Shown: positions 1 through 64,000 of the stretch, piece after piece | Layout: each line of letters starts with the position of its first letter | Numbering within the stretch: position 1 is the first letter of the stretch | From: an uncultured Rhodospirillales bacterium | GTDB taxonomy: Bacteria; Pseudomonadota; Alphaproteobacteria; RF32; CAG-239 | Length of the DNA: 64,000 bases | Reading direction: 5' to 3' | Assembly: GCA_902763185.1 (NCBI GenBank) | Contig: CACWQT010000001.1 | Location: 74,722 to 138,721 of the forward strand | Program-made: the position numbers and the translations under genes | Notes under the pieces: generated by a model | The model's database searches: none | What the model was told of the DNA's origin: nothing | What the model saw: the letters and a program-made list of their open reading frames with translations, nothing else

Positions 1-1152
1 TAAAACTTGGAAATTTTTAGGATTGTCTTTTAAGAGTTTCTTTAGCACTTTTGCCGCTTCATCATATTTTTTCTCGGTTGAGAGATTATTGGCTTTTTTA
101 ATTTGTGCCGGATAATACATTTCAGATTTTTTTACTATAGAATCGTAATATCTGTTTGCATCATCATACATTAAACGTTCTTCAAAAATATCTGCCATCG
201 CAACTTTGGCAATATCGTTATTTTCATTAAAATATTGAGAAATTGCCATATACACTTGTGCATAATCATATCCGGCCGCAATAGATTTAAATAATAAAGC
301 GATTTCTAAAAACACTTCGCTAACACCTATATCCGGCGTATTGACAATCGGAGCGGTCTTGTTATCACCCTCTTTTATTTTATCGCTCAAGCTTGATAAC
401 ATTTCTTTCAGGTTACCAGCACCATAATATTTGGATATCATTGTCAGTGCTTTGTCTTTTTGATTTTGGCGAACAAAAAAGTTAGAAATTATCTGCAACG
501 CTCTGAAAGACATATCATTAGATTTGTCGTTGATTATTTCTTCATAAAATTTTTGTGCCTCCTCAGGTTGGTTAAAGTATTCGGCAATCAAACCTCTATG
601 CAAACGATAAACCGTTTTCATTTCTTCTGTATTGGCTATTTTATTCAGTTCTTCTTTGGCTTTGTCGTAATTATTTTCGCCTGTATAACTCCACGCATTA
701 AATAGCGGAGCAATTAAATTCTTATAACTTTCTTCGCTTATTGCATCCAGCTGAGTTCTAGCCGCTTGATAATCTTTATGTTTAAAATCATAAGAAGCCG
801 TGATAACATCTATAAAATTATTATCATCTCCTTTTTCTCTTGCAAGATTAGCATATTTTACTGCTTCATCTATTCTTCCCTGAGATGCTAAAATAATGTA
901 GGTCCTACCTAATATTTCAGCATTAACTATGCCGTTATCAATGGTTTTGATATAATATTGAGCAGCGCGGTTATAGTCTTGGCGAATATGTGCAATACGT
1001 CCTGCCAAATAATTACCGTAAACAGAATCCTGCCTCTCTTGATAAGCCACCGCTTTTTTTTCATACTCCTGCAAATTAATGAAATTCCCAGTGCAAGAAT
1101 TAAAAAAGCCTATTCCGCTTAAAAGTGTTATTATGTAACTCGTTTTAAACAT
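1..1152 (-). CDS. TPR-repeat lipoprotein (N-terminus in window, 3' end runs off window start)
   Basis: Reverse-strand ATG at 1150-1152 gives MFKTSYIITLLSGIGFFNSC (signal peptide plus lipobox-like Cys) followed by TPR-like helical repeats, open to position 1; not in the ORF track because no stop lies inside the window. Confidence 0.55.
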   Translation of the reverse strand, partial: MFKTSYIITLLSGIGFFNSCTGNFINLQEYEKKAVAYQERQDSVYGNYLAGRIAHIRQDYNRAAQYYIKTIDNGIVNAEILGRTYIILASQGRIDEAVKYANLAREKGDDNNFIDVITASYDFKHKDYQAARTQLDAISEESYKNLIAPLFNAWSYTGENNYDKAKEELNKIANTEEMKTVYRLHRGLIAEYFNQPEEAQKFYEEIINDKSNDMSFRALQIISNFFVRQNQKDKALTMISKYYGAGNLKEMLSSLSDKIKEGDNKTAPIVNTPDIGVSEVFLEIALLFKSIAAGYDYAQVYMAISQYFNENNDIAKVAMADIFEERLMYDDANRYYDSIVKKSEMYYPAQIKKANNLSTEKKYDEAAKVLKKLLKDNPKNFQVL

Positions 1153-1274
1153 ATATCTTCAAAATCCTAAAAGTAGTTATGAATTATATCATTTTTTGCT
1201 TAACTTTAAAGTAATTTTATTATATTTGTGTAAATAATTGCTTTATAACCAATAAAAAGTAAAATATAAATTAA

Positions 1275-2060
1275 TTGTTAGTCATGGATAAACAAATTAA
1301 CATACAAGAAACATTGGATTGGTACATCGTTGCCGGTGTAGATGAAGTCGTGGGTGATACCCCTGGTCTTGCCGCAGAAAAAACTTTACCTGTTACTCCT
1401 CTTAACAAAATTTCCGTTAAACAGGTTAATGTTTCTACTGTTTCAATTTCTGCTACGTTAAAAAACGCTAAAGAAGCCTGTCAAAAAGCAAATTCTTTAG
1501 ATGAACTTAGAGAGCTTATGATTCATTTTGACGGTTGTAACTTAAAAAATACGGCGGCTTCTACTGTTTTTGGAGATGGAAACCCTAAAACAAAAGTGAT
1601 GCTTATCGGTGAAGCTCCCGGGGCTGATGAAGATAGAATCGGTAAACCATTTGTCGGCAGATGCGGTCATTTGCTTGATAAGATGCTTGCAGCTATCGGG
1701 TTAAGCCGAAATGAATGTTATATTACAAATGTACTTCCTTGGCGTCCACCGGGGAATCGCACACCAACAGATGAAGAAATTGCTGTATGCCTGCCTTTTT
1801 TAAAAAGGCAAATAGAACTGATTGGTCCTGATATTTTGTTGCTCTTAGGTGGAATCGCTTTGAAATCAGTATTGGATTGTAATGATTCTATTTCTCGAAC
1901 GCGTGGCAAATGGTTGCAATATTCTTTATCTCAGAATAAGGAATTGCAGGTGCTTGCAACTTATCATCCCTCTTATTTATTGCGCAGTTCAAATCAAAAA
2001 GCCAAAGTTTGGACCGATTTTTTACGGCTTAAAAAGAAACTTAGCGAAATAAATCAATAA
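1275..2060 (+). CDS. uracil-DNA glycosylase, family 4 (with N-terminal extension)
   Basis: GEAPGADEDRIGKPFVGRCGHLLDKML family-4 UDG motif; HPSYLLR C-terminal motif. Confidence 0.85.
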   Translation: MLVMDKQINIQETLDWYIVAGVDEVVGDTPGLAAEKTLPVTPLNKISVKQVNVSTVSISATLKNAKEACQKANSLDELRELMIHFDGCNLKNTAASTVFGDGNPKTKVMLIGEAPGADEDRIGKPFVGRCGHLLDKMLAAIGLSRNECYITNVLPWRPPGNRTPTDEEIAVCLPFLKRQIELIGPDILLLLGGIALKSVLDCNDSISRTRGKWLQYSLSQNKELQVLATYHPSYLLRSSNQKAKVWTDFLRLKKKLSEINQ

Positions 2061-2137
2061 AAATTTTCGCAGTTAATAAAAATTAAACTATCTTTAGTTT
2101 ATTATACCTCTAAAGTTAAGAGTAATGAGGTCTTACC

Positions 2138-2875
2138 ATGAATAAATCTATTAAGTTTTTTTCTATTTTATGCGGTGTTGCTTTGATTTCTGCTTCTGCC
2201 GAAGCAGCTGAACGTAGTAACAAAAAGGTAACAAACCCGTCAACGCGCCGAGATGCCGTTATATTTAAGGTGCATAATATTGAGCCAATATCAGAAGATG
2301 GTATTGTTACAGGTTGCGATTTTGATGTAACGCTTTATAATCGCACATCTATCAATTTTAGAAACTTTACCCTTAATATGGCGTGGAATGATAAAGTTGA
2401 GGAGAAATTTAAGTTTAATAGCTATATGGAAAAATTCTTGACCAAAGAAGAGCTTGCACAACAAAAAAATCTTATAGAAAATGCCGCAGATATAAAGCCT
2501 TTACAGTCTTCTATTACCGTTAATGCTTTTGGTGCAGATAAGCAAATATCCGTTCACTCGCATGTCAATAGTGAAAAGTGCTACTTAATGCTTTCTAACG
2601 CATCTTTTTCCGTAACACCCTGTGATATCGTTCGCAATGTTGATATGCCAAATATCGGAAATAACTTTGATAACAAAGAATGCACGGCTTTATTCCAATT
2701 TGTTGATACTTCTAACCCTGAATACTTCGGGCAATTTAAGAAGCTTTCTGCAACGGAACTTGAAGAGCAAAATCAAAAGCTTGAAGAGAAAGAATTGACC
2801 GATATTGATTCGGTAATAGATAAAATTGTTGATAATTTAGGAACTTCGGATAAAACATTAACTGATATAAATTAG
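2138..2875 (+). CDS. secreted hypothetical protein
   Basis: N-terminal signal peptide MNKSIKFFSILCGVALISASAEAA; no recognisable domain. Confidence 0.6.
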   Translation: MNKSIKFFSILCGVALISASAEAAERSNKKVTNPSTRRDAVIFKVHNIEPISEDGIVTGCDFDVTLYNRTSINFRNFTLNMAWNDKVEEKFKFNSYMEKFLTKEELAQQKNLIENAADIKPLQSSITVNAFGADKQISVHSHVNSEKCYLMLSNASFSVTPCDIVRNVDMPNIGNNFDNKECTALFQFVDTSNPEYFGQFKKLSATELEEQNQKLEEKELTDIDSVIDKIVDNLGTSDKTLTDIN

Positions 2876-2888
2876 TTTTGGAGCAGAT

Positions 2889-3521
2889 ATGCGACGCTTT
2901 TTATATGTCTTTTTCATTTGTTTCGGCTTATTTGTGCCACAGGTTAATGCACAGGTTCTTGATGATGATACAACCGATGGTGATGAAGAACTCTTTAACG
3001 AGATGTTTAGTGACTACTCCGAAACAGAAAAAGATGTTACAAAAATTGAAGATTTCGGTGATATTGTAGAGCGTGCCGGTGATGTATTGAAAAAAGTTGA
3101 AGCGGCAAAAAACGATTCTTCTCAAGTTTCAAATAATGATTTGCCGCCGATAGACGGTGCTTTGTCCATTGGTATCACAAAAGGCAGTTTTAAGACTTAC
3201 GACGGATTCCATGGTGAACCGACTTGTTCTTTTGGTGTAACCCTCAAATCTACACTTAATCTTGATATAAAGCATTTGGGTTTATACCTTATCTATCCGA
3301 AAAGAAGTTTTGCTTTTATGTTCTTTGATGTTAAAGCTAACAGCGGACAGGAGCATTTTATTGAGACAACCGGTGACATTTGCTACAATTTAACAGGTGT
3401 GCCGGATATAGAGATTCATAAATGCAAAATTTATGGTGCCTCGAACCAAGAATGTTCTCAACGTTTAACGTGGGATGAGAATATTACCGCTCCAGAAGAA
3501 CCTACAATACTTTCATTTTAA
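2889..3521 (+). CDS. secreted hypothetical protein
   Basis: Signal peptide MRRFLYVFFICFGLFVPQVNAQ; acidic N-terminal region; directly follows previous ORF. Confidence 0.6.
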   Translation: MRRFLYVFFICFGLFVPQVNAQVLDDDTTDGDEELFNEMFSDYSETEKDVTKIEDFGDIVERAGDVLKKVEAAKNDSSQVSNNDLPPIDGALSIGITKGSFKTYDGFHGEPTCSFGVTLKSTLNLDIKHLGLYLIYPKRSFAFMFFDVKANSGQEHFIETTGDICYNLTGVPDIEIHKCKIYGASNQECSQRLTWDENITAPEEPTILSF

Positions 3522-3558
3522 TATTTATAAAGAATCGGCTTGCAACTTTCCTTAAATT

Positions 3559-3915
3559 GTGGTATTTTGGCATAAAATTAAAGTTTATGTCATGAAAGAA
3601 TTATTCATCTATGTCCTTATAGCGTTAGCATGCGCTTATGGGACAGTGTGGCTCATCCTTCAAGGTGATGCCGCATGGGGAATTAGCGGAAAGTGGGTAT
3701 TTCCGAGTATTATAGCTTTTATCCATGGGTATGGCTATTCTGTGAAGGCTATTTTGCTCATTTCCACTTTTACCTTTTATATGGTAACAACGTTACATAG
3801 ATACATCGCGAGAGGTATCTTTATCCTGATCATCTGGACAGTTGTTATCATGCTGGTTATCGCTGCCGCATATGCCTTATGGCAGCTGCTGTTGATAGCG
3901 GCAGATCATCTCTAA
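3559..3915 (+). CDS. small integral membrane protein (about 4 TM)
   Basis: Hydrophobic throughout; followed by a strong intrinsic terminator. Confidence 0.5.
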   Translation: MVFWHKIKVYVMKELFIYVLIALACAYGTVWLILQGDAAWGISGKWVFPSIIAFIHGYGYSVKAILLISTFTFYMVTTLHRYIARGIFILIIWTVVIMLVIAAAYALWQLLLIAADHL

Positions 3916-3920
3916 GAAAG

Positions 3921-3962
3921 AGTTGTTTTTTGGGTTTAAGACCTAAAAAACAACTTTTTTTA
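3921..3962 (+). terminator. rho-independent terminator
   Basis: AGTTGTTTTTT ... AAAAAACAACT inverted repeat followed by TTTTTTT. Confidence 0.7.
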
Positions 3963-4043
3963 TTTTAGTTAGTTGTTTTTTCATATTTCTATGATAAAAA
4001 TGGTCTAAATTGGTATTGGTATGACTTATGAAATGAGGAAAAA

Positions 4044-4778
4044 ATGGATACACAAGTAACAACTGAAGCAGTTAATCAACTTTCTATGTGGAGCATGGTT
4101 TGGTCTTCTGACCTTATTACAAAGGCGGTAATGATTGGACTTGTTGCCGCATCAATTTGGTCTTGGGCAATTATTTTTGAAAAATTTAATACGCTTCGCC
4201 AAGTCAAAAGACTTTCAAAATTATTTGAAGAGCGTTTTTGGTCAGGTGGTTCGCTTGATAAGCTTTATGATTCTATCGGAACACCGCAAGACCCAATGTC
4301 TGCGATGTTTGTGGCGGCAATGAAAGAGTGGCGACGCACAAATATTATGAAGTCCAAGGCAGATAGAGGCTTAAGAGGTGTTTCGCTTCAACAGCGAATC
4401 GAAAAAGCAATGATGGTCTCTATGGATAAAGAATTAGAAGAACTGGATAACCATTTAGGCTTTTTAGCTTCTACCGGTTCGGTTGCACCTTTGGTTGGGT
4501 TGTTTGGAACAGTTTGGGGAATTATCGCCTGCTTTAACGCAATTGCCGTTACACAAAGCAATTCTTTAACGTCTATTGCTCCCGGTATTGCTGAAGCTTT
4601 ATTTACCACCGCATTTGGTTTAATTGCAGCGATTCCAGCTTATGTTGCCTATAATATTATTACATCAGAGATTGAGCGCTACGCTAAGCAGTTAGATAAT
4701 TTCTTAGCTGAATTTTCAAGTATTCTCTCTCGTGAAATTGATGATACTGCCATTAGGGCAGAAATGGCCGGAGAATAA
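4044..4778 (+). CDS. tolQ: Tol-Pal system protein TolQ
   Basis: FWSG motif, LGTVGS..PxxGLFGTVWGI motor motif, 3 TM; aligns with E. coli TolQ. Confidence 0.85.
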   Translation: MDTQVTTEAVNQLSMWSMVWSSDLITKAVMIGLVAASIWSWAIIFEKFNTLRQVKRLSKLFEERFWSGGSLDKLYDSIGTPQDPMSAMFVAAMKEWRRTNIMKSKADRGLRGVSLQQRIEKAMMVSMDKELEELDNHLGFLASTGSVAPLVGLFGTVWGIIACFNAIAVTQSNSLTSIAPGIAEALFTTAFGLIAAIPAYVAYNIITSEIERYAKQLDNFLAEFSSILSREIDDTAIRAEMAGE

Positions 4779-4780
4779 TA

Positions 4781-5203
4781 ATGCCTAAAGCAGTTCGTTT
4801 ACATAGCAGGAGAGAAAGCCGCCGAAACGCCAATATCAACATGACTAATCTTATGGACGTCATGATGGTATTATTAGTGGTATTTATGGTCGCAGCACCG
4901 ATGATGACATCCGGTATTCCTTTGGACTTGCCTAAAGTCGGTGGCGGCACGCTTGACGGCAAGGATACCTCTATAAATATCAGTGTTGATAAAGACGGTA
5001 ATTATTACATCGGTCAAAGCATTATTGAGCCAGATACAATTATTGATAAAATCATGGCCATTAAAGGAGAAAACAGAGATGTCACAATAACCATATCCGG
5101 TGATGCGTCTTCGGCATATGGTAGTGTTATCGGGCTCATGGCAATGCTCAAAGAGGCCGGATTTAGTAAAGTCGGATTAAAGACCGATGCAAAACGCAAA
5201 TAA
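4781..5203 (+). CDS. tolR: Tol-Pal system protein TolR
   Basis: ExbD/TolR-size protein with single N-terminal TM immediately after tolQ. Confidence 0.8.
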   Translation: MPKAVRLHSRRESRRNANINMTNLMDVMMVLLVVFMVAAPMMTSGIPLDLPKVGGGTLDGKDTSINISVDKDGNYYIGQSIIEPDTIIDKIMAIKGENRDVTITISGDASSAYGSVIGLMAMLKEAGFSKVGLKTDAKRK

Positions 5204-5218
5204 ACTTAAGAAAGTTAA

Positions 5219-6229
5219 TTGATGCGCAAAAGTTATGTTTATAAATCGGTAGCCCTTCACATAGCAGTTTTTCTGCTGTGTATCTTTGATATACCGTATT
5301 TTTACCAACAACATGACTTTGATGAAACTCCTCCAATTATGGTGGATTTAAATGATGTAGTGATTTCGGATATGACAAATCTTCCGGAACTTGCTGTCAG
5401 AGGTGAAGAAAGAAAGCCCGCCACTCGCAAAGAAAAACCAGAAAAAGAACAAGCGGCAAAAAAAACACCTAAGCCACAACCGGAACCAGAAACAAAAGAA
5501 GAACCTAAAATAGAAACACCGGATATTAAATCTCCGTCTTTAGTGGAAGATGCGCCCAAAATGGAGGAATCCAAAGAAGAACCGACAAAAGAGAAAAAAG
5601 AACCAATTAAAGAAAAGAAAAAGCCAGCTCCTATTCCACAGAAAAAACCGCAGGTTAAGCCTGATAAAAAGCCGGAACCCAAGAAAAAAACTGAGCCTAA
5701 TAAACAAAATACAAATACATCCAATACAAAGAAGACATCTGTTAAGTCTACGAATCCGTTGGAAAGCCTGATGAACTCAGTTGATGATTTGCAAAAGCAA
5801 ATCGGTGAGGAAGATACTCCGGCACAAATTCCTTATAATGAGCCGGTTAACAATATGGGAATTGAGGGTGGTAACAGTAAAGGCTCTTACTTCAGCGAAC
5901 TTTCTGTTTCAGGAATCGACTACGTTAAAACCAAAATTCAAGAATCGTGGAAAACAACAATCGGCGGCAAAGATGACCGCAATATAGAAGTTGTTATCAA
6001 TGTTAAACTTACTAAAGAGGGTATTATCCAATCAGTTGATGTTGAAGATATGCGGCGTTATCGCACAGATACATATTTCCAAGCTTTGGCAGACAGTGCC
6101 GAACGGGCTATCCGTATTGCTCAAGATGTGCATAATGTGTTTGGTGTATTATCAAAGCAAAGCGGCTCCAGTTATGATAAATGGAAAGAAATACGCTTTA
6201 CGTTTACACCTTTGGGTTTGGTAAAATAG
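5219..6229 (+). CDS. tolA: TolA-like protein with Lys/Pro/Glu-rich domain II
   Basis: N-terminal TM, long KPEPK/KEEPK low-complexity central region, globular C-terminal domain; position after tolQR. Confidence 0.7.
   Translation: MMRKSYVYKSVALHIAVFLLCIFDIPYFYQQHDFDETPPIMVDLNDVVISDMTNLPELAVRGEERKPATRKEKPEKEQAAKKTPKPQPEPETKEEPKIETPDIKSPSLVEDAPKMEESKEEPTKEKKEPIKEKKKPAPIPQKKPQVKPDKKPEPKKKTEPNKQNTNTSNTKKTSVKSTNPLESLMNSVDDLQKQIGEEDTPAQIPYNEPVNNMGIEGGNSKGSYFSELSVSGIDYVKTKIQESWKTTIGGKDDRNIEVVINVKLTKEGIIQSVDVEDMRRYRTDTYFQALADSAERAIRIAQDVHNVFGVLSKQSGSSYDKWKEIRFTFTPLGLVK
5390..5720 (+). repeat. low-complexity K/P/E-rich coding repeats (TolA domain II)
   Basis: Repeated AAA/AAG/CCN/GAA codon runs encoding KPEPK-type units. 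Confidence 0.6.
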
Positions 6230-6829
6230 TTATATATTCAGCCGATAGCCGTTATTTTCGGTAATAATCAGTTGATTTTTGCCGTTCTTCTCTACTTTTT
6301 GACGAACCCGGTAAATGTGGGTTTCTACCGTATGTGTGGTAGCATCGGTGCTGTATTCCCAAACATTTTTCAACAGATCTTCTTTGCTTGCCGTTACGGG
6401 GGCAGTTTGGTAAAGATATTTGATAATGTCCACTTCTTTCTCTGTCAGTTTGGTCGTTTTGCCGGTTATATCGGATACAATCTCCTTTTTAACCGGATAA
6501 AGGCTATATTCCTTAAAAGTCAAACACTCTTTTCGGCGCACTTTGGGTAGCAATGTGTTATTTTTTAGCGCACCCAACATCGGCTCTAATTTAAATGGTT
6601 TTTTGATAATTAAATCGGCATTGTTTATCGGCTTCTCTTCACTTAAAAACAAAACAACCGGAATATCTTTTATTTTCTGCGCCGTTTCTGCTTTTTCATC
6701 AATAAAGATAACATCTTCATCGCTTTGAAGTTCGTTTATCAAAACAATACTGTCTTTTAGATATTGACTTATCTGACCGGCCAAATCTTCTGCAAATATT
6801 ATGTTATCTGATAAAATCCCGATTTTCAT
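6230..6829 (-). CDS. atypical OmpR/PhoB-family winged-helix regulator (degenerate receiver domain)
   Basis: C-terminal trans_reg_C-like segment (TEKEVDIIKYL ... THIYRVRQKV ... GYRL); N-terminal receiver-like fold lacks the canonical acidic pocket / DD pair. Confidence 0.6.
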   Translation of the reverse strand: MKIGILSDNIIFAEDLAGQISQYLKDSIVLINELQSDEDVIFIDEKAETAQKIKDIPVVLFLSEEKPINNADLIIKKPFKLEPMLGALKNNTLLPKVRRKECLTFKEYSLYPVKKEIVSDITGKTTKLTEKEVDIIKYLYQTAPVTASKEDLLKNVWEYSTDATTHTVETHIYRVRQKVEKNGKNQLIITENNGYRLNI

Positions 6830-7929
6830 TATAAACTCAGCTCCAGACCAAAGATAAAAGCATAACCTTTACTGTTATTCCTGATATTATCATCTTCTCC
6901 GATAGATTTTAAGTGCGCCACCGTCAATGAAAAAGCGGTGCATTTGTTATATTGGTATTTATTGGAAAAACTGATGATTTTATCGCGATTATTGGCTTTT
7001 TCAGCCTTAGAATCGAAATAGGCAATACCCGTGGTTAACGGACCAAAAGTATAACTTAAGCCGACATTATAGGCTCGTCCGTTACGGTAAGAATCAAAAA
7101 GTGTATCTTCATTTAGGCGATAGTCATTTGCGCCTGTTTCGGTTTTGCGATAAGAGGCACCCAATGTCCATCCTTTGCGGTAAACACTAAATCCGGCAGA
7201 ATATTCTCTGTCGTTTTTATCGTAATCTGCGAATCCGAGAGAGGTTTCCAATTCATAATCTAAAATATCCCATCCGCCGTATGCGCCCAAAACATAAGCA
7301 TCTTCGTTTTTATATTCGGCATGCTTAGCAACTAAACCTGATTGGCTATACGTTTTTGGAATATATGTTGCACCAAGCTTAATACCGTAATATTCGGGAG
7401 TTACATAATTCGCTTTCAGGGAATTACCGTCAGTATTTATATATGTTGAATTGAGCGTTTTATAGGCGGCTTTATGACCTTTCTTATACCAGTTCGGGTT
7501 AGTAATAAAATTAACCAATTCGGTGTTATTGATGTGATACGCACCAACATTCGGTGCACCAACAGCAAAATTATAGGCAACGTTATTGTCTTGTCCCAAA
7601 GATACCTCACCAAACGGCGTTTCTGTTAATAAATAAAATTCTTCGCCCCATTTGCCTTGATTATAATTTTCTACCTCCTTTGCTGAATCCACCATAAAAT
7701 AACCGATAAGCGATGTTGTATAGTCACTGTTAAATTCGTAACTCAATCGTCCGAACAGGTTTAATGACGAATTAAGGTTATTTTGTTTATGGAGCTTTTT
7801 ATAATCTTTTGAATAATCGGTATAGCCATAATAGTTATTAAGCGATGCATCGTATTCATAGTCCCAAGAGCCGGCAGAAGCTACCGCCGGAAAGGCTAAA
7901 ATCAGCAAAGAAAGCAGTTGTGTTCTCAT
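6829..7929 (-). CDS. outer-membrane beta-barrel / porin-like protein
   Basis: Signal peptide MRTQLLSLLILAFPAVASA, Tyr/Gly/Asn-rich alternating strands; its stop overlaps the start of the downstream regulator (TAATG). Confidence 0.55.
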   Translation of the reverse strand: MRTQLLSLLILAFPAVASAGSWDYEYDASLNNYYGYTDYSKDYKKLHKQNNLNSSLNLFGRLSYEFNSDYTTSLIGYFMVDSAKEVENYNQGKWGEEFYLLTETPFGEVSLGQDNNVAYNFAVGAPNVGAYHINNTELVNFITNPNWYKKGHKAAYKTLNSTYINTDGNSLKANYVTPEYYGIKLGATYIPKTYSQSGLVAKHAEYKNEDAYVLGAYGGWDILDYELETSLGFADYDKNDREYSAGFSVYRKGWTLGASYRKTETGANDYRLNEDTLFDSYRNGRAYNVGLSYTFGPLTTGIAYFDSKAEKANNRDKIISFSNKYQYNKCTAFSLTVAHLKSIGEDDNIRNNSKGYAFIFGLELSL

Positions 7930-8086
7930 CGATAACCCTTAAAAATTTTTAATCTTTTTAGTAATATAAAGCTATCTTTTTGTCTTCACAAGACTTATAT
8001 TGTTTATAACCTAAAAAAATATGGATAAATATAAAGCTTTCTGCTTTATCTTATGGATAACTGATTTAATAAACATGGAGAATAAA

Positions 8087-9616
8087 ATGCAAAAACCTGT
8101 AATGCTTTTAATTTTGGACGGCTGGGGATATCGTGAAAAGACAACATCTGATAATGCCATAGAACAAGGAGATACACCAAATTGGCATTATTTGTTACAA
8201 AACTATCCGCATTGTTTTGTGGAAACATCAGGTTATGATGTCGGTCTTCCTGACGGGCAAATGGGCAATTCTGAGGTCGGACATACAAACCTCGGTGCCG
8301 GTCGCGTTGTTATGCAAGATTTACCCAAAATTGATTTGGCAATCAAAGAAGGTACATTAAAAACGAATCCGGTTGTTCGCCAGATGATTGAAAAATTAAA
8401 AGAAACAAAAGGCTCTTGTCACTTGATGGGGTTAATGTCACCCGGAGGTGTTCACTCGCACCAAAAACATATCGAAGCGATGTGTGCAATTTTGGCAGAA
8501 AATGGTATAAAGGTTAATGTTCACGCCTTTTTAGACGGTAGAGATACGCCACCACAGTCAGCTAAAGGCTTTTTAAGTGAGTTTGAAAAAAACATCAAAG
8601 ACCTGAATGGCGTTAAAGTCGCAACAATTTCCGGTCGTTTCTACGCCATGGACAGAGATAAACGTTGGGATAGAGTTGAAAAAGCGTATAACAATATTGT
8701 CTTGGCTGATGGCAAACGCTTTGCAACCTCTGATGAGGCTATCAGCGAATCCTATAAAGAAGGTGTTACCGATGAATTTGTTATTCCGGCAGTTATCGGG
8801 GATTATCAAGGCGCAAAAGACGGCGATGTTGTGTTAATGATTAATTTTAGAGCCGATAGAGCGCGTGAAATTCTGTATGCTCTAGGTGATAAAGAATTTA
8901 ATGGATTTGAAAGAAAGAAAATTATTCACTTTGCTGAGCTTGTCGGCATGGTTGAATATTCTGTTGATCACAATCGTTTTATGAAAACCATTTTTGCACC
9001 GGAGGCCTTGAAGAACATCTTTGGTGAAGTCGTTGCAAACCATGGTTTAACCCAACTTCGAATCGCAGAAACCGAAAAATATGCTCATGTTACGTTTTTC
9101 TTTAACGGTGGAGAGGAAAAAGAGTTTAAGGGTGAGGATAGAATCCTAATTAACAGCCCTAAAGTTGCTACATACGATCTTAAACCGGAGATGAGTGTTT
9201 ATGAGGTAACAGAAGCCTTAACCGATGCGATTGAACAACAAAAATATGATGTCATCATTTGCAATTTTGCTAACGGCGATATGGTCGGGCATACCGGTAT
9301 TATGGATGCTGCTCTTAAAGCGGTTGCTGCGGTTGATGATTGCTTGGGTCAGGTTTTAAGAGCCATTAAAAAAGTTAATGGTGTTTTATTGGTTACGGCT
9401 GATCACGGCAATGTAGAAAAAATGGTTGATGAACAAACCGGTGAGCCTTATACAGCACATACCGTCGGTAAAGTTCAGGCTGTTTTGTTTAATGCAGATA
9501 AAAACATTACATCCCTAAAAGACGGCAGATTGGCTGATATTGCTCCAACATTATTAGATTTAATGCAAATAGAAAAACCTCAAGAAATGACGGGAAATTC
9601 ACTTATTATTAAATAG
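8087..9616 (+). CDS. gpmI: 2,3-bisphosphoglycerate-independent phosphoglycerate mutase
   Basis: LLILDGWG, GNSEVGH, MSPGGVHSH motifs. ORF opens at 8021; the ATG at 8087 has a GGAGA SD and matches family N-termini. Confidence 0.9.
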   Translation: MQKPVMLLILDGWGYREKTTSDNAIEQGDTPNWHYLLQNYPHCFVETSGYDVGLPDGQMGNSEVGHTNLGAGRVVMQDLPKIDLAIKEGTLKTNPVVRQMIEKLKETKGSCHLMGLMSPGGVHSHQKHIEAMCAILAENGIKVNVHAFLDGRDTPPQSAKGFLSEFEKNIKDLNGVKVATISGRFYAMDRDKRWDRVEKAYNNIVLADGKRFATSDEAISESYKEGVTDEFVIPAVIGDYQGAKDGDVVLMINFRADRAREILYALGDKEFNGFERKKIIHFAELVGMVEYSVDHNRFMKTIFAPEALKNIFGEVVANHGLTQLRIAETEKYAHVTFFFNGGEEKEFKGEDRILINSPKVATYDLKPEMSVYEVTEALTDAIEQQKYDVIICNFANGDMVGHTGIMDAALKAVAAVDDCLGQVLRAIKKVNGVLLVTADHGNVEKMVDEQTGEPYTAHTVGKVQAVLFNADKNITSLKDGRLADIAPTLLDLMQIEKPQEMTGNSLIIK

Positions 9617-9623
9617 GAAACGA

Positions 9624-10862
9624 ATGAAACGGATATTAGTCTTTAGTGTAGCTCTTTTAAGTTTAAGCTGTTTTATGAGCAGTTTGAGCTGTGCTAAAGA
9701 CATATCCGTAAATGATGTTAAAAGAATTGAAGCGGAGGCAAAGCAAAAGGCCTTAGAGTCGAAACAGCTTCAAGCTCGAGCCATTCAACTCAATCTTGAG
9801 CTGTCTAAAATTGATAAAACCGTTATTACATTGGCAGATAAAATAAAAAACAATGAAAAGAAACTCTCTGAATTAGAAGACAATCTGGTTACCTTAAACA
9901 AAAATTTGAAAGACAAAGAAGCTAATTTTGCAAAAGAAAATAACTCGCTTGTGCAAACTTTAGCTGCTCTGCAAAATATGTCTTTAACCCCTTCCGAATC
10001 GGTTATTTTGCAACCGTTATCTCCTGTTGATATTATCCGAAGTGCTGTTTTGCTTAGAGAGACGGTGCCTTACTTAAGTCAAAAATCTTCTAAACTTAAA
10101 ATTGATTTAGATAATGTTTATAACCAAAAAAAGAAAATAGAAAATACTCTTTCCGATACAAAAAAACAAAAGCAGTTATTGGAACAGCAACAAGCTGAAA
10201 TGCGGCAATTGATGGCTAAAAAAACAAATTTAAGAAAAGAGGTAGAAACCAAAGGTGCAGAAACCCAAAAGCAAGCACAAAATTTATCGTCTAAAGCAAA
10301 AGATTTACGCGAATTGTTAGAAGAACTTGAACGACAGAAAGAAATTGCTCGCAAGAAAAAAGAAGAAGCTGAACGTTTGGCTCGCTTAAAACGACAGCAG
10401 GAAATGGCTCAAAAAGGCCTAGCTCACACCGTTGATAAAAAGACACACGCCAGTATCAAAAAGCAAGTTAGCGGCAATAGTTTCGCTCACGCTAAAGGGG
10501 CTTTAACCCGTCCTGTCAGCGGTCCCAAAGTTACAGATTACGGGCAAACAATCTCTAAAGGGGTTACTTCAAAAGGAATTGTTTATAAAACACGCTCTGA
10601 AGCTCAAGTTACATCACTTTTTGACGGAACGGTTATTTTTTCCGGTCCATTTAAAGGATATGGTAATATTATTATAGTAGAACATGGAGGTGGGTATCTT
10701 TCTCTTCTTGCCGGTCTCGGTCACATTGACTGCGATGTCGGGCAAAAGTTGTTAAGCGGAGAGCCTGTTGGCACAATGCCTAAGGGGAGCGACTCCAAAC
10801 TTTATGTAGAGATAAGAAAAGACAGACACCCCATTAATCCAACGCCTTGGATTGCCGGTTAA
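9624..10862 (+). CDS. EnvC-like murein hydrolase activator (coiled coil + M23 peptidase domain)
   Basis: Signal peptide, long coiled-coil region, C-terminal M23/LytM-like domain (GYGNIIIVEHGGGYLSL). Confidence 0.75.
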   Translation: MKRILVFSVALLSLSCFMSSLSCAKDISVNDVKRIEAEAKQKALESKQLQARAIQLNLELSKIDKTVITLADKIKNNEKKLSELEDNLVTLNKNLKDKEANFAKENNSLVQTLAALQNMSLTPSESVILQPLSPVDIIRSAVLLRETVPYLSQKSSKLKIDLDNVYNQKKKIENTLSDTKKQKQLLEQQQAEMRQLMAKKTNLRKEVETKGAETQKQAQNLSSKAKDLRELLEELERQKEIARKKKEEAERLARLKRQQEMAQKGLAHTVDKKTHASIKKQVSGNSFAHAKGALTRPVSGPKVTDYGQTISKGVTSKGIVYKTRSEAQVTSLFDGTVIFSGPFKGYGNIIIVEHGGGYLSLLAGLGHIDCDVGQKLLSGEPVGTMPKGSDSKLYVEIRKDRHPINPTPWIAG

Positions 10863-10882
10863 TTTTATTTGAAGGGAAAAAG

Positions 10883-12172
10883 ATGAAAAAAAGTAAGTTA
10901 TTATTTATAGCCTTGTTTGCAGGATTATTGTTTAGTGCAACAAACGCTGTTGCTAAAGAAAAGAAAGATGACGCAGATACATATGAACTTCTGAACCTTT
11001 TTGGTGAAGTATTAGAGCGCACTAAAGTTTCTTATGTTGAAGAGGTGACAGATAAAAAGCTTATCGAATCGGCAATTAACGGGATGCTTTCTTCCCTTGA
11101 TCCACACTCCGGTTATTTAGACGCCGAAGGCTTTAAATATATGAGTGAACAAACCAAAGGTAAATTCGGGGGGTTAGGTATTGAGGTTACAATGGATAAT
11201 GGCCTTGTTAAAGTTGTTTCACCGATTGATGATACACCTGCCGCAAAAGCCGGCTTAAAAGCAGGTGATTATATTACCAATATTGACGATGAGACCGTTG
11301 TCGGCATGACCCTTAATGAAGCTGTCAGCAAATTGAGAGGTAAAATCGGCACAAAAGTAAAACTTTCTATTCGTCGCGTTAACTCTAAACCGATTGAAGT
11401 TACCATTGTCAGACAAGAAATTAAAATTCAGTCGGTTAAAAGTGAGGTAAAAGAAGATGCTATCAGTTATATTCGTATATCTTCTTTTACAGAGGATATT
11501 GATAAGTCTGTAACAGAGGCTATTGAAAAGGCAAAAAAGAAACTTAAAAATGAATTTTTAGGGATCGTGATTGATGTTCGTAATAATCCCGGTGGACTTC
11601 TTGACCAAGCAGTTGCCGTTTCTGATTTATTCTTAGAAAAAGGAGAAATTGTATCTACGCGTTCTCGTAACGAAAGTGATACGGTTAAATTTATGGCAAC
11701 TGAAGGCGATATTGCTAAAGGATTACCAATTGTTGTGCTTATAAATGAAGGGTCGGCTTCTGCGTCAGAAATTTTGGCAGGTGCACTCCAAGACCATCAT
11801 CGTGCCATCATTTTAGGTGAAAAATCATTTGGTAAAGGCTCGGTGCAAACAGTTATTCCGCTTAGGGATTACGGCGCCATGCGGATTACCACTGCGCGTT
11901 ATTACACGCCGTCCGGTCGCTCTATTCAAGCTAAAGGTATTGAGCCTGACATTGAGGTCAAACCGGCTAAAGTTGAAGAGTTAGAATCTTATGCACTTAA
12001 TATCAGCGAAGCAGAACTTAAAAATGCGCTCAAAAACGATAATGAAGAATCAAATGAAAAATCAAAGAAAAACAAAAAAAGCAAAGAAGATTTGGAAGAT
12101 TATCAGCTGACTCGCGCTTTAGACCTTGTAAAGGCTTTGGCTCTTTATGCTAATACATCTAATCAGGAATAA
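10883..12172 (+). CDS. ctpA: carboxy-terminal processing protease (S41)
   Basis: PDZ plus S41 catalytic region (GSASASEILAG, KSFGKGSVQT); ATG at 10883 has a GAAGGGAAAAAG SD (ORF opens at 10847). Confidence 0.85.
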   Translation: MKKSKLLFIALFAGLLFSATNAVAKEKKDDADTYELLNLFGEVLERTKVSYVEEVTDKKLIESAINGMLSSLDPHSGYLDAEGFKYMSEQTKGKFGGLGIEVTMDNGLVKVVSPIDDTPAAKAGLKAGDYITNIDDETVVGMTLNEAVSKLRGKIGTKVKLSIRRVNSKPIEVTIVRQEIKIQSVKSEVKEDAISYIRISSFTEDIDKSVTEAIEKAKKKLKNEFLGIVIDVRNNPGGLLDQAVAVSDLFLEKGEIVSTRSRNESDTVKFMATEGDIAKGLPIVVLINEGSASASEILAGALQDHHRAIILGEKSFGKGSVQTVIPLRDYGAMRITTARYYTPSGRSIQAKGIEPDIEVKPAKVEELESYALNISEAELKNALKNDNEESNEKSKKNKKSKEDLEDYQLTRALDLVKALALYANTSNQE

Positions 12173-12175
12173 TGC

Positions 12176-12664
12176 ATGCCACAACAATACAGACAATGTG
12201 CAAGCGCTATTGTTTTTAACCAAAAGGGTTTAGTTCTTTTGGGTAATCGTATTGATACCACAGATGATGCGTGGCAATTTTCGCAAGGTGGCATTGAGCA
12301 GGGAGAAACACCTGTTGTTGCCGCCAAGCGTGAATTGTTTGAAGAGATGAGTGTTACTTCTGTTATACCGATTTATTCAGACAACAAGCCCTTTCGTTAT
12401 GAATTTCCAGATGATGTAAAAGCAACTTTTCGTAAAAAAGGTATTATGACTAGCGGGCAGGATATTTATTTTTCTTTGTTCTATTTTAGTGGAAAAGAAG
12501 ATGAAATAAACATTCATACACCTAATCCGGAATTTATGGAATATAAGTGGGATACGCTTGATTTTGCCGTGCAAAATATTGTTGATTTTAAGAAAGAAGC
12601 TTATTCTTTTGCTGCCAAACTTGTTTATCCGTTGATTTGCCAATATCTTAAGCAGCTTACTTGA
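12176..12664 (+). CDS. rppH: RNA pyrophosphohydrolase (Nudix)
   Basis: Nudix box GGIEQGETPVVAAKRELFEE. Confidence 0.85.
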   Translation: MPQQYRQCASAIVFNQKGLVLLGNRIDTTDDAWQFSQGGIEQGETPVVAAKRELFEEMSVTSVIPIYSDNKPFRYEFPDDVKATFRKKGIMTSGQDIYFSLFYFSGKEDEINIHTPNPEFMEYKWDTLDFAVQNIVDFKKEAYSFAAKLVYPLICQYLKQLT

Positions 12665-13167
12665 TATTTCAAAAAAATTACCATAAATTATATTATGAGT
12701 TTGAAAAAGAGGCTAAAATGGATAATTTACCGGAAATTCGCGATATACATATACCTGACGGGGTTTCTTTTTTTCCTATTGCATATGGTTGGTGGGTTAT
12801 TTTGGTCAGTTTTATCGGAGCTTTTGTTTTAGTTAAGCTGATATTGCTGACTATTCGCACAAGTAAAAGAATTTACGCCCTTAGACAATTAAAAAACATT
12901 AATACGGAAAATCCGGTTATCGCGGCGATAAAATTTTCAGAATTGTTGCGGAGAGTTTGTCATTTCAAATTTAGGGAAGCAAGTGCTTTATATGGTAAGG
13001 AATGGATAGAGTTTCTCAACAATCGTGCTACACACAAAATTTCTGACGAATCTGCAAAACTTTTGATAAATGCACCGTTTATGAATATTGAAGATAAATT
13101 ATATTCGCAGCAAACTGCCGAAGATTTAAGAACTTTTTGTAAATACTGGATAGGAGCAAATTTATGA
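12661..13167 (+). CDS. DUF4381-like membrane protein (Bat operon accessory)
   Basis: Single TM after about 35 aa, position immediately upstream of batA; likely real start MDNLPEI at 12718. Confidence 0.55.
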   Translation: MIFQKNYHKLYYEFEKEAKMDNLPEIRDIHIPDGVSFFPIAYGWWVILVSFIGAFVLVKLILLTIRTSKRIYALRQLKNINTENPVIAAIKFSELLRRVCHFKFREASALYGKEWIEFLNNRATHKISDESAKLLINAPFMNIEDKLYSQQTAEDLRTFCKYWIGANL

Positions 13168-14168
13168 GCCATTTTCTTTATCCGGAAGCCTTTTGGTTAC
13201 TCGTTGTTCCTTTTGTTATTTACTTTTTATTGCCTAAAGTGCGCGGTCTTCATGGTGAAGCGCTTAAAGTCCCATTTATTGATGACCTTAAAAGCATTAA
13301 ACTAAAATCAGAACATCTACGTATTAGCCCATTAAACAGCAGGATCTTATTTTCGCTTAAATTTTTATACATTTTGACGATATGGACTCTTTTGGTTGTT
13401 GCGGCGGCGCGTCCGCAATATGCCGGCGAACCGCATCGCTTAAAGGCTGAAAACAGAGATATAATGCTCGTTATTGATATATCAAACTCTATGCTTCAAC
13501 CTGATTTTTATGCTCAAGGACATAGAATTGATAGAATGTCTGCAGTTAAAGCTGTTGTCAGCGCCTTTATAGAGAAGAGAACAGAAGATCGTGTCGGACT
13601 AGTTTTATTTGGTACACTTGCTTATTTGCAATCTCCTTTAACGTTTGATAAGCAGGCGGTTAAAGAGATTTTGCTTAATACTGATGCCGGTATGGCAGGA
13701 AACTCAACATCTATCGGAGATGCACTGGGAACAGCCTTAAAAAATCTCCAATCTGAGGAAAATAAAGATAATAAGGTGATCATATTGCTAACAGACGGCG
13801 AAAACAATGATGGCTCTCTTAGTATGGCTGAAGCAATTGATTTAGCTGAAAAAGAAGGTATAAAGGTTTATACAATAGGTGTTGGTGGAGGTGGAAACTT
13901 CATTAGCTCGTTATTTAGTTTGCGTAATAATGAATTTGATGAGGCAAGCCTAAAGGAATTGGCTAAAAGAACAAGAGGAAACTATTTCCAAGCTAAAGAC
14001 TTAAATACATTAGCTCAAGTTTATCAACGTATTGATGATTTGGAACCGCAAAGCAGTCAATCTAATGTTGTGCAAGAGATACGAGAATTATTTTATATAC
14101 CTCTGATGATTGCACTGTTTTTGTTGCTCGGTTTGTTGTTTTTACCAAGGAGAGCTTTAAATGATTGA
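13164..14168 (+). CDS. batA: BatA-like VWA domain membrane protein
   Basis: Two N-terminal TM segments, VWA MIDAS motif (DISNSM), C-terminal TM. Confidence 0.8.
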   Translation: MSHFLYPEAFWLLVVPFVIYFLLPKVRGLHGEALKVPFIDDLKSIKLKSEHLRISPLNSRILFSLKFLYILTIWTLLVVAAARPQYAGEPHRLKAENRDIMLVIDISNSMLQPDFYAQGHRIDRMSAVKAVVSAFIEKRTEDRVGLVLFGTLAYLQSPLTFDKQAVKEILLNTDAGMAGNSTSIGDALGTALKNLQSEENKDNKVIILLTDGENNDGSLSMAEAIDLAEKEGIKVYTIGVGGGGNFISSLFSLRNNEFDEASLKELAKRTRGNYFQAKDLNTLAQVYQRIDDLEPQSSQSNVVQEIRELFYIPLMIALFLLLGLLFLPRRALND

Positions 14169-16137
14169 GTTTTTGCAAAATTTTCATTTTTTACGTCCTT
14201 GGATGTTACTATTTTTGGTTATTCCTATTGGCTTGCTATTTAAGCATTTAAGCTTGACCAGCCGTGGCTCATCGTGGGAAAATATTTGCGATAAGAACCT
14301 TTTAGATTTTTTGCTTGTTGCGGATAAGACGCTTAAAAAGATCTCTGTTAAAAAATATATCTATACCGGACTTATCGCAATGATTCTAGCGGCTGCCGGC
14401 CCTGCTTGGAAAAAAGTAGAGGTTCCAACATTTGAAGTTGAGAATCCGGCAATGATTATTTTGAGCTTAGCAAAAGATATGCAGCTCACCGATGTTACAC
14501 CATCGCGGTTGGAACGTGCTAAATTTATGATTTCCGACATAACCGAGAACATACCAGAAGGACAATTCGGTTTAGAGGTTTACTCACAAGAACCATATAT
14601 CATTACCCCTCTTACCGAAGATGTGCAGATAATAAAAAGTTTATTACCGCAAATTGTGCCAAACATTGTTCCTGATAATGGCGATAGATTAGATAGAGCT
14701 ATTGCACTTGCTTTAGAAAGATTTAAGGCCGCAGGCTATGCAAAAGGGAACATTGTTATTTTCGCTTCTGATGTCGGACAAAGATTAGACCTCGCTTTAG
14801 ATAAAATCAAAGAAGCCGAGCAAATGAATTATACGATAAACATTGCAGATACTTCTTATTCCGGTAATGAAAAATTACAAATGCTTGCCGAAAAGGGTAA
14901 TGGTGTGTATTTTAAGGTAAAAGACGGTAATATGCAAATAATATTGGATAAGCTGCGTATTGAAGATAAAGATAAAATGACATTAAGTCAGAATTTGAGG
15001 TCAAATTATTTAGACTATGGATATTATCTTGTATTTATATCCCTTTTGTGTATGCTACCGTTTTTTAGACGCGGATTACTTGTTTTAATCTTTTGCTGTT
15101 GCTTTGTCGGACAAGCCAATGCAGGATTTTTATTAAACGACAACCAAGAAGGTTTTAGGCTCTTTAATGAAGAACAATATGAAGCAGCTTTAGAAAAATT
15201 TAAAGACAGTGTTTGGCGCGGTATTTCCTTGTATAAGCTAGAAAAAAATGAAGAAGCTTTGCAAGAGTTTTCTAAAGAACAGAGTGAAACAGCCATTTAT
15301 AATGCCGGTGTAGTGTTAACTAAATTATGCAAATATGATAAAGCTCTGAGCGCCTTTAACGCAGTTTTGAAACAAAACCCGAATAATGAAGACGCCGCTT
15401 ACAACAAACAAGTGTTGGAAGAGCTTTTTGTTAAAGCAAAAGAAAAGCCGGAATTATTAAATTGTCAAAATCAACAGCAAGATAATCAAAATAATCAGCA
15501 AGATCAAGATAACCAGCAGGAGCAAAATAACCAAAATCAGAGTTCTAATCAAAATAACGATAATCAACAAAATCAAGATGATTCAGAACAAGAACAACAG
15601 CAACAGGGTGAACAAAATCAGCAATCTGAGAATAATCAGCAAAATAATTCCGATAATCAACAGCAGAATAATGAACAAAAACAATCAACAAATGAAAATC
15701 AGGCAAATCAGCCGCAAGATAATGCTAATCAAAACGACCAACAACAAAACGGTCAGGAACAGCAAAATGAAAACAATTCTTCCGGTTCAAATGGTTCTTC
15801 TGAAAATCAAGATAATGCCAACAATCCATCTTCTCAAAAAAGTGATAATAAGCCGGATGAGAATAATGATACCCCGACAGAGGCTGATAATGACAATGGT
15901 GACGAAAATAAATCACAAAATGAGAATGGAGAGAATAACAATGGCACCGAAGCTCAAACTGAGGATCAGGATGTCGGCTTAATGAACGCTAAACAAGGAA
16001 ACGAAGACACTCAATATGATGATAAAGTTTTAGCTGTGCGTCGTAAATATAGGGAAATTCCCGAAGATGTCGGTGGCTTGCTTAGAGAATTTATAAAAAA
16101 GGAACATTTAAAAGGTAGGTATAGAAATGAAAATTAA
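14161..16137 (+). CDS. BatB/BatC-like fusion: VWA domain + TPR repeats + Q/N-rich low-complexity linker
   Basis: N-terminal TM and VWA region, central TPR repeats (YNAGVVLTKLCKYDKALSAFNAVLKQNPNNEDAAYNK), then about 190 aa of Q/N/D/E residues. Confidence 0.75.
   Translation: MIEFLQNFHFLRPWMLLFLVIPIGLLFKHLSLTSRGSSWENICDKNLLDFLLVADKTLKKISVKKYIYTGLIAMILAAAGPAWKKVEVPTFEVENPAMIILSLAKDMQLTDVTPSRLERAKFMISDITENIPEGQFGLEVYSQEPYIITPLTEDVQIIKSLLPQIVPNIVPDNGDRLDRAIALALERFKAAGYAKGNIVIFASDVGQRLDLALDKIKEAEQMNYTINIADTSYSGNEKLQMLAEKGNGVYFKVKDGNMQIILDKLRIEDKDKMTLSQNLRSNYLDYGYYLVFISLLCMLPFFRRGLLVLIFCCCFVGQANAGFLLNDNQEGFRLFNEEQYEAALEKFKDSVWRGISLYKLEKNEEALQEFSKEQSETAIYNAGVVLTKLCKYDKALSAFNAVLKQNPNNEDAAYNKQVLEELFVKAKEKPELLNCQNQQQDNQNNQQDQDNQQEQNNQNQSSNQNNDNQQNQDDSEQEQQQQGEQNQQSENNQQNNSDNQQQNNEQKQSTNENQANQPQDNANQNDQQQNGQEQQNENNSSGSNGSSENQDNANNPSSQKSDNKPDENNDTPTEADNDNGDENKSQNENGENNNGTEAQTEDQDVGLMNAKQGNEDTQYDDKVLAVRRKYREIPEDVGGLLREFIKKEHLKGRYRNEN
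15466..15990 (+). repeat. cryptic low-complexity CAA/CAG/AAT/GAT-rich coding region (Q/N-rich)
   Basis: Long run of Gln/Asn/Asp codons within the 14161-16137 CDS; no exact tandem unit. Confidence 0.7.
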
Positions 16138-17890
16138 AGTATATTTTTTAAGTTTGTTTTTTTTCCTAATGACATTTTATGTTCAAGCTAAAGAACTTAA
16201 CCTTTCTGTTGATAAAAAAGTATTGGTTGAAGGTGACACACTAACGCTTACCCTTGAGTATGACGGCGACAGCAACAACCAACCGGATTTAAGCAAATTA
16301 AGTAAAGATTTTAATATTGTATCTACTTCAACATCTCAGCAGTTTAGTTTTGTTAACGGTGCCGCTTCTCAAATAAAAAAATGGTCTTTCGGGTTAAGGC
16401 CTTTACACAAAGGAAAAATAAATATTCCCGCTATAAAATTGGATAATCTGTATTCTAACAGCGTTGATATTGAAGTTAAAGAGATGACCGATGTCGCTTA
16501 TGTTCCAGATAGCCGAGAAAATACAAATGCGCCTTATTTTGAAATTAAACAGGAATTTGATGTAAAACACCCCTATGTGCAGCAACAAGTTAATTTTTTT
16601 GTGCACATATATGACAGCATCGGTTTACAAAACGGCGCACCTACCATCAGTGCTGATGCACAAAAAGACTGGATTATTGTTCCTTTAACTGATAAACCGA
16701 TTGTTCGGCAGGAAACAATCAATCATAAACGAATGAATATTGAAACATATGCTTTTGCTGCATTTCCTCAGAAGGGTGGTACGCTAGAAGTTCCGCAGGT
16801 TTCTTTTGAAGGTTTTTATGTTAAAGATGCGACTTTTGATTTTCCAAATTTTGATGATGACATCAGCTTTTTCGGTGTTAATTTCCATAATGTATTCGGG
16901 CAACAGGTTCCGGTTCGGATGAAAACAAAAGCACAGACCATTGATGTTCGTCCGATTCCTGCAAACTCCTTAAGTGCATCATGGATGCCTTTAAATAATT
17001 TGGAATTATCGGCTAAATGGGATGAAAAGTCTAAATTTAAGACAGATGAAGCTATTACACGCACAATAACTCTTAAGGCTACCGGTACGACAGAAAGCAT
17101 GCTTCCTAAAATAACTTTTCCAGAAGCTGACGGATTTAAGCAATATCCAGAAAACCCAACCGTTTCTGAGCAAATTATCAATGGAAAAATTGTTACCACC
17201 GCAATTTTTAACAATGTCTATATCCCTCAAAAATCCGGCAGATTAACTATTCCACCGCTTAAAATGCAATGGTTTAATGTAGATACACAAAAATTACAAA
17301 TAACGTCTATTCCTCAAGAAGTAATTGATATATTACCAAGTGAGAAAGAGTTAGTTGCCAAACAAAATGTTTATTCAAAAGATACCGAACCTCTTGATAA
17401 TAAAGAAAATAATCCTTTATCGCCAGATACACACGACCAATCTGACTTGGCTCAAGATTTAAGCTCATTAAAATCATCTTTAGCCAATTTAGGTATTGCA
17501 GAAAAAGCGATTACCCCTCTTCTCTTTTTATTAGGAATATTGGTCTTTATTGCTATTATATCTTTGAAGCAGTGTAGAAAAAACAAACTGCGCAATGAAA
17601 TTATCCGAGCCATAAAAAAACATGATTATAAAAGGGCTAAAGAAAATTTGCTTATTTGGGCGCAACACAAATTCGGACAAATGTCTATTCAAAATTTTAA
17701 TGATGTATCTAAATGTGTGCAAAATACTGATTTTTCTGAACAACTTTCTCTATTAAATAAAATCTTGTATTCAAACAGTGAAGATTTATTTGATGGTGTT
17801 AAATTTATTGAAATTTTGAAAAAGATTGATAAACTTAAATGCAAACAAGCAGAAAAAAATAATGCAGTTTTACCAAATCTTTACGATTAA
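16127..17890 (+). CDS. batD: BatD-like oxygen-tolerance protein
   Basis: Signal peptide, large periplasmic domain, C-terminal TM (LLFLLGILVFIAIISL) plus cytoplasmic tail; operon position after batA/batB. Confidence 0.7.
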   Translation: MKIKVYFLSLFFFLMTFYVQAKELNLSVDKKVLVEGDTLTLTLEYDGDSNNQPDLSKLSKDFNIVSTSTSQQFSFVNGAASQIKKWSFGLRPLHKGKINIPAIKLDNLYSNSVDIEVKEMTDVAYVPDSRENTNAPYFEIKQEFDVKHPYVQQQVNFFVHIYDSIGLQNGAPTISADAQKDWIIVPLTDKPIVRQETINHKRMNIETYAFAAFPQKGGTLEVPQVSFEGFYVKDATFDFPNFDDDISFFGVNFHNVFGQQVPVRMKTKAQTIDVRPIPANSLSASWMPLNNLELSAKWDEKSKFKTDEAITRTITLKATGTTESMLPKITFPEADGFKQYPENPTVSEQIINGKIVTTAIFNNVYIPQKSGRLTIPPLKMQWFNVDTQKLQITSIPQEVIDILPSEKELVAKQNVYSKDTEPLDNKENNPLSPDTHDQSDLAQDLSSLKSSLANLGIAEKAITPLLFLLGILVFIAIISLKQCRKNKLRNEIIRAIKKHDYKRAKENLLIWAQHKFGQMSIQNFNDVSKCVQNTDFSEQLSLLNKILYSNSEDLFDGVKFIEILKKIDKLKCKQAEKNNAVLPNLYD

Positions 17891-17928
17891 ACGGCATTGT
17901 ATTGAATATGTAGTAACAAACTAATGGA

Positions 17929-18807
17929 GTGTCTATGCTCTTAAAAAGATTTTTTTGCGGACTGGTTGCCTTAGTTCTTTTGGCTTGTGGTGGTATGCTT
18001 TTAAATAGCCCTCATTTAAGCAAAATGATTATCAGCGGCATTTTTTTGATTGGTGGTGCCACTCTTGGTCATGTTGCTATCAAACAAACTTTGCCTTGTT
18101 ACAGTTTTTGGATAACACTTATTGCCATTGCTTTAGCTTATGCGCTTTTTTCTTCTAAAATAAACAGTGCTTCACCTGAAGAAGATATTGATACAACCTC
18201 AACTTCTATTGTAGCAGAAGCCCCTTCTGCAAGTGTTGAACAGACTGAACATAAAGTTCTTCCGCAAAAAATGAAGCGTAAACGGAAATCAACCGGTTTT
18301 AAATTATCATCTTATCCCAGAGTTAGCGGAAGTGCTACAGTTATTCATGCTCATGTGTTTTATATCGGTGGCAGATACGTAAGATTGTTCGGTGTAGATG
18401 CCCCTGATAATGATCAAATTTGTTCCAGCGCAACAGGCAGTTCTTATAATTGTGGGGAAGAAGCTGCTTCTTGGGTTCGCGGTTGGATAGATAAAAATCC
18501 GATAGACTGCTATTTGTTAAAGGTAGAACCACAAGGTCAAGATTTGGCAACTTGTGTTTGGGGTGAATATGACATCGGTGCCGGTTTGGTTGGTGCCGGA
18601 TGGGGAATAGCCAATATCCGCGAAACGCACATTTATGAGCCTTATCAAGCAAAGGCTCAGAGCCAATCATCCGGATTATGGCAAGGTTCTTTTTATAACC
18701 CTGAGGATTGGCGTGATATTAAACGGAGCAGAAACAATTTCAAAATCCAACGAAGAAGATCTTCTAAAGACGGTGGTCTCTTTAATTTCGGATCATGGTT
18801 TAAGTGA
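17929..18807 (+). CDS. membrane-anchored thermonuclease (SNase-like) family protein
   Basis: Two N-terminal TM helices then an SNase-like domain (RLFGVDAPDND ... GWGIANIRETHIYEPY); resembles Rhizobiales ExoI-type nucleases. Confidence 0.65.
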   Translation: MSMLLKRFFCGLVALVLLACGGMLLNSPHLSKMIISGIFLIGGATLGHVAIKQTLPCYSFWITLIAIALAYALFSSKINSASPEEDIDTTSTSIVAEAPSASVEQTEHKVLPQKMKRKRKSTGFKLSSYPRVSGSATVIHAHVFYIGGRYVRLFGVDAPDNDQICSSATGSSYNCGEEAASWVRGWIDKNPIDCYLLKVEPQGQDLATCVWGEYDIGAGLVGAGWGIANIRETHIYEPYQAKAQSQSSGLWQGSFYNPEDWRDIKRSRNNFKIQRRRSSKDGGLFNFGSWFK

Positions 18808-19271
18808 TGCAACATAACAATCAAATACTCTGCAAAACAGAGCAACAAACCAAGCTTTTGGCTGAACAATTTGCAAAAATAGCAAAAAAAGGTGATGTTT
18901 TTGCGCTTTTTGGGACATTAGGTGCCGGCAAAAGTGTTTTTTCACGTTATTTTATTCAAAAATTAACCGATGTAACGGATGTTCCCAGTCCAACTTTTAC
19001 ATTGTTACAAACATACGAGGCTCAAAATTTTGAGATTTATCATTATGATATGTATCGTCTGAAGTCTCCCGATGAGGCGTATGAATTAGATGTCGAAGAG
19101 GCTTTTTACGGCGCAGTCAGCTTGGTAGAGTGGCCGGAAAAAATTTTACCGTTATTACCAAAAGATATTTGGAAAATTACAATATTTGTTAATGGCACAG
19201 AACGGCTTTTTGATATTGAGACTAATAATATTGAAAAATATAACAGATTAAAGGATGCCGGTCTTGCTTAA
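18804..19271 (+). CDS. tsaE: tRNA t6A biosynthesis ATPase TsaE
   Basis: Walker A GTLGAGKS; YjeE-size; PSPTFTL motif. Confidence 0.8.
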   Translation: MMQHNNQILCKTEQQTKLLAEQFAKIAKKGDVFALFGTLGAGKSVFSRYFIQKLTDVTDVPSPTFTLLQTYEAQNFEIYHYDMYRLKSPDEAYELDVEEAFYGAVSLVEWPEKILPLLPKDIWKITIFVNGTERLFDIETNNIEKYNRLKDAGLA

Positions 19272-19686
19272 TATCCATGCGACATTAGTCAGTTATCAAA
19301 ACAAGGGTATTTTATTTATTGGAGAATCCGGTGTTGGTAAATCTGATTTAGCTTTAAGACTGATTATGGAAAAAGGAGCAAAGCTCGTTGCTGACGACCG
19401 TGTCATTTTAGAGAGAAAGAAAGATATTCTTTGGGGATATGCGCCTGAAACTTTAGCTAATAAATTGGAAGTTCGAAATATCGGTATTGCTGAATTTGCA
19501 GCAAAAAAGAAGGAAAAAATTTCACTTTGTGTAGAATTGTGCCTAAATAGAACTGAAATCGAAAGGTTACCACGACCGGATTTTATAGATTTTTTGGGGA
19601 TATCTGTTGCCAAAATAAAGCTTTATCCTTTTGATTGTTCTACAATTTATAAAATTATATTAAAAATTTGTGGCAAAATAAGTTAG
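19255..19686 (+). CDS. hprK: short HPr kinase/phosphorylase (C-terminal domain only, alphaproteobacterial type)
   Basis: GESGVGKSDLALRLI P-loop and LVADDRV motif; 143 aa. Confidence 0.75.
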   Translation: MPVLLNIHATLVSYQNKGILFIGESGVGKSDLALRLIMEKGAKLVADDRVILERKKDILWGYAPETLANKLEVRNIGIAEFAAKKKEKISLCVELCLNRTEIERLPRPDFIDFLGISVAKIKLYPFDCSTIYKIILKICGKIS

Positions 19687-19732
19687 TTTAAGCTAATAAT
19701 ATGGCTATACGTTTATTGGAGTATAGATTAGT

Positions 19733-20521
19733 ATGACACGTTTTATAGAAACTTTTTTAAGAGCACTAGGTAAGCCTCTGGTTAAATTTCTTTTTTCTTT
19801 AGGAGATTTAACCTCCTTTTTAGTCAAAGCAATTTATCATTGTTTTGTTCCTCCGTTTTATTTCAAGCTGTTTATCAAGCAAGTAATTGATATCGGTTTT
19901 TATTCTTTACCGGTTGTGGGGTTAACAACATTATTTGCCGGTATGGTTATTGCTCTTCAAACATATTCCGGTTTTTCCGGTTTTAAGGCAGAAAATGTAA
20001 TTGCCTCCGTGGTTTTAATTTCAGTTACGCGTGAATTAGCACCGGTGCTTTCTGCTTTGATGGTTGCAGGGCGAATCGGTGCTGCTATGGCGGCTGAAAT
20101 AGGAACGATGCGCGTAACCGAGCAAATTGATGCCCTTGTTACGCTTTCTACGAATCCTTTTAAATATCTTGTTTCGCCTCGTTTATGGGCGGGACTTCTT
20201 GTTTTACCGCTATTAGTGCTTATCGGCGATATTATCGGTATTTTCGGTGGCTATATTGTCGGAGTTTATAAATTAGGTTTTAATCCGGCAAATTATGTTA
20301 CTGCAACTTTTGATGATTTACAGGTTATTGGTATTGTTTCTGGTTTGGTTAAGGCTGCTGTGTTCGGATTTATTATCTCTATGATGGGATGTTACCATGG
20401 GTATAAATCAAAAGGTGGCGCACAAGGTGTTGGTAATGCTACAACAAACGCGGTTGTTTCGTCATCAATCCTGATTTTGATTTTTAATTACCTTATTACA
20501 GAATTGTTCTTTTCCAGATAA
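19733..20521 (+). CDS. mlaE: phospholipid ABC transporter permease MlaE
   Basis: MlaE/Ttg2B family membrane protein, about 260 aa. Confidence 0.85.
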   Translation: MTRFIETFLRALGKPLVKFLFSLGDLTSFLVKAIYHCFVPPFYFKLFIKQVIDIGFYSLPVVGLTTLFAGMVIALQTYSGFSGFKAENVIASVVLISVTRELAPVLSALMVAGRIGAAMAAEIGTMRVTEQIDALVTLSTNPFKYLVSPRLWAGLLVLPLLVLIGDIIGIFGGYIVGVYKLGFNPANYVTATFDDLQVIGIVSGLVKAAVFGFIISMMGCYHGYKSKGGAQGVGNATTNAVVSSSILILIFNYLITELFFSR

Positions 20522-20532
20522 GTGGAGGAAGT

Positions 20533-21300
20533 ATGACAAAAGAAATTAAAATAAGTATCAGAAATCTATCCAAAGCTTTTGGAAAAAAACAAGTTTTAAA
20601 TGGTGTTGATTTGGACTTGTATAAGGGCGAATCATTGGTCGTAATCGGTGGTTCAGGCACAGGAAAATCGGTTTTAATCAAATGCATTCAAGGGTTACTT
20701 ACTCCTGATTCCGGTTCTATTAAGATTGATGATATTGAAATTATCAACGACCATCCTGAAATTATTGAAAAAATGCATAGTAAAATGGGGATGCTGTTCC
20801 AAGGCGGTGCCTTATTTGACAGTCTTATGGTATGGGAAAATGTGGCTTTTGATTTGTTGCAAAACAGAGGTTTCAGTCGAAAAGAAGCACGGATTGTGGC
20901 AATAAAAGTGCTTCGTCAAGTCGGACTTGGAGAAGATATTGCTGATTTATATCCATCTGAGCTTTCCGGCGGTATGCAAAAACGCGTTGGCTTAGCGCGA
21001 GCTGTTATTACCAAACCTGAAATCATCTTTTTTGATGAACCTACAACCGGTCTTGACCCAATTATGGCTGACGTTATCAATGATTTGATTATAGAATCGG
21101 CAAAAGATTTAGGTGCTACAACCCTAACAATCACACATGACATGGCATCCGCGCGCAAAATTGCCGATAAAATCGCAATGCTTTATCAGGGCAAAATTAT
21201 CTGGTATGGCACAGTTAAAGAATTAGACAAGACAGACAATCCTTACGTTCGGCAATTTATTGAGGGATCCGCCAGAGGTCCAATAAAAGTGGAGAAATAA
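20533..21300 (+). CDS. mlaF: phospholipid ABC transporter ATP-binding protein MlaF
   Basis: Walker A GGSGTGKS, signature LSGGMQKRVGLARA. Confidence 0.85.
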   Translation: MTKEIKISIRNLSKAFGKKQVLNGVDLDLYKGESLVVIGGSGTGKSVLIKCIQGLLTPDSGSIKIDDIEIINDHPEIIEKMHSKMGMLFQGGALFDSLMVWENVAFDLLQNRGFSRKEARIVAIKVLRQVGLGEDIADLYPSELSGGMQKRVGLARAVITKPEIIFFDEPTTGLDPIMADVINDLIIESAKDLGATTLTITHDMASARKIADKIAMLYQGKIIWYGTVKELDKTDNPYVRQFIEGSARGPIKVEK

Positions 21301-21302
21301 CA

Positions 21303-22679
21303 ATGGCTAAGAAATCAACAATAGATTATGTTTGCCAAACTTGCGGGGCTGTTTATCCTAAATGGCAGGGAAAATGCGATGGTTGTGGTGAATGGAATAC
21401 TATTGTTGAAGAAAAAAAGCCAACTGATGAGTTTTCTAATATAAATTCAAAACGCAAAGGTAATGTTATTGATTTTGTTTCGCTTAATGGTGAAAGTCAG
21501 ACTTATCAACGTCTTATAACCAATCTTTCTGAAATCAATCGGGTTTCCGGTGGGGGACTTGTTCCCGGTTCGGTTATTTTGGTGGGGGGTGACCCCGGCA
21601 TAGGTAAATCTACGTTGTTATTACAGATATGCGCCGGTATGGCTAATCAATTACCTAACGACAGTTGTTTTTATATTTCCGGAGAAGAAGCTATTGATCA
21701 AGTTCGAATCCGTGCCCAACGTTTAGGATTAGCTAATTCACCGGTCAGACTTGCCAGCACCACCAGTGTTAAAGATATTATCACCACTCTTGAAAAAGAA
21801 AATCCGGCTTTGGTTATTATTGATTCTATTCAAACAATGTATTTAGAGGATGTAGAATCTACACCCGGAAGTGTTGCTCAGGTCAGAGCTGCTGCTTATG
21901 AACTTATAAAAATCGCTAAAAGAAAGGGTTTTATACTGTTTCTTGTCGGCCATGTAACCAAACAAGGTGCAATTGCCGGACCGCGCGTTTTAGAGCATAT
22001 GGTTGATACTGTGCTTTATTTTGAGGGAGACAGGGGACATCATTTCCGTATTTTGCGTGCAGTAAAAAATCGCTACGGTGCAACAGATGAAATCGGTGTA
22101 TTTGAAATGCAAGATACCGGTTTGGTTGAAGTGGAAAATCCGTCCGCTTTATTTTTGGCAGAACGGCAAGGCTGTGTTTCCGGTTCTTGCGTATTTGCCG
22201 GTATTGAAGGTTCGCGTCCTTTATTGGTTGAGATACAAGCACTTGTCGGCAATAGTAGTTATGGTGGTGCAAAACGTGCTGTTGTCGGATGGGACTCTAA
22301 TCGTTTGGCTATGATTTTGGCTGTATTAGAGGCACGTTGCGGTATGAATTTCAGCACGCACGATGTTTATTTAAATATTGCCGGCGGATTAAAGATTTCT
22401 GAACCAGCAGCAGATTTAGCCGTTGCTATGGCGGTCATATCATCTATGACCAACAAGCCTCTACCGGCAGATATGGTTGTTTTCGGAGAAATTGGTTTAT
22501 CCGGAGAAATCCGTGCAGTCAGCCAGCCTAATCTGCGCCTGAAAGAAGCACAAAAATTAGGATTTAATAATGCAATTATTCCTATATCTTTTAGTAAAGA
22601 TAAAAAAACAAAACTCATTTCAGATATGACTTACCATGAAATTGGTAATGTTCAGCGTTTAATTTCAAGATTTAGTTAG
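21303..22679 (+). CDS. radA: DNA repair protein RadA
   Basis: N-terminal Zn finger CQTCG ... CDGCGEW, RecA-like GDPGIGKST, Lon-like C-terminal domain. Confidence 0.9.
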   Translation: MAKKSTIDYVCQTCGAVYPKWQGKCDGCGEWNTIVEEKKPTDEFSNINSKRKGNVIDFVSLNGESQTYQRLITNLSEINRVSGGGLVPGSVILVGGDPGIGKSTLLLQICAGMANQLPNDSCFYISGEEAIDQVRIRAQRLGLANSPVRLASTTSVKDIITTLEKENPALVIIDSIQTMYLEDVESTPGSVAQVRAAAYELIKIAKRKGFILFLVGHVTKQGAIAGPRVLEHMVDTVLYFEGDRGHHFRILRAVKNRYGATDEIGVFEMQDTGLVEVENPSALFLAERQGCVSGSCVFAGIEGSRPLLVEIQALVGNSSYGGAKRAVVGWDSNRLAMILAVLEARCGMNFSTHDVYLNIAGGLKISEPAADLAVAMAVISSMTNKPLPADMVVFGEIGLSGEIRAVSQPNLRLKEAQKLGFNNAIIPISFSKDKKTKLISDMTYHEIGNVQRLISRFS

Positions 22680-22691
22680 GGGAAAAATAGA

Positions 22692-23471
22692 ATGGAGCAA
22701 TTAAGTAATTTGGATGTTATTATCTTGATTTGTTTTGCCATTTCATTGTTTGTTGGCTTTATACAGGGGTTTACCAAAGAATTGCTTTCGACCATAGGGT
22801 TAGTTCTATTTTTTGTGGTAAATATTTATTTTTTGCCTCTTATGCGTCCATGGATGAATAACTATGTGGCAAATAAATATTTAGCCGATTTAGCTATATT
22901 TTTGATCATAACTGCGGTATTTTATACATTATGGATATTGTTTACCGATAAATTTATCACTAAAGTTCGTGCCAGTTCGCTTAGTTTTACGGATAGAGTT
23001 TTCGGGGTCGGATTTGGCTTATTACGTGCATTACTTATTCTGGGTTTTTGTTTTTTAATTGTTAAGGTTGTTTTGCCTGAAGAAATAGAAAAAGGGCCGG
23101 TTAAAGAATCTAAATTTTTTATTGCTGCTCAAACAAGCTCCGGTCTTATAGAAGAAGTTTTGCCAGAAAAAATGCTTAAAGAAAAGCTACATGAGCTGAC
23201 AAAAGAAAAAGAAACCGCGAAGAAGGAGACGAAAGAAGAAAAAACTAAAGAAAGTAAAGAGGCAAAACCAACTGATAAAAGCGAAACAAACGATATTTTG
23301 CCAAATAAACTGGATCAAGAACAAATGGATAAAGTTTTTGAAATGTTAGTTAAACCGGAGATAAAAAAACAAGAAGAAAAGCCCAAGACTGAAAAAAAAG
23401 ATGAAAAAGGGTATGATAACAAAGAAACAAACAGCCTTAACCGCTTAATTGATGCAACAACAAAAAATTAA
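22692..23471 (+). CDS. cvpA: colicin V production protein CvpA with charged C-terminal extension
   Basis: 4-TM CvpA core (about 160 aa) plus about 95 aa K/E-rich tail. Confidence 0.75.
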   Translation: MEQLSNLDVIILICFAISLFVGFIQGFTKELLSTIGLVLFFVVNIYFLPLMRPWMNNYVANKYLADLAIFLIITAVFYTLWILFTDKFITKVRASSLSFTDRVFGVGFGLLRALLILGFCFLIVKVVLPEEIEKGPVKESKFFIAAQTSSGLIEEVLPEKMLKEKLHELTKEKETAKKETKEEKTKESKEAKPTDKSETNDILPNKLDQEQMDKVFEMLVKPEIKKQEEKPKTEKKDEKGYDNKETNSLNRLIDATTKN

Positions 23472-23480
23472 GAGGCTTAT

Positions 23481-24347
23481 ATGAAGCGAAGTTATTTTTT
23501 GTATCTGCTTTCTTTGATTTTCGGGTTTGCGGTTGTTATTGGTGTATTTCTCAATCGCTATATTACGCAAAAGACGGGATTATCTTTATTTGCTAAAAGA
23601 CCTTTTATTTCTGTTTTAGTTACGAGTTATAATTACGAAAAATATATCAGACAAACATTGGATTCTATTTTAGCGCAAAGATACAAAAACTATGAAGTTA
23701 TTATTGTTGATGACGGGTCAACGGATAACTCCGTCAATGTTATCAATGAGTATGTAAATAAATATAAAAATTTCCACCTATATCTGCATGAAGGCGGTAT
23801 AAACAAGGGACTTCCGGCAAGCTTTAAGCTCGGTGTAGAAAAAGCAAAAGGGGAATATATTTCTGTTTTAGAAAGCGATGATTATTGGACGCCAAATAAC
23901 CTCTTAATAAAAGTTAAAATGATAAACAAACATCCGGATGCAGTGATTATCAGTAATAATGTTATTCCGTTTGGTGATGATTTTACTGAAGTGTCTTTTG
24001 CCAAGCCTTATGTTACATATATAAATCATACTCTTAATGAAAAAAATGACATTTTGTTTTCAGAAGCTTTATTTAATCACATTCCGACATTTTCTGCGGT
24101 AATGATAAAAAGTAGTATATTAAAAAAACTTGATTTTAATACACCAATTCCGGCATTCTTAGATTTATATTTATATCAGCAAATTTTTGCCAAATATCCA
24201 TTATATTATATTTCTCAATCTCTTACCTATTGGCGAAGACATGCCATAAGTTATAACGCAACCTTAAACCAAGCGAACAACTATGCAAAAACAAAAGATT
24301 TTATAATAAAAATTAAGGAAGTTTTGGCAAAGCAAAAAGATATTTGA
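23481..24347 (+). CDS. family 2 glycosyltransferase
   Basis: N-terminal TM then GT2 fold: SVLVTSYNYEKYIRQTLDSIL, DDGSTD, ESDDYW. Confidence 0.8.
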   Translation: MKRSYFLYLLSLIFGFAVVIGVFLNRYITQKTGLSLFAKRPFISVLVTSYNYEKYIRQTLDSILAQRYKNYEVIIVDDGSTDNSVNVINEYVNKYKNFHLYLHEGGINKGLPASFKLGVEKAKGEYISVLESDDYWTPNNLLIKVKMINKHPDAVIISNNVIPFGDDFTEVSFAKPYVTYINHTLNEKNDILFSEALFNHIPTFSAVMIKSSILKKLDFNTPIPAFLDLYLYQQIFAKYPLYYISQSLTYWRRHAISYNATLNQANNYAKTKDFIIKIKEVLAKQKDI

Positions 24348-24398
24348 CAATGTCTTTGGTTTTTGTATTATACATTAACGTATTTAACCTAAATTAGG

Positions 24399-24869
24399 AT
24401 GATTAAAATGAAATTTTTAGAAAAAAAGCGCTACCCGAATGGTAAAAGAGAGATTTATATTGCCGGACATCGTGTTCTTACCTACTGGTGTGATAAATTA
24501 AAAAGAGTTAAGCGTAATTGTGACATTCCTTTGGACTATGCCAAAATGCTTATACGAAAGAAGAATGTTCAGTTTATTCATCCTGTTGGGATTGTAATGT
24601 CCGATTTGGATAAAATCGGTTATAATTGCAAAATCTATCAAAATGTCTCTATTGGTAATAAAGATGGAGGATTTCCCACATTAGAAGACAATGTAACCGT
24701 GCATGCAAATTCTATTGTAGTGGGTAATATCCGTATAGGTAAAAACTCTATAATTGGTTGTGGTTCTGTTGTATTACATGATATTCCCGCAAATGAAATT
24801 TGGGCGGGTAATCCTGCGCATTTTATAAAAAAAATACCGGAGAAAGCTATTGAGGAAAATCAATCCTAA
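24399..24869 (+). CDS. hexapeptide-repeat (LbH) acetyltransferase
   Basis: Left-handed beta-helix repeats (VTVHANSIVVGNIRIGKNSIIGCGSVV). Confidence 0.7.
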   Translation: MIKMKFLEKKRYPNGKREIYIAGHRVLTYWCDKLKRVKRNCDIPLDYAKMLIRKKNVQFIHPVGIVMSDLDKIGYNCKIYQNVSIGNKDGGFPTLEDNVTVHANSIVVGNIRIGKNSIIGCGSVVLHDIPANEIWAGNPAHFIKKIPEKAIEENQS

Positions 24870-25785
24870 ATTATCTAAATTTATTGCTAAACTTTGCACT
24901 TTTTATATTGTCGATAAAGAGAAAAGGCGTCGTAAGCGGCAAAACATTATTATGCACTTTGGCAATGCTTCCGGAGCAATTGTTCGCTTTGCTAAAGGTG
25001 TAATGAAAAAGCATCAAGGATTATTAGAAAATGCTGATAAAATTGATACATTATTTATCGGTGACAGTCATGCAGAGCTTGGTGCTCTTCCCTTTATGAT
25101 TGGCGAAAATGCTTATAATTATGCCTTTACAGCTAATGGTTTATATGAAATATATAAAACTCTGCAAATTGCTACCGAAAAGTGTCCTAAACTCAAAAAG
25201 GTAATTTGTTTTGTTTCTTTTTATCAATGTGGTTATTCTGAAATCAGGGGTGGTGGTGCAAAATGGTGTCAAATATTAGATTATATTTTTGGTATTAAAT
25301 ATGATTATAGCCTAAATAAAGAGCATAATTATGAATTAACAGCTCGTGCTTTGGATTATGCGTTTACTAATGATAAAAAAGAAGAAATAGAGCGCCTTTA
25401 TTGCCAAGGGTATGATTTTATCGGTATTGATACCTCCCCCATACAAGAAAAAGATAAAGAGCGCGCGGCTCATCATTTCAAGATTTATGCTAACTACAAA
25501 AGTGAAATAGTGTGGTTACAAAAAATTTGTGATTGGGTAAAAGAACACAATCAAGAGCTTTATCTTATTAACTCACCGGAGCGCAGTGATTATAAGCAGA
25601 TTATCGCTGAACTAAGCAACGGTAATGATGTTCTGGCATGGATAAAAGATATTGCACAAAAAAACAATGTGCCCTTCTATAATTTTAATGATGATTTTAG
25701 CGACTGTGACTTAGCTGATAGCGACCATCTGAATTTTAATGGTGCAGTTAAAATGACAAGAAAAATCGCTGAGATTATAAAATAA
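24850..25785 (+). CDS. SGNH/GDSL-like hydrolase family protein
   Basis: FIGDSHAE (GDS-H block I) and DSDHLN (DxxH block V) motifs; real start may be the downstream MHFGNAS. Confidence 0.55.
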   Translation: MRKINPKLSKFIAKLCTFYIVDKEKRRRKRQNIIMHFGNASGAIVRFAKGVMKKHQGLLENADKIDTLFIGDSHAELGALPFMIGENAYNYAFTANGLYEIYKTLQIATEKCPKLKKVICFVSFYQCGYSEIRGGGAKWCQILDYIFGIKYDYSLNKEHNYELTARALDYAFTNDKKEEIERLYCQGYDFIGIDTSPIQEKDKERAAHHFKIYANYKSEIVWLQKICDWVKEHNQELYLINSPERSDYKQIIAELSNGNDVLAWIKDIAQKNNVPFYNFNDDFSDCDLADSDHLNFNGAVKMTRKIAEIIK

Positions 25786-25786
25786 C

Positions 25787-27040
25787 CTATTTTAAAATCA
25801 AAAGTCCGTGTTTCTTTTTTCCTTGCGATAGCTTGATGTTGCCGTCTGCAATATCTTTAGAGCTAATAATGTAGTTCTCATCAATAATAACTTTATCATT
25901 AAGCTTTAAGCCGGCTTGTTTAATCAAGCGGCGTGCCTCGCCTTTGCTTGAAACGAATCCAAGCTCCATAAAAGCATCTAAAACACCAATTTCACTTTTA
26001 TCAACGGTTACAGATGGTAGTTCTCCGCCGACAATACCTTGTTCAAACATTTCTGTTGCAGTTTTAAGAGCGGCTGTTGCCTCTTGTTCTCCACGGCAAA
26101 TCTTGGTTGCTTCAAAAGCCAAAATCTTCTTAGCTTCATTGATTTCTTTATCTTGAAGCGCTTCTAACCTTTTAACTTCATCCATCGGCAAATCCGTAAA
26201 TATACGCAAACATTTGCCAACTTCAGCATCACCGATATTACGGAAGTATTGAAAGTAATCGTATGATGAAAGTTTTTCATCATTAATCCAAACGGCATTA
26301 CCTTCGGATTTGCCCATTTTTTTGCCGGCAGAATCGGTAATAATCGGGCTGGTAAAACCAAATAATTCCGTATCATAACGACGGCGTCCAAGTTCTGTCC
26401 CTGAGGTGATGTTACCCCATTGGTCAGCACCGGCAATCTGCGCGCGACATCCATATTTTTGCAATAACACGCAAAAATCATAACCTTGCAATAGCATGTA
26501 ATTAAATTCTAAGAAAGACATCGGTTGTTCGCGTTCCAAACGGCTCTTAACGCTATCCATGGTCAGCATACGATTAACCGAATAGCAAGTACCGATATCT
26601 CGCAAAAATTCCAAGTAATTGATGTCCTTAAACCAATCATAGTTATCTACCATTTCGGCATCAGTTTTACCGTCACCAAATTTTAGGAATTTCATAAATG
26701 ATTTTTTTAAGCCTTTAACATTGTTCTGCAAAGTTGCTTCGTCTAAAAACGGACGGAGCTTATCTTTACCGGAAGGGTCACCAATACGTGCGGTTGCCCC
26801 GCCGACAAGGGTTAAAGGTTTATGTCCACACTTTTGAAACCAGCGCAACATCATTAACGGCACAATATGCCCAACATGCAAACTATCACCGGTCGGATCA
26901 GAACCCAAATATCCTACTGCCGGAACACCTCTTTTTTCACAATCAAAAAGATATTCATCAAAGCCTTGCTCGTTGGTGCATTGGTTATAAAAACCGCGTT
27001 CCTGCATAATATTTAAAAATTCTGATTTAAAAGTTGTCAT
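25787..27040 (-). CDS. tyrS: tyrosine--tRNA ligase
   Basis: HVGH (LHVGHIVPLM) and KMSKS (KKMGKSEGN) motifs, C-terminal S4 domain. Confidence 0.9.
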   Translation of the reverse strand: MTTFKSEFLNIMQERGFYNQCTNEQGFDEYLFDCEKRGVPAVGYLGSDPTGDSLHVGHIVPLMMLRWFQKCGHKPLTLVGGATARIGDPSGKDKLRPFLDEATLQNNVKGLKKSFMKFLKFGDGKTDAEMVDNYDWFKDINYLEFLRDIGTCYSVNRMLTMDSVKSRLEREQPMSFLEFNYMLLQGYDFCVLLQKYGCRAQIAGADQWGNITSGTELGRRRYDTELFGFTSPIITDSAGKKMGKSEGNAVWINDEKLSSYDYFQYFRNIGDAEVGKCLRIFTDLPMDEVKRLEALQDKEINEAKKILAFEATKICRGEQEATAALKTATEMFEQGIVGGELPSVTVDKSEIGVLDAFMELGFVSSKGEARRLIKQAGLKLNDKVIIDENYIISSKDIADGNIKLSQGKKKHGLLILK

Positions 27041-27119
27041 TTTTACTTTCCCCTAACTAAATTTTAAGGCATTCTAGCATAATAATTTATTATTGCAACT
27101 AGGATAAGAGTGTTTTTTA

Positions 27120-28217
27120 ATGATAATTAAAGGGCTAAACTGTTTGGGTTTAATGGGAACTTCTACCTTTGGTGGTGTGGAGCTTTCGCTTGTTCGCACA
27201 GATGGCTTGGACATATTAGACAGGAAAATGTCACGCCTTGTCCCCTACCCTGACGAAATGAAAGAAAAAATTCGTGCTGTTTTGGGGTTAAAGCGCGATA
27301 TTGATGACAATGAACAAAAATTACACGCCGTCGATATGGCTGTATCTGAGTTTTATGTGCAACTTATAAAGGAATTTGCCCGTGATTGCGGTGAACCGAT
27401 TGATGTTGTAGGGGTTGAAGGCATTACCATTTTGCATAATCCCAATATTTGCTATACCTATCAGCTTGGTAACGGCAGATATATTGCCGAACAAACAGGA
27501 ATTAAAACAGTTACGCACTTTCGAAATGCCGATATTTGTTCGGGTGGACAAGGAACACCTATTTCTTCTGCTTATTTTAATGCCATATCTGCCAATGAGG
27601 TTAAGCCGATTGCTTATGTTAATATCAGCGGCAAGGCAAGTATTACATGGATAGGTTCTTTTGGTGAAATAATCGGTTTCGATTGCGGTGCCGGTGATAA
27701 TTTTATCAATAACTGGACGGCAAAGCACGCCAATATGGATAACGATTACAATGGACGTTTAGCAATTACCGGTAAAGTGCACGAAAAAATCGTAAACACT
27801 TTAATGCATCATAAATTCTTTGCTAAGTTCCCACCAAAATCAGCGTATACGGGAATATTTGCTGATAAAGCGGAGCATTTAGAGGGATTATCCTTAGAAG
27901 ATGGGGCTGCAACAGCCACTGCTTTTGTGGCTGAGGCAGTTTGCTATTCTATCTGTTTATATCTGCCGGAATTGCCTAAAAAAATTGTTATCTGCGGTAA
28001 AGGTTCCAAGAATCCGACTTTAGTCAGGTTTATCCGTCAACGTGTTCCCAGCATAGAAGTTGTTACCAGTCAAGAAGAAGGTATTCCTGCGGATACGGTT
28101 AATGCTGAAGTTAATGCCTTTTTAAGCGCCAGAACACTTTATTCTCTACCGATTACATTCCCGTCGACAACCGGCGTTTTAGAACCTATGTGCGGAGGTG
28201 AACTTTATGAAGTCTAG
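27120..28217 (+). CDS. anmK: anhydro-N-acetylmuramic acid kinase
   Basis: GLMGTSTFGGVE N-terminus typical of AnmK; divergent from tyrS as in many alphaproteobacteria. Confidence 0.8.
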   Translation: MIIKGLNCLGLMGTSTFGGVELSLVRTDGLDILDRKMSRLVPYPDEMKEKIRAVLGLKRDIDDNEQKLHAVDMAVSEFYVQLIKEFARDCGEPIDVVGVEGITILHNPNICYTYQLGNGRYIAEQTGIKTVTHFRNADICSGGQGTPISSAYFNAISANEVKPIAYVNISGKASITWIGSFGEIIGFDCGAGDNFINNWTAKHANMDNDYNGRLAITGKVHEKIVNTLMHHKFFAKFPPKSAYTGIFADKAEHLEGLSLEDGAATATAFVAEAVCYSICLYLPELPKKIVICGKGSKNPTLVRFIRQRVPSIEVVTSQEEGIPADTVNAEVNAFLSARTLYSLPITFPSTTGVLEPMCGGELYEV

Positions 28218-28977
28218 TAAATCTTTAACAAAATCAACGATTGAAGTCAAAAATATTGTTAAAACATACGATAACATAGAGGCTGTAAAAAATGTTTCGT
28301 TTAGCACTCACATCGGGGAAATTATTGCACTTCTTGGTCCTAACGGTGCCGGAAAATCAACTTTGATGAATATGATTGCTGGTTTTTTAAGCCCAACTTC
28401 TGGTGGCGTTTTTGTTAATGGAAATAATGTTGCCGAAAAAGATTTATTGTCGAAAAAAGACATTGGTTTTTTACCGGAAGGTGCGCCGATGTATGCTGAT
28501 ATGACAGTTAATCAATTTTTAAAGTACTTTATTGAGCTTAAACTTAATCTCGATGATGAAAATTCGAATAAAAAACAAATTTATGCAGACGAATTAGTGA
28601 GAATAAAAAAGGTCGCTAAGATAGAAAATGTTTCCAGTCAGCGTATTGAGACGTTATCTAAGGGATATTTAAGGCGCGTTGGATTTGCTGCCAGTCTTAT
28701 CGGGAATCCACCAATATTACTTTTGGATGAACCGACTGACGGTTTAGATCCTAACCAAAAAGAGCATATGCGCCAACTTATTTCTGAGATGAGTAAAGAT
28801 AAAACCATTCTTATATCCACACACTTATTGGATGAGGCAGAAACACTGGCAAATAGAATTATTTTGATAAACAAAGGTCGTGTTGTGGCAGATGGCGAAC
28901 TTGGAGATATTTTAAGCAAGGCTAAGAAAAAAACGCTCGCTGAGGCTTTTAAGTTTTTAACAAACAAAGGAGCATAA
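28198..28977 (+). CDS. ABC transporter ATP-binding protein (GldA-like)
   Basis: Walker A GPNGAGKST, ABC signature, Walker B LLLDEPTDGLD. Confidence 0.85.
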   Translation: MNFMKSSKSLTKSTIEVKNIVKTYDNIEAVKNVSFSTHIGEIIALLGPNGAGKSTLMNMIAGFLSPTSGGVFVNGNNVAEKDLLSKKDIGFLPEGAPMYADMTVNQFLKYFIELKLNLDDENSNKKQIYADELVRIKKVAKIENVSSQRIETLSKGYLRRVGFAASLIGNPPILLLDEPTDGLDPNQKEHMRQLISEMSKDKTILISTHLLDEAETLANRIILINKGRVVADGELGDILSKAKKKTLAEAFKFLTNKGA

Positions 28978-28978
28978 G

Positions 28979-31900
28979 ATGAACAGCATTAAAACCGTTA
29001 TTAAATATGAATTGATACGCTATTTTACCTCCCCTTTGGCCTATGTCTATCTTATCAGCTTTTTACTCTTAAGCGGTTCTTGCGCTATCTATTTCGGACA
29101 TTTCTTTGTTAACGATGCGGCAAACTTATGGGGATTATTTGATTATCAACCATGGATTTATTTGTTATTTATTCCAGGTATTGCCATGCGTTCTTGGGCT
29201 GAGGAATTTCGTTCCAAAAGCGTTATTTTACTTTTAACGACGCCGGTATCCCTACCCTGTTTGGTTTGGGGTAAATTTTTGGCTTCTTGGTTATTTGCCA
29301 TCATTGCTATTACTCTCACCTTTCCTTTTTGGATAACGGTTAATATATTTGGTTCACCGGATAATACGGTTATTTTCGTTAGTTATTTGGGGTGTTTTGT
29401 TTTGAGCGGCGCAATGCTTGCCATTTCTCAAACAATGTCTGCTTTGACTAAAAACGCGGTCATTTCTCTGGTCTTGTCTGTTTTTGTTAATTTATTATTC
29501 TTTTGGAGCGGATTTGAGTATGTGCTGTTTTGGGCAAGAGAATTATTTAGTGATGTGATTGTTGATACGATTGTTTCTTTTAGCTTTTTAACGCATTTCT
29601 CAACACTTAGTCGAGGATTGATAGAGCTTCGCGATATTGTATTCTTCGGTTCTTTGATAGTATTTTTTAATTTAATTACAATTGCTGTTATAAGCCTTAA
29701 AACTAAAGGATCTTCCGGACTTGTCGCCAATTCTAATGTTAAGCAAAGCGGTATTGTCTTTTTGCTATTTTTTATTTGTTTTTTCGGATTAAATATCATT
29801 GCCAATAATGTTTTGCGGCAAATTAGTTATGATTTTACCGAAGAAAAATATTTAAGCCTTACCAAAAATACTAAAGATATTTTGCGTAAACTAGACAGGC
29901 CGGTTGTTGCAAAGCTTTATTATTCACCGATTTTGGGAAAAAGAAATCCTGAGTTAATGGTGCTTTTTGACCAGATTAAGCTCATGCTCAAGCAATATCG
30001 AGCTTATAGTAACGGTAAATTCGACTATCGCATTTATACACCGCAATTTTTGGATAAGATAGAAGATCGCGCGATTGCGGATGGTTTGCAGCCTATACCA
30101 CTGATAGATATCAATCAGAATGCTCTTTTCGGTATAACCTTTTCCGATAATCTGATGAATAAATCTGTTATCCCGTTCTTTTCTTTAGAAAGGCTAGGTT
30201 TCTTAGAACAAGACTTCACAACCAATATTTATAAATTGCAACATAAAAAGAAAAAAATAGGGCTATACAGCACACTTCCAGTGATGGGAAATGTTCGCCA
30301 AGGTAATGTAATGATTAATCGTTGGGAAATAATGAATAAAATCAGCGAATTATACGACATTAAAGAAGTTAAAAAGGCAGAAGATTTTAGTGATAATTTT
30401 GATGCGTTTATGTTAATTCATCCTTATGCCTTAAGTGACGATATCATAAAAGCCCTCAAAAGACAAAGAAAGGTTCTTTTGCTCTTAGATGTTGCAGATA
30501 ATGCATCACGTATTTATTCACCAGAACACGGCGCTTTTATCTCATCGGATTTGGGTGAATTATTTGATTTTTGGGGTATTGACTTTTTGGGAGGAAATGT
30601 TGTTGCTGATTTTGACAATTCCATAACCGTTGATGAAACCATCAATTACAAAACAAACCCATCTTTTACTCAGGATTTATTACAATTTAAGACATCATTT
30701 AATGATTTTAACAGAAATCATCGGATAACTTACAAGCTCAATAATATTCTTTTTTCATCTGCTTCCGTTGTTTATCCTAAAAGGGACGGTAAAAAGAATT
30801 ACGTTTCCTTCTTTCCTCTTATCAAAACGAGTCCTAATTCTATGCTGATGTCTGCTGCTTTTGCAAAGCAAAATGTTCATCCGCGTGAAGTTTTAGCAAA
30901 TTTCAAGCCAAATAATCAGGTTTTTGTGTTGGCTGCAGAATTTTTAAGCAATAATGCTTCGCAGCCTTTTGATGTGATTGCTGTCGGCGATACAGATTTT
31001 ATTTATGATAATTTTTGGACTAAGGAAAAGAAGTTTTTAGAGGCTTCATATAATGTGCCGTTTTTTGATAGTGCCAATTTTATTTTAAATGCTCTTGATT
31101 ATTTAACCGACAATGATGATTTAATCAGCCTGCGCGGTAAGGGATTAAAAATAAGACAACTTGATAAAATTGATAAAATGCGTAAGCTTAATACATATAA
31201 ATACAAATTAAAAGAAAGTGATATTTTTGACGCTATTGATGGGATTAAACAGCAACTTGTCGAAATTACGGCAAAACGAAATTTTGAACAAAGAGATACT
31301 TTTACCGCCGATGAACTGGCCATTATCGGTAAAATTCGCCATGAATTATCTGATTTAAGACAGCAATTAAGCAATTTAAGAATAAATGCCAATAATGATA
31401 TAAACAATCTGATTGTTAAGGTTAAGTTCTTTAATATCTATTTTGTTGCATTGCTGTTTTTGATATTTATCGGGGGATTTAGTCTATATCAGAAGAAGTC
31501 GCGTTTATCCTCATTAAATCGTATTTTTGCAGTAAATAAAAAAACCTGCATATTGATGCTATATACTATACTGATTGTTGCTGTGGCTCTTTTGACCATC
31601 TATGTAGACAATAAGAGTAATATTATTCAATATGAGGATAAGCCTGTTTTTGATGATTTTGCCCAAAAAATTAATAAAATACAGAAAATTGAACTTAAAG
31701 GAAGTCAAAATACTCTTTCTTTTGTGCATACAGATAAAAATATATGGGTTTTGGAAAATGAGTCGGATTTGCCGGTTTATCAGGAGCGAATCCGCAAATT
31801 CTTATCTAATATTCACAATATGACTTTTGCTGAAAAAAAATCCGATAGAGTTGAAGATATGAAATACTTTGGCTTTGTTTCGCTTCAAGATAAGAAATCA

Positions 31901-32443
31901 CCAATGACTTCAGTTACTTTATATGATGAAAAAGGAAATGTTTTGGAAGCTTTTGACATAGGATGGCAAAATATTGATATTGGCAGAGGTTCAAAAGGTT
32001 CGTTTATTCGCCTTAACAATCAGTTCCAAGTTTGGTTGGCTGAGGTTGATTTCTTTGATTTATCGCTAAACCCTAAAGCATGGACTTATTCTTCTTTATG
32101 GAATTTACGCTATGGACGCTTCCTCGGTTATAACGGGATTACAGACAATAAACGCGTTATAAACCTTGTCAAAAAACTACTTAATCTTTATATTATCGGT
32201 GTGTCAACAGATATAAAAGCTACAAGACTTGGCGAGATAAAACTTGATATTGAAAACAATAATTTTATTAATCTTGTTTTTTATAAGGCAGACAATAATA
32301 AATTTTATATTCAATATCAATTTGTAACTAAGCCTCATGGCGAGCATTTGGAGTTTTTTGCTCAATTTGTAAAAGATAAATATTTAGAAATTTCACAAGA
32401 AGCATGGGAGAGCTTAAAAGATGACATCATCTCAAAAAAATAA
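28979..32443 (+). CDS. giant fused ABC-2 permease (GldF-like) + GldG-like auxiliary domain + DUF4340-like C-terminal domain
   Basis: Residues 1-250: six-TM ABC-2 permease; central about 450 aa GldG-like periplasmic domain followed by TM; second TM pair; C-terminal soluble domain. Confidence 0.7.
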   Translation: MNSIKTVIKYELIRYFTSPLAYVYLISFLLLSGSCAIYFGHFFVNDAANLWGLFDYQPWIYLLFIPGIAMRSWAEEFRSKSVILLLTTPVSLPCLVWGKFLASWLFAIIAITLTFPFWITVNIFGSPDNTVIFVSYLGCFVLSGAMLAISQTMSALTKNAVISLVLSVFVNLLFFWSGFEYVLFWARELFSDVIVDTIVSFSFLTHFSTLSRGLIELRDIVFFGSLIVFFNLITIAVISLKTKGSSGLVANSNVKQSGIVFLLFFICFFGLNIIANNVLRQISYDFTEEKYLSLTKNTKDILRKLDRPVVAKLYYSPILGKRNPELMVLFDQIKLMLKQYRAYSNGKFDYRIYTPQFLDKIEDRAIADGLQPIPLIDINQNALFGITFSDNLMNKSVIPFFSLERLGFLEQDFTTNIYKLQHKKKKIGLYSTLPVMGNVRQGNVMINRWEIMNKISELYDIKEVKKAEDFSDNFDAFMLIHPYALSDDIIKALKRQRKVLLLLDVADNASRIYSPEHGAFISSDLGELFDFWGIDFLGGNVVADFDNSITVDETINYKTNPSFTQDLLQFKTSFNDFNRNHRITYKLNNILFSSASVVYPKRDGKKNYVSFFPLIKTSPNSMLMSAAFAKQNVHPREVLANFKPNNQVFVLAAEFLSNNASQPFDVIAVGDTDFIYDNFWTKEKKFLEASYNVPFFDSANFILNALDYLTDNDDLISLRGKGLKIRQLDKIDKMRKLNTYKYKLKESDIFDAIDGIKQQLVEITAKRNFEQRDTFTADELAIIGKIRHELSDLRQQLSNLRINANNDINNLIVKVKFFNIYFVALLFLIFIGGFSLYQKKSRLSSLNRIFAVNKKTCILMLYTILIVAVALLTIYVDNKSNIIQYEDKPVFDDFAQKINKIQKIELKGSQNTLSFVHTDKNIWVLENESDLPVYQERIRKFLSNIHNMTFAEKKSDRVEDMKYFGFVSLQDKKSPMTSVTLYDEKGNVLEAFDIGWQNIDIGRGSKGSFIRLNNQFQVWLAEVDFFDLSLNPKAWTYSSLWNLRYGRFLGYNGITDNKRVINLVKKLLNLYIIGVSTDIKATRLGEIKLDIENNNFINLVFYKADNNKFYIQYQFVTKPHGEHLEFFAQFVKDKYLEISQEAWESLKDDIISKK

Positions 32444-33347
32444 CTATCTTAAGCAATCTGCTGTTGTTGCCAGTGTGGTTTTAGCGATTATGTTATCGCT
32501 ATTAAAGTTTTTTGCTTTTCTAAAAACAGATTCTCTTGCTGTTTTTTCTTCATTTGTTGACAGTATTACAGATTTATTTGCTTCTTTAATCACCTTTATT
32601 GCGATTTATTTTTCTAACAAACCGGCAAATTTCAGTCATCGATATGGTTATGGCAAGGTGGAAGCATTAAGCGCTCTTTTGCAGGCTGCTTTTGTCGGTG
32701 TTTCCGGACTTTTTGTTGTTATAGACGGTATTAAGCGTTTAATTTCGCCTATTGCTTTGGAGCAAACGGCATTGGGTATTTTTATTATGATTTTTAGTAT
32801 TTTTGCCACATTGTTATTGGTTTCTTATCAGACATTTGTTGCAAATAAAACTAATTCCCTTGCCATTAAGGCCGATAGAGCACATTACACGATAGATTTT
32901 TTAACCAATTCCGCGGTTGTTATTTCTTTGTTGTTCGTTCATTTCTTGGGATTTGTTTATTTTGACATTATAGCAGCTTTGTTTATTTCTGTTTATCTTT
33001 TGTATAATGCTTATCAACTTGCTCTTGAGGCTATTGCGATGATAACGGATAAAGAGCTTTCTTCTGAAATCAGAAAAAATGTAGAAGAAATTGCGCTTAA
33101 AAGCAAAGGAGTGCATGGATTGCACGATTTTAGAACCAGAAGTTTGGGTGATACCTATTATTTTGAAATGCATCTAGAAATTGATGGGAATTTATCGCTT
33201 TTTAAGGCACATAAAATTGCCGATGAAGTAGAGCACAAAATTTTAGCAATTTATCCGCACAGTCAAGTGCTTATCCATCAAGATCCTTTTGGACTAAAAG
33301 AAGAACGCTTAGATCATCAAATAGACGGTTCTTGCAAAATAGATTAG
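32421..33347 (+). CDS. cation diffusion facilitator family transporter
   Basis: 6 TM plus C-terminal cytoplasmic domain; HRYGYGKVE motif. Confidence 0.8.
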   Translation: MTSSQKNNYLKQSAVVASVVLAIMLSLLKFFAFLKTDSLAVFSSFVDSITDLFASLITFIAIYFSNKPANFSHRYGYGKVEALSALLQAAFVGVSGLFVVIDGIKRLISPIALEQTALGIFIMIFSIFATLLLVSYQTFVANKTNSLAIKADRAHYTIDFLTNSAVVISLLFVHFLGFVYFDIIAALFISVYLLYNAYQLALEAIAMITDKELSSEIRKNVEEIALKSKGVHGLHDFRTRSLGDTYYFEMHLEIDGNLSLFKAHKIADEVEHKILAIYPHSQVLIHQDPFGLKEERLDHQIDGSCKID

Positions 33348-34417
33348 GCTTTTGGCATTTTAGATTTTAATTGACCGCAAGCGGCTAAAATATCTTGTCC
33401 GCGAGCTACCCTGATTGGTGCGGCAAAACCGGCTTCTTCTAAAGTTTTAGAAAACGCCTCAACCGTTTTTCTTTCGCTTGGTTCAAAAATACAATTAGGC
33501 CATGGATTAAAGGGTATAAGATTAAATAAAGCCCGTAATTTGTATTTTTTCAAAAGCTTAATCAGTTCTTTAGCGTTTTCTTGGCTATCGTTAATGCCTT
33601 TTAGCAAGAGATATTCAAAAGTAATGTAGCGGCTATGATCGCCTTGTTGGTATTCTGCACACGCTTTCATAACATCTTCTATTTTAAATTTATCGTTTAT
33701 GGGCATAATTTTTGAGCGGATTGCATTATTTGGTGCATGAAGTGATACAGCCAACCTTACACCTGTTCTTTGTAAGGCCTCTACGATTTTTGGGGCAATT
33801 CCTGATGTAGACATTGTTATACGACGACGCGAAATAGATATTCCCTCACTATCGGTTAAGATATTTAAGGCGCGAACAACGTTATCCAAATTGTTTAGGG
33901 GTTCCCCCATACCCATAACAACAATATTTGATAAATATCTTGTTTCATCTGTTGGGCTTGGCCATTCTTTATAGGCATCGCGAGCCACCATAAATTGTCC
34001 AACGATTTCACCTGTGGTTAAGTTTCTGGTAAAATGTTGACTACCTGTATGGCAAAATTTACATCCCATGGCGCACCCAACTTGGGTTGAAATGCAAACG
34101 GCCCCCCTATCCTTTTCCGGAATGTAGACCATTTCTACCCTTTCACCATCAGCAAATTCCAACAACCACTTATGAGTTTTATCAACTGATATTTGTTCGG
34201 TTATAACTTTTGGTCGTGTAATGGTATAGTTATCTATCAGTTTTTGTCTTAAAGCTAAAGACAAATTACTCATTAAATTAAAATCTGTTATTCCTCGGTA
34301 ATATATCCATTGCCAGAGCTGTTTAGCACGAAAAGGCTTTTCTCCTAAATTCTGTAGTTCTGAAGCCAATTCTTCTTTTGTAAGCTCAGTTAATTCTTGT
34401 TTTTTTATCATTTGCAC
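33344..34417 (-). CDS. rlmN: 23S rRNA m2A2503 / tRNA methyltransferase RlmN (radical SAM)
   Basis: CAMGCKFC radical-SAM cluster motif, MGMGEPL. Confidence 0.9.
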   Translation of the reverse strand: MQMIKKQELTELTKEELASELQNLGEKPFRAKQLWQWIYYRGITDFNLMSNLSLALRQKLIDNYTITRPKVITEQISVDKTHKWLLEFADGERVEMVYIPEKDRGAVCISTQVGCAMGCKFCHTGSQHFTRNLTTGEIVGQFMVARDAYKEWPSPTDETRYLSNIVVMGMGEPLNNLDNVVRALNILTDSEGISISRRRITMSTSGIAPKIVEALQRTGVRLAVSLHAPNNAIRSKIMPINDKFKIEDVMKACAEYQQGDHSRYITFEYLLLKGINDSQENAKELIKLLKKYKLRALFNLIPFNPWPNCIFEPSERKTVEAFSKTLEEAGFAAPIRVARGQDILAACGQLKSKMPKA

Positions 34418-34908
34418 TTTTCGCTTATTGCTTTATATGCCCCAGAGAATCCGGCTAAAGAATATGTATCTTTGGTTTTTGTCCCGCGAGCAGATACGCC
34501 TTCGACTATCATTCTTTCACCGCGTTTCATTGATTCAACTAGCATTTTATCGGTAGCGGTATCCGGTGCCCAAGCATTATCTCCGTTGGTAAAAAGATTA
34601 GTAAAAGATGTTGTGCCTATTTTTACCACAACCTTTTGGCCCTTTTTATACGGATAGCCTGCAACAAAATTAACAACATTATAGCTCTTGTCTGCCGGGC
34701 GGTGCGTAACAATTGCATATATATCTCCGCGTGTCTTATAATTACCTTCATCTTTTTTAGGAGTTGATGCCATATAGCATACCGTATTTTTGCCTTCTTT
34801 ATAGAAATAGGCTGTCCAATCCTTAAATTCTCCAAGCTCCGTCGGCACGGTATTTGCCATTGCCGGTAGTGAGAAAAACAAGCTAAATGCCAATATATAT
34901 TTTTTCAT
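34408..34908 (-). CDS. ialB: invasion-associated locus B (IalB) family periplasmic protein
   Basis: Signal peptide, about 165 aa, family typical of Rhizobiales. Confidence 0.65.
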   Translation of the reverse strand: MKKYILAFSLFFSLPAMANTVPTELGEFKDWTAYFYKEGKNTVCYMASTPKKDEGNYKTRGDIYAIVTHRPADKSYNVVNFVAGYPYKKGQKVVVKIGTTSFTNLFTNGDNAWAPDTATDKMLVESMKRGERMIVEGVSARGTKTKDTYSLAGFSGAYKAISEKCK

Positions 34909-34999
34909 AAAAAAGCTCCCATAAAGTTATTTTATTATATCATAATTAAGACTCTTATAATAAAATATTAAAAAATAACTTAACCACAGGAAAAGAAAA

Positions 35000-36205
35000 A
35001 TGTTTTATCCGGAATTTATCAAATCCCAAAAACTCTTTGTAAATGAAGATCTTTTGCATCTTTTTAAAATAATAGAAAAACATGGTGGGACTTTGCGCTT
35101 TGTAGGCGGATTTGTTCGTGATACGATTGCCGGCTATAAACATGCTGATATTGACCTTGTGACAGATTTATCACCAACAGAATTTGCCGATATTTGTGAT
35201 GATGAGGGCATAAAATGCATAAAAATCGGTTTAAAGTTTTTTTCGTTAGGTGTGATTATCAATAACAGTTTTTTCAAAGTTACAACGCTCGGACTAGATG
35301 AAGACAATATTAAGGATGTCTGGAAAGCAGATGCCGCACAGCGCGATTTAACAATTAATGCTGTTTATGCTGATGATAAAGGAAATGTATTTGACTACTT
35401 TGACGGAATAAAAGACCTTGAAAAGGGTGTAATTAAATTTATCGGGAATCCACAAAAAGCTATTGAACGCAACTATATACATATTATGCGTTTTTTCAGA
35501 TTTTGTGCGATGTTTGGGCAAAAGATTGATAAAAAATCCCTTAAAGCTTGTATTGAAAACAAAAAGTTATTGCAGCAACTTTCTCAAGAAAAAATAAAAG
35601 AAGAGCTATTTAAGATTATTATGGCGCCCTACGCTGCAAGAGCCTTAGAGCTTGTGTTTAAATACGGTGTATTAGATTTCATGATAGCTCCAGCGAAAGA
35701 TTTAGATGGCTTAAGAGTGCTAGAAGAGCTTGTCATAACTTTGGATATCGAAAGAAGTATAATCCGAAGAATCTATGTCTTATTTAAGCCAAGCATTGCA
35801 CGCGCCAACCGCCTGTCCAGTATTTTTAGGCTTACAAAAGAACAAAAAGAGCATCTGTTAACCTTATGCAACGCCAAACTAGATAAAGAAAATTTTAGTG
35901 ATTTAAAAGCAATCAATCAGTCATTATATAAATACGACAGGAATATTTGTATCGATAAATTTTTAACGGCCAATTTGGACAATCAGAATATTGAGCAGCT
36001 ATCAAAAACTTTAAATACACTGCTTTTAACACCTAGACCTATCTTTCCATTAACTGCTCAAGATTTCATAAATCTCGGCGGTGAAAAAAAATTTATCAGT
36101 GTTTATATGGAGGCTCTAAAAAACGAATGGCTAGAAAGCGGATGTCTTTTATCTAAAGATGAATTGATAGAGAAATTTAAACTAATCTTTAAATACGGTG
36201 TTTAA
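35000..36205 (+). CDS. CCA tRNA nucleotidyltransferase / poly(A) polymerase family protein
   Basis: Head-domain motif GGFVRDTIAGYKHADIDLVTD, RDLTINA; C-terminus FKYGV* is encoded by a copy of the 19-bp repeat. Confidence 0.8.
   Translation: MFYPEFIKSQKLFVNEDLLHLFKIIEKHGGTLRFVGGFVRDTIAGYKHADIDLVTDLSPTEFADICDDEGIKCIKIGLKFFSLGVIINNSFFKVTTLGLDEDNIKDVWKADAAQRDLTINAVYADDKGNVFDYFDGIKDLEKGVIKFIGNPQKAIERNYIHIMRFFRFCAMFGQKIDKKSLKACIENKKLLQQLSQEKIKEELFKIIMAPYAARALELVFKYGVLDFMIAPAKDLDGLRVLEELVITLDIERSIIRRIYVLFKPSIARANRLSSIFRLTKEQKEHLLTLCNAKLDKENFSDLKAINQSLYKYDRNICIDKFLTANLDNQNIEQLSKTLNTLLLTPRPIFPLTAQDFINLGGEKKFISVYMEALKNEWLESGCLLSKDELIEKFKLIFKYGV
35657..35676. repeat. partial/degenerate copy of 19-bp repeat (TTTAAATACGGTGTATTAGA) inside CCA/PAP gene
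   Basis: First 14 nt match, 3' arm degraded; encodes VFKYGV. Confidence 0.45.
36010..36030. repeat. degenerate copy of 19-bp repeat (TTTAAATACACTGcTTTtAAc) inside CCA/PAP gene
   Basis: 13-nt left arm plus core exact; encodes LNTLLL. Confidence 0.4.
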
Positions 36206-36206
36206 A
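36188..36206. repeat. 19-bp near-palindromic repeat TTTAAATACGGTGTTTAAA (supplies stop codon of the CCA/PAP gene)
   Basis: Motif family TTTAAATACRSYGTTTAAA; internal TAA is the gene's stop. Confidence 0.7.
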
Positions 36207-36388
36207 TAAAAAGGATTAAAATCACAAAAATCAAGTTAAATCAGCACATTATTAAATACGCCAAAAATTTATCGTACAGTGCCTAAATTTTGTTTTCATA
36301 ACAACTTACCCACAAAACAAAAACTTTTGTTCTGTGGGTAAAAAAATAGGTTTTTGTGCTATTTTAGAATAAAATGGAATAATAAGAC

Positions 36389-37261
36389 TTATTTTCTATC
36401 CAATAATTCCAAAATAGAATTTAGCTCCGCAGGATTTTTGTATTCAATACTGATTTTTCCCTTTTCAGACGTTTGGGCATTAATTTTTATTTTCATTCCG
36501 ATTTTTTTGGTTAAATCTTTTTCTAATTCTTTTAAATTCGGATCTTTTTTCTTTTTTGGAGCAATGGTTTTATTTTGATTATTTTTAATGTTATTTACTA
36601 AGTCTTCTGTTTGTCGGACTGTTAAACCTTTATCCACGATTTTTTGTGCAATAATTTCAGCATTATCCAAACCAACCAGAGTTCTTGCATGACCTGCGGT
36701 TAATTTGTTTTCTTTTATCATATTTTTAACGCTTTCCGGCAAACTTAACAAACGGATTGCATTTGTGATGTAACTGCGTGATTTTCCAACCACTTTGGAT
36801 AGAGCCTCATGTGTGTGTGCAAATTCCGTAATTAAACGATCAAAGCCCTCGGCCTCTTCTATTACTGAAAGATTTTCACGCAACAAGTTTTCAACCAAAG
36901 CAACTTCTAAAACTTCTTGGTTGGTTAATTCTTTTTCTATAACCGGAACCTCTGCAATACCGGCCAATTTTGCTGCACGCCAACGACGTTCACCGGCAAT
37001 AATTTCATATTTTTCTCCGTTTTTACGAACAATTAAAGGCTGAAGCACACCTTTTTCTTTAACAGATTGCACCAAAGCATTTAGCGCCTCTTGATTAAAT
37101 TCTTTACGCGGTTGATATGGACTTGGTAATAAATTTTCTGTTTTAACAGTTGTTATTCCGGCGTTTGAAAAGCCTTCTGCATTGATGTTTTCTAGGGAAA
37201 ATTCCAGACCATCATCACCTAATAAAGCCTCTAAACCGCGACCTAAACCATGCTTTGACAT
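36389..37261 (-). CDS. parB: chromosome partitioning protein ParB
   Basis: ParB box GERRWRAAKLAG, HTH region. Confidence 0.9.
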   Translation of the reverse strand: MSKHGLGRGLEALLGDDGLEFSLENINAEGFSNAGITTVKTENLLPSPYQPRKEFNQEALNALVQSVKEKGVLQPLIVRKNGEKYEIIAGERRWRAAKLAGIAEVPVIEKELTNQEVLEVALVENLLRENLSVIEEAEGFDRLITEFAHTHEALSKVVGKSRSYITNAIRLLSLPESVKNMIKENKLTAGHARTLVGLDNAEIIAQKIVDKGLTVRQTEDLVNNIKNNQNKTIAPKKKKDPNLKELEKDLTKKIGMKIKINAQTSEKGKISIEYKNPAELNSILELLDRK

Positions 37262-37262
37262 A

Positions 37263-38033
37263 CTATATCTCCTTTTCTCTTTTTAAAACTTCTTTAGCTA
37301 AATTTAAATAAGCTTTAGCTCCCGTGCTTTTGAAATCATAAATTAAAATCGGTTGTCCATGCGACGGCGCTTCAGAAATTCTGACGCTTCTTGGAATAAC
37401 CGTGTTATAAACTTTGGCGCCAAAATATTTACGCACATCATTTTCTACCATTTGGCTTAAATTATTGCGCTTATCATACATTGTTAAAACAATACCCTGA
37501 ATGTTCAACTTGGAATTAAAATTCTTTTTTATGGTGTTGATATTTTTGATTAAATCCGTCAACCCTTCAAGCGCTAAAAATTCACTTTGTAGCGGAACGA
37601 TAACCGAATCAGATGATACAAGAGCATTAATTGTTATCAGGTTTAATGACGGCGGACAATCAATTAAAATATAATCATATTTTGAACCGATGCTATTTAA
37701 TGCCGACTTTAATACATATTCCCGTCTGTTAAAGTCTATTAGTTCAATTTCTGCCGCTGCGAGTGCCGGCGCAGAGGGTAAAATATCAAATTTTTTAATA
37801 TCTGTTTTAATGATAGCTTCTTCGGGACGGCAATTGTTTATCATAACATCATAGGTAGAAAACAGGCATTTATTTTTATTTATCCCTAAAGAAGTTGTCG
37901 CATTGCCCTGCGGATCCATATCCAAAATTAAAACTCTTTTACCAATAGCCGCCATAGCAGTAGCAATATTTATAGCTGTTGTTGTTTTACCTACACCGCC
38001 TTTGCGGTTTGCTACGGATATGATTTTAACCAT
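37263..38033 (-). CDS. parA: chromosome partitioning ATPase ParA
   Basis: Deviant Walker A NRKGGVGKTTTAIN. Confidence 0.9.
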   Translation of the reverse strand: MVKIISVANRKGGVGKTTTAINIATAMAAIGKRVLILDMDPQGNATTSLGINKNKCLFSTYDVMINNCRPEEAIIKTDIKKFDILPSAPALAAAEIELIDFNRREYVLKSALNSIGSKYDYILIDCPPSLNLITINALVSSDSVIVPLQSEFLALEGLTDLIKNINTIKKNFNSKLNIQGIVLTMYDKRNNLSQMVENDVRKYFGAKVYNTVIPRSVRISEAPSHGQPILIYDFKSTGAKAYLNLAKEVLKREKEI

Positions 38034-38649
38034 TTATATTTCTCCTAATATTTTTTATCAATAAGACCCGACCTTTTTCAGATGTTTCACTTGAAAATGA
38101 TTGGTGCTCAAACGTCCATTTTTGCTCTGCTGTTTTTATTTCTTCTTGCCACTTTTCACCTTTTAGGAATAAAAGTTTAGTTTCTTTATTACAAAACGGT
38201 TTGGCATATTGTAATAACTTTTCTAATGAAGCCATTGCTCTTGATGTTATAATATCCGCTTTCGGTAAAGTCAACTTTTCTATACGCTCGGGCAATACAA
38301 CCATATTAAGTTTTAGCTTTTTATTGACTTCGCTTAAGAATGTTGCTTTTTTACCGATGCTTTCTATCAGTGTAATTTTCAGATTAGGATAAAGCTCTCT
38401 ACTTATTATAGCTAAAACAACGGCCGGAAAGCCCGCCCCTGATCCGAAGTCATACAATGTTTTATCTTCATTCTTTATATACTGAATCAGTTGTGCTGAA
38501 TCAAGAACATGGCGCTCCCAGATATCCTCAACCGATGATTTACTAATCAGATTAAACTTTTCGTTCCATTCCAAAACCATGTTCTGAAAAGTAACTAAAT
38601 TTTCTGTTGTTTCACGTGAAACATTATATTTCTCTAGCAAATTTTCCAT
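38026..38649 (-). CDS. rsmG: 16S rRNA m7G527 methyltransferase RsmG
   Basis: SAM-MTase fold (DFGSGAGFPAVVLAI); contains a perfect parS. Confidence 0.9.
   Translation of the reverse strand: MENLLEKYNVSRETTENLVTFQNMVLEWNEKFNLISKSSVEDIWERHVLDSAQLIQYIKNEDKTLYDFGSGAGFPAVVLAIISRELYPNLKITLIESIGKKATFLSEVNKKLKLNMVVLPERIEKLTLPKADIITSRAMASLEKLLQYAKPFCNKETKLLFLKGEKWQEEIKTAEQKWTFEHQSFSSETSEKGRVLLIKNIRRNING
38073..38088. promoter_or_regulatory. degenerate parS-like half-palindrome (TGTTTCACTTGAAAAT) at rsmG 3' end
   Basis: 13/16 match. Confidence 0.3.
38608..38623. promoter_or_regulatory. parS: parS centromere site (perfect consensus TGTTTCACGTGAAACA) inside rsmG
   Basis: Exact 16-bp palindrome; encodes NVSRET of RsmG. 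Confidence 0.85.
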
Positions 38650-38710
38650 GAAAATGATAATATTTTATTCTTTTTTATTTGGAATAAAATAAACGAAGTT
38701 ATGAACAAAA

Positions 38711-40561
38711 CTATTTTGCGTTTTTCATATATCCCAGGATAGCGATAATTGCCGCTGGTGTAATACCTGATATCCGAGAAGCTTCACCAATAGTTGACGG
38801 ACGCGCTTTATCAAGCTTAGAAACAACTTCACGCGAAAGTCCACCAATTTTACTGTAATCAATATCTGGAAAAATTTTCACCATTTCATCTTTTTTGAAA
38901 ACCTCAATATCGATTGATTGTCGTTTCATATATCCCGAGTATTTCGATTCTATTGCAATTTGTTCATAAACAGCATCATCTATCGTTGCAAATTCCGGAA
39001 TAATTTTTTCTATTGTTTCACGTGAAACATCACTATTCCCCATCAACTCAAAGAGAGTGTGTTTCGGACTATCTTTCTTAAGGGGTAGATTATACTCTTC
39101 TATTTCCATCTTACTGATTTTAATATCTTTTGTTAGTTGGCTGTATTTTTCTATTGCTTCCTTTTTAGCTTTAAATACACCGTATCTTTTTTCAGACACA
39201 CATCCGATTTTATATCCCCTTTCCGTTAATCGCATATCAGCATTATCAGCGCGCAATGATAGACGATATTCAGCCCGAGACGTGAAAACACGGTATGGTT
39301 CATCTACCCCTTTGGTAATTAAATCATCTACCATTACACCAATATAGCTTTCACTTCTGTCGGTATAAAATTCATCTTTATCTTGAGAATACAGTCCTGC
39401 ATTAATACCGGCAAGACAACCTTGAGCTGCGGCCTCCTCATATCCGGTTGTGCCGTTTATTTGTCCTGCAAGGTATAAACCTTTAACTTTTTTGGTTGCC
39501 AAACAATGATTCAGTTCTCGCGGATCCACAAAATCATATTCAATAGCATATGCATAGCGTAAAATCTCAACATCTTCCAAACCTTTTATTGTATGAATAA
39601 ATTCATCTTGAACATCTGCCGGCAAAGAAGTAGATATACCATTCGGATAAACAACATCAGTGTCATAACCTTCCGGCTCCAAAAAAATTTGATGACTAGT
39701 TTTATCGGCAAATTTAACAAGCTTATCTTCAATACTCGGGCAGTAACGCGGACCAACGCCGGTAATCAAACCTGAAAACAGAGCGCATTTAGAAAAATTA
39801 TCTCTAATGATTTTATGGGTTGTTTCGTTGGTGTGTGTAATGTAGCACTTAATTTGAGGCTGTGGCAATTCTTTTGTTAAAAATGAAAATGGTATAGGTT
39901 TTTTATCCCCCTCTTGCTCATCTAATATATCCCATTTAATTGTCTTACCATTCAAGCGGGCAGGGGTTCCTGTTTTCAAGCGACCAACAGATAGGCCGGC
40001 ATCCTTTAAATACGATGTTATACCCTTGCAACTTACGTCATTAACACGTCCACCTATTGTTGTTTTATGTCCAGTAAACATTATGCCGTTTAAAAACGTG
40101 CCTGTCGTTAAAACAACAGCCTTTGCAAAATATTTTTCTCCCTCAGCAGAAACAACACCTTTGATTTCTTTATCGTCGATAATCAACCCTTCAACAGCTT
40201 TTTCTATTATAATTAAATTATCTTGTTCCTGAAGTGCTTCCAGCATGTATTTTTTATACAAATCCCGATCAGCTTGAGCTCGCGGGCCTTGGACAGCCGG
40301 TCCTTTAGAGGCATTTAACATTCTAAATTGTATACCAGCTTTATCAATAACCCTTGCCATAAGACCATCAAGCGCATCAATTTCACGCACCAAATGACCT
40401 TTTCCCAAGCCACCAATAGCCGGATTACAGGACATTTCACCAATTGTATTTATTTTGTGAGTGATTAAAGCTGTTTTTGCACCAGTTCTGGCAGCTGCGG
40501 CTGCCGCTTCGCACCCGGCATGACCACCACCAACAACTATGACATCAAATTTATTCATCAA
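38711..40561 (-). CDS. mnmG: tRNA uridine 5-carboxymethylaminomethyl modification enzyme MnmG
   Basis: FAD motif [12 protein letters not shown], 616 aa; contains a perfect parS. Confidence 0.95.
39014..39029. promoter_or_regulatory. parS: parS centromere site (perfect) inside mnmG
   Basis: Exact TGTTTCACGTGAAACA; encodes DVSRET near the MnmG C-terminus. Confidence 0.85.
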
Positions 40562-40642
40562 ATAAGCCTCTTTTGTGTTTGTTTTCGCGTTATTCTACAT
40601 GTTTTTTTGTAGATTTCAAGGATTATCTCTTACTAAATTTAT

Positions 40643-40671
40643 TGACAAATAAAACTTTTAGTTTATATAAA
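40643..40671 (+). promoter_or_regulatory. sigma70-like promoter for orphan ORF
   Basis: TTGACA - 17 bp - ATATAA about 30 bp upstream of ATG 40703, with AAAGAGG SD. Confidence 0.5.
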
Positions 40672-40702
40672 AACAAAAACACAACCGTTAAAAGAGGCAA
40701 AA

Positions 40703-42040
40703 ATGTCCGATAGGAAAATGTTTATAAATACAGAAAAAGAATTATTGCTCAAAAATTTATTTTATTCTGCCCAAGATAAAAAATTGTTCAAAATGTTTGA
40801 TAAGCAATTAGCACAGCAACGCTTCACGAACATATCGATATTGTCCTCAAATGAAAATATATTAAATTTAAGCGCTATAAGTATAACAATAAACGATTTA
40901 AGAAATATTGTTACCAAGTTCCTTAATACAAAAAAAACAGCTACTATTTTTTCCGGCCGGTCACTCTATGAATTGGTTAAGTTTTCAAACTTATCTTCCC
41001 AAAAAATTAATAATAGCCTTTCTTGTCAAAAAATTTCATCCTTATGCAATAAATTATCAGATGTTTCACATGAAACAACGCACATCAGCTTCGATTTTAT
41101 GATTTTACATATCGCTTGTAATTTAATTACCAAAATTTCCGATGCTGATCATAAGAAAGAATTAATTTTATTAAAAAAAGAAGTTTGCCACAATTTAGTA
41201 GCAAAAAAATATCTACCGGAAGAAAAAAACAAACCGAATACCTACTTATGCTGGATTGATATGTTGCTAAATCTGACCATTTCAGGTGATATATCCATTG
41301 ATAATTATATAGCTATTTGTAATAAAATTATTGCACTTGTTTATTTTAATCCTGATATTTTATGGAAGATATCTTCTGCTACCTCATATTTATTACAGAT
41401 TTCCTATTTTTGTGACGCAACGTGTTTAAGAAATTTTAGAAGAAGAATATTAAACAGTGCATCTACTACAAATTCAAATTGCGAAATCAATGAGCAAAAG
41501 ATATCAAATTTATTAATCCAAACTCTTTCTAATAGCAACATCTGCAAAGAGGATTACTATTGTTTATTTGCTAATATGCTATGTTTCTCGCAAAATAATT
41601 TAAGGGATAAACTTTATTGTCTTAAGATTTTTCATTATCTCTTTTACAGGCATACAATAAAAAGCATTTTTTCATACAGGCATATTCGTGAAAACCTTTT
41701 AAATACACTGTTTAAAATCATAGATAACAATGATAATACAGAAACAGATGAAAGTTCTTTTCTTTTTTTATGTAAACTGCTTATAGATAAAGAAAATTTC
41801 GAATCTCATTTTAATAATCTTTACAATGCGGCTCTTTTTATACTAAAAAGGATCGGTAATAACCCCGCCAATACAACGCCTCAAAAATTCTATAAATACT
41901 GTAGCATTTTAGACTATTTAGCCAAGAGAAACAAACTCAATACAAACGTTTGTTTGCCAGAAATTTTAGCCAACTCAAATCACCAAACCAAATTAATAAA
42001 GAAACATCTAAAAACACTGACATTTAAATACAGCGTTTAA
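40703..42040 (+). CDS. orphan hypothetical protein (445 aa, Leu/Asn/Cys-rich, no TM) inserted between mnmG and mnmE
   Basis: Long ORF with own promoter and SD; no recognisable domain; interrupts the otherwise conserved mnmE-mnmG adjacency. Confidence 0.6.
   Translation: MSDRKMFINTEKELLLKNLFYSAQDKKLFKMFDKQLAQQRFTNISILSSNENILNLSAISITINDLRNIVTKFLNTKKTATIFSGRSLYELVKFSNLSSQKINNSLSCQKISSLCNKLSDVSHETTHISFDFMILHIACNLITKISDADHKKELILLKKEVCHNLVAKKYLPEEKNKPNTYLCWIDMLLNLTISGDISIDNYIAICNKIIALVYFNPDILWKISSATSYLLQISYFCDATCLRNFRRRILNSASTTNSNCEINEQKISNLLIQTLSNSNICKEDYYCLFANMLCFSQNNLRDKLYCLKIFHYLFYRHTIKSIFSYRHIRENLLNTLFKIIDNNDNTETDESSFLFLCKLLIDKENFESHFNNLYNAALFILKRIGNNPANTTPQKFYKYCSILDYLAKRNKLNTNVCLPEILANSNHQTKLIKKHLKTLTFKYSV
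41053..41068. promoter_or_regulatory. parS: parS-like site (1 mismatch, TGTTTCACATGAAACA) inside orphan ORF
   Basis: 15/16 match to parS; encodes DVSHET. Confidence 0.6.
41698..41716. repeat. 19-bp repeat copy TTTAAATACACTGTTTAAA inside orphan ORF (encodes LNTLFK)
   Basis: Exact family match. Confidence 0.7.
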
Positions 42041-42041
42041 A
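42023..42041. repeat. 19-bp repeat copy TTTAAATACAGCGTTTAAA spanning orphan-ORF stop, 1 bp from the mnmE stop
   Basis: Family match with flanks catTTTAAA...TTTAAAtta identical to the 45446 copy. Confidence 0.7.
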
Positions 42042-43379
42042 TTATTTACCAATACAAAAACTGGAAAAGATATTATCCAAAATTTCATCTACCTTGACAA
42101 GACCGGTTATTGAACCAAGAGAGCGGCAAGCAAGACGAATATCTTCTGCTGATAATTCTATTTCTTTATTTAAGGAAAAGCGATTCAAATTATCTAAACA
42201 ATCTTTAAGTGCTTCTCGGTAGCGTTGACGAGTTATAAGATTTCCTGAGGAAGGGGTGAACTTTTCTTTAATAAAAGATACTAATTCATCTACTAAAATA
42301 TTAATACCGTTCTGATATTTTGCAGATATTAATATGTGGTTACTTTGTTTTATTCTTTCTTTTTGTTCTTCCGATAATTTATCGGCTTTATTGGCTACAT
42401 AAAAAACTTTTTCTACATCATTCGGCAATAATGTATTATCAAAATCCCCCACTGAGGCATCATACAAAGCTAATACAGCATCAGCTTCTTTTATTTTATT
42501 TAAGGCAATTTCTATACCCTGCTTTTCTATTTCATTATCAGCATTTCTTATCCCGGCGGTATCAGTAATAATAACAGGATATCCTTTGATATCTAAACTG
42601 ATATCTACAGCATCACGGGTGGTGCCGGCAATATCCGAAACAATCATGGTATTATTTTTAGTAAGTGCATTTATCAGGCTTGATTTACCTGCATTAGCAG
42701 CACCTGCCACGACAATTCTAAAACCATTTTTGAGTCTTTCATTTACATTATTACCCTCTAAATGTTTCTCTATTTCTTCACGCACTTTAAATACAGTGTT
42801 TAAAATACTTTCAGATAAATTATCCGGTATTTCTTCATCAGGGAAATCGATGTATGCCTCAAGATAAGATAGAATTTTTACTAAACTTTCACGCCATGAA
42901 TAGTATAGATTTTTTAAATTACCACTCATTTGTTTAATAGCATATTTTTGCTGTTCTGAGGTTTCAGCATCAATCAGGTCAGCCAAACCCTCGGCTTCTG
43001 TTAAATCCATTTTATTATTATGAAAAGCACGTTTTGAAAATTCTCCAGCCTCAGCTAAACGGACATTCTCAAAACCGGATAAAAGTTTAAATACACTGTT
43101 TAAAACAGCTTTTGACCCATGGCATTGAATTTCTAACACATCTTCTCCGGTAAAAGAATGCGGTGCATTAAAATATAAAATCAGACATTTATCTATTGTT
43201 TCACGTGTAACATTATTTTTGAGATCAATAAAATAAGCGTATCGTGGCTTGATTTTTTTTATATCCAAATAGGTAATTTGCGAGATAATATTTTTTACCT
43301 CATTACCGGATATACGTATCACAGCAACACCTGATTTTCCATAAACCGTTGATAAAGCATATATTGTTTTATTATCCAT
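42042..43379 (-). CDS. mnmE: tRNA modification GTPase MnmE
   Basis: G1 GAANAGKSSL, C-terminal FCIGK. ORF track start 43427 is a TTG with no SD; the ATG at 43377-43379 has a GAGGTG SD and gives canonical N-terminus MDNKTIYALST. Confidence 0.9.
   Translation of the reverse strand: MDNKTIYALSTVYGKSGVAVIRISGNEVKNIISQITYLDIKKIKPRYAYFIDLKNNVTRETIDKCLILYFNAPHSFTGEDVLEIQCHGSKAVLNSVFKLLSGFENVRLAEAGEFSKRAFHNNKMDLTEAEGLADLIDAETSEQQKYAIKQMSGNLKNLYYSWRESLVKILSYLEAYIDFPDEEIPDNLSESILNTVFKVREEIEKHLEGNNVNERLKNGFRIVVAGAANAGKSSLINALTKNNTMIVSDIAGTTRDAVDISLDIKGYPVIITDTAGIRNADNEIEKQGIEIALNKIKEADAVLALYDASVGDFDNTLLPNDVEKVFYVANKADKLSEEQKERIKQSNHILISAKYQNGINILVDELVSFIKEKFTPSSGNLITRQRYREALKDCLDNLNRFSLNKEIELSAEDIRLACRSLGSITGLVKVDEILDNIFSSFCIGK
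42786..42804. repeat. 19-bp repeat copy TTTAAATACAGTGTTTAAA inside mnmE (encodes LNTVFK on the minus strand)
   Basis: Exact consensus. Confidence 0.75.
43086..43104. repeat. 19-bp repeat copy TTTAAATACACTGTTTAAA inside mnmE (encodes LNSVFK)
   Basis: Exact family match; central CAGTG/CACTG inverted relative to other copies. Confidence 0.75.
43197..43212. promoter_or_regulatory. parS: parS-like site (1 mismatch, TGTTTCACGTGTAACA) inside mnmE
   Basis: 15/16 match; encodes NVTRET. Confidence 0.6.
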
Positions 43380-43409
43380 TTTACACCTCGTTTTTATCTC
43401 TCTAGCAAA

Positions 43410-43420
43410 TGTATTTAAAT
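43410..43420. repeat. half-site of 19-bp repeat (TGTATTTAAAT) in the mnmE promoter spacer
   Basis: Matches the TTTAAATACA arm; lies between a TTGACT -35-like hexamer and the mnmE SD. Confidence 0.3.
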
Positions 43421-43500
43421 TAGTCAAAGGTTTTATTATATAAGCTTTTTTAACTCTTGTTTGATAAAATAGATACAGATTGATTTTTAAGGATAATTAA

Positions 43501-44163
43501 ATGAAGAAAAATTTGGTTATTTGGGATTTTGACGGTGTTATAGCTGATAGTGAAAAAATTTGGATTAAAAATCGACAAGAAGCCGTTAATAAATTATTTC
43601 ATCTTAATTGGGATTTTCAGACAACAAATAAATATCTTGGCGGAATGGGGGATAAAACTAAGCGACAGGTTTTAGATACCATGGGTTACAAAACCGATGA
43701 TGCCTTTTGGAAGGATCAATTAGAAATGGATATGGCAATTATGCGGCGTGACGGTTTAGAAATAACACCATATGTTGAAGAAATTATCAAAAAGTTACCT
43801 AAGCAATGTGTCGCTACCGGTGGAATTAAAAGCAAAACAATTGTTAAATTAGAAGTTATCGGATTTTGGAATAAATATTTTAATGATGACAATTTATTTA
43901 CCATAGATATGGTTAAAAACGGTAAACCTGAACCGGATTTATTTCTTTTAGCGGCAAAGACTATGAATGAACTCCCAAAAGATTGTGTTGTGATAGAAGA
44001 TTCCGTTGCCGGTATTACTGCCGCACAAAGAGCCGGTATGGATGTTATTGCATTTTTAGGATGCGAAATGTATCATAACAACACATATCTAGAACGTGTT
44101 AAACAAACCGGAGTTAAAAATATTTGCTTTGATATGAGAGAAGTTAAAAAAATACTGCTATAA
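43501..44163 (+). CDS. HAD-superfamily hydrolase (beta-phosphoglucomutase-like)
   Basis: DxDG motif VIWDFDGVIADSE, C-terminal ED..AGI..A block. Confidence 0.75.
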   Translation: MKKNLVIWDFDGVIADSEKIWIKNRQEAVNKLFHLNWDFQTTNKYLGGMGDKTKRQVLDTMGYKTDDAFWKDQLEMDMAIMRRDGLEITPYVEEIIKKLPKQCVATGGIKSKTIVKLEVIGFWNKYFNDDNLFTIDMVKNGKPEPDLFLLAAKTMNELPKDCVVIEDSVAGITAAQRAGMDVIAFLGCEMYHNNTYLERVKQTGVKNICFDMREVKKILL

Positions 44164-44185
44164 ACTCCAATAATTTTTACTTAAT

Positions 44186-45340
44186 TTATTTTTTAGTATT
44201 TTTAAGGGCAACAAAAAACAGACTGTTACTCGTTAAAGCCAAAATATAAAAACACAGCATGGCGGTATAAGGGTTGGTCATATCTGCCAACATTCCGATT
44301 AAAACGGCGCACAGCGAATAAAACAGCGAGCCGAACAAGGAAACAATTGATAAAATGGTGGCTCTTTCTTGTGCACTGCAATCATTTTGAATTAAGGTAT
44401 CTTGCGCCGGTTCTTTCAAACCGCTACAAAACGTAGAGATGATTTTAATAACCGGACTCCATACACTTGCCGCCAACACCGAAATAATGTTATTTAAGTT
44501 ATCGCAACAAGCTCCAAACAGAATGGTAAATTTCAAGCCCCAACGCTTGGCCAATAAAAAAGAAAAATAGTTGCCGAGACTGTTGGCAAAATGTCCGATA
44601 CTTCTGAATATTCCCAAACTCCACTCCGGTACAAATTGCTTGAAAAATACGGAATTAAAGTCAAAAGCGGCTTCGTTTAATCCATAATGCAAAGTTTCGG
44701 CCAAAGATATGGTTCTTAATCTCTTATGTTTGAGTAGATATTTTAAGGATTTTAATATGTGTAAAATGTTTGTGTTGTTGTCCTTATACGTCTTTTTAGG
44801 CTCAACTATTTTTATGGTTATTATAAAGGCAATAACTGCAGGTGCAATACTTGCTATCATCACGGCACGCAGAGATATAAAAACAAACACCATTCCGAGC
44901 AAAGAACCTAATGCCAAAGAAAGTTGCGATAATGATGTATTTTTAGAGATTTCTTGATGATAATCGTCTTTGCGATTTATCTGCACAAGACTGTCATAAA
45001 GCAACGCACTATTATTTCCGCTCGCTAGGGCTGAAGATAGCCCGTTTAATACCGAAGCAAAGGCCAATACGAAATAGTTTCCTGCAATAGCATAGAAAAT
45101 AAAAGATACTAACATAAATCCTGTGCCGGCACAACAAACCCATTTTCTACCCCATTTATCCGAAAGACATCCGGTCGGAACTTCTAAAAGAGTAATAGAT
45201 ATGTTTTGAATGGCAAAAAGGCTCATTGCCTCAACCAAACTGTCGCAAACTTGTGCAAAGAACAGAACTTTTATCGGATAAAATAAAATGAAACTATCCC
45301 AAAAACTGTGCCAATGCAGATATTTTATATTCTTTTCCAT
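44186..45340 (-). CDS. MFS transporter
   Basis: 12 predicted TM, MFS signature GCLSDKWGRK. Confidence 0.75.
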   Translation of the reverse strand: MEKNIKYLHWHSFWDSFILFYPIKVLFFAQVCDSLVEAMSLFAIQNISITLLEVPTGCLSDKWGRKWVCCAGTGFMLVSFIFYAIAGNYFVLAFASVLNGLSSALASGNNSALLYDSLVQINRKDDYHQEISKNTSLSQLSLALGSLLGMVFVFISLRAVMIASIAPAVIAFIITIKIVEPKKTYKDNNTNILHILKSLKYLLKHKRLRTISLAETLHYGLNEAAFDFNSVFFKQFVPEWSLGIFRSIGHFANSLGNYFSFLLAKRWGLKFTILFGACCDNLNNIISVLAASVWSPVIKIISTFCSGLKEPAQDTLIQNDCSAQERATILSIVSLFGSLFYSLCAVLIGMLADMTNPYTAMLCFYILALTSNSLFFVALKNTKK

Positions 45341-45418
45341 ATTAAAGCTCTTTGATTTACCTTCAATTCATAATTATATTTTAACAAAATTTTATACAAA
45401 GCAAACAAAAAATCCGCA

Positions 45419-45433
45419 AAGGTTATTAACCTT
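45419..45433. promoter_or_regulatory. 15-bp perfect palindrome AAGGTTA-T-TAACCTT upstream of the MFS transporter gene
   Basis: 7-bp arms around a single centre base; about 80 bp upstream of the MFS start (minus strand). Confidence 0.35.
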
Positions 45434-45445
45434 AACGGATACACA

Positions 45446-45464
45446 TTTAAATACAGTGTTTAAA
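45446..45464. repeat. 19-bp repeat copy TTTAAATACAGTGTTTAAA immediately 3' of the rho stop codon
   Basis: Exact consensus, ends 1 bp before the rho stop (45465-45467). Confidence 0.75.
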
Positions 45465-46718
45465 TTAACTATTCATTGTATCAAAGAAGTCTTGATTATC
45501 TTTGGTATTACGCAACTTCTCAAGTAAGAATTCCATACCGTCGGTCATTCCCATTTGCATCAGCACACGGCGGAGAACCCACATTTTACTTAACGTTGCT
45601 TTATCAACCAATAACTCCTCTTTACGTGTTCCGGAACGCGTTACATCAATGGTCGGGAAGAGACGCTTATCGGTTAATTTTCTATCCAAAATAATCTCAG
45701 AGTTACCTGTACCTTTAAATTCTTCAAAAATAACTTCATCCATACGTGAGCCTGTATCAATCAGTGCTGTTGCAATAATGGTTAAAGAACCACCTTCTTC
45801 AACATTACGCGCAGCACCTAATAAACGCTTCGGGCGTTGAAGGGCATTAGCATCTACACCACCGGTTAAAACTTTACCGGATGAAGGTACAACTGTGTTA
45901 TATGCACGACCTAAACGAGTAATAGAATCGAGTAAAATAACGACATCTTTTTTATTTTCAACCAAACGCTTCGCTTTTTCTATTACCATTTCAGCAACCT
46001 GAACATGACGAGATGCCGGTTCATCAAAAGTTGAGGATATAACTTCACCTTTAACTGAGCGTGTCATATCTGTCACTTCTTCCGGACGCTCATCAATCAA
46101 CAAAACAATTAAAAAGATTTCCGGATGATTGGTTGCAATCGCATGAGCTATATTTTGTAACATAACCGTTTTACCGGTTCTCGGTGGTGCCACAATCAAA
46201 CCACGCTGTCCTTTACCTTGCGGAGAAATTAAATCAATAACCCGAGTGGTATAATCTTTATCTCCGCAGATAATATCAAAATTAAGTTTCTCGGTCGGAT
46301 AAAGAGGGGTTAAGTTATCAAAATTAACCCGTAATTTAGATTTTTCCGGATCATCGTAGTTAATGGTATTAATTTTAGTCAAAGCAAAATAACGTTCATT
46401 TTCTTTTGGGGCGCGAATTTCACCTTCTACCGTATCACCGGTTCTTAAACCGTATCTTTTGACCTGTTGAGGAGACACATAAATATCATCAGCAGACGCA
46501 AGATAGTTTGACTGGGCTGAACGCAAGAATCCAAATCCATCTTGCATAACCTCTATTACACCATCGCCATAAATAATGTTGTCATCATCTGCAACTTTTT
46601 TCATAATTGCAAAAACGAGGTCTTGAACGCGCATAGATGAAGCGTCTTCAACTCCTAACTCTTCAGCTTGACTAAGAAGCTCTTTAGGGGATTTATCTTT
46701 TAAATCTTTTAAATGCAT
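45465..46718 (-). CDS. rho: transcription termination factor Rho
   Basis: OB-fold RNA-binding domain, Walker A GKTVMLQ, 417 aa. Confidence 0.95.
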
Positions 46719-47205
46719 GGGAATACCTTGAAATAGGTTAGTGAAATTTAAAATTTTTTTGTTATTCTTTTTATAGCTAAAAGTTTTTAAGAGTCAATTA
46801 TTTTATTGATTAGAATAAAGACGGTTTTTTTTGAAAAAATGTTTTGCACAGGTCTTTTTCATTAAATTATTAATTAATTTTTTTGTTTTTATTTGTTAAA
46901 GGCTGTTAATATTGTGAATAAAATTTTATCCATAGATTTTTACACAAAATTTAGTATGTTGTTAGAAAACTTGTGTGCGAATCTAAAAAATTGTTTTTAA
47001 AACAAAAATTTGATTAAAAATAAATAATGTTTATAAGTAGCAGTTATAAACAAAATTAACAGTTGTGAACATCATCAAAGAAAAATGTTAATAAGTTTTG
47101 TTTCTTTTTTGGGAAATGGTGATAAATTTGATAATAATTTTATAAGAGATATATTTATGCACAACAGGACTTCAAGATGTGAATAAAAATTTTTTAGAGG
47201 ATAAA

Positions 47206-47790
47206 ATGAAATTTGTGGCAATAACAGGGTCTATCGGTTGCGGTAAAACAACAATATCAAATATATTAAGAGCGCAAGGGTATCTTGTTTATGATATAGA
47301 TAAATGGGTGAAATATCTTTATTATAAAAAAGAATTTTTGGAAATTATAAGAAAATCTTTTCCGGAAGTTTTTGAAAGTGATGTTTTTAATAAAAGAAAG
47401 CTAAGAACATTAGTTTTTGACCATCCGCAGAAATTAAAAATGTTAGAGGCTATTATTCATCCTATTTTGCGGCAGAATTTAAGAAAAATAATAAGAAGGA
47501 ACAAAAACTATGGTTTAGTGTTTGTTGATGTAGCCCTTCTTTTTGAAATGGGTTGGGATAAATATTTTGATTATATAATTTTGGCTGATGTAGATAAAGA
47601 AACACAAAAGCAACGCGTGATAAAGAGAGATAACATTACCGCAGAGGCTTTTGATAAAATAAACAATATTCAGCTTTCAAGAGAAGATAAAAAAGATAAA
47701 GTGGATTTTATTATTGATACCGGCGTTAGTTTTGATAAATTAAGAGGTAAAGTTATTAAGATTGTAGAGGAATTGGAAAATGCTGGGTAA
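47206..47790 (+). CDS. coaE: dephospho-CoA kinase
   Basis: MKFVAITGSIGCGKTT P-loop; ORF opens at a GTG at 47179, but the ATG at 47206 has a GAGGA SD. Confidence 0.85.
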   Translation: MKFVAITGSIGCGKTTISNILRAQGYLVYDIDKWVKYLYYKKEFLEIIRKSFPEVFESDVFNKRKLRTLVFDHPQKLKMLEAIIHPILRQNLRKIIRRNKNYGLVFVDVALLFEMGWDKYFDYIILADVDKETQKQRVIKRDNITAEAFDKINNIQLSREDKKDKVDFIIDTGVSFDKLRGKVIKIVEELENAG

Positions 47791-48499
47791 TAGAGAGATT
47801 GTTTTTGATACAGAAACTACAGGTTTAGATCCTTTAACCGGTGATAGATTGGTTGAAATTGGGGCTGTGGAATTAATAAATCATGTGCCGACCGGAAAAA
47901 CATATCATCAATATATTAACCCTGAGAGAGAGGTACCGGAAGAGGTTGTTAAGGTTCACGGTTTGACAACAGAATATTTGAAAGATTTTCCGGTATTTGC
48001 CGATGTGGCACAAGATTGGATTGATTTTGTGGGTGAAGACGGTGTTTTGGTTGCTCATAATGCACCGTTTGATATGAAATTTATTAATTATGAGCTTAAA
48101 AGGTTAGGATATGAGGAATATCAATGGGATAGAGTTGTTGATACTTTAGAGATTGCCAGAAGTAAATTTCCCGGACAAAGAAATAATCTTGATGTTTTAT
48201 GTAAAAGATTTGGAATAGATAATTCAGCCAGAACGTTTCACGGAGCGCTTCTTGATGCTCAATTGTTAGCAGAGGTATATTTAGAACTTTTAGGCGGTGC
48301 GGAACCGACAATGGATTTAAGTGCTACTAAAAAACAGACACAAGTACAAAATAATACAGGCGTGATTCAAAGAATTTTTAGAGAATCCAGACATTTTGCT
48401 TTGTCTCAAGAAGAAATAGAAAAGCATCGTGAGTTTTTATCTAAAAATATTAAATCACCGCTATGGTTATCAGATGAGGTAAAAGCAGAAGAGGCTTAA
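47780..48499 (+). CDS. dnaQ: DNA polymerase III epsilon subunit (3'-5' exonuclease)
   Basis: Exo I DTETTGLD, Exo II, Exo III HGALLDA. Confidence 0.9.
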   Translation: MLGNREIVFDTETTGLDPLTGDRLVEIGAVELINHVPTGKTYHQYINPEREVPEEVVKVHGLTTEYLKDFPVFADVAQDWIDFVGEDGVLVAHNAPFDMKFINYELKRLGYEEYQWDRVVDTLEIARSKFPGQRNNLDVLCKRFGIDNSARTFHGALLDAQLLAEVYLELLGGAEPTMDLSATKKQTQVQNNTGVIQRIFRESRHFALSQEEIEKHREFLSKNIKSPLWLSDEVKAEEA

Positions 48500-48501
48500 T
48501 A

Positions 48502-49212
48502 ATGTTTTACTTTGATACTATAGCCGGAAAGAAGGTTGTCAGATCTGATTTATTATCTAAAGATGAAGCAGAACATTTTTTTACGACGCGAGAGTTGTGT
48601 TTATATTCTAAAACAGAGGATATGACGCCTAATCAAAAAATTGTAGAAAATTATCTGGGAAAAGTTTTAGCAACAAATAAACCGGTGCATGGTATTCATA
48701 TAGAAAAAATTGTATCTCATAAAAATTTTTATGAAGAAACAGATGGATTATTGATAGAAAAAGTCGGTGCGGCGTTTATGAATTTTGGTGATTGTGTTCC
48801 GCTTATTTTCTATTGTGATAAAGTGGCAATGATATCGCATGCGGGATGGCGTGGAACGGCGCAAAGCATGGCAAAAGTTTCTGTAAAAAAGTTAGTTGAC
48901 GCGTATGGGTTTAAGCCAAAAGATATAAAAGCGGTGATTGGGCCGGCTATTTGTAAAAACTGTTATAATGTCGGTGAAGAAGTTTATGAAGAGCTTTATA
49001 AAACTGTTGCAAATCCAAGAGAGTTTTTTGAAAAAAGAGATGAAAAATTTTTTGTAGATTTAAAGGGAATTAACAAACAACAATTGATAGAATGTGGTAT
49101 AGAGCAGATAGATGTATGTCCGTATTGCACGGCGTGTGGTGAGAAGTTATTTTTTTCTTATCGTTATGAGAATCAGACAGGATATCGTCATAGCGCAGTG
49201 GTGATGTTATGA
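48502..49212 (+). CDS. YfiH/PgeF (DUF152) family purine nucleoside phosphorylase / laccase-like protein
   Basis: HAGWRG motif, C-terminal Cys pair. Confidence 0.7.
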   Translation: MFYFDTIAGKKVVRSDLLSKDEAEHFFTTRELCLYSKTEDMTPNQKIVENYLGKVLATNKPVHGIHIEKIVSHKNFYEETDGLLIEKVGAAFMNFGDCVPLIFYCDKVAMISHAGWRGTAQSMAKVSVKKLVDAYGFKPKDIKAVIGPAICKNCYNVGEEVYEELYKTVANPREFFEKRDEKFFVDLKGINKQQLIECGIEQIDVCPYCTACGEKLFFSYRYENQTGYRHSAVVML

Positions 49213-50783
49213 AGTTGAGTAAAATAAATATAAATTTACTATTGATTGTTATAACAGCTGTTTTGTTTCAGATGTTCTTGTTTATAGAAAAAGAAAATTT
49301 TCACATTGATGAAATGTTTTCTTTTGTTCTAGCTAATAATAATAATGGTATGGTTTTATTTTATGATTCTTCTGAGGTTGATAATAAGGTATTAACTGGA
49401 AAATATTTAAATGATTATATAATAAAACAAAAAGGAGGTAGTTTTATTAATACGTGGCATAAAGTTTCAGAAGATAATCACATGCCTATATATTTTGTTT
49501 TGTTGAGGGCTTTTAATGTTTTTGATAGCACAATCTTTAATACTTTAAGCGGTATATTTTTTAATATTGTTGTTCTTATATTTTTATTGATTGGTTTTTA
49601 TAAATTAACAAAACTTTTTTTTGTAAATGAAAATTTAGTTATTGTTATTACAGGTATTTTTGCTTTTTCACAAACTGTTTTGTCTTTAGAGGTTTACATT
49701 AGGATGTATTTACTTTTGATGGCTTTTTCTGTTTGGCTACTTTATTATACCGGAAAATATTTTTTATTAGAACAGCGTAAGGAGTTGTTTTTTATTTTCT
49801 TTTTAACAGTTTTAACAATCTTAACACATTATTATAGTTTGATTTTTTGCTTCTTTTTAGCATTTTTTGTTTGCTCATTTTATTTTTTAGAAAAAAAATA
49901 TAAACAAATGTTTTTGTTTGGTTTTATTATGCTGGGAGCGGTGATTGTAGCGTATTTGTCTTTTCCGACAATGTTAGATACAGGTCTTCATGGAGAGAGA
50001 GGTTCACAACTTTGGTTAGGGGTAAATGAATTTAGGGAAAAACCACTAAGTGTGTTAAATGGGAAAATACCATTATTTACAGATACAATTTTTAAAAATT
50101 TTTGGTTGTTTGTTTCTTTTATGTGTTTGGTTGTTTTTTTGGGGGATAAAAATAAATATTTGTCCATTTTGTTTTTTGTTTTTATTTGTTATGGATTTTT
50201 AATAGCATTGGTTATGCCGGTAATGTTACATTATCAGATTAGATATTTTGCACCGATACTTCCTATCTTTATCTTATTAGTTGGTGATATAATTGTTTGT
50301 TTAGGAAATAAATGTAAATTTTCTCAAAAAAATATTTTTGTTATTTTGTGTGCAATAATGTTATTTTTAGGGGGTAAAAACATTATTTGGCGCGATAGCC
50401 CGTTTTATATGCATGGAACAAGAAATAGTCGGAAAATGGAAAATTTGGTAAATGGTGCCGATATTTGGTGGGGTTTCGGGGGTGGTTGGCAATATGCTTG
50501 GATGATACATCTTTATGTTGATAAATTAGCGAAGGCTGATAAAACATGGGTTTTAGAAAATTATAATCATCCCGCTTTTTTAGAATTTTCTAAGCAAGAG
50601 GTTAAAAATAAAAAATATGCTTATTTATTTATGCCAAAAACACAAGAAACAAATATTGAGGGTGCGATAAATTGGATTAAAGAGAGGACTGGTAGAACAG
50701 CTTATTATCTGTTTACATCTAAATCTCCGAACACGGCATCAATGGTACTAGAAGCATCAGTTTATTTGGTATGTCCTTATTAA
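49209..50783 (+). CDS. GT-C fold (GT39/GT83, ArnT/PMT-like) membrane glycosyltransferase
   Basis: More than 10 TM, first-loop acidic DE motif (HIDEMF). Confidence 0.6.
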   Translation: MKLSKININLLLIVITAVLFQMFLFIEKENFHIDEMFSFVLANNNNGMVLFYDSSEVDNKVLTGKYLNDYIIKQKGGSFINTWHKVSEDNHMPIYFVLLRAFNVFDSTIFNTLSGIFFNIVVLIFLLIGFYKLTKLFFVNENLVIVITGIFAFSQTVLSLEVYIRMYLLLMAFSVWLLYYTGKYFLLEQRKELFFIFFLTVLTILTHYYSLIFCFFLAFFVCSFYFLEKKYKQMFLFGFIMLGAVIVAYLSFPTMLDTGLHGERGSQLWLGVNEFREKPLSVLNGKIPLFTDTIFKNFWLFVSFMCLVVFLGDKNKYLSILFFVFICYGFLIALVMPVMLHYQIRYFAPILPIFILLVGDIIVCLGNKCKFSQKNIFVILCAIMLFLGGKNIIWRDSPFYMHGTRNSRKMENLVNGADIWWGFGGGWQYAWMIHLYVDKLAKADKTWVLENYNHPAFLEFSKQEVKNKKYAYLFMPKTQETNIEGAINWIKERTGRTAYYLFTSKSPNTASMVLEASVYLVCPY

Positions 50784-52315
50784 AAGACAACAATGTAATC
50801 ACCAAAAAGCTTTATTTGATAATTACTGTTTTTTAGTGCATCGGTAAAGACTTGACGCGTATATCTAGGTGCAATATAAATAATATCCTTTTGGATATTT
50901 ATATTATCATATGGGGTAAAAAATTTATAATACAGGAATGATTCTGCATATAGATAAGCGCTGGGATAGTTTTTCCAAATGATAGTATTTTTATATGCTA
51001 TATTATCGATTTTATTGTAGAATAATAACTTAGTTACTTCAGATTGTTGGTATAAAATATGTATTTCTTTATTGGTTTGCAAGTGCTGTTTTTCAGCTTC
51101 TTTTAGAGCTTCTTTAAATTTTATCGAAAAATTATCTTTTGCCAACATATTGTAATTACCAAAATAAACTCTTTCAAAGTCAACAAAAAAACAAAAGTAT
51201 AGAAAAATAATAGCTAAAAATACTATTTTGTTTTTAATAAAAACAGATATTCCGATAGTTATAAATATTGTTATAAAAAAGAATAAAAAATTAACACGGT
51301 TTGATGAATAGGCTGGAAATAAAGAAGTATATAATATACCAAAAAAGAAAAAAGAGATAATACTAGTATTGTATATTATTTTATGATTTTTTATCTCAAT
51401 ATAAGCATTTTTTGCGGTTTGAAATAATCCCACTAAAATAAATGGAATAGAAATATAGTAAAATAATCCAAATCTGTTAATAGTGTTCCAAATCATATTA
51501 TCTGTTTGTTTTACTAGTAAATTAAATAAAATAATCAGGTTTTGGCCAATGTTTGAAAAATTTACTTCATTACCACGCCAACCGGGGAGTTTAGGTATTG
51601 AAAAATAAGAATTGTTAATTTCTTCATAATTGAAATTATTTATTAAGAAGAGTAAAAATACCGGAAAAACAACTATTGCAAACAGCAGAGAGCTGCCAAT
51701 TAAATTATACCAAAGCAGCTTATCTTTTTTGTTATATAAAAGAAGATAAAGACTTGAAATAAAAACACTTCCCAGAATGAAAGCAATTATGGGATCATAT
51801 GTATAGCACCCTAATCCCCAGAAAAACATGGCTAACCAAATGTTTTTAATATTTTTAAGTGCTTTGCAATAGAAGTAAAAGGCTATTAAATAAAAGGCAG
51901 GGGCAATATTTCCATGAAATCCCCAACGTGAGAGTATAATATGCCAAGGCATAATGGCAATTATAAATAATCCCAGATAAGCGGTTTGTTTGTTATAAAT
52001 TATTTTTAAAAGCCTATAAAAGACAAAAACAGAAATTAAACTGAAAATTAATTGAGGAAGCCTTATGACCCACGTCTCTAGACCGAATAAAGCTATGAAA
52101 GGAATACTCAAGTAGCTATATAAAACATTTGTTCCTCCACCTCCTGTAATAAAATACAGAGGATATTTTTTACCCCAACTGTCAAAGGATGAGATAAGAA
52201 CAGAATAAGCCTCATATCCGGCAAAGGCTTCGTCACAGTTAATGCCGTCAGGAATACTACCGAACATAAATAGCCTGGCAAAAATAGTTATAATTAAAAG
52301 TAAATAAAAAATCAT
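50780..52315 (-). CDS. GT-C fold (GT39/GT83, ArnT/PMT-like) membrane glycosyltransferase
   Basis: More than 10 TM, first-loop DE motif (NCDEAFAGYEA); convergent with, and 4 bp overlapping, the previous GT-C gene. Confidence 0.65.
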   Translation of the reverse strand: MIFYLLLIITIFARLFMFGSIPDGINCDEAFAGYEAYSVLISSFDSWGKKYPLYFITGGGGTNVLYSYLSIPFIALFGLETWVIRLPQLIFSLISVFVFYRLLKIIYNKQTAYLGLFIIAIMPWHIILSRWGFHGNIAPAFYLIAFYFYCKALKNIKNIWLAMFFWGLGCYTYDPIIAFILGSVFISSLYLLLYNKKDKLLWYNLIGSSLLFAIVVFPVFLLFLINNFNYEEINNSYFSIPKLPGWRGNEVNFSNIGQNLIILFNLLVKQTDNMIWNTINRFGLFYYISIPFILVGLFQTAKNAYIEIKNHKIIYNTSIISFFFFGILYTSLFPAYSSNRVNFLFFFITIFITIGISVFIKNKIVFLAIIFLYFCFFVDFERVYFGNYNMLAKDNFSIKFKEALKEAEKQHLQTNKEIHILYQQSEVTKLLFYNKIDNIAYKNTIIWKNYPSAYLYAESFLYYKFFTPYDNINIQKDIIYIAPRYTRQVFTDALKNSNYQIKLFGDYIVVF

Positions 52316-52500
52316 TTTAAATATGGAAAAATTGCATTATGTATCTGAATTTAAAACAATAATAGTTAATTTTTTGCTTGAATCTTCAAAAATAGTGATA
52401 TAAATTCGTCGCAGAATTAATCGTTCTGCCGCAACAAAACGATATTTGTTTTGTGTGTGGTTGTTTTAACTTATTTTAAGCTAATAGGAGCTGATAGACC

Positions 52501-55200
52501 ATGAGTAAATGGGTATATACATTTGGTGATGGCAAAGCCGAAGGCGATGCCAGCATGCGTAATCTCCTTGGCGGTAAAGGTGCTAACTTGGCAGAAATGA
52601 ATAAAGTTGGCTTGCCTGTTCCTCCGGGATTCACAGTAACAACAGAAGTTTGCACTTACTACTATAATAATAACAAGACTTATCCGGCAGATTTGAAAGA
52701 TCAAGTTCGCACGGCTCTTTCTTATGTTGAAGGGATTATGGGCAAAAAATTTGCTGATGAAAATAACCCATTATTGGTTTCTGTTCGTTCCGGTGCCAGA
52801 GTTTCTATGCCGGGTATGATGGATACAGTTTTAAATCTCGGCTTAAACGATGTTACAGTTAAAGCTTTAGCAAAAGCTTCCGGTTCTGAAAGATTTGCAT
52901 ATGATGCTTATCGTCGTTTCTTGCAAATGTTCTCCGATGTTGTTTTGGGTGCAGATTTAGAGTTGTATGAAGAAGCTTTAGAAAATATGAAGAAATCTAA
53001 GGGCTATAAGTCTGATACTGATTTGACCGCAGAAGATTTAAAAGAATTAGTAAATCAATATAAAGCTATCGGTCAGAAAATCGGTAAAGTTGTTCCGCAA
53101 GATCCTTGGGATCAATTGTGGGCAGGTATTGGCGCTGTGTTCGGTTCTTGGATGGTTGACCGCGCCATTACTTATCGTAAATTAAACAATATTCCGGGCG
53201 ATTGGGGAACAGCTGTTAACGTTCAAACTATGGTGTTTGGTAATGCCGGTGATGATTGTGCAACAGGTGTTTGCTTCTCTCGTGACCCTGCAACCGGTGA
53301 AAATGTTTACTACGGTGAATATCTTGTTAATGCACAAGGTGAAGACGTTGTTGCCGGTATCCGCACACCGCAACCGATGGGTTCTCAAGGCAAGGGAAAT
53401 TCTTTGGAAGAAACATGGCCACACCTTTATCAAGAGTTGGTTGATGTTCGTAACAAGTTGGAAGCTCACTACAAAGATATGCAAGATATGGAATTCACCA
53501 TTGAACATGGTAAATTGTGGATGTTGCAATGTCGTAACGGTAAGAGAACAGCAGCCGCTGCCGTTCGTATGGCTGTTGAAATGTATGAAGAAGGTATGTT
53601 AACAAAAGAAGAAGCTATTATGCGCGTTGGTGCAGACCAGCTTGACCAATTGTTACACCCAATGTTAGACCCGAAAGCAAAGAAAAATGTTATTGCAACC
53701 GGTCTTCCGGCTTCTCCTGGTGCGGCTGTTGGTCGTGCTGTTTTCTGTGCTGAAGATGCAGAAGCTTGGGCAGAGAAGGGTGAAAAGGTTATTCTTATTC
53801 GTAACGAAACTTCTCCTGAAGATATTGGTGGTATGCATGCTTCTCAAGGTGTTATCACAGCTCGTGGTGGTATGACTTCGCACGCAGCCGTGGTTGCTCG
53901 TGGTATGGGTACTCCTTGTGTTTCCGGTTCTACTGACATTGTAATTGATTACAAAGCAAAAACAATGAGCACAAAGGCCGGTGTTGTTATCAAAGAAGGC
54001 GATTGGGTATCTTTAGATGGTGCTAAAGGTCAAATCATTGAAGGACAAATCCCGACAGTTCAAGTTGAAATGACAGGTAACTTCGGTAAGTTAATGACAT
54101 GGGTTGATGAAATCAAAACTATGAAAGTTCGCGCAAATGCTGAAACACCAAAAGATGCTAAACAAGCTCGTGATTTTGGTGCAGAAGGTATCGGTTTGGC
54201 AAGAACAGAACACATGTTCTTTGATGCAAACCGTATTGCCGATATGCGTGCTATGATTTTATCTGACAACGAAGAAGGTCGTCGTGCTGCTTTGGCTCGT
54301 TTGTTGCCGTATCAAAAACAAGACTTTATTGACTTGTTTACCATTATGGATGGTCTGCCGGTAACTGTTCGTTTGCTTGATCCGCCGTTGCACGAGTTCT
54401 TGCCGCATACAGATGCAGAAATGCAAGAATTGGCAGATAAAATGGGTATGACTTTGGCTCAAGTTAAGAGTCGTTCTGAAAAATTGCACGAACTTAACCC
54501 GATGCTTGGTCACCGTGGTTGTCGTTTGGCTGTTACATATCCTGAAATTTGTGAAATGCAAACTCGCGCTATCTTAGAAGCCGCGTTGGAATGTCAAGCA
54601 AAAGGAATTAAAGTTATTCCTGAAATTGAAGTTCCGTTAATCGGTTCTAAGAAGGAATTGGATATTTGCAAGAACATCATTGATACCACTGCAGAAAAAG
54701 TATTTGCAGAAAAAGGCAAGAAGATTGATTATCTTGTCGGCACAATGATTGAATTGCCGAGAGCTGCTTTGCAAGCTGAAAACATTGCTGAATCTGCCGG
54801 CTTCTTTGGTTTCGGTACAAACGACTTAACACAAACAACTTTGGGTATGAGCCGTGATGATACTGGTGCAATCTTAGATTGCTACAGAGCAAAAGGTGTT
54901 TATGTTGCTGATCCGTTTGCTTCTATCGATGTTGATGGTGTTGGCAAGCTTGTTGAACGCGCTTGTGTATGTGGTCGCAGAACTAACCCGGATATTCACT
55001 TGGGTGTTTGCGGTGAGCATGGCGGCGATCCTGCGTCTATTGAATTTTTCAATCACTGCGGATTAGACTATGTTTCTTGCTCTCCGTTCCGTGTTCCGGT
55101 TGCTCGTCTTGCTGCAGCTCAAGCAGCTGTTAAGCAAAAGGGTCAACCGAAGGCTGTTGATGCAGCTAAAGACGGTTGTTGCTGCAAGAAAGCTTGTTAA
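52501..55200 (+). CDS. ppdK: pyruvate, phosphate dikinase
   Basis: 899 aa; catalytic His region GGMTSHAAVVARGMG; PEP-utilising C-terminal domain. Confidence 0.95.
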   Translation: MSKWVYTFGDGKAEGDASMRNLLGGKGANLAEMNKVGLPVPPGFTVTTEVCTYYYNNNKTYPADLKDQVRTALSYVEGIMGKKFADENNPLLVSVRSGARVSMPGMMDTVLNLGLNDVTVKALAKASGSERFAYDAYRRFLQMFSDVVLGADLELYEEALENMKKSKGYKSDTDLTAEDLKELVNQYKAIGQKIGKVVPQDPWDQLWAGIGAVFGSWMVDRAITYRKLNNIPGDWGTAVNVQTMVFGNAGDDCATGVCFSRDPATGENVYYGEYLVNAQGEDVVAGIRTPQPMGSQGKGNSLEETWPHLYQELVDVRNKLEAHYKDMQDMEFTIEHGKLWMLQCRNGKRTAAAAVRMAVEMYEEGMLTKEEAIMRVGADQLDQLLHPMLDPKAKKNVIATGLPASPGAAVGRAVFCAEDAEAWAEKGEKVILIRNETSPEDIGGMHASQGVITARGGMTSHAAVVARGMGTPCVSGSTDIVIDYKAKTMSTKAGVVIKEGDWVSLDGAKGQIIEGQIPTVQVEMTGNFGKLMTWVDEIKTMKVRANAETPKDAKQARDFGAEGIGLARTEHMFFDANRIADMRAMILSDNEEGRRAALARLLPYQKQDFIDLFTIMDGLPVTVRLLDPPLHEFLPHTDAEMQELADKMGMTLAQVKSRSEKLHELNPMLGHRGCRLAVTYPEICEMQTRAILEAALECQAKGIKVIPEIEVPLIGSKKELDICKNIIDTTAEKVFAEKGKKIDYLVGTMIELPRAALQAENIAESAGFFGFGTNDLTQTTLGMSRDDTGAILDCYRAKGVYVADPFASIDVDGVGKLVERACVCGRRTNPDIHLGVCGEHGGDPASIEFFNHCGLDYVSCSPFRVPVARLAAAQAAVKQKGQPKAVDAAKDGCCCKKAC

Positions 55201-55225
55201 ATTTATTTAGCAAAACCTAAAGCAA

Positions 55226-55255
55226 AGCGTCGGGTGAGAATCCGGCGCTTTTTTG
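55226..55255 (+). terminator. rho-independent terminator after ppdK
   Basis: AAGCGTCGG ... CCGGCGCTT stem followed by TTTTT. Confidence 0.6.
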
Positions 55256-55332
55256 TATATACTTTTTTATTTTTGTTTGAAATAAAAGAAAGGTGAGGTA
55301 GTATTTAGTAAAATTTTGTAGGAGAATAAATT

Positions 55333-55797
55333 ATGGATTTTAAATCACTTAAAGACGTTAATACAAGTAAGGCTATTTTAAAAGAGATTTATGATTCTTT
55401 TTTGACAGAGATTAAAAAAGCTAAAGGTATTGATATTAGTGCTATAAAAAAAGGCTTTGATACGTATTTTGTTACCTTTTTTAAGGAGAATTACATCAAT
55501 TTCAATGGGCGTATCGCAAGACATCAATTTTGGATGGTTGTTTTGTATTCTGCTTTGATTGGAACTGTTTTGGATATTATTCCGATGTTAGGTTATGCTT
55601 ATGCAATAGCTTTGGCAATTCCTGCAGTGTGCATGTTTATACGTCGATTGCATGATTTTGATGTTTCCGGTTGGTGGGTAATTGCCTTAGCGGTTATTGC
55701 AACTCTTATACCAATTTTAGGCTTTTTGTTTGTTTTGCTGGTATTTGCTTTGCCAGGAGATAAAAAAGCCAATACATACGGAAATGTTCAAAAATAG
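55333..55797 (+). CDS. DUF805 family inner-membrane protein
   Basis: RIARHQFW and RRLHD ... GWW motifs. Confidence 0.7.
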   Translation: MDFKSLKDVNTSKAILKEIYDSFLTEIKKAKGIDISAIKKGFDTYFVTFFKENYINFNGRIARHQFWMVVLYSALIGTVLDIIPMLGYAYAIALAIPAVCMFIRRLHDFDVSGWWVIALAVIATLIPILGFLFVLLVFALPGDKKANTYGNVQK

Positions 55798-55815
55798 TTC
55801 TAAAACCATTAAACA

Positions 55816-55853
55816 TAAAAAAGAGTCTCTTGTGTCTAAGAGGCTCTTTTTTA
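55816..55853. terminator. bidirectional hairpin terminator between convergent genes
   Basis: AAGAGTCTCTT / AAGAGGCTCTT arms flanked by A-run and T-run. Confidence 0.55.
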
Positions 55854-56552
55854 GTATATCAAAATAAATAAAATGATCAAAGTTGATAGGACAATAGAAG
55901 GTCCAAAGGCACCGGTTCTTTGTCTTTTTATAAAACAGGTTATACCGAAAATAATGCAAGAAAGTATAATGATATAGGGTATATTGGTTAAACCTAACCA
56001 AGCGCCGATAGCTGCTAATATTTTTATATCACCACCACCAAAATTATCAGGGTGCTTCTTTATCAGCAATAGTGAGGCAATAACGGGTAAGACATAGCCC
56101 ATAATAGCACCAAGAGAGCTGTTTGTTGTTGCCAATATGATATTTTCTCCTAACAGATTGCCGGCAAATACGGCATATGCAAAACCACCAATGAGTAGGG
56201 GGGAGGTAAGAATGTCCGGTAAATACAGTATTCTTTTATCTATTTCTGTCAGTAAAAGCAGTATAAAGACAAAAAAAGCAATCCACGGTGCTTCGTTTAT
56301 CGGTAAAGCCAAAGACAGCAAAAAGAAAATGGCAGTAGTTATAATCCCCCAACCGAGCGAACGCATTAAATAATGGTTTCGTAATTGTATGTATTTACGA
56401 TTATTAGCACGTTTTTCGGCTGAAACAATTTTATTGATATGAAAAATGCGATATAGGGCGTAGGCCATAGTTGCAGGCATAAATTTGGCAAATCTGCGCG
56501 CAAGGTATGGGATCGTAAAACCTAAAATAAAACCGATTAAAATGTATGTCAT
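55851..56552 (-). CDS. cpaA: A24-family prepilin peptidase (Flp/Tad type, CpaA/TadV-like)
   Basis: Polytopic membrane protein about 230 aa, GGGDIK catalytic Asp motif. Confidence 0.65.
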   Translation of the reverse strand: MTYILIGFILGFTIPYLARRFAKFMPATMAYALYRIFHINKIVSAEKRANNRKYIQLRNHYLMRSLGWGIITTAIFFLLSLALPINEAPWIAFFVFILLLLTEIDKRILYLPDILTSPLLIGGFAYAVFAGNLLGENIILATTNSSLGAIMGYVLPVIASLLLIKKHPDNFGGGDIKILAAIGAWLGLTNIPYIIILSCIIFGITCFIKRQRTGAFGPSIVLSTLIILFILIY

Positions 56553-56627
56553 TTGATGTCTCCGGTTGGTTATCTTAGGGTAGTGTATTAGGGAAAGGTA
56601 AATATTTTTTAAATGAGGGCTGAGTTT

Positions 56628-57260
56628 TTATATCAGCCCTAATTTTTGTGCTGTAATAACGGCTTGGGTTCGATTGTTGACTTTTAGGCTGCGTAAGAGA
56701 GCATTTATGTGTAATTTAACCGTTGCTTCTGATACCCCCATATCATAAGCAATTTGTTTGTTAGATTTTCCTTGGGCAATTAAATCCAAAACCTGTGATT
56801 GGCGATTGGTTAAATTCTTTTTCAGGAAAGGAGGATTTTTGTTTTCTCCATTTTGGTTAAGATTGTTCTCAAGCAATATCGGCGGTAAATATGTTCCGCC
56901 ATCTAGTATTAGTTTTAAGGCACCGCTTAAAATATTACTATCCGATCTTTTGGGTATATATCCTTTAACACCGTAAGATAAAATTTTTTTGATATTTCTG
57001 ATTTCTTCTGAGGCAGATATGGCAACAATTTTGGCGTTTGGTGTCAGCGTTTTTATTTTTCCAATGATTTCAGCGGCACTTAATTCTGCTAAATCAATGT
57101 CTAATAAAATGATATCTGCATCAATATTCTCGGATAATATTTTTTGCATTTCTGCAAGAGAAGATGTTTGTAAAATCGTGATATTCGGATTAATTTGTTT
57201 TAGGCGTAAAGATAGTCCGTCTCTGAATAAGGCCTGCTCGTCCGTTATTAAAACTTTCAT
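56628..57260 (-). CDS. NarL/FixJ-family response regulator (REC + LuxR HTH)
   Basis: Receiver (ILLDIDL, K at KGYIPK) plus LuxR-type HTH (LTNRQSQVLDLIAQGKSNKQIA). Confidence 0.85.
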   Translation of the reverse strand: MKVLITDEQALFRDGLSLRLKQINPNITILQTSSLAEMQKILSENIDADIILLDIDLAELSAAEIIGKIKTLTPNAKIVAISASEEIRNIKKILSYGVKGYIPKRSDSNILSGALKLILDGGTYLPPILLENNLNQNGENKNPPFLKKNLTNRQSQVLDLIAQGKSNKQIAYDMGVSEATVKLHINALLRSLKVNNRTQAVITAQKLGLI

Positions 57261-57347
57261 TTATCTCTCCCTTGAAAACAAGTGTTCGTAAAATGTAGTT
57301 GCAATATAAGTTCGGATTGGCGGTTTTAAAGTCTGTAATTTATTTTT

Positions 57348-57812
57348 TTAGTCTTTAGGCGGTAAAATTAAAAGCTCAACACCCGCTTCTTTTAACATTT
57401 GTTCGGAATAAGTAATCTTATCGCGCCAAGTGTTCTGAGGTGTGTTTTTATCAATTACCAAAGGATTTGTGACAACCAATTTGATACCAGATTGAATAAT
57501 GGCTCTGGTGCAGTCAGTGCAAGGAAAATGTGTAGCATATAATACACATCCTTTGACGCAGGTTCCACATAGGCAGGCGTTATAAACAGCATTTCGTTCG
57601 GCATGTTCAAAAAAATCATATTTGGTTGGGCGTTCAAAACGCTCCATAACTTCATCGTCAACACCGCGGACAAAACCATTATATCCGGTTGCACGAATTT
57701 CTTTATCCGGACCAACAATAATTGCGCCGGTTTTGGTTGAAGTATCTTTGGACCAAGTGGATATTAGTTTTGCCAGTTCCATAAAACGATAATGCCATTT
57801 CATTGTAAACAT
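57348..57812 (-). CDS. dCMP deaminase
   Basis: HAERNAV and PCTDC zinc-binding motifs. Confidence 0.85.
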   Translation of the reverse strand: MFTMKWHYRFMELAKLISTWSKDTSTKTGAIIVGPDKEIRATGYNGFVRGVDDEVMERFERPTKYDFFEHAERNAVYNACLCGTCVKGCVLYATHFPCTDCTRAIIQSGIKLVVTNPLVIDKNTPQNTWRDKITYSEQMLKEAGVELLILPPKD

Positions 57813-57959
57813 TGGTTGCCTCCTTGTTGTTTTTTTGCTATTTTATCGTTTTTTTCTTATTTTACAAGTTTTTATTTGTTCAATTTGGTATGATTTTCTA
57901 TTTGTTGCTTGACTTTAGATGAACTCAAGCTATATTAGCAAAAAATAATTTTAATTTAG

Positions 57960-59246
<1,287 letters not shown>

Positions 59247-59250
59247 GTTC

Positions 59251-59502
59251 ATGAAAAGTTTGTTTTATTTTATTATCATTTTAGCGGTGGCTTTGGTTTG
59301 TATTTCTGCCTTTTGGTCGCTTGCCAGAGATGTTACGCTTGATGAACAGATTCAAATAGTTCAGAGTTGGTTTGGCGAAAGTGTTGAAGATACTGCAGCC
59401 TCAAATGTTTCCGAATCAGCATCAAAGCTAGGTAAAGTTTTGAAAAATAATTTTGAAGAAGCTCAAGATGTTTATCAAAACGGTGCTAAATATGCTGAAT
59501 AA
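59251..59502 (+). CDS. small membrane-anchored protein (possibly FtsB-like by position)
   Basis: N-terminal TM, 83 aa, lies between eno and a strong terminator; in Rhizobiales a septum-formation initiator gene often follows eno (positional inference only). Confidence 0.4.
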   Translation: MKSLFYFIIILAVALVCISAFWSLARDVTLDEQIQIVQSWFGESVEDTAASNVSESASKLGKVLKNNFEEAQDVYQNGAKYAE

Positions 59503-59522
59503 TTAAAACAAATCGCAAAATA

Positions 59523-59552
59523 AAAGAGCGGACGTAGGTTCGCTCTTTTTTG
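59523..59552 (+). terminator. rho-independent terminator
   Basis: AAGAGCG-GACGTAGGTT-CGCTCTT followed by TTTTT. Confidence 0.75.
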
Positions 59553-59631
59553 TTGCCTGTTAATAAGATAAAAAGGTTGAGATATTTTATCTTTGTGTTA
59601 GGATTAAGCCAAAATAAAACAGGAATAAAAA

Positions 59632-62600
59632 ATGAAAGACCCTAAGTTTGTGCATCTAAGAGTTCATACAGCCTATTCTTTGGCTGAAGGGGCAATTATG
59701 CTTCCGACTTTAATTCATAAATTGCATGATATGGGGGTGCCGACAATTGCTGTTACTGATACATCAAATATGTTTGGTGGAAAAGCTTTTTCCAAATATG
59801 CGGCAGATGAGGGTATTAAGCCTATTTTAGGGTGTCAATTCTTATTAAGAAATGCAGATTCTGATGATATTATGCTCTCAAAAGGGCGAGAGTTAGAGCC
59901 GGATAAGATTGTTTTATTAGTGATGAATGCCGAAGGGTATAGCAATATAATGAAGCTAATGAAGCGTTTTTATTTGGATAATACAGAAAAAGGTTGGGCT
60001 CCGCAGCTGACTTTGCAAAATTTAGAAGATTTTAACGGCGGATTGATTGCTTTAACAGGTGGTGTTGAAGGCACAATCGGGCGATTATTATTAGAAAATC
60101 GCAAACAGGAAGCAGATAGTTTTGCTCAAAAGCTAAAAGATATTTTTCAAGACAGACTTTATATGGAAATTTCTCGTTTGGGAATTGATAAGGAGCAGCA
60201 AACAGAAGATGCTTTTATAGATATTGCTTATCGGTATAATATTCCTTTAGTGGCAACAAACGAGGTTTTCTTTTTAGATGAAAGTATGTATGAAGCACAT
60301 GATGCGCTTGTTTGTATATCTGCCGGAGAGTATGTATCTAATGAGAATCGGCGCAAATTTTCCATCAACAATCGATTGCGTTCAGAAGATGAAATGGTGG
60401 AGTTGTTTTCAGATTTGCCTGAAGCAGTAGAAAATACGGTAAACATTGCTAAAAGGTGCAACTATCTTTCTAAAAAAGTGGACCCGTTATTGCCAATATT
60501 TGAGTGTCCGGAAGGAAAAACGCAAGACGAGTTTATTACGGAAGAAGCTTACAACGGCTTAAATGAAAGACTTCAAAAAAATGTTTATTTTGAAGGGATG
60601 ACGGAAGAACAAAAAGCAGATATAGATGAGCGCTATTATGCGCGCTTGGAATATGAGCTTAGTGTTATCAAAAAAATGGGATTCCCCGGGTATTTTCTTA
60701 TCGTTTCGGATTTTATTAAGTGGTCTAAAGGGCATGGTGTGCCGGTGGGGCCGGGGCGTGGTTCGGGTGCCGGTTCTATTGTGGCGTGGTCATTAAAGGT
60801 AACAGAATTAGATCCGTTAAAATTGGATTTGCTGTTTGAGCGTTTTTTGAATCCGGAGCGCGTTAATATGCCGGACTTTGATGTGGATTTTTGTCAAGAG
60901 AATCGGTATAAAACCATTGAATATGTGCAAGAGAAATACGGTTTTGACCATGTGGCGCAAATTATTACTTATGGTAAGTTACAATCTAAAGCAGTTATAC
61001 GCGATGTGGCGCGTGTGTTGCAGATGCCGTATTCTCAGGCTGATAAAATTTCTAAAATGATACCTGCCGGAGCACAAGGTAAGAATCCAACTTTGCCAGA
61101 GGCTTTGGAGCAGGTGCCGGAATTGGAAGAAATGCGGCAGAGTGACCCGCAGGTTAATAAACTTTTTGAAATAGCAATTAAGCTTGAGGGATTATATCGT
61201 AATTCAGGTATGCACGCGGCAGGTGTTGTTATCGGTGACAGACCATTAGAAGAGTTAGTTCCGCTATATAAAGATCCGCGGGCGGATATGCCTGTTACCA
61301 TGTATGATATGAAGTATGTTGAAGAAACCGGTTTAATTAAATTTGACTTTTTGGGGCTTAAAACATTAACGGTTATTCAGCGTGCGGTGGATTGGATTAA
61401 AAGAGCACAAGGTATTGATTTGGATATGGAAACAGTGCCACTTGATGATGCTGAGACGTATAAAATGTTACAGGAAGGCAAAACGACTGCAGTTTTCCAA
61501 TTTGAATCAGCCGGTATGAAGGACGTGCATAAGCAGATTAAGCCGGACCGTTTTGAAGATTTAATTGCTATTGTGTCGCTTTATCGTCCGGGGCCAATGG
61601 ATAATATTCCGACGTTTATTAAGCGTAAACATGGTGAAGAAGAAATTACCTATCTTCATCCGAAATTAGAGCCGATATTAAAAGAAACATACGGTATTAT
61701 GGTTTACCAAGAGCAAGTGATGATGATTGCACGAGAGCTTGGCGGTTATACCATGGGCGGCGCGGATAAACTTCGTAAAGTTATGGGTAAGAAAATGCGA
61801 GATGAAATACCAAAGCAACGCGCAATGTTTACCGAGGGTGCAATAAAGAATGGTATTGATGAAGATGTTGCTAAGAGTATTTTTGATCAGATGGAAAAAT
61901 TTGCTTCTTACGGGTTTAATAAGTCTCACGCGGCGGCATATTCTTTGGTTTCGTATCATACGGCATATTTGAAGGCTCATTTTCCGGTGGAATTTATGTG
62001 TGCGGTAATGGACTTGGATATTACAAATACAGATAAATTAGCCGGATTTAAGGCAGAATGTAAAGTTTTGGGTATAGAAGTCTTAAAGCCGGATGTAAAT
62101 GAATCCTTGGCAAAATTTAGTGTGCAAGACGGCAAATTGCGATATGCTTTAGGGGCAATTAAAGGTGTTGGTGAAGCCAATATGAATGCGATTGTTGAGG
62201 CTCGCGAAAAAGGTGGTAAATTTAAGGATATTTCGGACTTTATTAATCGAGTTGATGCTAAACAGCTTAATCGTAAACAATTAGAGCAACTGATTAAAGC
62301 TGGTGCTTTTGACAGTATTGAAAAGAAAAGAGGCAAACTTTTTGCCAATATCGAGTTAATCTTAAAAAATATTTCTTCGGCAACAGAGTTAAAAACCAGT
62401 GTACAGAGTTCTTTGTTTGGTGCAGAAGAATTTTCATCTAAAGTGAAATTAGCAGATGCGCCGGATTGGCCGGAATTGGAAAAACTGCGTTTGGAGGCAG
62501 GGGCTATCGGTTTTTATCTTTCTGCGCATCCGTTGGATATTTATGCGGACAGTCTTCAAAAACTGGGTGTTAAAAATTGTCAGAACGTTATGGCAAATAT

Positions 62601-63105
62601 TAAGGTCGGGGATAGTATTAAGGCAAATATTGCCGGATGTGTAGAGAGTTTTCAAAAGAGATTGAGTAAAAATGGTAATAAATATGCATTTCTTAAGTTA
62701 TCTGATACAACAGGTGAATTTGAGGGAATGATGTTTTCTGATGCTTTGGCAAAATATGAAGAAGTTATTTTGTCCGGTGTGCCGTTGTTGGTTAAAGTTA
62801 CTATCAATAAACAATCAGAAGAGGAAAATCCGCGTATTATGATAAATAGCGTGCAAACGTTAGATCAAGCTGTAGCCGAACAAGCCAGCGGATTGATTAT
62901 TGAAGTGGATAATGTTGTGGCGGTTTCAGAAATAAAGAAAATATTATATACTGATAAACGAGGTGTTAACAAAGTTTATTTAGAACCAATAATAGATGAT
63001 TGGGATGTTCGGATAGAACTTGATGGTGGTTTTGCCTTTGCTGATAGTATGATGTTAACGAGGCTTAAAAGCATTCCGGGTGTGTCATCCGTTAAAGAAA
63101 TTTAA
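59632..63105 (+). CDS. dnaE: DNA polymerase III alpha subunit
   Basis: 1157 aa, PHP domain N-terminus, GFPGYFLIV, PDFDVDFC catalytic motifs. Confidence 0.95.
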   Translation: MKDPKFVHLRVHTAYSLAEGAIMLPTLIHKLHDMGVPTIAVTDTSNMFGGKAFSKYAADEGIKPILGCQFLLRNADSDDIMLSKGRELEPDKIVLLVMNAEGYSNIMKLMKRFYLDNTEKGWAPQLTLQNLEDFNGGLIALTGGVEGTIGRLLLENRKQEADSFAQKLKDIFQDRLYMEISRLGIDKEQQTEDAFIDIAYRYNIPLVATNEVFFLDESMYEAHDALVCISAGEYVSNENRRKFSINNRLRSEDEMVELFSDLPEAVENTVNIAKRCNYLSKKVDPLLPIFECPEGKTQDEFITEEAYNGLNERLQKNVYFEGMTEEQKADIDERYYARLEYELSVIKKMGFPGYFLIVSDFIKWSKGHGVPVGPGRGSGAGSIVAWSLKVTELDPLKLDLLFERFLNPERVNMPDFDVDFCQENRYKTIEYVQEKYGFDHVAQIITYGKLQSKAVIRDVARVLQMPYSQADKISKMIPAGAQGKNPTLPEALEQVPELEEMRQSDPQVNKLFEIAIKLEGLYRNSGMHAAGVVIGDRPLEELVPLYKDPRADMPVTMYDMKYVEETGLIKFDFLGLKTLTVIQRAVDWIKRAQGIDLDMETVPLDDAETYKMLQEGKTTAVFQFESAGMKDVHKQIKPDRFEDLIAIVSLYRPGPMDNIPTFIKRKHGEEEITYLHPKLEPILKETYGIMVYQEQVMMIARELGGYTMGGADKLRKVMGKKMRDEIPKQRAMFTEGAIKNGIDEDVAKSIFDQMEKFASYGFNKSHAAAYSLVSYHTAYLKAHFPVEFMCAVMDLDITNTDKLAGFKAECKVLGIEVLKPDVNESLAKFSVQDGKLRYALGAIKGVGEANMNAIVEAREKGGKFKDISDFINRVDAKQLNRKQLEQLIKAGAFDSIEKKRGKLFANIELILKNISSATELKTSVQSSLFGAEEFSSKVKLADAPDWPELEKLRLEAGAIGFYLSAHPLDIYADSLQKLGVKNCQNVMANIKVGDSIKANIAGCVESFQKRLSKNGNKYAFLKLSDTTGEFEGMMFSDALAKYEEVILSGVPLLVKVTINKQSEEENPRIMINSVQTLDQAVAEQASGLIIEVDNVVAVSEIKKILYTDKRGVNKVYLEPIIDDWDVRIELDGGFAFADSMMLTRLKSIPGVSSVKEI

Positions 63106-63116
63106 GGAGTAGAAAT

Positions 63117-63923
63117 ATGGGTTTTTCTAGTGTATTTGGTCGGGATAAAAAGACTGCTAACGATATAACGTTTGTGGAATGTCTTTCTTATCCGGTAACA
63201 TCGATTGTAGAGAATTTTAAGGATTTTTTTATTTTATCAGGTGTTGTTTCTTTAGTTGTTTCTTTAGTTACATTTTTAAGCGGGCGCGGCTTTTTTTGTA
63301 GTTTGCAAATAGGTTCTTTTTGCTATCATAACGGATATATGATGATAATTTCCTGTTTAATTAATCTTTATGGTATGGCTTTTTTTATCAACAGATGGCA
63401 AATGGTTGTTAATCAGAAAAAAAGAGGTTTAGAAGCTCTTTGTGAAAAAAGTTTTGCCAAAGATATGAAAGCGCTTGGCGTTCTGTTGCTTTATTTTCTT
63501 TTTTGGGGAATTATCTCTGGGTGCGCAATGGCTCTCAAGCAGAGAGTTGTAACTGAAAATGTCAGTTTGGAATTGGGATATTTTGTTGTTTTTTCAGGTA
63601 TAATTATTTTTTGTTTACTTTTGTTGCTCAATTTTGTCGGGTTTTATCATTATTTACACGGTGGTGAATTTTTTACGCTTCATAAGACAATCGGCAAAAG
63701 TTGTGATAATTTATATACGCTTGTTACTGTTTTCTTTATTTATATGCTGATTTTTGTTTTTCTTCTTTTTCGTGGTGAGGGGTTTTTTAGAGGATATTTG
63801 GAATATGGTGTTATAGTAGAGTTTTTGAGTGAATTTTATCTCTATTTTATTTTTTGTACGATATTGTCTGTGTTTGTCGGTTCTTTCGAATATCAGGAAA
63901 AAAAGTTATTTACGGCAAAATAA
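63117..63923 (+). CDS. hypothetical polytopic membrane protein
   Basis: Multiple hydrophobic segments, no recognisable motif. Confidence 0.45.
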   Translation: MGFSSVFGRDKKTANDITFVECLSYPVTSIVENFKDFFILSGVVSLVVSLVTFLSGRGFFCSLQIGSFCYHNGYMMIISCLINLYGMAFFINRWQMVVNQKKRGLEALCEKSFAKDMKALGVLLLYFLFWGIISGCAMALKQRVVTENVSLELGYFVVFSGIIIFCLLLLLNFVGFYHYLHGGEFFTLHKTIGKSCDNLYTLVTVFFIYMLIFVFLLFRGEGFFRGYLEYGVIVEFLSEFYLYFIFCTILSVFVGSFEYQEKKLFTAK

Positions 63924-64000
63924 GGTTTTAATTTCTTCATTAGAAATAAGGGCAAAAATTTCTTCTAAGTGAGCGTCTATCAGCATTTTTGTAGCGATGT

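What the first reader, a model, noticed from the sequence alone, without database searches (positions are those of the whole stretch)
12661..17890. Bat-like (aerotolerance) operon with a BatB-TPR fusion carrying a roughly 190-aa Q/N-rich prion-like linker
DUF4381, BatA (VWA), a VWA+TPR fusion protein and BatD are co-linear. The MoxR ATPase and DUF58 that usually precede them are not present here. The fusion protein contains an extraordinary low-complexity stretch (QNQQQDNQNNQQDQDNQQEQNNQNQSS... through ...NGTEAQTEDQ) encoded by CAA/CAG/AAT/GAT runs at 15466-15990. Such prion-like Q/N domains are rare in bacteria. The region is also a likely hotspot for length variation by slippage.
Basis: seen in the sequence. 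Interest (0 to 1): 0.55.

Follow-up and report, generated by a model that had tools for sequence, protein, structure and literature searches.

The report
Acidic disordered spacer in BatB-BatC fusion
The Q/N-rich stretch is real, but it is the usual disordered, strongly acidic spacer found in BatC-type envelope proteins of hundreds of gut Alphaproteobacteria (and, as a zwitterionic Q/N/K-rich version, in Legionella), so it is neither a prion-like oddity nor a slippage hotspot.

Summary
Four translationally overlapping genes, DUF4381, BatA (VWA), a VWA+TPR fusion and BatD, lie at 12718-17890. The fusion carries about 175 low-complexity residues (nt 15466-15990) with 54% Q+N. No MoxR or DUF58 gene is in the 64-kb window, nor within about 8 kb in 80 related species.

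The stretch is also 20% D+E, has net charge about -31, and has no aromatic and one aliphatic residue. A PAPA-type score is -0.13, against 0.10-0.12 for the Sup35 and Ure2 controls. AlphaFold2 predicts disorder. Every full-length homologue carries an equivalent spacer of 93-261 aa, followed by a conserved C-terminal motif (YDEEALxxQRRYREIPEDxGGLLREFIKKEY). Acidity and lack of hydrophobic residues are constant, whereas N, Q and A/G/P content track genomic GC. Stand-alone BatC proteins of Legionella have the same layout.

The DNA has no perfect repeat longer than 12 nt. It is identical in three independent assemblies, and strain variants differ only by substitutions.

The best reading is a periplasmic flexible tether of the BatC module, here fused to BatB, which is a known kind of fusion. 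It is a new member of a known kind and of low interest.

The parts
12718..13167 (+). DUF4381 membrane protein (149 aa from the ATG; the mechanical ORF starts at the TTG at 12661), with one TM helix
   Evidence: Pfam PF14316 2.5e-25; called as 149 aa in identical contigs; TM at aa 28-46
13164..14168 (+). BatA-like VWA membrane protein (334 aa), 3 TM helices, intact MIDAS motif DISNS
   Evidence: Pfam VWA 4.8e-27; NCBIfam BatA_Lepto 1.7e-45, below its cut-off; TM layout; sequence
14161..16137 (+). BatB-BatC fusion protein (658 aa): TM1, TM2, VWA, TM3, RRG, TM4, TPR, acidic spacer, C-terminal motif
14413..15012 (+). BatB-type VWA domain (aa 85-284); its MIDAS DxSxS is replaced by S-L-A-K-D
   Evidence: VWA_2 7.6e-10; PDB 3ibs 'BatB' 8.8e-20 and 4jdu 3.2e-19; pLDDT about 90
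15013..15123 (+). Fusion junction (aa 285-321): TM3, FFRRG, then TM4. TM4 corresponds to the signal peptide of stand-alone BatC and ends in a conserved A-x-A (A319, A321)
   Evidence: BLASTP of stand-alone P0195 aa 5-122 against fusion aa 307-422; A321 invariant and A319 at least 90% conserved
15124..15465 (+). BatC-type TPR domain (aa 322-435)
   Evidence: TPR_2 8.3e-9; helices with pLDDT above 90; relatives hit NCBIfam BatC_Lepto
15466..15825 (+). Spacer part A (aa 436-555): hypervariable, 70% Q+N over aa 436-540, acidic, predicted disordered
15826..15996 (+). Spacer part B (aa 556-612): acidic D/E/N-rich, predicted disordered. Conserved as well as the folded domains among close relatives. 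Clade consensus NTPxxANxDxGxExKSxNxxG
   Evidence: 98%/89% identity against 97%/86% for the domains; consensus
15997..16137 (+). Conserved C-terminal two-helix motif (aa 613-658, ...YDDKVLAVRRKYREIPEDVGGLLREFIKKEHLKGRY...) plus stop codon
   Evidence: Most conserved segment of the protein (0.79); helices 621-631 and 637-650; always C-terminal in 83 representatives; no PDB relative
16127..17890 (+). BatD (587 aa): signal peptide, BatD domains, TM, cytoplasmic DUF7939
   Evidence: PF13584 1.1e-31, PF25607 2.7e-10; TM at 462-480

Best explanation
The low-complexity stretch is the intrinsically disordered, strongly acidic, hydrophilic spacer that belongs to the BatC module of Bat-type envelope systems.

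In this lineage BatC is fused to the C-terminus of BatB. The former BatC signal peptide survives as TM4, so the TPR domain, the spacer and the C-terminal motif face the periplasm. This location is inferred.

The spacer acts as a flexible tether. My estimate is a typical reach of roughly 12-15 nm and a contour length of about 60 nm. It lets the conserved, basic two-helix C-terminal motif (REIPEDxGGLLRxFI) reach a partner away from the inner-membrane-anchored TPR/VWA complex. The partner is unknown; candidates are the MIDAS site of BatA, BatD, or a peptidoglycan or outer-membrane component.

Selection acts on bulk properties: presence, length above about 90 aa, net negative charge and absence of hydrophobic residues. 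Q/N richness is simply what such a spacer looks like in a 35%-GC genome.

Shown here: the anatomy, the family-wide conservation, the predicted disorder, the dependence of composition on GC, the lack of prion propensity and the lack of length polymorphism.
Inferred: the periplasmic location, the tether role and the partner.
For: 1. Disorder. AF2 with 88 sequences gives pLDDT about 29 and no secondary structure for aa 437-619, flanked by confident VWA/TPR domains and two C-terminal helices.

2. Family trait. All 88 homologues that could be parsed have a spacer of 93-261 aa, with Q+N 31-56%, D+E 16-31%, hydrophobic residues at most 5% and net charge -10 to -44. The same holds in 70 species-level genomes.

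3. Composition tracks GC while acidity does not. Spearman rho against locus GC is N -0.76, A/G/P +0.85 and Q +0.58, but net charge per residue only -0.19 (not significant). High-GC relatives have A/G/P/Q/D/E spacers with the same C-terminal motif.

4. It is the BatC module. Stand-alone BatC-like P0195 aligns to fusion aa 307-422 (signal peptide to TM4, then TPR) and aa 557-653. Legionella israelensis has MoxR-DUF58-DUF4381-BatA-BatB-BatC-BatD, and its BatC is signal peptide + TPR + (KQQQN)n spacer + IPDDPGGL motif.

5. Part A of the spacer evolves faster than the domains (76%/63% against 97%/86% identity). The C-terminal motif is the best conserved segment.

6. Topology. The VWA domain of a BatA-type protein (BB0173) was shown experimentally to face the periplasm (PMC5700661). 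The positive-inside pattern here agrees.

7. batB-batC fusions are already documented (PMC3557215).
Against: - No experiment or structure shows what the spacer or the C-terminal motif binds. The motif has no solved relative.
- Periplasmic location is inferred from homology and the positive-inside rule, not measured.
- Part B of the spacer is conserved in sequence, so at least that part may be a specific binding or metal-binding element rather than a passive tether.
- Legionella spacers are zwitterionic rather than acidic, so net negative charge is not universal to BatC.
- The function of Bat systems as a whole is unresolved. Leptospira bat mutants had no phenotype (PMC3557215).
Confidence: 0.6

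Rival explanations
1. One reading: a prion-like or amyloid-forming (or condensate-forming) Q/N domain that switches the Bat complex between heritable states.
For: 54% Q+N over about 175 aa, predicted disordered. A composition-only log-odds trained on Sup35 and Ure2 is strongly positive (+150 bits). Combined N+Q-rich disordered regions are rare in bacteria: 251 of 1.86e7 proteins in PMC6400439.
Against: - Yeast-type prion domains are depleted in charged residues (PMC8409284). This stretch has 23% charged residues, net charge per residue -0.18, no aromatic and one aliphatic residue, against 22 aromatic residues in Sup35N.
- The PAPA-type score peaks at -0.13 and 0 of 108 homologues exceed 0.05, while the Sup35 and Ure2 controls pass.
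- Q/N content dissolves into A/G/P in GC-rich relatives while acidity persists.
- The inferred periplasmic location lacks the ClpB-type disaggregase that prion propagation in E. coli requires (my own knowledge, not tested here).
Confidence: 0.04
2. A polyanionic functional element: the D/E/N/Q-rich segment binds divalent cations (Mg2+ or Ca2+), for example buffering or delivering metal to the VWA MIDAS sites, or it repels the anionic envelope to keep the C-terminal motif extended.
For: Net negative charge is conserved in every alphaproteobacterial relative (net charge per residue -0.05 to -0.23). Part B (PDENNDTPTEADNDNGDENK...) is as conserved as the folded domains. The partner BatA keeps an intact MIDAS.
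Against: No recognisable Ca-binding motif (EF-hand or DxDxDG register) was found by inspection. Legionella BatC spacers are charge-neutral K/E/Q/N repeats. There are no metal-binding data.
Confidence: 0.15
3. A non-functional filler: a low-complexity expansion tolerated between two functional modules and produced by mutational bias.
For: Part A is poorly conserved in sequence (top-residue frequency 0.30, 22% gaps). Its composition follows genomic GC. Spacer length varies 93-261 aa.
Against: The spacer was never lost or shorter than about 90 aa in the roughly 160 relatives parsed, out of 351 species-level genomes that encode a relative. Hydrophobic residues are excluded (at most 7%) and net charge is always negative. 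Length is stable among close strains despite 19-25 substitutions. A spacer of comparable length is kept in stand-alone BatC of another class.
Confidence: 0.15
4. A sequencing or assembly artefact.
For: Low-complexity DNA is generally error-prone.
Against: There are zero nucleotide differences over 1977 nt in two further independent assemblies. The exact protein lies on at least 6 contigs. The frame is intact and followed by the most conserved motif of the protein.
Confidence: 0.01

Closest known systems
Canonical proteobacterial Bat-type operon, e.g. Legionella israelensis MoxR-DUF58-DUF4381-BatA-BatB-BatC-BatD (locus L089)
   Same: Same order of DUF4381, BatA (VWA), BatB (VWA), BatC (TPR + low-complexity spacer + IPxDxGGL motif) and BatD/DUF7939.
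   Different: Here BatB and BatC are one polypeptide. MoxR and DUF58 are not adjacent. The spacer is acidic and non-repetitive, rather than a zwitterionic pentapeptide tandem repeat.
Bacteroides aerotolerance (BatI) operon, BatA-E; solved BatB VWA domain, PDB 3ibs and 4jdu
   Same: The VWA domain is homologous to the solved BatB domain (8.8e-20 and 3.2e-19). BatA, BatC-type TPR and BatD components are present.
   Different: No BatE (TPR+SH3) gene lies in the cluster. The VWA MIDAS in the fusion is degenerate (SLAKD instead of DxSxS). An aerotolerance role is unproven, and was not found in Leptospira (PMC3557215).
Documented batB-batC fusions (Leptospira biflexa, Borrelia, Spirochaeta thermophila, Francisella tularensis Schu S4)
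   Same: The same kind of gene fusion is reported in PMC3557215.
   Different: This one is presumably an independent alphaproteobacterial lineage. I did not compare sequences with those fusions.
Yeast prion domains (Sup35 N, Ure2 N) and the Clostridium botulinum Rho prion-like domain
   Same: Q/N-rich, low complexity, predicted disordered.
   Different: 23% charged residues against 4-11%; no aromatic residues against 22 in Sup35N; PAPA-type score -0.13 against +0.10 and +0.12. Inferred periplasmic rather than cytoplasmic.
Periplasm-spanning disordered or extended linkers (TonB Pro-rich spacer, FtsN Q-rich linker, LpoA/LpoB linkers); comparison from my own knowledge
   Same: A long hydrophilic, non-globular segment connects an inner-membrane anchor to a distal binding module. 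This is the proposed working analogy.
   Different: No homology. The distal partner of the Bat C-terminal motif is unknown. The analogy was not tested here.

Membership tests
Bat-type (Bacteroides aerotolerance-like) gene cluster | BatA-type membrane VWA protein with a MIDAS motif | tested here: met
   Pfam VWA 4.8e-27; NCBIfam BatA_Lepto 1.7e-45, below its species-specific cut-off; DISNS motif in the sequence; 3 TM helices
Bat-type (Bacteroides aerotolerance-like) gene cluster | BatB-type VWA domain | tested here: met
   Profile hit to PDB 3ibs 'BatB' 8.8e-20 and 4jdu 3.2e-19; VWA_2 7.6e-10. The MIDAS DxSxS is not conserved (SLAKD).
Bat-type (Bacteroides aerotolerance-like) gene cluster | BatC-type exported TPR module | tested here: met
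   TPR_2 8.3e-9; aligns with stand-alone BatC-like P0195, including its signal peptide and C-terminal motif; relatives hit NCBIfam BatC_Lepto at about 1e-8, below its cut-off
Bat-type (Bacteroides aerotolerance-like) gene cluster | BatD protein | tested here: met
   PF13584 1.1e-31 plus DUF7939
Bat-type (Bacteroides aerotolerance-like) gene cluster | Adjacent MoxR (AAA_3) ATPase and DUF58 genes | tested here: not met
   None in the 64-kb window. None next to the cluster in L003-L005 or in 80 species loci with +/-8 kb flanks, by a Walker-A heuristic plus neighbour identification. Present in the Legionella comparator. Presence elsewhere in this genome could not be tested.
Bat-type (Bacteroides aerotolerance-like) gene cluster | BatE (TPR + SH3) gene | tested here: not met
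   The gene after BatD is a membrane SNase-like protein followed by TsaE
Bat-type (Bacteroides aerotolerance-like) gene cluster | Role in aerotolerance or envelope integrity | not testable with these tools
   Needs genetics; published results conflict (PMC3557215, PMC5700661)
Yeast-type prion-like domain | Q/N enrichment in a low-complexity region | tested here: met
   54-55% Q+N over 171-175 aa; crude PLAAC-style LLR +150 bits
Yeast-type prion-like domain | Intrinsic disorder | tested here: met
   AF2 pLDDT about 29 and no secondary structure over aa 437-619
Yeast-type prion-like domain | Depletion in charged residues (PMC8409284) | tested here: not met
   D+E 20%, fraction of charged residues 0.23, net charge per residue -0.18, against a charged fraction of 0.04 (Sup35N) and 0.11 (Ure2N)
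Yeast-type prion-like domain | Positive experimentally derived prion propensity (PAPA above 0.05) | tested here: not met
The official PAPA tool was not run.
Yeast-type prion-like domain | Soft amyloid core (pWALTZ/PrionW) | not tested
Proxy only: no aromatic and one aliphatic residue in 171 aa.
Yeast-type prion-like domain | Self-propagating aggregation | not testable with these tools
   Needs ThT, SDD-AGE or C-DAG assays, or in-cell propagation assays
Slippage-prone contingency repeat | Long perfect tandem repeat in the DNA | tested here: not met
   The longest perfect repeat is 12 nt (2 x 6) or CAA x 3; the longest homo-amino-acid run is Q x 4. TRF finds only weak arrays of 1.9-3 copies at 15465-15576.
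Slippage-prone contingency repeat | Length polymorphism among close strains | tested here: not met
   Full-length members of three 90%-identity clusters have uniform lengths (658, 655, 666). Variants with 19-25 substitutions have no indel. There is one 3-codon indel against a 97%-identical relative and none against an 85%-identical one.

The most novel reading that the evidence does not exclude
The BatC spacer plus its invariant C-terminal motif (R-x-x-P-E-D-x-G-G-L-L-R-x-F-I) could be a periplasm-spanning tether. Its acidic P-E-D tip would plug into the intact MIDAS site of BatA, or dock on BatD or the cell wall. This would give the first concrete mechanism for the long-enigmatic Bat complexes.

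In this gut alphaproteobacterial lineage the module would work without an adjacent MoxR/DUF58 pair. The BatB-BatC polyprotein might be cut at the conserved A-x-A site (A319-N-A321|G) by signal peptidase I.
Probability: 0.15. Interest if true: 0.5.

Novelty: new member of a known kind. Interest (0 to 1): 0.2.

Why it matters
The main value is as a correction. A striking Q/N-rich tract that a composition-based predictor would flag as prion-like is, in evolutionary context, a charge-conserved disordered spacer whose Q/N flavour simply follows an AT-rich genome. The case is a useful caution for prion-domain surveys of bacterial and metagenomic proteomes.

Secondarily, the analysis defines the general layout of the BatC module: signal peptide or TM anchor, TPR, hydrophilic spacer of about 90-260 aa, then a conserved IP(E/D)DxGGLL two-helix motif with no solved relative. 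It also shows that a large clade of uncultured gut and rumen Alphaproteobacteria keeps DUF4381-BatA-BatBC-BatD uncoupled from MoxR/DUF58. Both points are testable handles on a widespread envelope system whose function is still unknown.

Tried and rejected
- A word-indexed search with the 55-aa C-terminal segment returned only 6 short fragments and was uninformative. It was replaced by a profile search of 1.84e9 representatives.
- The promoter and terminator scan of 12000-19000 found 23 and 5 sites, against 24.3 and 5.0 expected. It gives no information on operon boundaries.
- The PDB profile search with the C-terminal motif gave nothing better than E = 0.09.
- I searched the supplements of Harrison 2019 for VWA, Bat and TPR terms, to see whether its top multi-phylum 'prion-predicted' TPR family (A0A1F3NRB5) is BatC. 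There were no hits, so the link stays untested.
- P. aeruginosa Arc2 (PA4317-23; contains MoxR and a VWA protein; defends against a T6SS toxin; bioRxiv 10.1101/2021.08.22.457286) may be the same kind of operon. I had no sequences to test this, so it remains a lead only.
- I looked by eye for an EF-hand or DxDxDG register in spacer part B and found no convincing match.
- I considered AF2 on a BatA plus C-motif chimera.
- I could not determine whether MoxR and DUF58 exist elsewhere in this genome.
Full report
**1. Observation**

The region holds four + strand genes whose ends overlap by 4, 8 and 11 nt:
- DUF4381 at 12718-13167. The mechanical ORF begins at a TTG at 12661, but gene callers use the ATG, giving 149 aa.
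- A BatA-like VWA protein at 13164-14168.
- A 658-aa VWA+TPR protein at 14161-16137.
- BatD at 16127-17890.

Pfam assignments are strong (DUF4381 2.5e-25; VWA 4.8e-27; VWA_2 7.6e-10 with TPR_2 8.3e-9; BatD 1.1e-31 with DUF7939).

The low-complexity stretch is aa 436 to about 610 (nt 15466-15990, 175 aa). Its composition is N 48, Q 47, D 18, E 17, S 15, with only 4 K/R. No other ORF in the window exceeds 28% Q+N in any 60-aa window, against 73% here, so this is not a proteome-wide bias.

The gene is nucleotide-identical in two further independent metagenome assemblies, and the exact protein sits on at least 6 contigs. It is therefore not an artefact.

None of the ORFs scanned across the 64-kb window is a MoxR (AAA_3) or DUF58 protein.

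**2. What the protein is**

A profile of the family matches the solved VWA domain of 'BatB' (PDB 3ibs, 8.8e-20) and an 'aerotolerance-related membrane protein' (4jdu, 3.2e-19).

A stand-alone BatC-like protein from a Legionellales MAG (P0195, 261 aa) aligns with the fusion in two blocks:
- Its N-terminal signal peptide and TPR domain align with aa 307-422.
- Its C-terminus aligns with aa 557-653.

The fusion is therefore BatB (TM1, TM2, VWA, TM3) joined through a short cytoplasmic FFRRG loop to a complete BatC module, whose former signal peptide is now TM4. The A-x-A at the end of TM4 (A319, A321) is conserved or invariant, so a signal-peptidase site may be retained; this is an inference.

batB-batC fusions are already described in Leptospira biflexa, Borrelia, Spirochaeta thermophila and Francisella (PMC3557215).

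A BatA-type protein, BB0173, was shown experimentally to expose its VWA domain to the periplasm (PMC5700661). The positive-inside pattern here agrees. I therefore infer that the VWA, TPR, spacer and C-terminus are all periplasmic.

**3. The spacer in evolutionary context**

A search with the N-terminal 434 aa found 583 homologues at E below 1e-5. The named ones among the top 120 are uncultured Alphaproteobacteria.

Every full-length homologue extends about 130-300 aa past the TPR domain. In the 88 that could be parsed automatically:
- The spacer is 93-261 aa.
- Q+N is 31-56% and D+E is 16-31%.
- Hydrophobic residues make up at most 5%.
- Net charge is -10 to -44.

The spacer is followed by the best-conserved segment of the whole protein, YDEEALAxQRRYREIPEDxGGLLREFIKKEYxKDRY.

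A scan of one genome per species found relatives in 351 species, from rumen, colon and human-gut MAGs. In 70 of the 80 loci fetched, N content falls with locus GC (rho -0.76), A/G/P rises (+0.85) and Q rises (+0.58). D+E stays at 14-28%, hydrophobic residues at 7% or less, and net charge per residue is always negative and not correlated with GC.

High-GC relatives carry A/G/P/Q/D/E spacers before ...VPDDPGGLLRARI....

A profile of the C-terminal motif finds only 83 representative proteins among 1.84 billion, and the motif is always at the extreme C-terminus. It has no relative in the PDB.

Legionella israelensis shows the canonical operon MoxR-DUF58-DUF4381-BatA-BatB-BatC-BatD. Legionella BatC proteins consist of a signal peptide, a TPR domain, a (KQQQN)n, (NKEQQ)n or (DKEQQ)n spacer, and then ...WLRxIPDDPGGLxREKF.

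A hydrophilic Q/N-containing spacer is thus a standard part of BatC modules. The window's protein sits near the high end for Q+N (0.54; maximum 0.56) and for negative charge.

**4. Is it prion-like?**

By composition alone, yes. A crude Sup35/Ure2-trained log-odds gives +150 bits over the spacer, so PLAAC would very probably flag it.

However, yeast-type prion domains are depleted in charged residues (PMC8409284). This stretch differs clearly:
- D+E is 20%, the fraction of charged residues is 0.23 and net charge per residue is -0.18.
- It has no aromatic and one aliphatic residue, whereas Sup35N has 22 aromatic residues.

The spacer peaks at -0.13, and none of 108 homologues exceeds 0.05.

AF2 with 88 sequences gives pLDDT about 29 and no secondary structure across aa 437-619, with two helices at 621-631 and 637-650.

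Together with the GC-dependent composition and the inferred periplasmic location, the prion reading is unlikely (about 4%). It is not experimentally excluded.

**5. Is it a slippage hotspot?**

- TRF finds only weak arrays of 1.9-3 copies at 15465-15576.
- The longest perfect repeat is 12 nt, the longest identical-codon run is CAA x 3, and the longest homo-amino-acid run is Q x 4.
- Full-length members of three 90%-identity clusters have uniform lengths.
- Two strain variants with 19 and 25 substitutions, 10 of them inside the spacer in each, have no indel.
- A 97%-identical relative differs by one 3-codon indel, and an 85%-identical relative by none.

Length does drift over long timescales (93-261 aa across the family). 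Legionella spacers, by contrast, are true tandem repeats.

**6. Substructure of the spacer**

- Part A (aa 436-555) evolves faster than the folded domains: 76% and 63% identity, against 97% and 86%.
- Part B (aa 556-612, PDENNDTPTEADNDNGDENKSQNENGENNNGTEAQTEDQ...) is as conserved as the domains among close relatives (98% and 89%). It has a recognisable clade consensus.

Part B may be a specific linear motif rather than a passive linker.

**7. MoxR and DUF58**

The unit DUF4381-BatA-BatBC-BatD is invariant in order in 80 species loci. In one clade it follows ctpA-rppH, as in the window. In a second clade it follows a roughly 416-aa gene; in one such relative (L004) a tyrS gene lies upstream.

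No MoxR-type Walker-A ORF lies within 8 kb. Whether moxR and DUF58 lie elsewhere in these genomes could not be tested.

**8. Verdict**

The finding is a correct description of a Bat-type cluster with a BatB-BatC fusion. The 'extraordinary prion-like linker' is the family's ordinary disordered spacer in its AT-rich, strongly acidic form.

The most likely mechanism is a flexible periplasmic tether that presents the conserved C-terminal motif to an unknown partner. This is an inference, with confidence about 0.6 for the overall reading.

Novelty: a new member of a known kind. Interest: low (0.2).

Noticed in passing
window 14449-14481 (fusion aa 97-107) vs 13464-13496 (BatA aa 101-111): The VWA domain of the BatB-BatC fusion has lost the MIDAS DxSxS signature (AMIILSLAKDM; S102, D106 and M107 are conserved in the clade). 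BatA keeps DISNS. High-GC relatives still have DLSRT, so the MIDAS seems to decay within the gut clades.
   Followed up: partly
window 15103-15123 (fusion aa 315-321): A conserved A-x-A (A319 at least 90% conserved, A321 invariant) ends TM4, exactly where the signal peptide of stand-alone BatC ends. The fusion might be processed by signal peptidase I into BatB and BatC parts.
   Followed up: partly
L089 (Legionella israelensis) 9001-9831; proteins P0238, P0251, P0210, P0217: Legionella BatC spacers are near-perfect tandem pentapeptide repeats ((KQQQN)n, (NKEQQ)n, (DKEQQ/R)n, up to about 25 copies). They are zwitterionic and may be single-alpha-helix-like. Unlike the window's spacer, they look truly slippage-prone.
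   Followed up: partly
window 17929-18807: A membrane-anchored protein with a weak SNase (staphylococcal nuclease) domain always follows BatD and precedes tsaE in the clade that shares the ctpA-rppH context, and also in a few more distant relatives. It may be co-transcribed with the Bat genes.
   Followed up: partly
window 34000-46700: The genes rlmN, parB, parA, a 207-aa ORF, mnmG (gidA), mnmE and rho lie on the - strand, and GC skew turns negative from about 34 to 46 kb before rising again. This may reflect coding-strand bias or proximity to a replication origin or terminus.
   Followed up: no
window 46000-52300: This is the lowest-GC part of the window (0.28-0.31). It holds a 524-aa ORF with no Pfam hit (49209-50783) and a PMT_2-type glycosyltransferase (50780-52315, - strand). 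It may be an acquired or surface-glycan locus.
   Followed up: no
protein P0128 (374 aa, from the representative library): This protein joins an unrelated N-terminus (P-loop-like GANGSGKSN) to a Q/N/D/K-rich stretch and a perfect copy of the Bat C-terminal motif. It is either an assembly or frameshift chimera, or a case of module shuffling.
   Followed up: no
window 28198-32443: An ABC ATPase gene is followed by a 1154-aa protein that combines DUF7088, ABC_transp_aux (GldG-like) and DUF4340 domains. It is an unusually large fused auxiliary component of an uncharacterised ABC system.
   Followed up: no
literature: PMC6400439 Table 2: In Harrison's 2019 survey of bacterial prion-like proteins, the prion-predicted family spanning the most phyla is a 'tetratricopeptide repeat protein' (A0A1F3NRB5). 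It may be BatC, which would mean this spacer type has already been counted as 'prion-like'. I could not verify this.
   Followed up: partly

Follow-up and report, generated by a model that had tools for sequence, protein, structure and literature searches.

Why does a short motif recur inside and between conserved genes, among parS sites, and what could read it there? The question is raised by the 64-kb stretch of DNA analysed here (the window), for which the original prediction described 19-bp near-palindromes and proposed a second cis element of the origin domain or a miniature repeat. The observation of a motif family was confirmed and proved stronger than first stated; its interpretation as a whole is partly supported.

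Sequence and architecture of the unit

The conserved unit is an oriented, asymmetric 16-mer, TTTAAATAC-RSY-GTWT, with a 13-16-mer core TTTAAATAC-RSY-G(TWT): an invariant 9-mer, TTTAAATAC, is followed by a loose 3-nt spacer (RSY), by GT, and by a T-rich tail. The spacer completes a small palindrome, ACASTGT. The 19-mer TTTAAATACRSYGTTTAAA, originally taken for the element itself, consists of a single unit followed by the beginning (TTTAAA) of another one, placed head to tail at an offset of 13 bp; this right-hand TTTAAA is optional and present in only 52 of the 139 unit instances. The element is an oriented unit capable of head-to-tail repetition, not a near-palindromic operator. Across these 139 instances there is no conservation outside unit positions 1-16, and the flanks differ between copies. 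What had been regarded as an inversion of the central pentamer (CAGTG versus CACTG) is due to the S position of the spacer, which varies freely.

The window contains ten exact units, all on the + strand and within 35657-45464 (9.8 kb), as compared to 0.04 expected per 64 kb:

35657..35672, +, unit 1, TTTAAATACGGTGTAT, within the CCA/poly(A) polymerase (PAP) gene, read FKYGVL
36010..36025, +, unit 2, TTTAAATACACTGCTT, within the PAP gene, read LNTLL
36188..36213, +, unit 3, 19-mer form, provides the stop codon of PAP (FKYGV*); followed by TTTAAATAAAAAG, a degenerate second unit in tandem
39170..39185, +, unit 4, TTTAAATACACCGTAT, antisense within mnmG, read xVFK; 156 bp from the parS at 39014
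40005..40020, +, unit 5, TTTAAATACGATGTTA, antisense within mnmG in a different frame from unit 4, read YLK
41698..41716, +, unit 6, 19-mer form, within an orphan ORF, read LNTLFK
42023..42041, +, unit 7, 19-mer form, provides the orphan ORF stop codon (FKYSV*) and abuts the convergent mnmE stop
42786..42804, +, unit 8 (mnmE site A), 19-mer, antisense in mnmE, LNTVFK, residues 209-214
43086..43104, +, unit 9 (mnmE site B), 19-mer, antisense in mnmE, LNSVFK, residues 109-114; the parS at 43197 is 111 bp away
45446..45464, +, unit 10, 19-mer form, intergenic, directly adjoins the stop codon of rho; probable oriC at a distance of 1.3 kb
43411..43419, -, lone reversed 9-mer TTTAAATAC, in the divergent mnmE/HAD intergenic (promoter) region; a unit with G13 changed to T

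The peptides of MnmE and the orphan ORF and the three gene-end copies agree with the original reading; the copy list had to be revised. Seven full copies of the 19-mer had been announced, although the list itself gave six, and six exact ones were found (36188, 41698, 42023, 42786, 43086, 45446), all on the + strand. Positions 35657 and 36010, classified as degraded copies or half-sites, are full units, and the two mnmG units (39170, 40005) had been missed. The supposed degraded copy at 43410 is the reversed 9-mer listed above, which is kept only in the closest relatives (L131, L132, L122) and whose membership in the family is doubtful.

The claim that the motif is clustered beyond chance in about 10 kb holds: shuffled sequences are expected to contain no 19-mer, and at up to 3 mismatches only one weak match lies outside the cluster (21829), with 1.1 expected by chance. 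The 9-mer TTTAAATAC occurs 11 times in the 64 kb, always within 35657-45454, and is absent from a further 10 kb rightward (L136) and 8 kb leftward (L137, a closely related strain). In about 82 kb of strain-level sequence, no exact unit was found outside 35657-45464.

The unit matched none of the known consensus sequences with which it was compared (parS, NBS, DnaA, CtrA, IHF, KorA/B, and dif); it agrees with NBS at 7/16 positions. A single-stranded hairpin of the unit is no better than those of shuffled sequences, and at the most conserved of the sites tested (mnmG) none forms.

Position among parS sites and beside the probable origin

As originally stated, the motif is interleaved with parS: the units bracket and interleave four conserved sites. 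These and the probable oriC, given without strand, are:

38608..38623, parS, exact, TGTTTCACGTGAAACA, in rsmG
39014..39029, parS, exact, in mnmG
41062..41077, parS, 1 mismatch, in the orphan ORF
43197..43212, parS, 1 mismatch, in mnmE
46719..47178, probable oriC, rho|coaE intergenic region, 21% GC, with a GANTC site, DnaA-box-like 9-mers and a sign change of the GC3 skew

The site at 38608 is the longest invariant run of rsmG across 10 species, and the one at 41062 has the same offset (nt 360) in six loci fetched via the orphan protein; among the remaining loci, most also have a parS in the orphan ORF. At 1.3 kb beyond the end of the array lies the AT-rich, DnaA-box-bearing rho|coaE region, where the GC3 skew flips its sign in all species, from about -0.1 on the left to between +0.3 and +0.6 on the right. 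This asymmetry coincides exactly with the location of the array. In Alphaproteobacteria, the genes next to oriC are arranged in the order rho-mnmE-mnmG-rsmG-parAB.

The orphan ORF, an alpha-solenoid whose fold matches generic ARM/HEAT repeats only, is the sole lineage-specific gene in the array and is missing from more distant relatives that have the motif. The cargo between mnmE and rho varies by species (HAD, MFS, acyltransferase or small ORFs); moreover, L132 has an extra ORF after PAP, and L041 has HD-domain genes after mnmG. What sets L122 apart from L121 is an MFS gene, accompanied by a second copy of the motif and a duplication of the 3' end of rho.

Conservation in relatives

The comparison set consisted of 11 colinear loci from 10 species or strains, which were found via MnmE or orphan-protein homology and not via the motif. 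Their PAP-rho intervals (112.6 kb) contain 87 exact units, whereas 101.4 kb of flanks contain none and the opposite strand has none. Units are at orthologous places at sequence identities of 66-72% for MnmE and 60-65% for PAP. Units 4 and 5 are present in 10/10 species and constitute the longest and second-longest invariant nucleotide runs of mnmG; site A is present in 10/10 unbiased species, and 18 of its 19 nucleotides are invariant, which is the longest such run in mnmE. The exact 13-mer of unit 1 is at its orthologous place in 7/10 species, units 2 and 3 were each found in 8/10, the unit at the mnmE 3' end in 9/10, and the one after rho in 6/9, with two copies in L028. Site B is present in 7/10 species; those lacking the exact unit carry LNSVLN, a version shifted by 1 nt. 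Unit 6 is species-specific, with 1-mismatch versions in L131 and L132. Outgroup MnmE sequences align without gaps at sites A and B, so the copies are in-place substitutions rather than insertions.

More distant relatives (MnmE identity 56-63%) have 4-8 co-oriented units around parS, some of them at new places, e.g. in rsmG; sites turn over while the cluster persists. This arrangement recurs across a whole family-level clade of uncultured Alphaproteobacteria from gut and rumen.

Relatives thus carry the same nucleotides, which could in principle result from conserved peptides. However, the units are read in five contexts (FKYxV, LNTL, NxVFK, xVFK, YLK) on both gene strands and also lie in intergenic DNA, and they contain rare codons (TAC, 19% of Tyr; GTA, 17% of Val; AAC, 28% of Asn). 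Across the 10 species, merely 10-15% of the conserved-residue codons of mnmE and mnmG are identical, against which the invariant runs stand out. LNTVFK at site A is encoded by either orientation of the 19-mer, yet one orientation alone is ever used. These comparisons of sequences show conservation at the DNA level, independent of coding.

Units away from the main cluster

The genome-wide distribution was read from genome fragments rather than a closed genome. Among the matches listed, small co-oriented clusters or tandem arrays occur at oprB|Zn-protease, in the moxR-DUF58-uvrD-gatC region, after rpsA, in ruvA, and elsewhere, and 8/8 extra units in these clusters are oriented like their neighbours. 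The moxR-DUF58-uvrD-gatC cluster is 109 kb from the parS cluster on one contig and has the same orientation. Tandem arrays of 2-3 units at 13-bp spacing were seen at the oprB, moxR, and gatC loci; at no fewer than three conserved loci, such arrays of full units are located about 100-150 nt upstream of co-oriented genes. For the motif strand, the GC3 skew ranges from +0.35 to +0.6 at seven loci, and the parS and uvrD clusters show values of -0.1 to -0.3. The proposal that a second cis element, working at the DNA level, clusters together with parS in the origin domain is supported, although the element is not confined to the origin region.

Candidate function of the array

We favor, with moderate confidence, the explanation that the array is a set of selected sites bound by one sequence-specific DNA-binding protein with a link to the centromere/origin region. 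DNA-level selection maintains about ten co-oriented units in about 10 kb, together with four parS sites and directly beside the probable oriC, each unit being a candidate binding site. The array would concentrate the cognate protein on the centromere/origin-proximal region, like other chromosome-domain site families (parS-ParB, ram-RacA, NBS-Noc, matS-MatP), and might position or anchor the origin region or shape the ParB-parS partition complex. The span of the array is about that of the zone typically occupied by ParB, which is some 10-20 kb, and ParB spreading can be affected by site-specific binders (PMC7333895). At a few loci away from this region, the small clusters and the tandem arrays would likewise be bound by this protein. 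That a protein binds the units and that they are connected with segregation or the origin is our inference. As the units are not exclusive to the origin region, the protein could also be a general regulator or a nucleoid protein. No reader protein was found in this analysis, and no gene for a cognate small binding protein was found adjoining the 2-3-unit arrays. Note that a landing pad alone leaves the strict co-orientation of sites hundreds to thousands of bp apart unexplained.

The unit shares with parS the presence of several copies in about 10 kb beside oriC, many of them inside conserved genes (rsmG, mnmG, mnmE), where synonymous positions are kept and the sites form the longest invariant runs of their host genes. 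It differs from parS, a perfect palindrome, in its unrelated sequence (6/16 matches), its asymmetry and strict co-orientation, its 13-bp head-to-tail arrays, and its small clusters far from the origin. It does not replace parS, because canonical parS sites are present alongside. The ram sites of Bacillus subtilis RacA are enriched around the origin, and, like NBS-Noc, SBS-SlmA, and matS-MatP, unevenly distributed units would load one protein onto one chromosomal domain; the Noc/NBS family is described in PMC7333895. However, these sites are palindromic, read by dimers and free of an orientation rule, and they span hundreds of kb in other phyla, whereas here there is one unit per kb. Short head-to-tail units are also found in plasmid centromeres and iteron arrays (parC-ParR, ParG and omega heptads, Rep iterons); in contrast, the arrays of the unit are short, and most chromosomal copies are single and kilobases apart. 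DNA uptake sequences (DUS/USS) are likewise short oriented words that genes accept in the open frame only, are common at gene ends and are conserved between species, but they number hundreds to thousands per genome, and the unit is absent from >100 kb of flanks.

Alternative explanations

Rather unlikely, in our view, is that an ordinary transcription regulator, e.g. a response regulator binding direct repeats, uses the units as operators. The tandem arrays close to promoters would be its true targets; these lie upstream of gatC-gatA, of a Zn-protease/7TM operon and, in L015, of a small ORF. The origin-proximal cluster would be a by-product or, in analogy to datA and DnaA, a dosage or titration sink doubling early in replication. 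The arrays upstream of co-oriented genes fit this idea. Head-to-tail repeats are typical of OmpR- and NarL-type regulators. Both types are represented in the window, by an atypical member of the OmpR family (6230-6829) and by a NarL-type regulator (56628-57260). However, no unit is near either gene, and the genes adjoining units have no common functional theme. Most units of the main cluster are intragenic or at the 3' ends of convergent genes, where there is no promoter to regulate, and promoter-like sites are not enriched in the cluster (42, versus 53.7 in shuffles). A period of 13 bp places adjacent units about 86 degrees out of helical phase, whereas known tandem regulators use 10-11 bp.

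Somewhat less probable still is a polar signal for machinery moving along DNA, such as the replisome, SMC/condensin, sliding clamps of ParB, or a translocase, in which the bound protein or the bare sequence would act from one side only, as a Ter-Tus-like or CTCF-like directional barrier or a KOPS- or Chi-like guide between oriC and the centromere. It would account for the strict co-orientation (10/10 units in the window, 87/87 across species), which extends to the eight extra units and the cluster 109 kb away and, with sites in unrelated genes, must be under selection in its own right, and the GC3-skew asymmetry is located at the array. Yet the orientation has no consistent sense relative to replication skew, which is positive at seven loci and negative at the parS and uvrD clusters, and the unit is far rarer and longer than KOPS or Chi. 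Because the units on both sides of parS share one absolute orientation, the arrangement is asymmetric for SMC loaded at parS. Ter sites, the polar replication-fork barriers bound by Tus or RTP, are asymmetric, form co-oriented groups, are often in genes or at gene ends and are conserved in position, all of which, together with length, the unit resembles. It has no sequence similarity to Ter, and known fork traps sit around the terminus, in two opposed sets, rather than next to the origin; our array abuts the origin, and an opposed set was not seen.

It is improbable that the units serve as sites of recombination or integration, or that they are relics of a short selfish repeat marking hot spots for cargo genes. 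Such an origin is suggested by the species-variable cargo next to units, by the additional motif copy in L122, and by the 6-7-6 layout of the 19-mer, which resembles a recombinase core site. However, the L122 junction is inside rho (residue 373) and not at the motif, as fits homologous recombination; an integrase or transposase is absent from every locus, and a search of viral contigs found no tandem motif. The best conserved units are single 13-16-mers in essential genes, without a second arm. The related proposal of a mobile miniature repeat is contradicted by orthologous positions across species, the lack of shared flanks, and the lack of a stable hairpin.

Least probable, and largely refuted by these sequences, is an RNA-level role (processing, stability, or recoding) or a by-product of peptide or codon-usage conservation: the slippery heptamer U_UUA_AAC is in frame in both mnmE copies, and several copies just follow stop codons and precede intrinsic terminators (after rpsA, beyond RlmN), but the unit is read in five contexts and also lies in intergenic DNA, with codons that run counter to the codon bias, the RNA would be sense in some genes and antisense in others because copies are on one DNA strand and host genes on both, and the units have no stable fold, no Rfam match, and no coinciding RNA family, tRNA, promoter-like or terminator-like signal.

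A binding-site array remains our preferred explanation. A co-oriented array of 16-mers among parS sites, conserved inside genes throughout these Alphaproteobacteria, points to a protein that may act at the origin or centromere.

Copies of the element in the window

The gene map around parAB was confirmed with Pfam and is listed here together with the parS sites.

Genes (Pfam) and parS sites around the motif copies
35000-36205, + strand, CCA/poly(A) polymerase (PAP)
36389-40561, - strand, parB, parA, rsmG and mnmG
38608 and 39014, exact parS sites, among motif copies
40703-42040, + strand, orphan ORF, without any family
41062 and 43197, parS sites with one mismatch each, among motif copies
42042-43427, - strand, mnmE (gene call of 445 aa; real start probably 43379)
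between mnmE and rho, + strand, HAD hydrolase
between mnmE and rho, - strand, MFS transporter
45465-46718, - strand, rho
right of rho, + strand, coaE and dnaQ

The pattern TTTAAATACRSYGTTTAAA, which describes the 19-mer, has six exact matches in the window (36188, 41698, 42023, 42786, 43086 and 45446), all on the + strand, where dinucleotide-preserving shuffles predict none. With up to three mismatches allowed, a single weak match was found outside 35.6-45.5 kb (at 21829; 1.1 expected). Apart from this match, the confinement of the 19-mer to the cluster was as stated in the original prediction; the clustering of the copies was likewise reproduced, whereas the count of seven full copies has to be lowered to six. 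The peptides, stop codons and shared flanks that had been read from the copies were correct on checking. The left part of the motif, TTTAAATACRSYG, occurs nine times in the window (0.04 expected), always on the + strand and within 35657-45458; it matches one new copy in mnmG and also two copies formerly regarded as degraded, a description that we drop. The 9-mer TTTAAATAC has 11 matches (3 expected), all located within 35657-45454 and ten of them on the + strand. For the right part, RSYGTTTAAA, there is no enrichment in the window beyond the six full copies. The sole reversed copy of the 9-mer (43411-43419) belongs to the divergent promoter region of mnmE and the HAD gene, because mnmE probably starts at the ATG at 43379 rather than at the TTG at 43427; this copy is kept in the closest relatives only. 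Extending the sequence by 10 kb to the right (same strain) or by 8 kb to the left (near-identical strain) added no copy.

The repeat unit

We write the unit as the pattern TTTAAATACNNNGT. A logo built from 139 distinct instances in related genomes consists of TTTAAATAC followed by R (A 76%, G 22%), S, Y (T 76%), G, T (94%), W, and T; conservation is limited to these 16 positions, and nothing is kept outside them. At other loci, two or three complete units stand exactly 13 bp apart: L020, L030, L077, L101 and L118 contain 2-3 full units at this spacing (in L030: TTTAAATACACCG TTTAAATACAATG TTTAAATACAGTG), and L031, L034 and L054 contain one exact unit followed by a second one with one mismatch. 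Since complete units follow each other head to tail at 13 bp, the 19-mer is an oriented unit followed by the six bases with which the next one begins. The element had originally been described as a 19-bp near-palindrome, which does not agree with an oriented unit of 16 positions, in which TTTAAA at +13 is found in only 52 of the 139 instances and a full second unit in eight. The predicted single-strand hairpin of the motif (-1.8 to -2.7 kcal/mol) is inside the range of the shuffles, and no hairpin resulted for the tested mnmG site, which is one of the three best conserved; a hairpin or cruciform role was rejected for a fold that is weak and no better than that of shuffles.

Conservation among relatives

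The window itself is part of contig k141_91868 (151 kb; ENA ERZ27279972) of a metagenome-assembled alphaproteobacterium. The scan with the 19-mer took one genome per species and yielded at least the matches listed. Among these are background single matches in unrelated AT-rich taxa and many matches in gut and rumen metagenome-assembled genomes (MAGs) named 'Alphaproteobacteria bacterium', the latter mostly in the rho-mnmE-mnmG-rsmG-parAB-PAP neighbourhood. As the first loci had been picked by the motif, further loci were fetched through proteins: a MnmE scan led to L121-L130, and contigs with homologues of the orphan ORF led to L131-L135. The resulting comparison set comprises 11 colinear loci from 10 species or strains, with MnmE identity down to 66% and PAP identity down to 60%. 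The PAP-rho intervals of these loci (112.6 kb in total) contain 87 exact 13-mers, whereas their flanks (101.4 kb) and the opposite strand contain none. The sites occupy orthologous positions.

Species with an exact unit at orthologous sites of the colinear loci
mnmG, two sites: 10/10 each
mnmE site A: 10/10
mnmE stop: 9/10
PAP internal (second) and PAP stop: 8/10 each
PAP internal (first) and mnmE site B: 7/10 each
after rho stop: 6/9

Relatives further away (MnmE identity 56-63%, GC content 27-44%) still possess 4-8 co-oriented units around parS, some of them at new positions, for example in rsmG. No units were found in lineages at 39-44% MnmE identity.

Selection on DNA versus protein

Depending on its location, the same unit yields FKYxV (in PAP, and at the stops of PAP and the orphan ORF), LNTL (in PAP and the orphan ORF), NxVFK (in mnmE), or xVFK and, in a different frame, YLK (in mnmG); it also occurs untranslated in intergenic DNA. 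At mnmE site A, the 19-mer would encode LNTVFK in either orientation, yet only one orientation is found. Moreover, the unit contains minority codons (TAC, 19% of Tyr; GTA, 17% of Val; AAC, 28% of Asn), and FKY outside the cluster is encoded as TTTAAATAT. In mnmE, mnmG, PAP, and rsmG, just 10-15% of the codons of invariant residues are identical across 10 species. Across the same species, no stretch of invariant nucleotides in mnmE is longer than the motif (at site A, 18 of its 19 positions are fixed); in mnmG the motif accounts for both of the longest stretches, and in rsmG parS is the longest. The codon alignments, the five reading contexts and the rare codons thus rule out an explanation by peptides or codon bias; among these, conservation of the encoded peptides had been named beforehand as the account that would speak against a DNA element. 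By these sequence comparisons, selection acts on the DNA and not on the protein. Outgroup MnmE sequences align without gaps at both mnmE sites, so the units arose in place, by substitution, as originally proposed.

Both mnmE units (42786-42804 and 43086-43104) contain an in-frame -1 slippery heptamer, U_UUA_AAC, with a stop in the -1 frame five codons on; this is probably a coincidence of the motif sequence.

Surroundings of the probable origin

The intergenic region between rho and coaE (46719-47178) has a GC content of 21% in the window and of 18-27% across 10 species; among its conserved features are a GANTC and at least five DnaA-box-like 9-mers that keep their positions. When GC3 skew is calculated on a single strand for genes of either orientation, it switches here in nearly all colinear loci from about -0.1 on the left to +0.3 to +0.6 on the right. 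The usual alphaproteobacterial gene order places the neighbourhood on the rho side beside oriC. Due to the low GC content, the DnaA-like boxes, GANTC, the skew switch and the gene order, this region is the probable oriC, and the array would consequently begin 1.3 kb from the origin. It covers the parS sites and reaches about 3 kb past them, so that the co-clustering with parS in an origin domain, as originally claimed, is borne out for all four sites. The extent of the array matches the 10-20 kb scale on which ParB occupies the DNA around parS (PMC7333895).

Several further observations concern this neighbourhood. Further left (1-35 kb of the window), GC3 skew is about +0.04. Two-armed replication should yield mirror-image skew values; the skew is asymmetric about the probable origin (1-46700 versus 47200-64000 in the window; also L122-L135) in nearly all colinear loci. 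TTAA-N7-TTAA, the CtrA-type site, does not occur in the probable oriC and is depleted in the window (3 versus 11 expected); the absence of CtrA boxes is unusual for an alphaproteobacterial origin. Between the convergent genes PAP and parB, a hairpin with a 17-bp stem (36305-36342), each arm of which contains TTACCCACA, resembles an intrinsic terminator acting in both directions. The interval from mnmE to rho (43501-45340; L121, L122, L131-L135) is a cargo hot spot whose contents vary by species (HAD, MFS, acyltransferase or small unknown ORFs); compared with L121, L122 has an extra MFS gene, a duplication of the 3' end of rho (residues 373-417) and a second copy of the motif.

Copies at other loci

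Alphaproteobacterial matches outside the neighbourhood are non-random and recur at conserved loci.

Unit loci outside the neighbourhood
between oprB and a Zn-protease/7TM-transglutaminase operon
at gene junctions of the moxR-DUF58 operon beside uvrD
upstream of gatC-gatA
directly after the rpsA stop
at the trkA stop
inside ruvA

Within these 8-kb loci, all eight further non-tandem units are oriented like their neighbour. One such cluster lies on the same contig as mnmE, at a distance of 109 kb, and has the orientation of the parS cluster. Because of these recurring loci, the element is not exclusive to the centromere, although it is strongly concentrated there; the notion of an origin-domain element holds for the concentration at parS but not for the clusters elsewhere.

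In the moxR-DUF58 operon (L101 1222, 2187; L118 542-567; L031 3403-3428), the unit nearly fills gene gaps of about 25 nt; it is antisense to the genes, and in the mRNA GUAUUUAAA is thereby placed about 8 nt ahead of the start codon of the next gene. In L114 (2890-2935), a 19-mer copy is the loop of a terminator-like hairpin, AAAACTCCTAC-[motif]-AGGAGTTTT. The copies after rpsA (L072, L119) are situated between the stop codon and an intrinsic terminator. Viral contigs without any tandem motif led us to reject a phage origin.

Candidates for the reader protein

Among the genes inside the array, only the orphan ORF is lineage-specific. Its product (445 aa) is confidently modelled as an alpha-solenoid, and the predicted fold matches generic ARM/HEAT proteins only. 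The gene is restricted to this clade and invariably lies between mnmG and mnmE; only hypothetical proteins were found as its homologues. It evolves very fast (strains with 92% identity in MnmE share 56% in the orphan ORF), and in all loci fetched through the orphan protein it carries parS at nucleotide offset 360. It is not required for the motif and was rejected as the reader, because more distant motif-bearing relatives do not have it. Protein P0012, a 345-aa HisKA/HATPase encoded on a 1.4-kb contig, covers 28% of the orphan ORF at 100% identity; its assembly is probably chimeric.

The genes beside tandem arrays encode a porin, Zn-protease, MoxR, DUF58, UvrD, GtrA, GatA, S1, RuvA, TrkA, and an ABC transporter; no gene for a small DNA-binding protein is among these neighbours. 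A second ParB-family gene was found neither in the 64-kb window nor in the examined loci. Two DNA-binding regulators encoded in the window were discarded as readers, as there is no unit nearby and no other link to the motif: an atypical member of the OmpR family, whose receiver domain is short and degenerate, beside a porin gene (6230-6829), and a NarL/GerE-type response regulator 9.5 kb right of oriC (56628-57260).

Comparison with known site families

The motif was compared with the consensus sites of parS, NBS, DnaA, CtrA, IHF, KorA/KorB, ram, matS, dif arm, ICE, cop box, and KOPS, and none of them fits; matches were, for example, 6/9 for CtrA, 9/13 for KorB, 9/12 for KorA, and 7/9 for IHF. 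Full-text literature searches on the 9-mer, on second motifs associated with parS and on polar roadblocks brought up nothing relevant and no description of the motif, in line with the original statement that nothing known matches.

parS is a 16-bp palindrome close to TGTTTCACGTGAAACA, at which ParB nucleates CTP-dependent sliding. Like parS, the motif is clustered in the origin-proximal ParB zone and conserved inside genes, but the best ungapped match of the tandem motif is 6/16, and four canonical parS sites exist separately. NBS, a palindrome differing from parS by two bases per half-site and read by the ParB paralogue Noc, gives 7/16. The CtrA box, TTAA-N7-TTAA(C), has half-sites one helical turn apart, whereas the TTAA spacing is N9 in the 19-mer and the tandem period is 13 bp. 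Clusters like datA/DARS consist of several 9-mers close to TTATCCACA; here the motif reaches 6/9 at best, and boxes of canonical type are found instead between rho and coaE. KOPS and Chi are 5-8 nt long, occur about once per 5-15 kb genome-wide and are oriented with the replichore; in contrast, the motif has a core of 16 nt, is missing from 101 kb of flanks and shows motif-strand GC3 skew of both signs. Ter sites, bound by Tus or RTP, form two opposed groups flanking the terminus; the motif resembles them in that its units are asymmetric and co-oriented in groups (87/87; 8/8 in other clusters). Its array lies beside the probable origin. REP/BIME, MITE and Rickettsia palindromic elements have shared sequence beyond the core, a stable hairpin or TIRs and strain-variable presence, whereas the motif lacks shared flanks, folds no better than shuffles and occupies positions that are orthologous across species. 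DNA uptake sequences exist in hundreds to thousands of copies across a genome; all motif copies in about 82 kb fall within 9.8 kb and, among the matches listed, no MAG filled the scan with numbers of this kind. Iterons and plasmid-centromere repeats share with the motif the occasional head-to-tail tandem, but no cognate binding-protein gene lies beside the motif arrays. Strong enrichment around the probable origin is a likeness to ram/RacA-type sites, whose reader anchors the origin region at the pole or membrane. The motif is most like parS in location and conservation, like Ter in asymmetry and co-orientation, and like plasmid centromere repeats in its occasional tandem arrangement; it does not appear to show the full defining features of any of these three families.

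Interpretation

The motif represents a real, conserved and previously undescribed family of cis-elements: around parS and beside the probable oriC, an oriented 16-bp DNA element is under purifying selection, and its co-orientation is selected, too. We place it as a candidate among the chromosome-domain-specific binding-site arrays, with the orientation rule as its unusual feature. The unit would be the putative binding site of one sequence-specific protein, which the array would load onto the centromere/origin region, comparable to parS-ParB, ram-RacA, NBS-Noc, and matS-MatP; we give this reading about an even chance.

Alternatively, the protein could be a general transcription regulator, with the tandem arrays as its operators and the cluster as a sink. 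This is unlikely, given that most sites of the cluster are inside genes or between convergent genes. Co-orientation over kilobases and across unrelated genes is not needed for a passive landing pad and suggests a one-sided tracking process. A directional barrier at the centromere, at which a bound protein stops or releases a tracking machine one-sidedly in the manner of CTCF or Ter, would be conceivable, albeit quite unlikely; sliding ParB-CTP clamps, SMC loop extrusion or the leftward replisome would be the candidates for such a machine. Such a barrier would define how far the partition complex reaches, or it would introduce asymmetry into replication and arm alignment beside oriC; it would also fit the oddly weak but conserved GC3 skew on the side of the origin where the array lies. 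The simple version of a tracking process, in which orientation follows the direction of replication, fails because the motif-strand GC3 skew has mixed signs: strongly positive values occur at seven loci, whereas the clusters at parS and uvrD have weakly negative ones. A recombination site or mobile repeat is very improbable: the indel between L122 and L121 has its breakpoint inside rho rather than at the motif, and none of the loci was found to contain a recombinase gene. An RNA-level role or a coding by-product is hardly credible. Of the Rfam families, tRNAs, promoter-like and terminator-like signals in the window, none coincides with the units. The regulator, recombination or mobile-repeat, and RNA-level readings all rank below loading of one protein by a binding-site array.

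By current understanding, ParB-parS is the main organiser of bacterial origin regions, together with a few lineage-specific systems known only from model organisms. The units can serve as a marker to locate oriC and parS in these MAGs, and the reader can be sought without culturing, since the element is short, has an exact definition and turns up in many metagenomes. Here, a second element, conserved as well as parS and strictly oriented, is woven through the centromere of a whole uncultured clade of gut and rumen Alphaproteobacteria. As far as sequences can tell, this implies a DNA-binding factor acting on the origin/centromere region, and the orientation rule hints at a directional mechanism, which to our knowledge would be the first for a bacterial centromere accessory.

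Follow-up and report, generated by a model that had tools for sequence, protein, structure and literature searches.

A clade-restricted gene in the mnmG-mnmE slot of a partition cluster and the DNA signals carried in its coding sequence

A gene of 445 codons, here called X, lies between mnmG and mnmE on the strand opposite to both, and raises the question of whether it is kept there for its protein, for the DNA signals within its coding sequence, or for both. We find that X is a real protein gene, with a fixed place between two genes of tRNA modification in one uncultured gut bacterial group, and that its sequence bears the marks of two DNA elements. Taken as a whole, X is probably best understood as a clade-restricted coding gene that is also a carrier of cis elements in an origin-proximal partition cluster.

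A gene fixed in the mnmG-mnmE slot

In the window (the whole stretch of 64,000 nucleotides that was analysed) X spans 40703..42040 on the + strand and encodes a protein, predicted to be soluble, basic and all-alpha, whose family is restricted to one clade. As the initial annotation had reported, it breaks the adjacency of mnmG (38711..40561, - strand; TIGR00136, 856 bits) and mnmE (42042..43427/43379, - strand; NF003661, 536 bits). Its junction with mnmE is convergent, the two stop codons being 1 nt apart. Upstream, parB lies at 36389-37261 and parB and parA together occupy 36389-38033, while the cumulative GC-skew has its minimum at ~46 kb of the window. The order CCA(+) parB parA rsmG mnmG(-) X(+) mnmE(-) rho(-) recurs unchanged in 24 GTDB genomes and at 8 metagenome loci. 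Comparing presence across relatives, as had been proposed at the outset, placed X, always single-copy, in the mnmG(-)/X(+)/mnmE(-) slot at every one of the ~32 related loci and showed it to be absent from a sister clade, in which an unrelated 126-aa ORF fills the slot. The exact X protein is encoded on at least six metagenome contigs.

The description of X as an orphan has to be dropped, given this shared position in the GTDB genomes and further metagenome contigs: a word-indexed search returned 26 homologues, and a profile search run exhaustively over 1.84 billion proteins returned 48 representatives at 50% identity. Its suggested restriction to a lineage stands, all homologues coming from uncultured gut or rumen Alphaproteobacteria. 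Homologues do therefore occupy the position in related genomes, as the initial annotation had envisaged as a refutation, but none has a known function. Their length is held at 440-448 aa across 29-98% identity, except in fragments, in a small number of outliers and in one chimeric assembly; the last (P0012), in which X seems fused to a histidine kinase, has its join where the parS codons overlap an H-box (SHE/LKTP), and was discarded. No distant relatives with another architecture were found among the 1.84 billion representatives of the exhaustive profile search, only the ~445-aa family and its fragments. X defines a new, uncharacterised protein family.

The protein evolves 2-20x faster than its neighbours (mean Kimura distance 1.17, against 0.05-0.56), yet under purifying selection, with dN/dS of 0.14-0.19 compared to 0.03-0.04 for mnmG, 0.05-0.10 for mnmE and 0.09-0.16 for rsmG. 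Invariant columns (19) and nearly invariant ones (39) are spread along the whole length of the alignment. Base composition is flat over the codon positions (GC1/GC2/GC3 of 0.276, 0.285 and 0.271), unlike that of the neighbours, whose GC1 is 0.37-0.52; the GC3 of 0.271 is native, most neighbouring genes having 0.21-0.30. We considered and rejected a mobile origin of X on account of this native GC3 and of tblastn searches, which gave no plasmid or phage relatives.

The promoter initially proposed for X, TTGACA-17-ATATAA, is right in its TTGACA and 17-nt spacer and in belonging to X itself, whereas the best -10 hexamer is TATAAA, the claimed one lying one base to the left. The promoter-like site so defined (40643..40671, + strand; TTGACA at 40643-48, TATAAA at 40666-71) agrees with the sigma-70 consensus at 11/12 positions; a consensus scanner skips it because it demands T at position 6 of the -10 element. 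The region yields no more promoter-like matches than chance would give (8 found, 11.5 expected), and in such AT-rich DNA the match at X is by itself no better than chance; the real support for this putative promoter is phylogenetic conservation. The block ATTGAC.AAATAAAAC..TT.GTTTAT upstream of X does not vary among nine relatives, the most distant of which has 34% protein identity, and is far better kept than the X coding sequence. A divergent promoter-like site faces the mnmG-rsmG-parA-parB block (40592..40619, - strand; TTGAAA, 16-nt spacer, TAGAAT; 10/12 in the consensus scan), and the alignment of nine relatives shows little or no variation in its TTTCAAG and ATTCTA. The Shine-Dalgarno sequence was correctly recognised: AAGAGG at 40692..40697 (+ strand), 5 nt before the ATG, of which AGAGG is retained in closer relatives.

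Partition sites and a polar 19-bp motif within the coding sequence

With the 16-bp palindrome TGTTNCACGTGAAACA as criterion, the window holds four parS matches, all at 38608-43212, where 0.08 would be expected. Three are perfect and lie in rsmG (38608..38623; NVSRET), mnmG (39014..39029; DVSRET) and mnmE (TGTTACACGTGAAACA, 43197..43212; NVTRET). The fourth, TGTTTCACATGAAACA, lies in X (41062..41077) and encodes (D)VSHET; it is the parS-like site that had been noticed there, and has one mismatch, in the central CG (CA). All four share one reading frame, V[ST][RH]ET, in four unrelated proteins. A ParB orthologue with ParB_N, HTH_ParB and ParB_C domains is encoded ~4 kb from the site in X.

At the orthologous positions of relatives, 24/29 aligned non-redundant loci have 0-1 mismatch (5 perfect, 19 with one). 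The codons GTT TCA C[GA]T GAA ACA persist even though the protein drops to ~30% identity, and the variable residue of VS[RHC]ET swaps between R, H and C via single transitions in the central CG. No other 6-codon window in X has third codon positions as conserved as those of the site (identity 0.91; mean of the gene 0.59), which shows that the parS in X is selected as DNA, beyond the needs of the encoded peptide. The parS windows of rsmG and mnmG likewise rank top in third-position conservation.

The site does not fare equally well in every lineage. Among aligned X-carrying loci, those of the window's clade and one further locus (L012) are alone in having the mnmE parS, and the sister clade without X has it too. 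All 20/20 genomes that lack the mnmE site retain the X site at 0-1 mismatch; in the window's clade, where the mnmE site is perfect, the X site has 1, 1, 1, 1, 2, 2, 4, 7 and 8 mismatches. These patterns suggest an apparent turnover of parS between neighbouring genes from one lineage to another. In the window's own genome the X site appears to be the weakest of the four and to be in the course of replacement by the perfect mnmE site, and its central-CG mismatch, together with the decay or loss in this clade, makes binding of ParB there uncertain.

The second element is a 19-bp motif, TTTAAATACNNNGTTTAAA, which we call M19 and of which X contains two exact copies, as first noted. The internal copy (TTTAAATACACTGTTTAAA, 41698..41716, + strand) is read as LNTLFK; the terminal copy (TTTAAATACAGCGTTTAAA, 42023..42041, + strand) is read as FKYSV-stop, includes the TAA stop codon and lies on the convergent X/mnmE junction. 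Six exact copies are present in the window, all on the + strand and all within 36188-45464, with 0.66 expected by chance at up to 2 mismatches. The first (36188..36206, +) ends a gene of the CCA-adding/polyA-polymerase family as FKYGV-stop, at a junction convergent with parB; two are in mnmE, one antisense to the gene and matching LNTVFK (42786..42804, +), the other LNSVFK (43086..43104, +); and the last (45446..45464, +) abuts the stop codon of rho, in antisense orientation relative to it. The outermost copies bracket the parS cluster, ~2.2-2.4 kb beyond each side, and 3/6 copies lie on gene ends without a hairpin terminator. Counted at up to 1 mismatch over 30 loci, 64/64 copies have one orientation. 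The most conserved copy of the lineage is that at 42786..42804 in mnmE (up to 1 mismatch in 28/30 non-redundant loci), where third codon positions are fully identical (1.00; mean of the gene 0.64). The internal copy in X is confined to the closest relatives (L027 and L029, and L031 with 1 mismatch), while most relatives have an M19-like element at the X/mnmE junction, with X stopping at the first or second TAA.

On either strand, M19 closes two of the three frames with stops. For this reason it can be read only as LN[TS][LV]FK, or else the ORF ends, and this is how it comes to terminate X and form its stop codon. At the mnmE copies a slippery heptamer, U_UUA_AAC, falls in frame, and we judge it to be a by-product of the motif's only open frame. 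Given the selection on parS and the frame limits of M19, the peptides VSHET, LNTLFK and FKYSV-stop are imprints of DNA signals on the X protein. The suggestion that the gene had been shaped around centromere-region cis elements is thus borne out, in that the parS codons are conserved as DNA and LNTLFK and FKYSV-stop are translations of M19. It offers a clean natural example of mutual constraint between DNA signals and protein sequence: four or five unrelated proteins bear the imprint of parS and of a second, polar motif, each time read in the sole usable frame.

As for the nature of M19, an RNA hairpin or intrinsic terminator was rejected: the predicted folds are weak (minimum free energy ~-2.5 to -3.6 kcal/mol in 4/5 stretches, z-scores above -2), none of them is formed by the palindrome of the motif itself, and there is no T-run after it. 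No Rfam family matched anywhere in the window. A CtrA box was also rejected, the spacing being TTAA-N9-TTAA rather than N7 and TTAA-N7-TTAA being unenriched in the window, and a string search of the literature returned nothing for M19. In the sister clade without X an exact copy lies at the 3' end of mnmE, in the same place and orientation, with another ~4.7 kb beyond rho. M19 therefore does not need X, which weakens the case for X as its obligatory partner. Exact copies also occur in unrelated-looking contigs, for instance after three tandem MFS-like genes (L057). Of the leads to come from this locus, the more interesting is probably this 19-bp element around the parS cluster, strictly polar and nucleotide-perfect as it is.

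The protein and its possible roles

The X protein is rich in Leu, Asn and Cys, as originally described (L 13.7%, N 11.0%, C 3.6%, with 16 Cys), and has a pI of 9.2, a value of ~9 being typical throughout the family. Its N-terminal part is hydrophilic, and no 19-residue stretch has a Kyte-Doolittle mean above 1.37; by this measure it has no TM segment, signal peptide or N-terminal hydrophobic region, in agreement with the first reading. Also confirmed is that no domain is recognisable in Pfam, NCBIfam, PADLOC or PDB sequence-profile searches, and neither X nor any of 22 family members has a Pfam match above threshold. AF2 models of the family (pLDDT 80.7 and 82.3) are all-alpha, with 22-23 helices. 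The Foldseek search that had been recommended returned ARM/HEAT/TPR-type solenoids as the only structural neighbours, the best being of the beta-catenin/importin ARM type, and all matches were weak (TM 0.2-0.33, E ~1e-3 or worse), so that it points to a generic class and matched no family. Segment-against-segment comparison with hhalign gave no internal repeats (probabilities of 1% or less). The likeness of the modelled fold to ARM/HEAT solenoids is one of fold class, only generically, and does not imply family membership.

How the locus would work can be outlined from established ParABS biology at parS (PMC7053999, PMC8367383). X is a genuine, probably expressed gene, fixed in the mnmG-mnmE slot of the partition cluster of a group of uncultured gut and rumen Alphaproteobacteria, and its coding sequence hosts one of three or four chromosomal parS sites. 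ParB dimers would load at the X, rsmG, mnmG and mnmE sites, close as CTP-dependent clamps and slide over a ~5-kb block that includes X and the two back-to-back promoters, and the resulting partition complex would be the substrate on which ParA acts. At its 3' end X runs into M19, the second conserved and strictly polar element.

What the protein itself contributes is a more tentative matter. It may be a solenoid-like scaffold for protein-protein contacts in the origin/centromere region, an accessory of the ParB/ParA partition complex; we regard this as possible but doubtful, a guess that draws on the invariant position and the independent conserved promoter and on nothing else. Position is the sole link of the X protein to partition, and there are many reasons why gene order near an origin is kept. 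Mirror-tree partial correlations of X distances (0.44 with ParB, 0.73 with the CCA-enzyme gene, ~0 with ParA) are ambiguous, as is co-evolution of X and ParB. Nonetheless, the invariant slot inside the partition cluster makes X a testable candidate accessory of chromosome segregation.

A bolder idea, which we hold to be very unlikely, is that X and polar M19 form a previously undescribed origin/centromere-domain system, in which X, as a new kind of alpha-solenoid, would recognise M19 or ParB and set polar boundaries around or inside the parS cluster. It would block antisense read-through from the few head-on genes and/or confine sliding ParB clamps, and the X gene would then be physically built into the cis-element array on which its product acts. 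A rival reading makes X a sequence-specific M19 binder, a DNA-binding alpha-solenoid of the mTERF/TALE kind that would sit on M19 within mnmE and at the 3' ends of + strand genes, as a polar roadblock to antisense read-through transcription and/or clamp sliding. Both partners are lineage-specific and co-localised, X even ending in M19; the strict polarity of M19, its outermost copies flanking the parS cluster, its presence on gene ends without hairpins, and the basic, predicted solenoid-like character of X all fit such a binder, and protein roadblocks can stop ParB sliding (PMC7053999, PMC8299390). Against it, the sister clade keeps exact M19 copies with the unrelated ORF in the slot of X, unrelated-looking contigs have them as well, a pI of ~9 is commonplace in AT-rich genomes, and neither the Pfam matches nor the top 50 Foldseek matches contain mTERF, TALE or HTH. 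Direct M19 recognition by X is thus very unlikely in our view.

Could X instead be an accessory or regulatory subunit working with MnmE/MnmG in tRNA U34 modification? Its invariant position between the two genes is the sole support, and we think this very improbable: X runs against both genes from a conserved promoter of its own and so is not transcribed together with them, and its distances do not covary with those of mnmE (partial r -0.06) or mnmG (-0.31). Moreover, MnmEG is a self-sufficient, universally conserved complex, and to our knowledge it has no third subunit.

The secreted effector put forward in the initial annotation finds little in its favour. As a host-interaction protein with ARM-like, 'eukaryote-like' repeats, exported by T4SS, T1SS or another route, X would suit a host-associated lineage, and its fast evolution, ARM-type structural neighbours and basic C-terminus could be quoted in support; the evolutionary rate and the fold are compatible with an effector, but not specific to one. 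Effectors typically occupy variable or island locations, whereas every genome examined has a single copy of X, strictly at the same place in a housekeeping cluster, among relatives down to ~29% identity. The native GC3, the lack of a signal peptide, TM segment or plasmid/phage relatives and a dN/dS of ~0.15, overall with no sign of diversifying selection, add to a picture that makes such a role highly improbable. Finally, that X has no protein function, being an annotation artefact or a spacer kept open by parS, M19 and promoters, would agree with its flat GC1/GC2/GC3, very fast evolution and want of a known domain, but is barely tenable for a 1.3-kb ORF that cannot stay open by chance in 28% GC DNA and that has a constrained length, low dN/dS, invariant columns throughout, a confident AF2 fold and a conserved Shine-Dalgarno sequence.

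Relation to known systems

mTERF proteins are alpha-solenoids that bind a ~20-bp site at gene ends in an orientation-dependent manner, and by analogy X on M19 might be taken for such a roadblock. Unlike mTERF, X has no Pfam match (PF02536), no mTERF is among the listed Foldseek matches, and M19 exists without X. With ARM/HEAT/TPR scaffolds such as beta-catenin, importin-alpha, designed armadillo repeats and Pds5B/STAG1, X shares a predicted all-alpha architecture of stacked helical hairpins; it differs from them in having neither a Pfam repeat match nor internal sequence repeats, and in TM scores that do not exceed 0.33.

Lineage-specific partners of partition include PopZ and MipZ in Caulobacter, HubP in Vibrio and DivIVA-ParB in Actinobacteria. 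They are lineage-restricted, often fast-evolving, and act on ParB-parS complexes near the origin. X shares no homology or common domains with them, so that any likeness would be one of analogy only.

Our current understanding of ParABS is not overturned by the parS sites of this locus. Origin-proximal coding sequences harbour parS elsewhere, as in B. subtilis, where a parS lies inside spo0J, and Caulobacter has a parS cluster beside parAB. Like these chromosomal sites, the one in X fits TGTTNCACGTGAAACA and belongs to a set of copies no more than a few kb from parAB, close to the probable origin; those of the window are likewise intragenic and conserved as DNA. Unlike the known cases, the window has among its host genes one that is no housekeeping gene but a clade-specific insertion in the mnmG-mnmE slot, all four sites of the window are read in a single frame in unrelated proteins, and the X and mnmE sites seem to replace one another between lineages.

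X, a conserved gene inside the partition cluster

The 445-aa ORF X lies at 40703..42040 (+), where the initial annotation had placed it, with mnmG (38711..40561, -) on one side and mnmE (42042..43427, -) on the other. Its orientation opposes that of the local genes. The window reads CCA (a CCA-adding/polyA-polymerase family gene, +), parB, parA, rsmG, mnmG (-), X (+), mnmE (-), HAD (+), an MFS-like gene (-) and rho (-), an order found at every X locus long enough to judge. ParB is encoded at 36389-37261. The longest mnmE ORF has a TTG start and 461 aa; its relatives are all called from an internal ATG as 445 aa, a form that in the window begins MDNKTIYALST... at the ATG at 43379. The cumulative GC skew has its maximum near 34 kb and its minimum near 46 kb, where the AT-rich, 460-bp rho-coaE spacer (46719-47178) sits. 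Given this minimum and four one-mismatch DnaA boxes at 46913-47186, the spacer is a candidate replication origin, which would put X about 5 kb from it. The CCA-parB spacer, towards which both genes converge, holds an inverted pair of TTACCCACA at 36306-36341, DnaA-box-like with one mismatch.

X had been described as an orphan, which the searches contradict. A word-indexed search returned 26 homologues, almost all of them 440-448 aa long, at 29-98% identity. When 1.84 billion representative proteins were searched exhaustively with a profile, the 48 matches all belonged to the same family or were fragments of it. Scanning GTDB at one genome per species yielded 24 X loci in conserved order. All 24 are in MAGs of uncultured Alphaproteobacteria recovered from ruminant, human and other animal guts. 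The exact X protein of the window is carried by six or more contigs, which come from several samples; some contigs, Ga0310694_10000069 for example, are identical to the window. Among plasmids and phages X had no relatives, and its base composition carries no foreign-DNA signature: GC3 (0.271) resembles that of the neighbours, and the unusually low GC1 (0.276) means that the amino-acid composition has drifted to AT-rich codons. One match, P0012, on a metagenome contig of 1433 nt, joins X residues 1-124 to a histidine-kinase H-box (VSHE/LKTP). We rejected it as a fusion protein: it is an assembly chimera whose join falls exactly at the codons of parS, the ParB nucleation site, and it shows that the parS 16-mer has a k-mer in common with SHELKTP-coding DNA.

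X diverges far more quickly than the neighbouring genes. Between the window and the related locus L028, X is 56% identical, against 93.5% for mnmG, 92% for mnmE and 81% for rsmG; for L033 the values are 36%, 88%, 82% and 68%. By Kimura distance X averages 1.17, compared with 0.56 (rsmG), 0.42 (CCA), 0.37 (mnmE), 0.27 (parB), 0.25 (mnmG), 0.08 (parA) and 0.05 (rho). In close pairs the dN/dS of X is nevertheless 0.14-0.19, which indicates purifying selection comparable with that on rsmG. The protein has kept its length, and conserved columns occur all along it, 19 of them invariant and 39 nearly so. Apparent dS in X reaches 2.2-2.4 versus 0.7-1.3 in the flanking genes, i.e. two to three times higher (pairs of the window with L030 and L028). 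This may be saturation or a Nei-Gojobori bias at high dN, or it could be a sign of recombination or of old alleles at the X locus.

The predicted promoter consists of a -35 TTGACA (40643-40648, +) and, 17 nt after it, a -10 TATAAA (40666-40671, +), an 11/12 match, with the Shine-Dalgarno sequence AAGAGG (+) 5 nt upstream of the ATG. The place of the promoter had been read correctly in the initial annotation; its -10, ATATAA, is TATAAA shifted by one base. Our consensus scan demands T at -10 position 6 and for that reason does not list this promoter; promoter-like matches in the region show no excess over chance in that scan (8 found, 11.5 expected). Meaningful support for the predicted promoter comes from conservation across relatives rather than from the consensus match: in a nine-genome alignment of the mnmG-X spacer, the block ATTGAC.AAATAAAAC..TT.GTTTAT stays unchanged as far as a relative with only 34% identity in the X protein. 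The divergent mnmG promoter, TTGAAA-16-TAGAAT, is equally constant. X is a conserved, selected, clade-restricted gene with its own predicted promoter inside the partition cluster.

parS sites in X and its neighbours

Four parS matches occur in the window, against 0.08 expected. The one in X, already recognised as parS-like, is TGTTTCACATGAAACA at 41062-41077 and encodes DVSHET. All four (38608, 39014, 41062 and 43197) are read in one common frame, V[ST][RH]ET, in the unrelated proteins RsmG, MnmG, X and MnmE. The palindrome could also be read in a second open frame (FHVK), yet that frame is unused at these sites. When 29 non-redundant loci were aligned by codon and scanned in 6-codon windows, DVSHET ranked first in X for third-position conservation (0.91 versus a mean of 0.59), and the same test selected NVSRET in rsmG and DVSRET in mnmG. 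Orthologous X sites retain GTT TCA C[GA]T GAA ACA, the residue varying between R, H and C via single transitions in the central CG, and the preceding codon ends in T whenever the amino acid permits. As judged from these alignments, the parS in X is selected as DNA.

There is an apparent turnover between the X (41062) and mnmE (43197) sites. In the 20 genomes whose mnmE lacks parS, the X site has stayed at 0-1 mismatch; the nine with a perfect mnmE parS (the window's clade and L012) have 1, 1, 1, 1, 2, 2, 4, 7 and 8, with erosion to 4-8 mismatches in L027, L032 and L012 (Mann-Whitney p = 4.5e-4, with only about two independent lineages behind it). Within the window's array, the X site is therefore the weak member, and it is probably fading. 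ParB would load at the X site and then spread across the block, following the loading-and-sliding mechanism in the literature (PMC7053999, PMC8367383).

The 19-bp motif M19 within and beyond X

The polar 19-bp motif M19, TTTAAATACNNNGTTTAAA, occurs in X as two exact copies (41698 and 42023, both +), the second including the stop codon, in line with the initial annotation. Six exact copies are present in the window, all on the + strand and within 36188-45464 around the parS cluster, a block of about 9 kb out of 64 kb; chance would give about 0.66 matches at up to two mismatches. The outermost copies lie some 2.2-2.4 kb past the outermost parS sites on each side. Across 30 non-redundant loci and at least seven distinct site classes, 64/64 copies (up to one mismatch) share one orientation. 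On either strand, two of the three M19 frames contain stops. The motif can therefore lie inside a gene only as LN[TS][LV]FK and otherwise ends the ORF, which accounts for the termini FKYSV-stop (X) and FKYGV-stop (CCA) and for the copy adjoining the rho stop.

The two mnmE copies are the mnmE windows with the highest third-position conservation. The first (42786-42804, LNTVFK) is nucleotide-perfect in nearly all relatives, with a third-position identity of 1.00; the second (43086-43104) reaches 0.87, where the average for mnmE is 0.64. In mnmG, a half-site-like TTTAAATACACCGT (39170-39183, RYGVFK) is conserved too (0.96). M19 in mnmE also contains U_UUA_AAC, correctly framed as a classical -1 slippery heptamer; this is probably a side effect of the motif having only one open frame. 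At the convergent X/mnmE junction most relatives carry an M19-like element, and X ends at its first or second TAA. Usually about 30 nt at most separates the stop codons of X and mnmE, and in the window's clade the distance is 1 nt; the ORFs overlap in a few loci. M19 forms no stable hairpin as RNA, matches no Rfam family and was not found in the searchable literature; identification as a CtrA box was rejected.

An exact 19-mer scan of metagenome contigs gave 86 stretches, about 35 of which are the mnmE site of the X-carrying clade. A sister clade (L037, L039, L044, L048, L049, L051, L053 and L108; GC about 0.42; identity 62% in mnmE and 73-80% in mnmG) lacks X. Its mnmE contains a perfect parS, and an exact M19, orientation unchanged, lies about 95 nt past the mnmE stop, with another about 4.7 kb beyond rho. 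The mnmG-mnmE gap there measures about 760 bp (e.g. L051 3607-4365) and is occupied by an unrelated 126-aa ORF that shares its strand with both genes. The slot thus seems to vary, taken by differing lineage-specific genes. On other contigs M19 stands directly 3' of stop codons. L057 carries, at 1-3850, three MFS-like paralogues in tandem, about 28% identical to window 44186-45340; each has an exact sense-oriented M19 0 nt past the stop, and a fourth copy is internal (LNTVFK). These placements suggest that M19 is a gene-boundary element in further AT-rich genomes. Its presence in the X-less sister clade and on other contigs makes M19 older and wider than X, and independent of it.

Possible role of X

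The sister clade, which has M19 without X, weakens the proposal that X and M19 together set polar boundaries. Nothing specific favours the secreted effector of the initial annotation, and we consider that proposal unsupported. Its other suggestion, a gene shaped by centromere-region cis elements, was right: X carries a DNA-selected parS, and conserved DNA motifs dictate its end and two short peptide stretches. The composition was also described correctly (Leu/Asn/Cys-rich), as was the lack of a TM segment, signal peptide or recognisable domain. X may be a cytoplasmic scaffold. Our best guess, a role in origin- or centromere-region processes, is a doubtful one, because position is the sole evidence and the co-evolution signal is ambiguous. 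Intragenic parS in an origin-proximal partition cluster is a known arrangement; what is new here is the protein family X, in combination with it.
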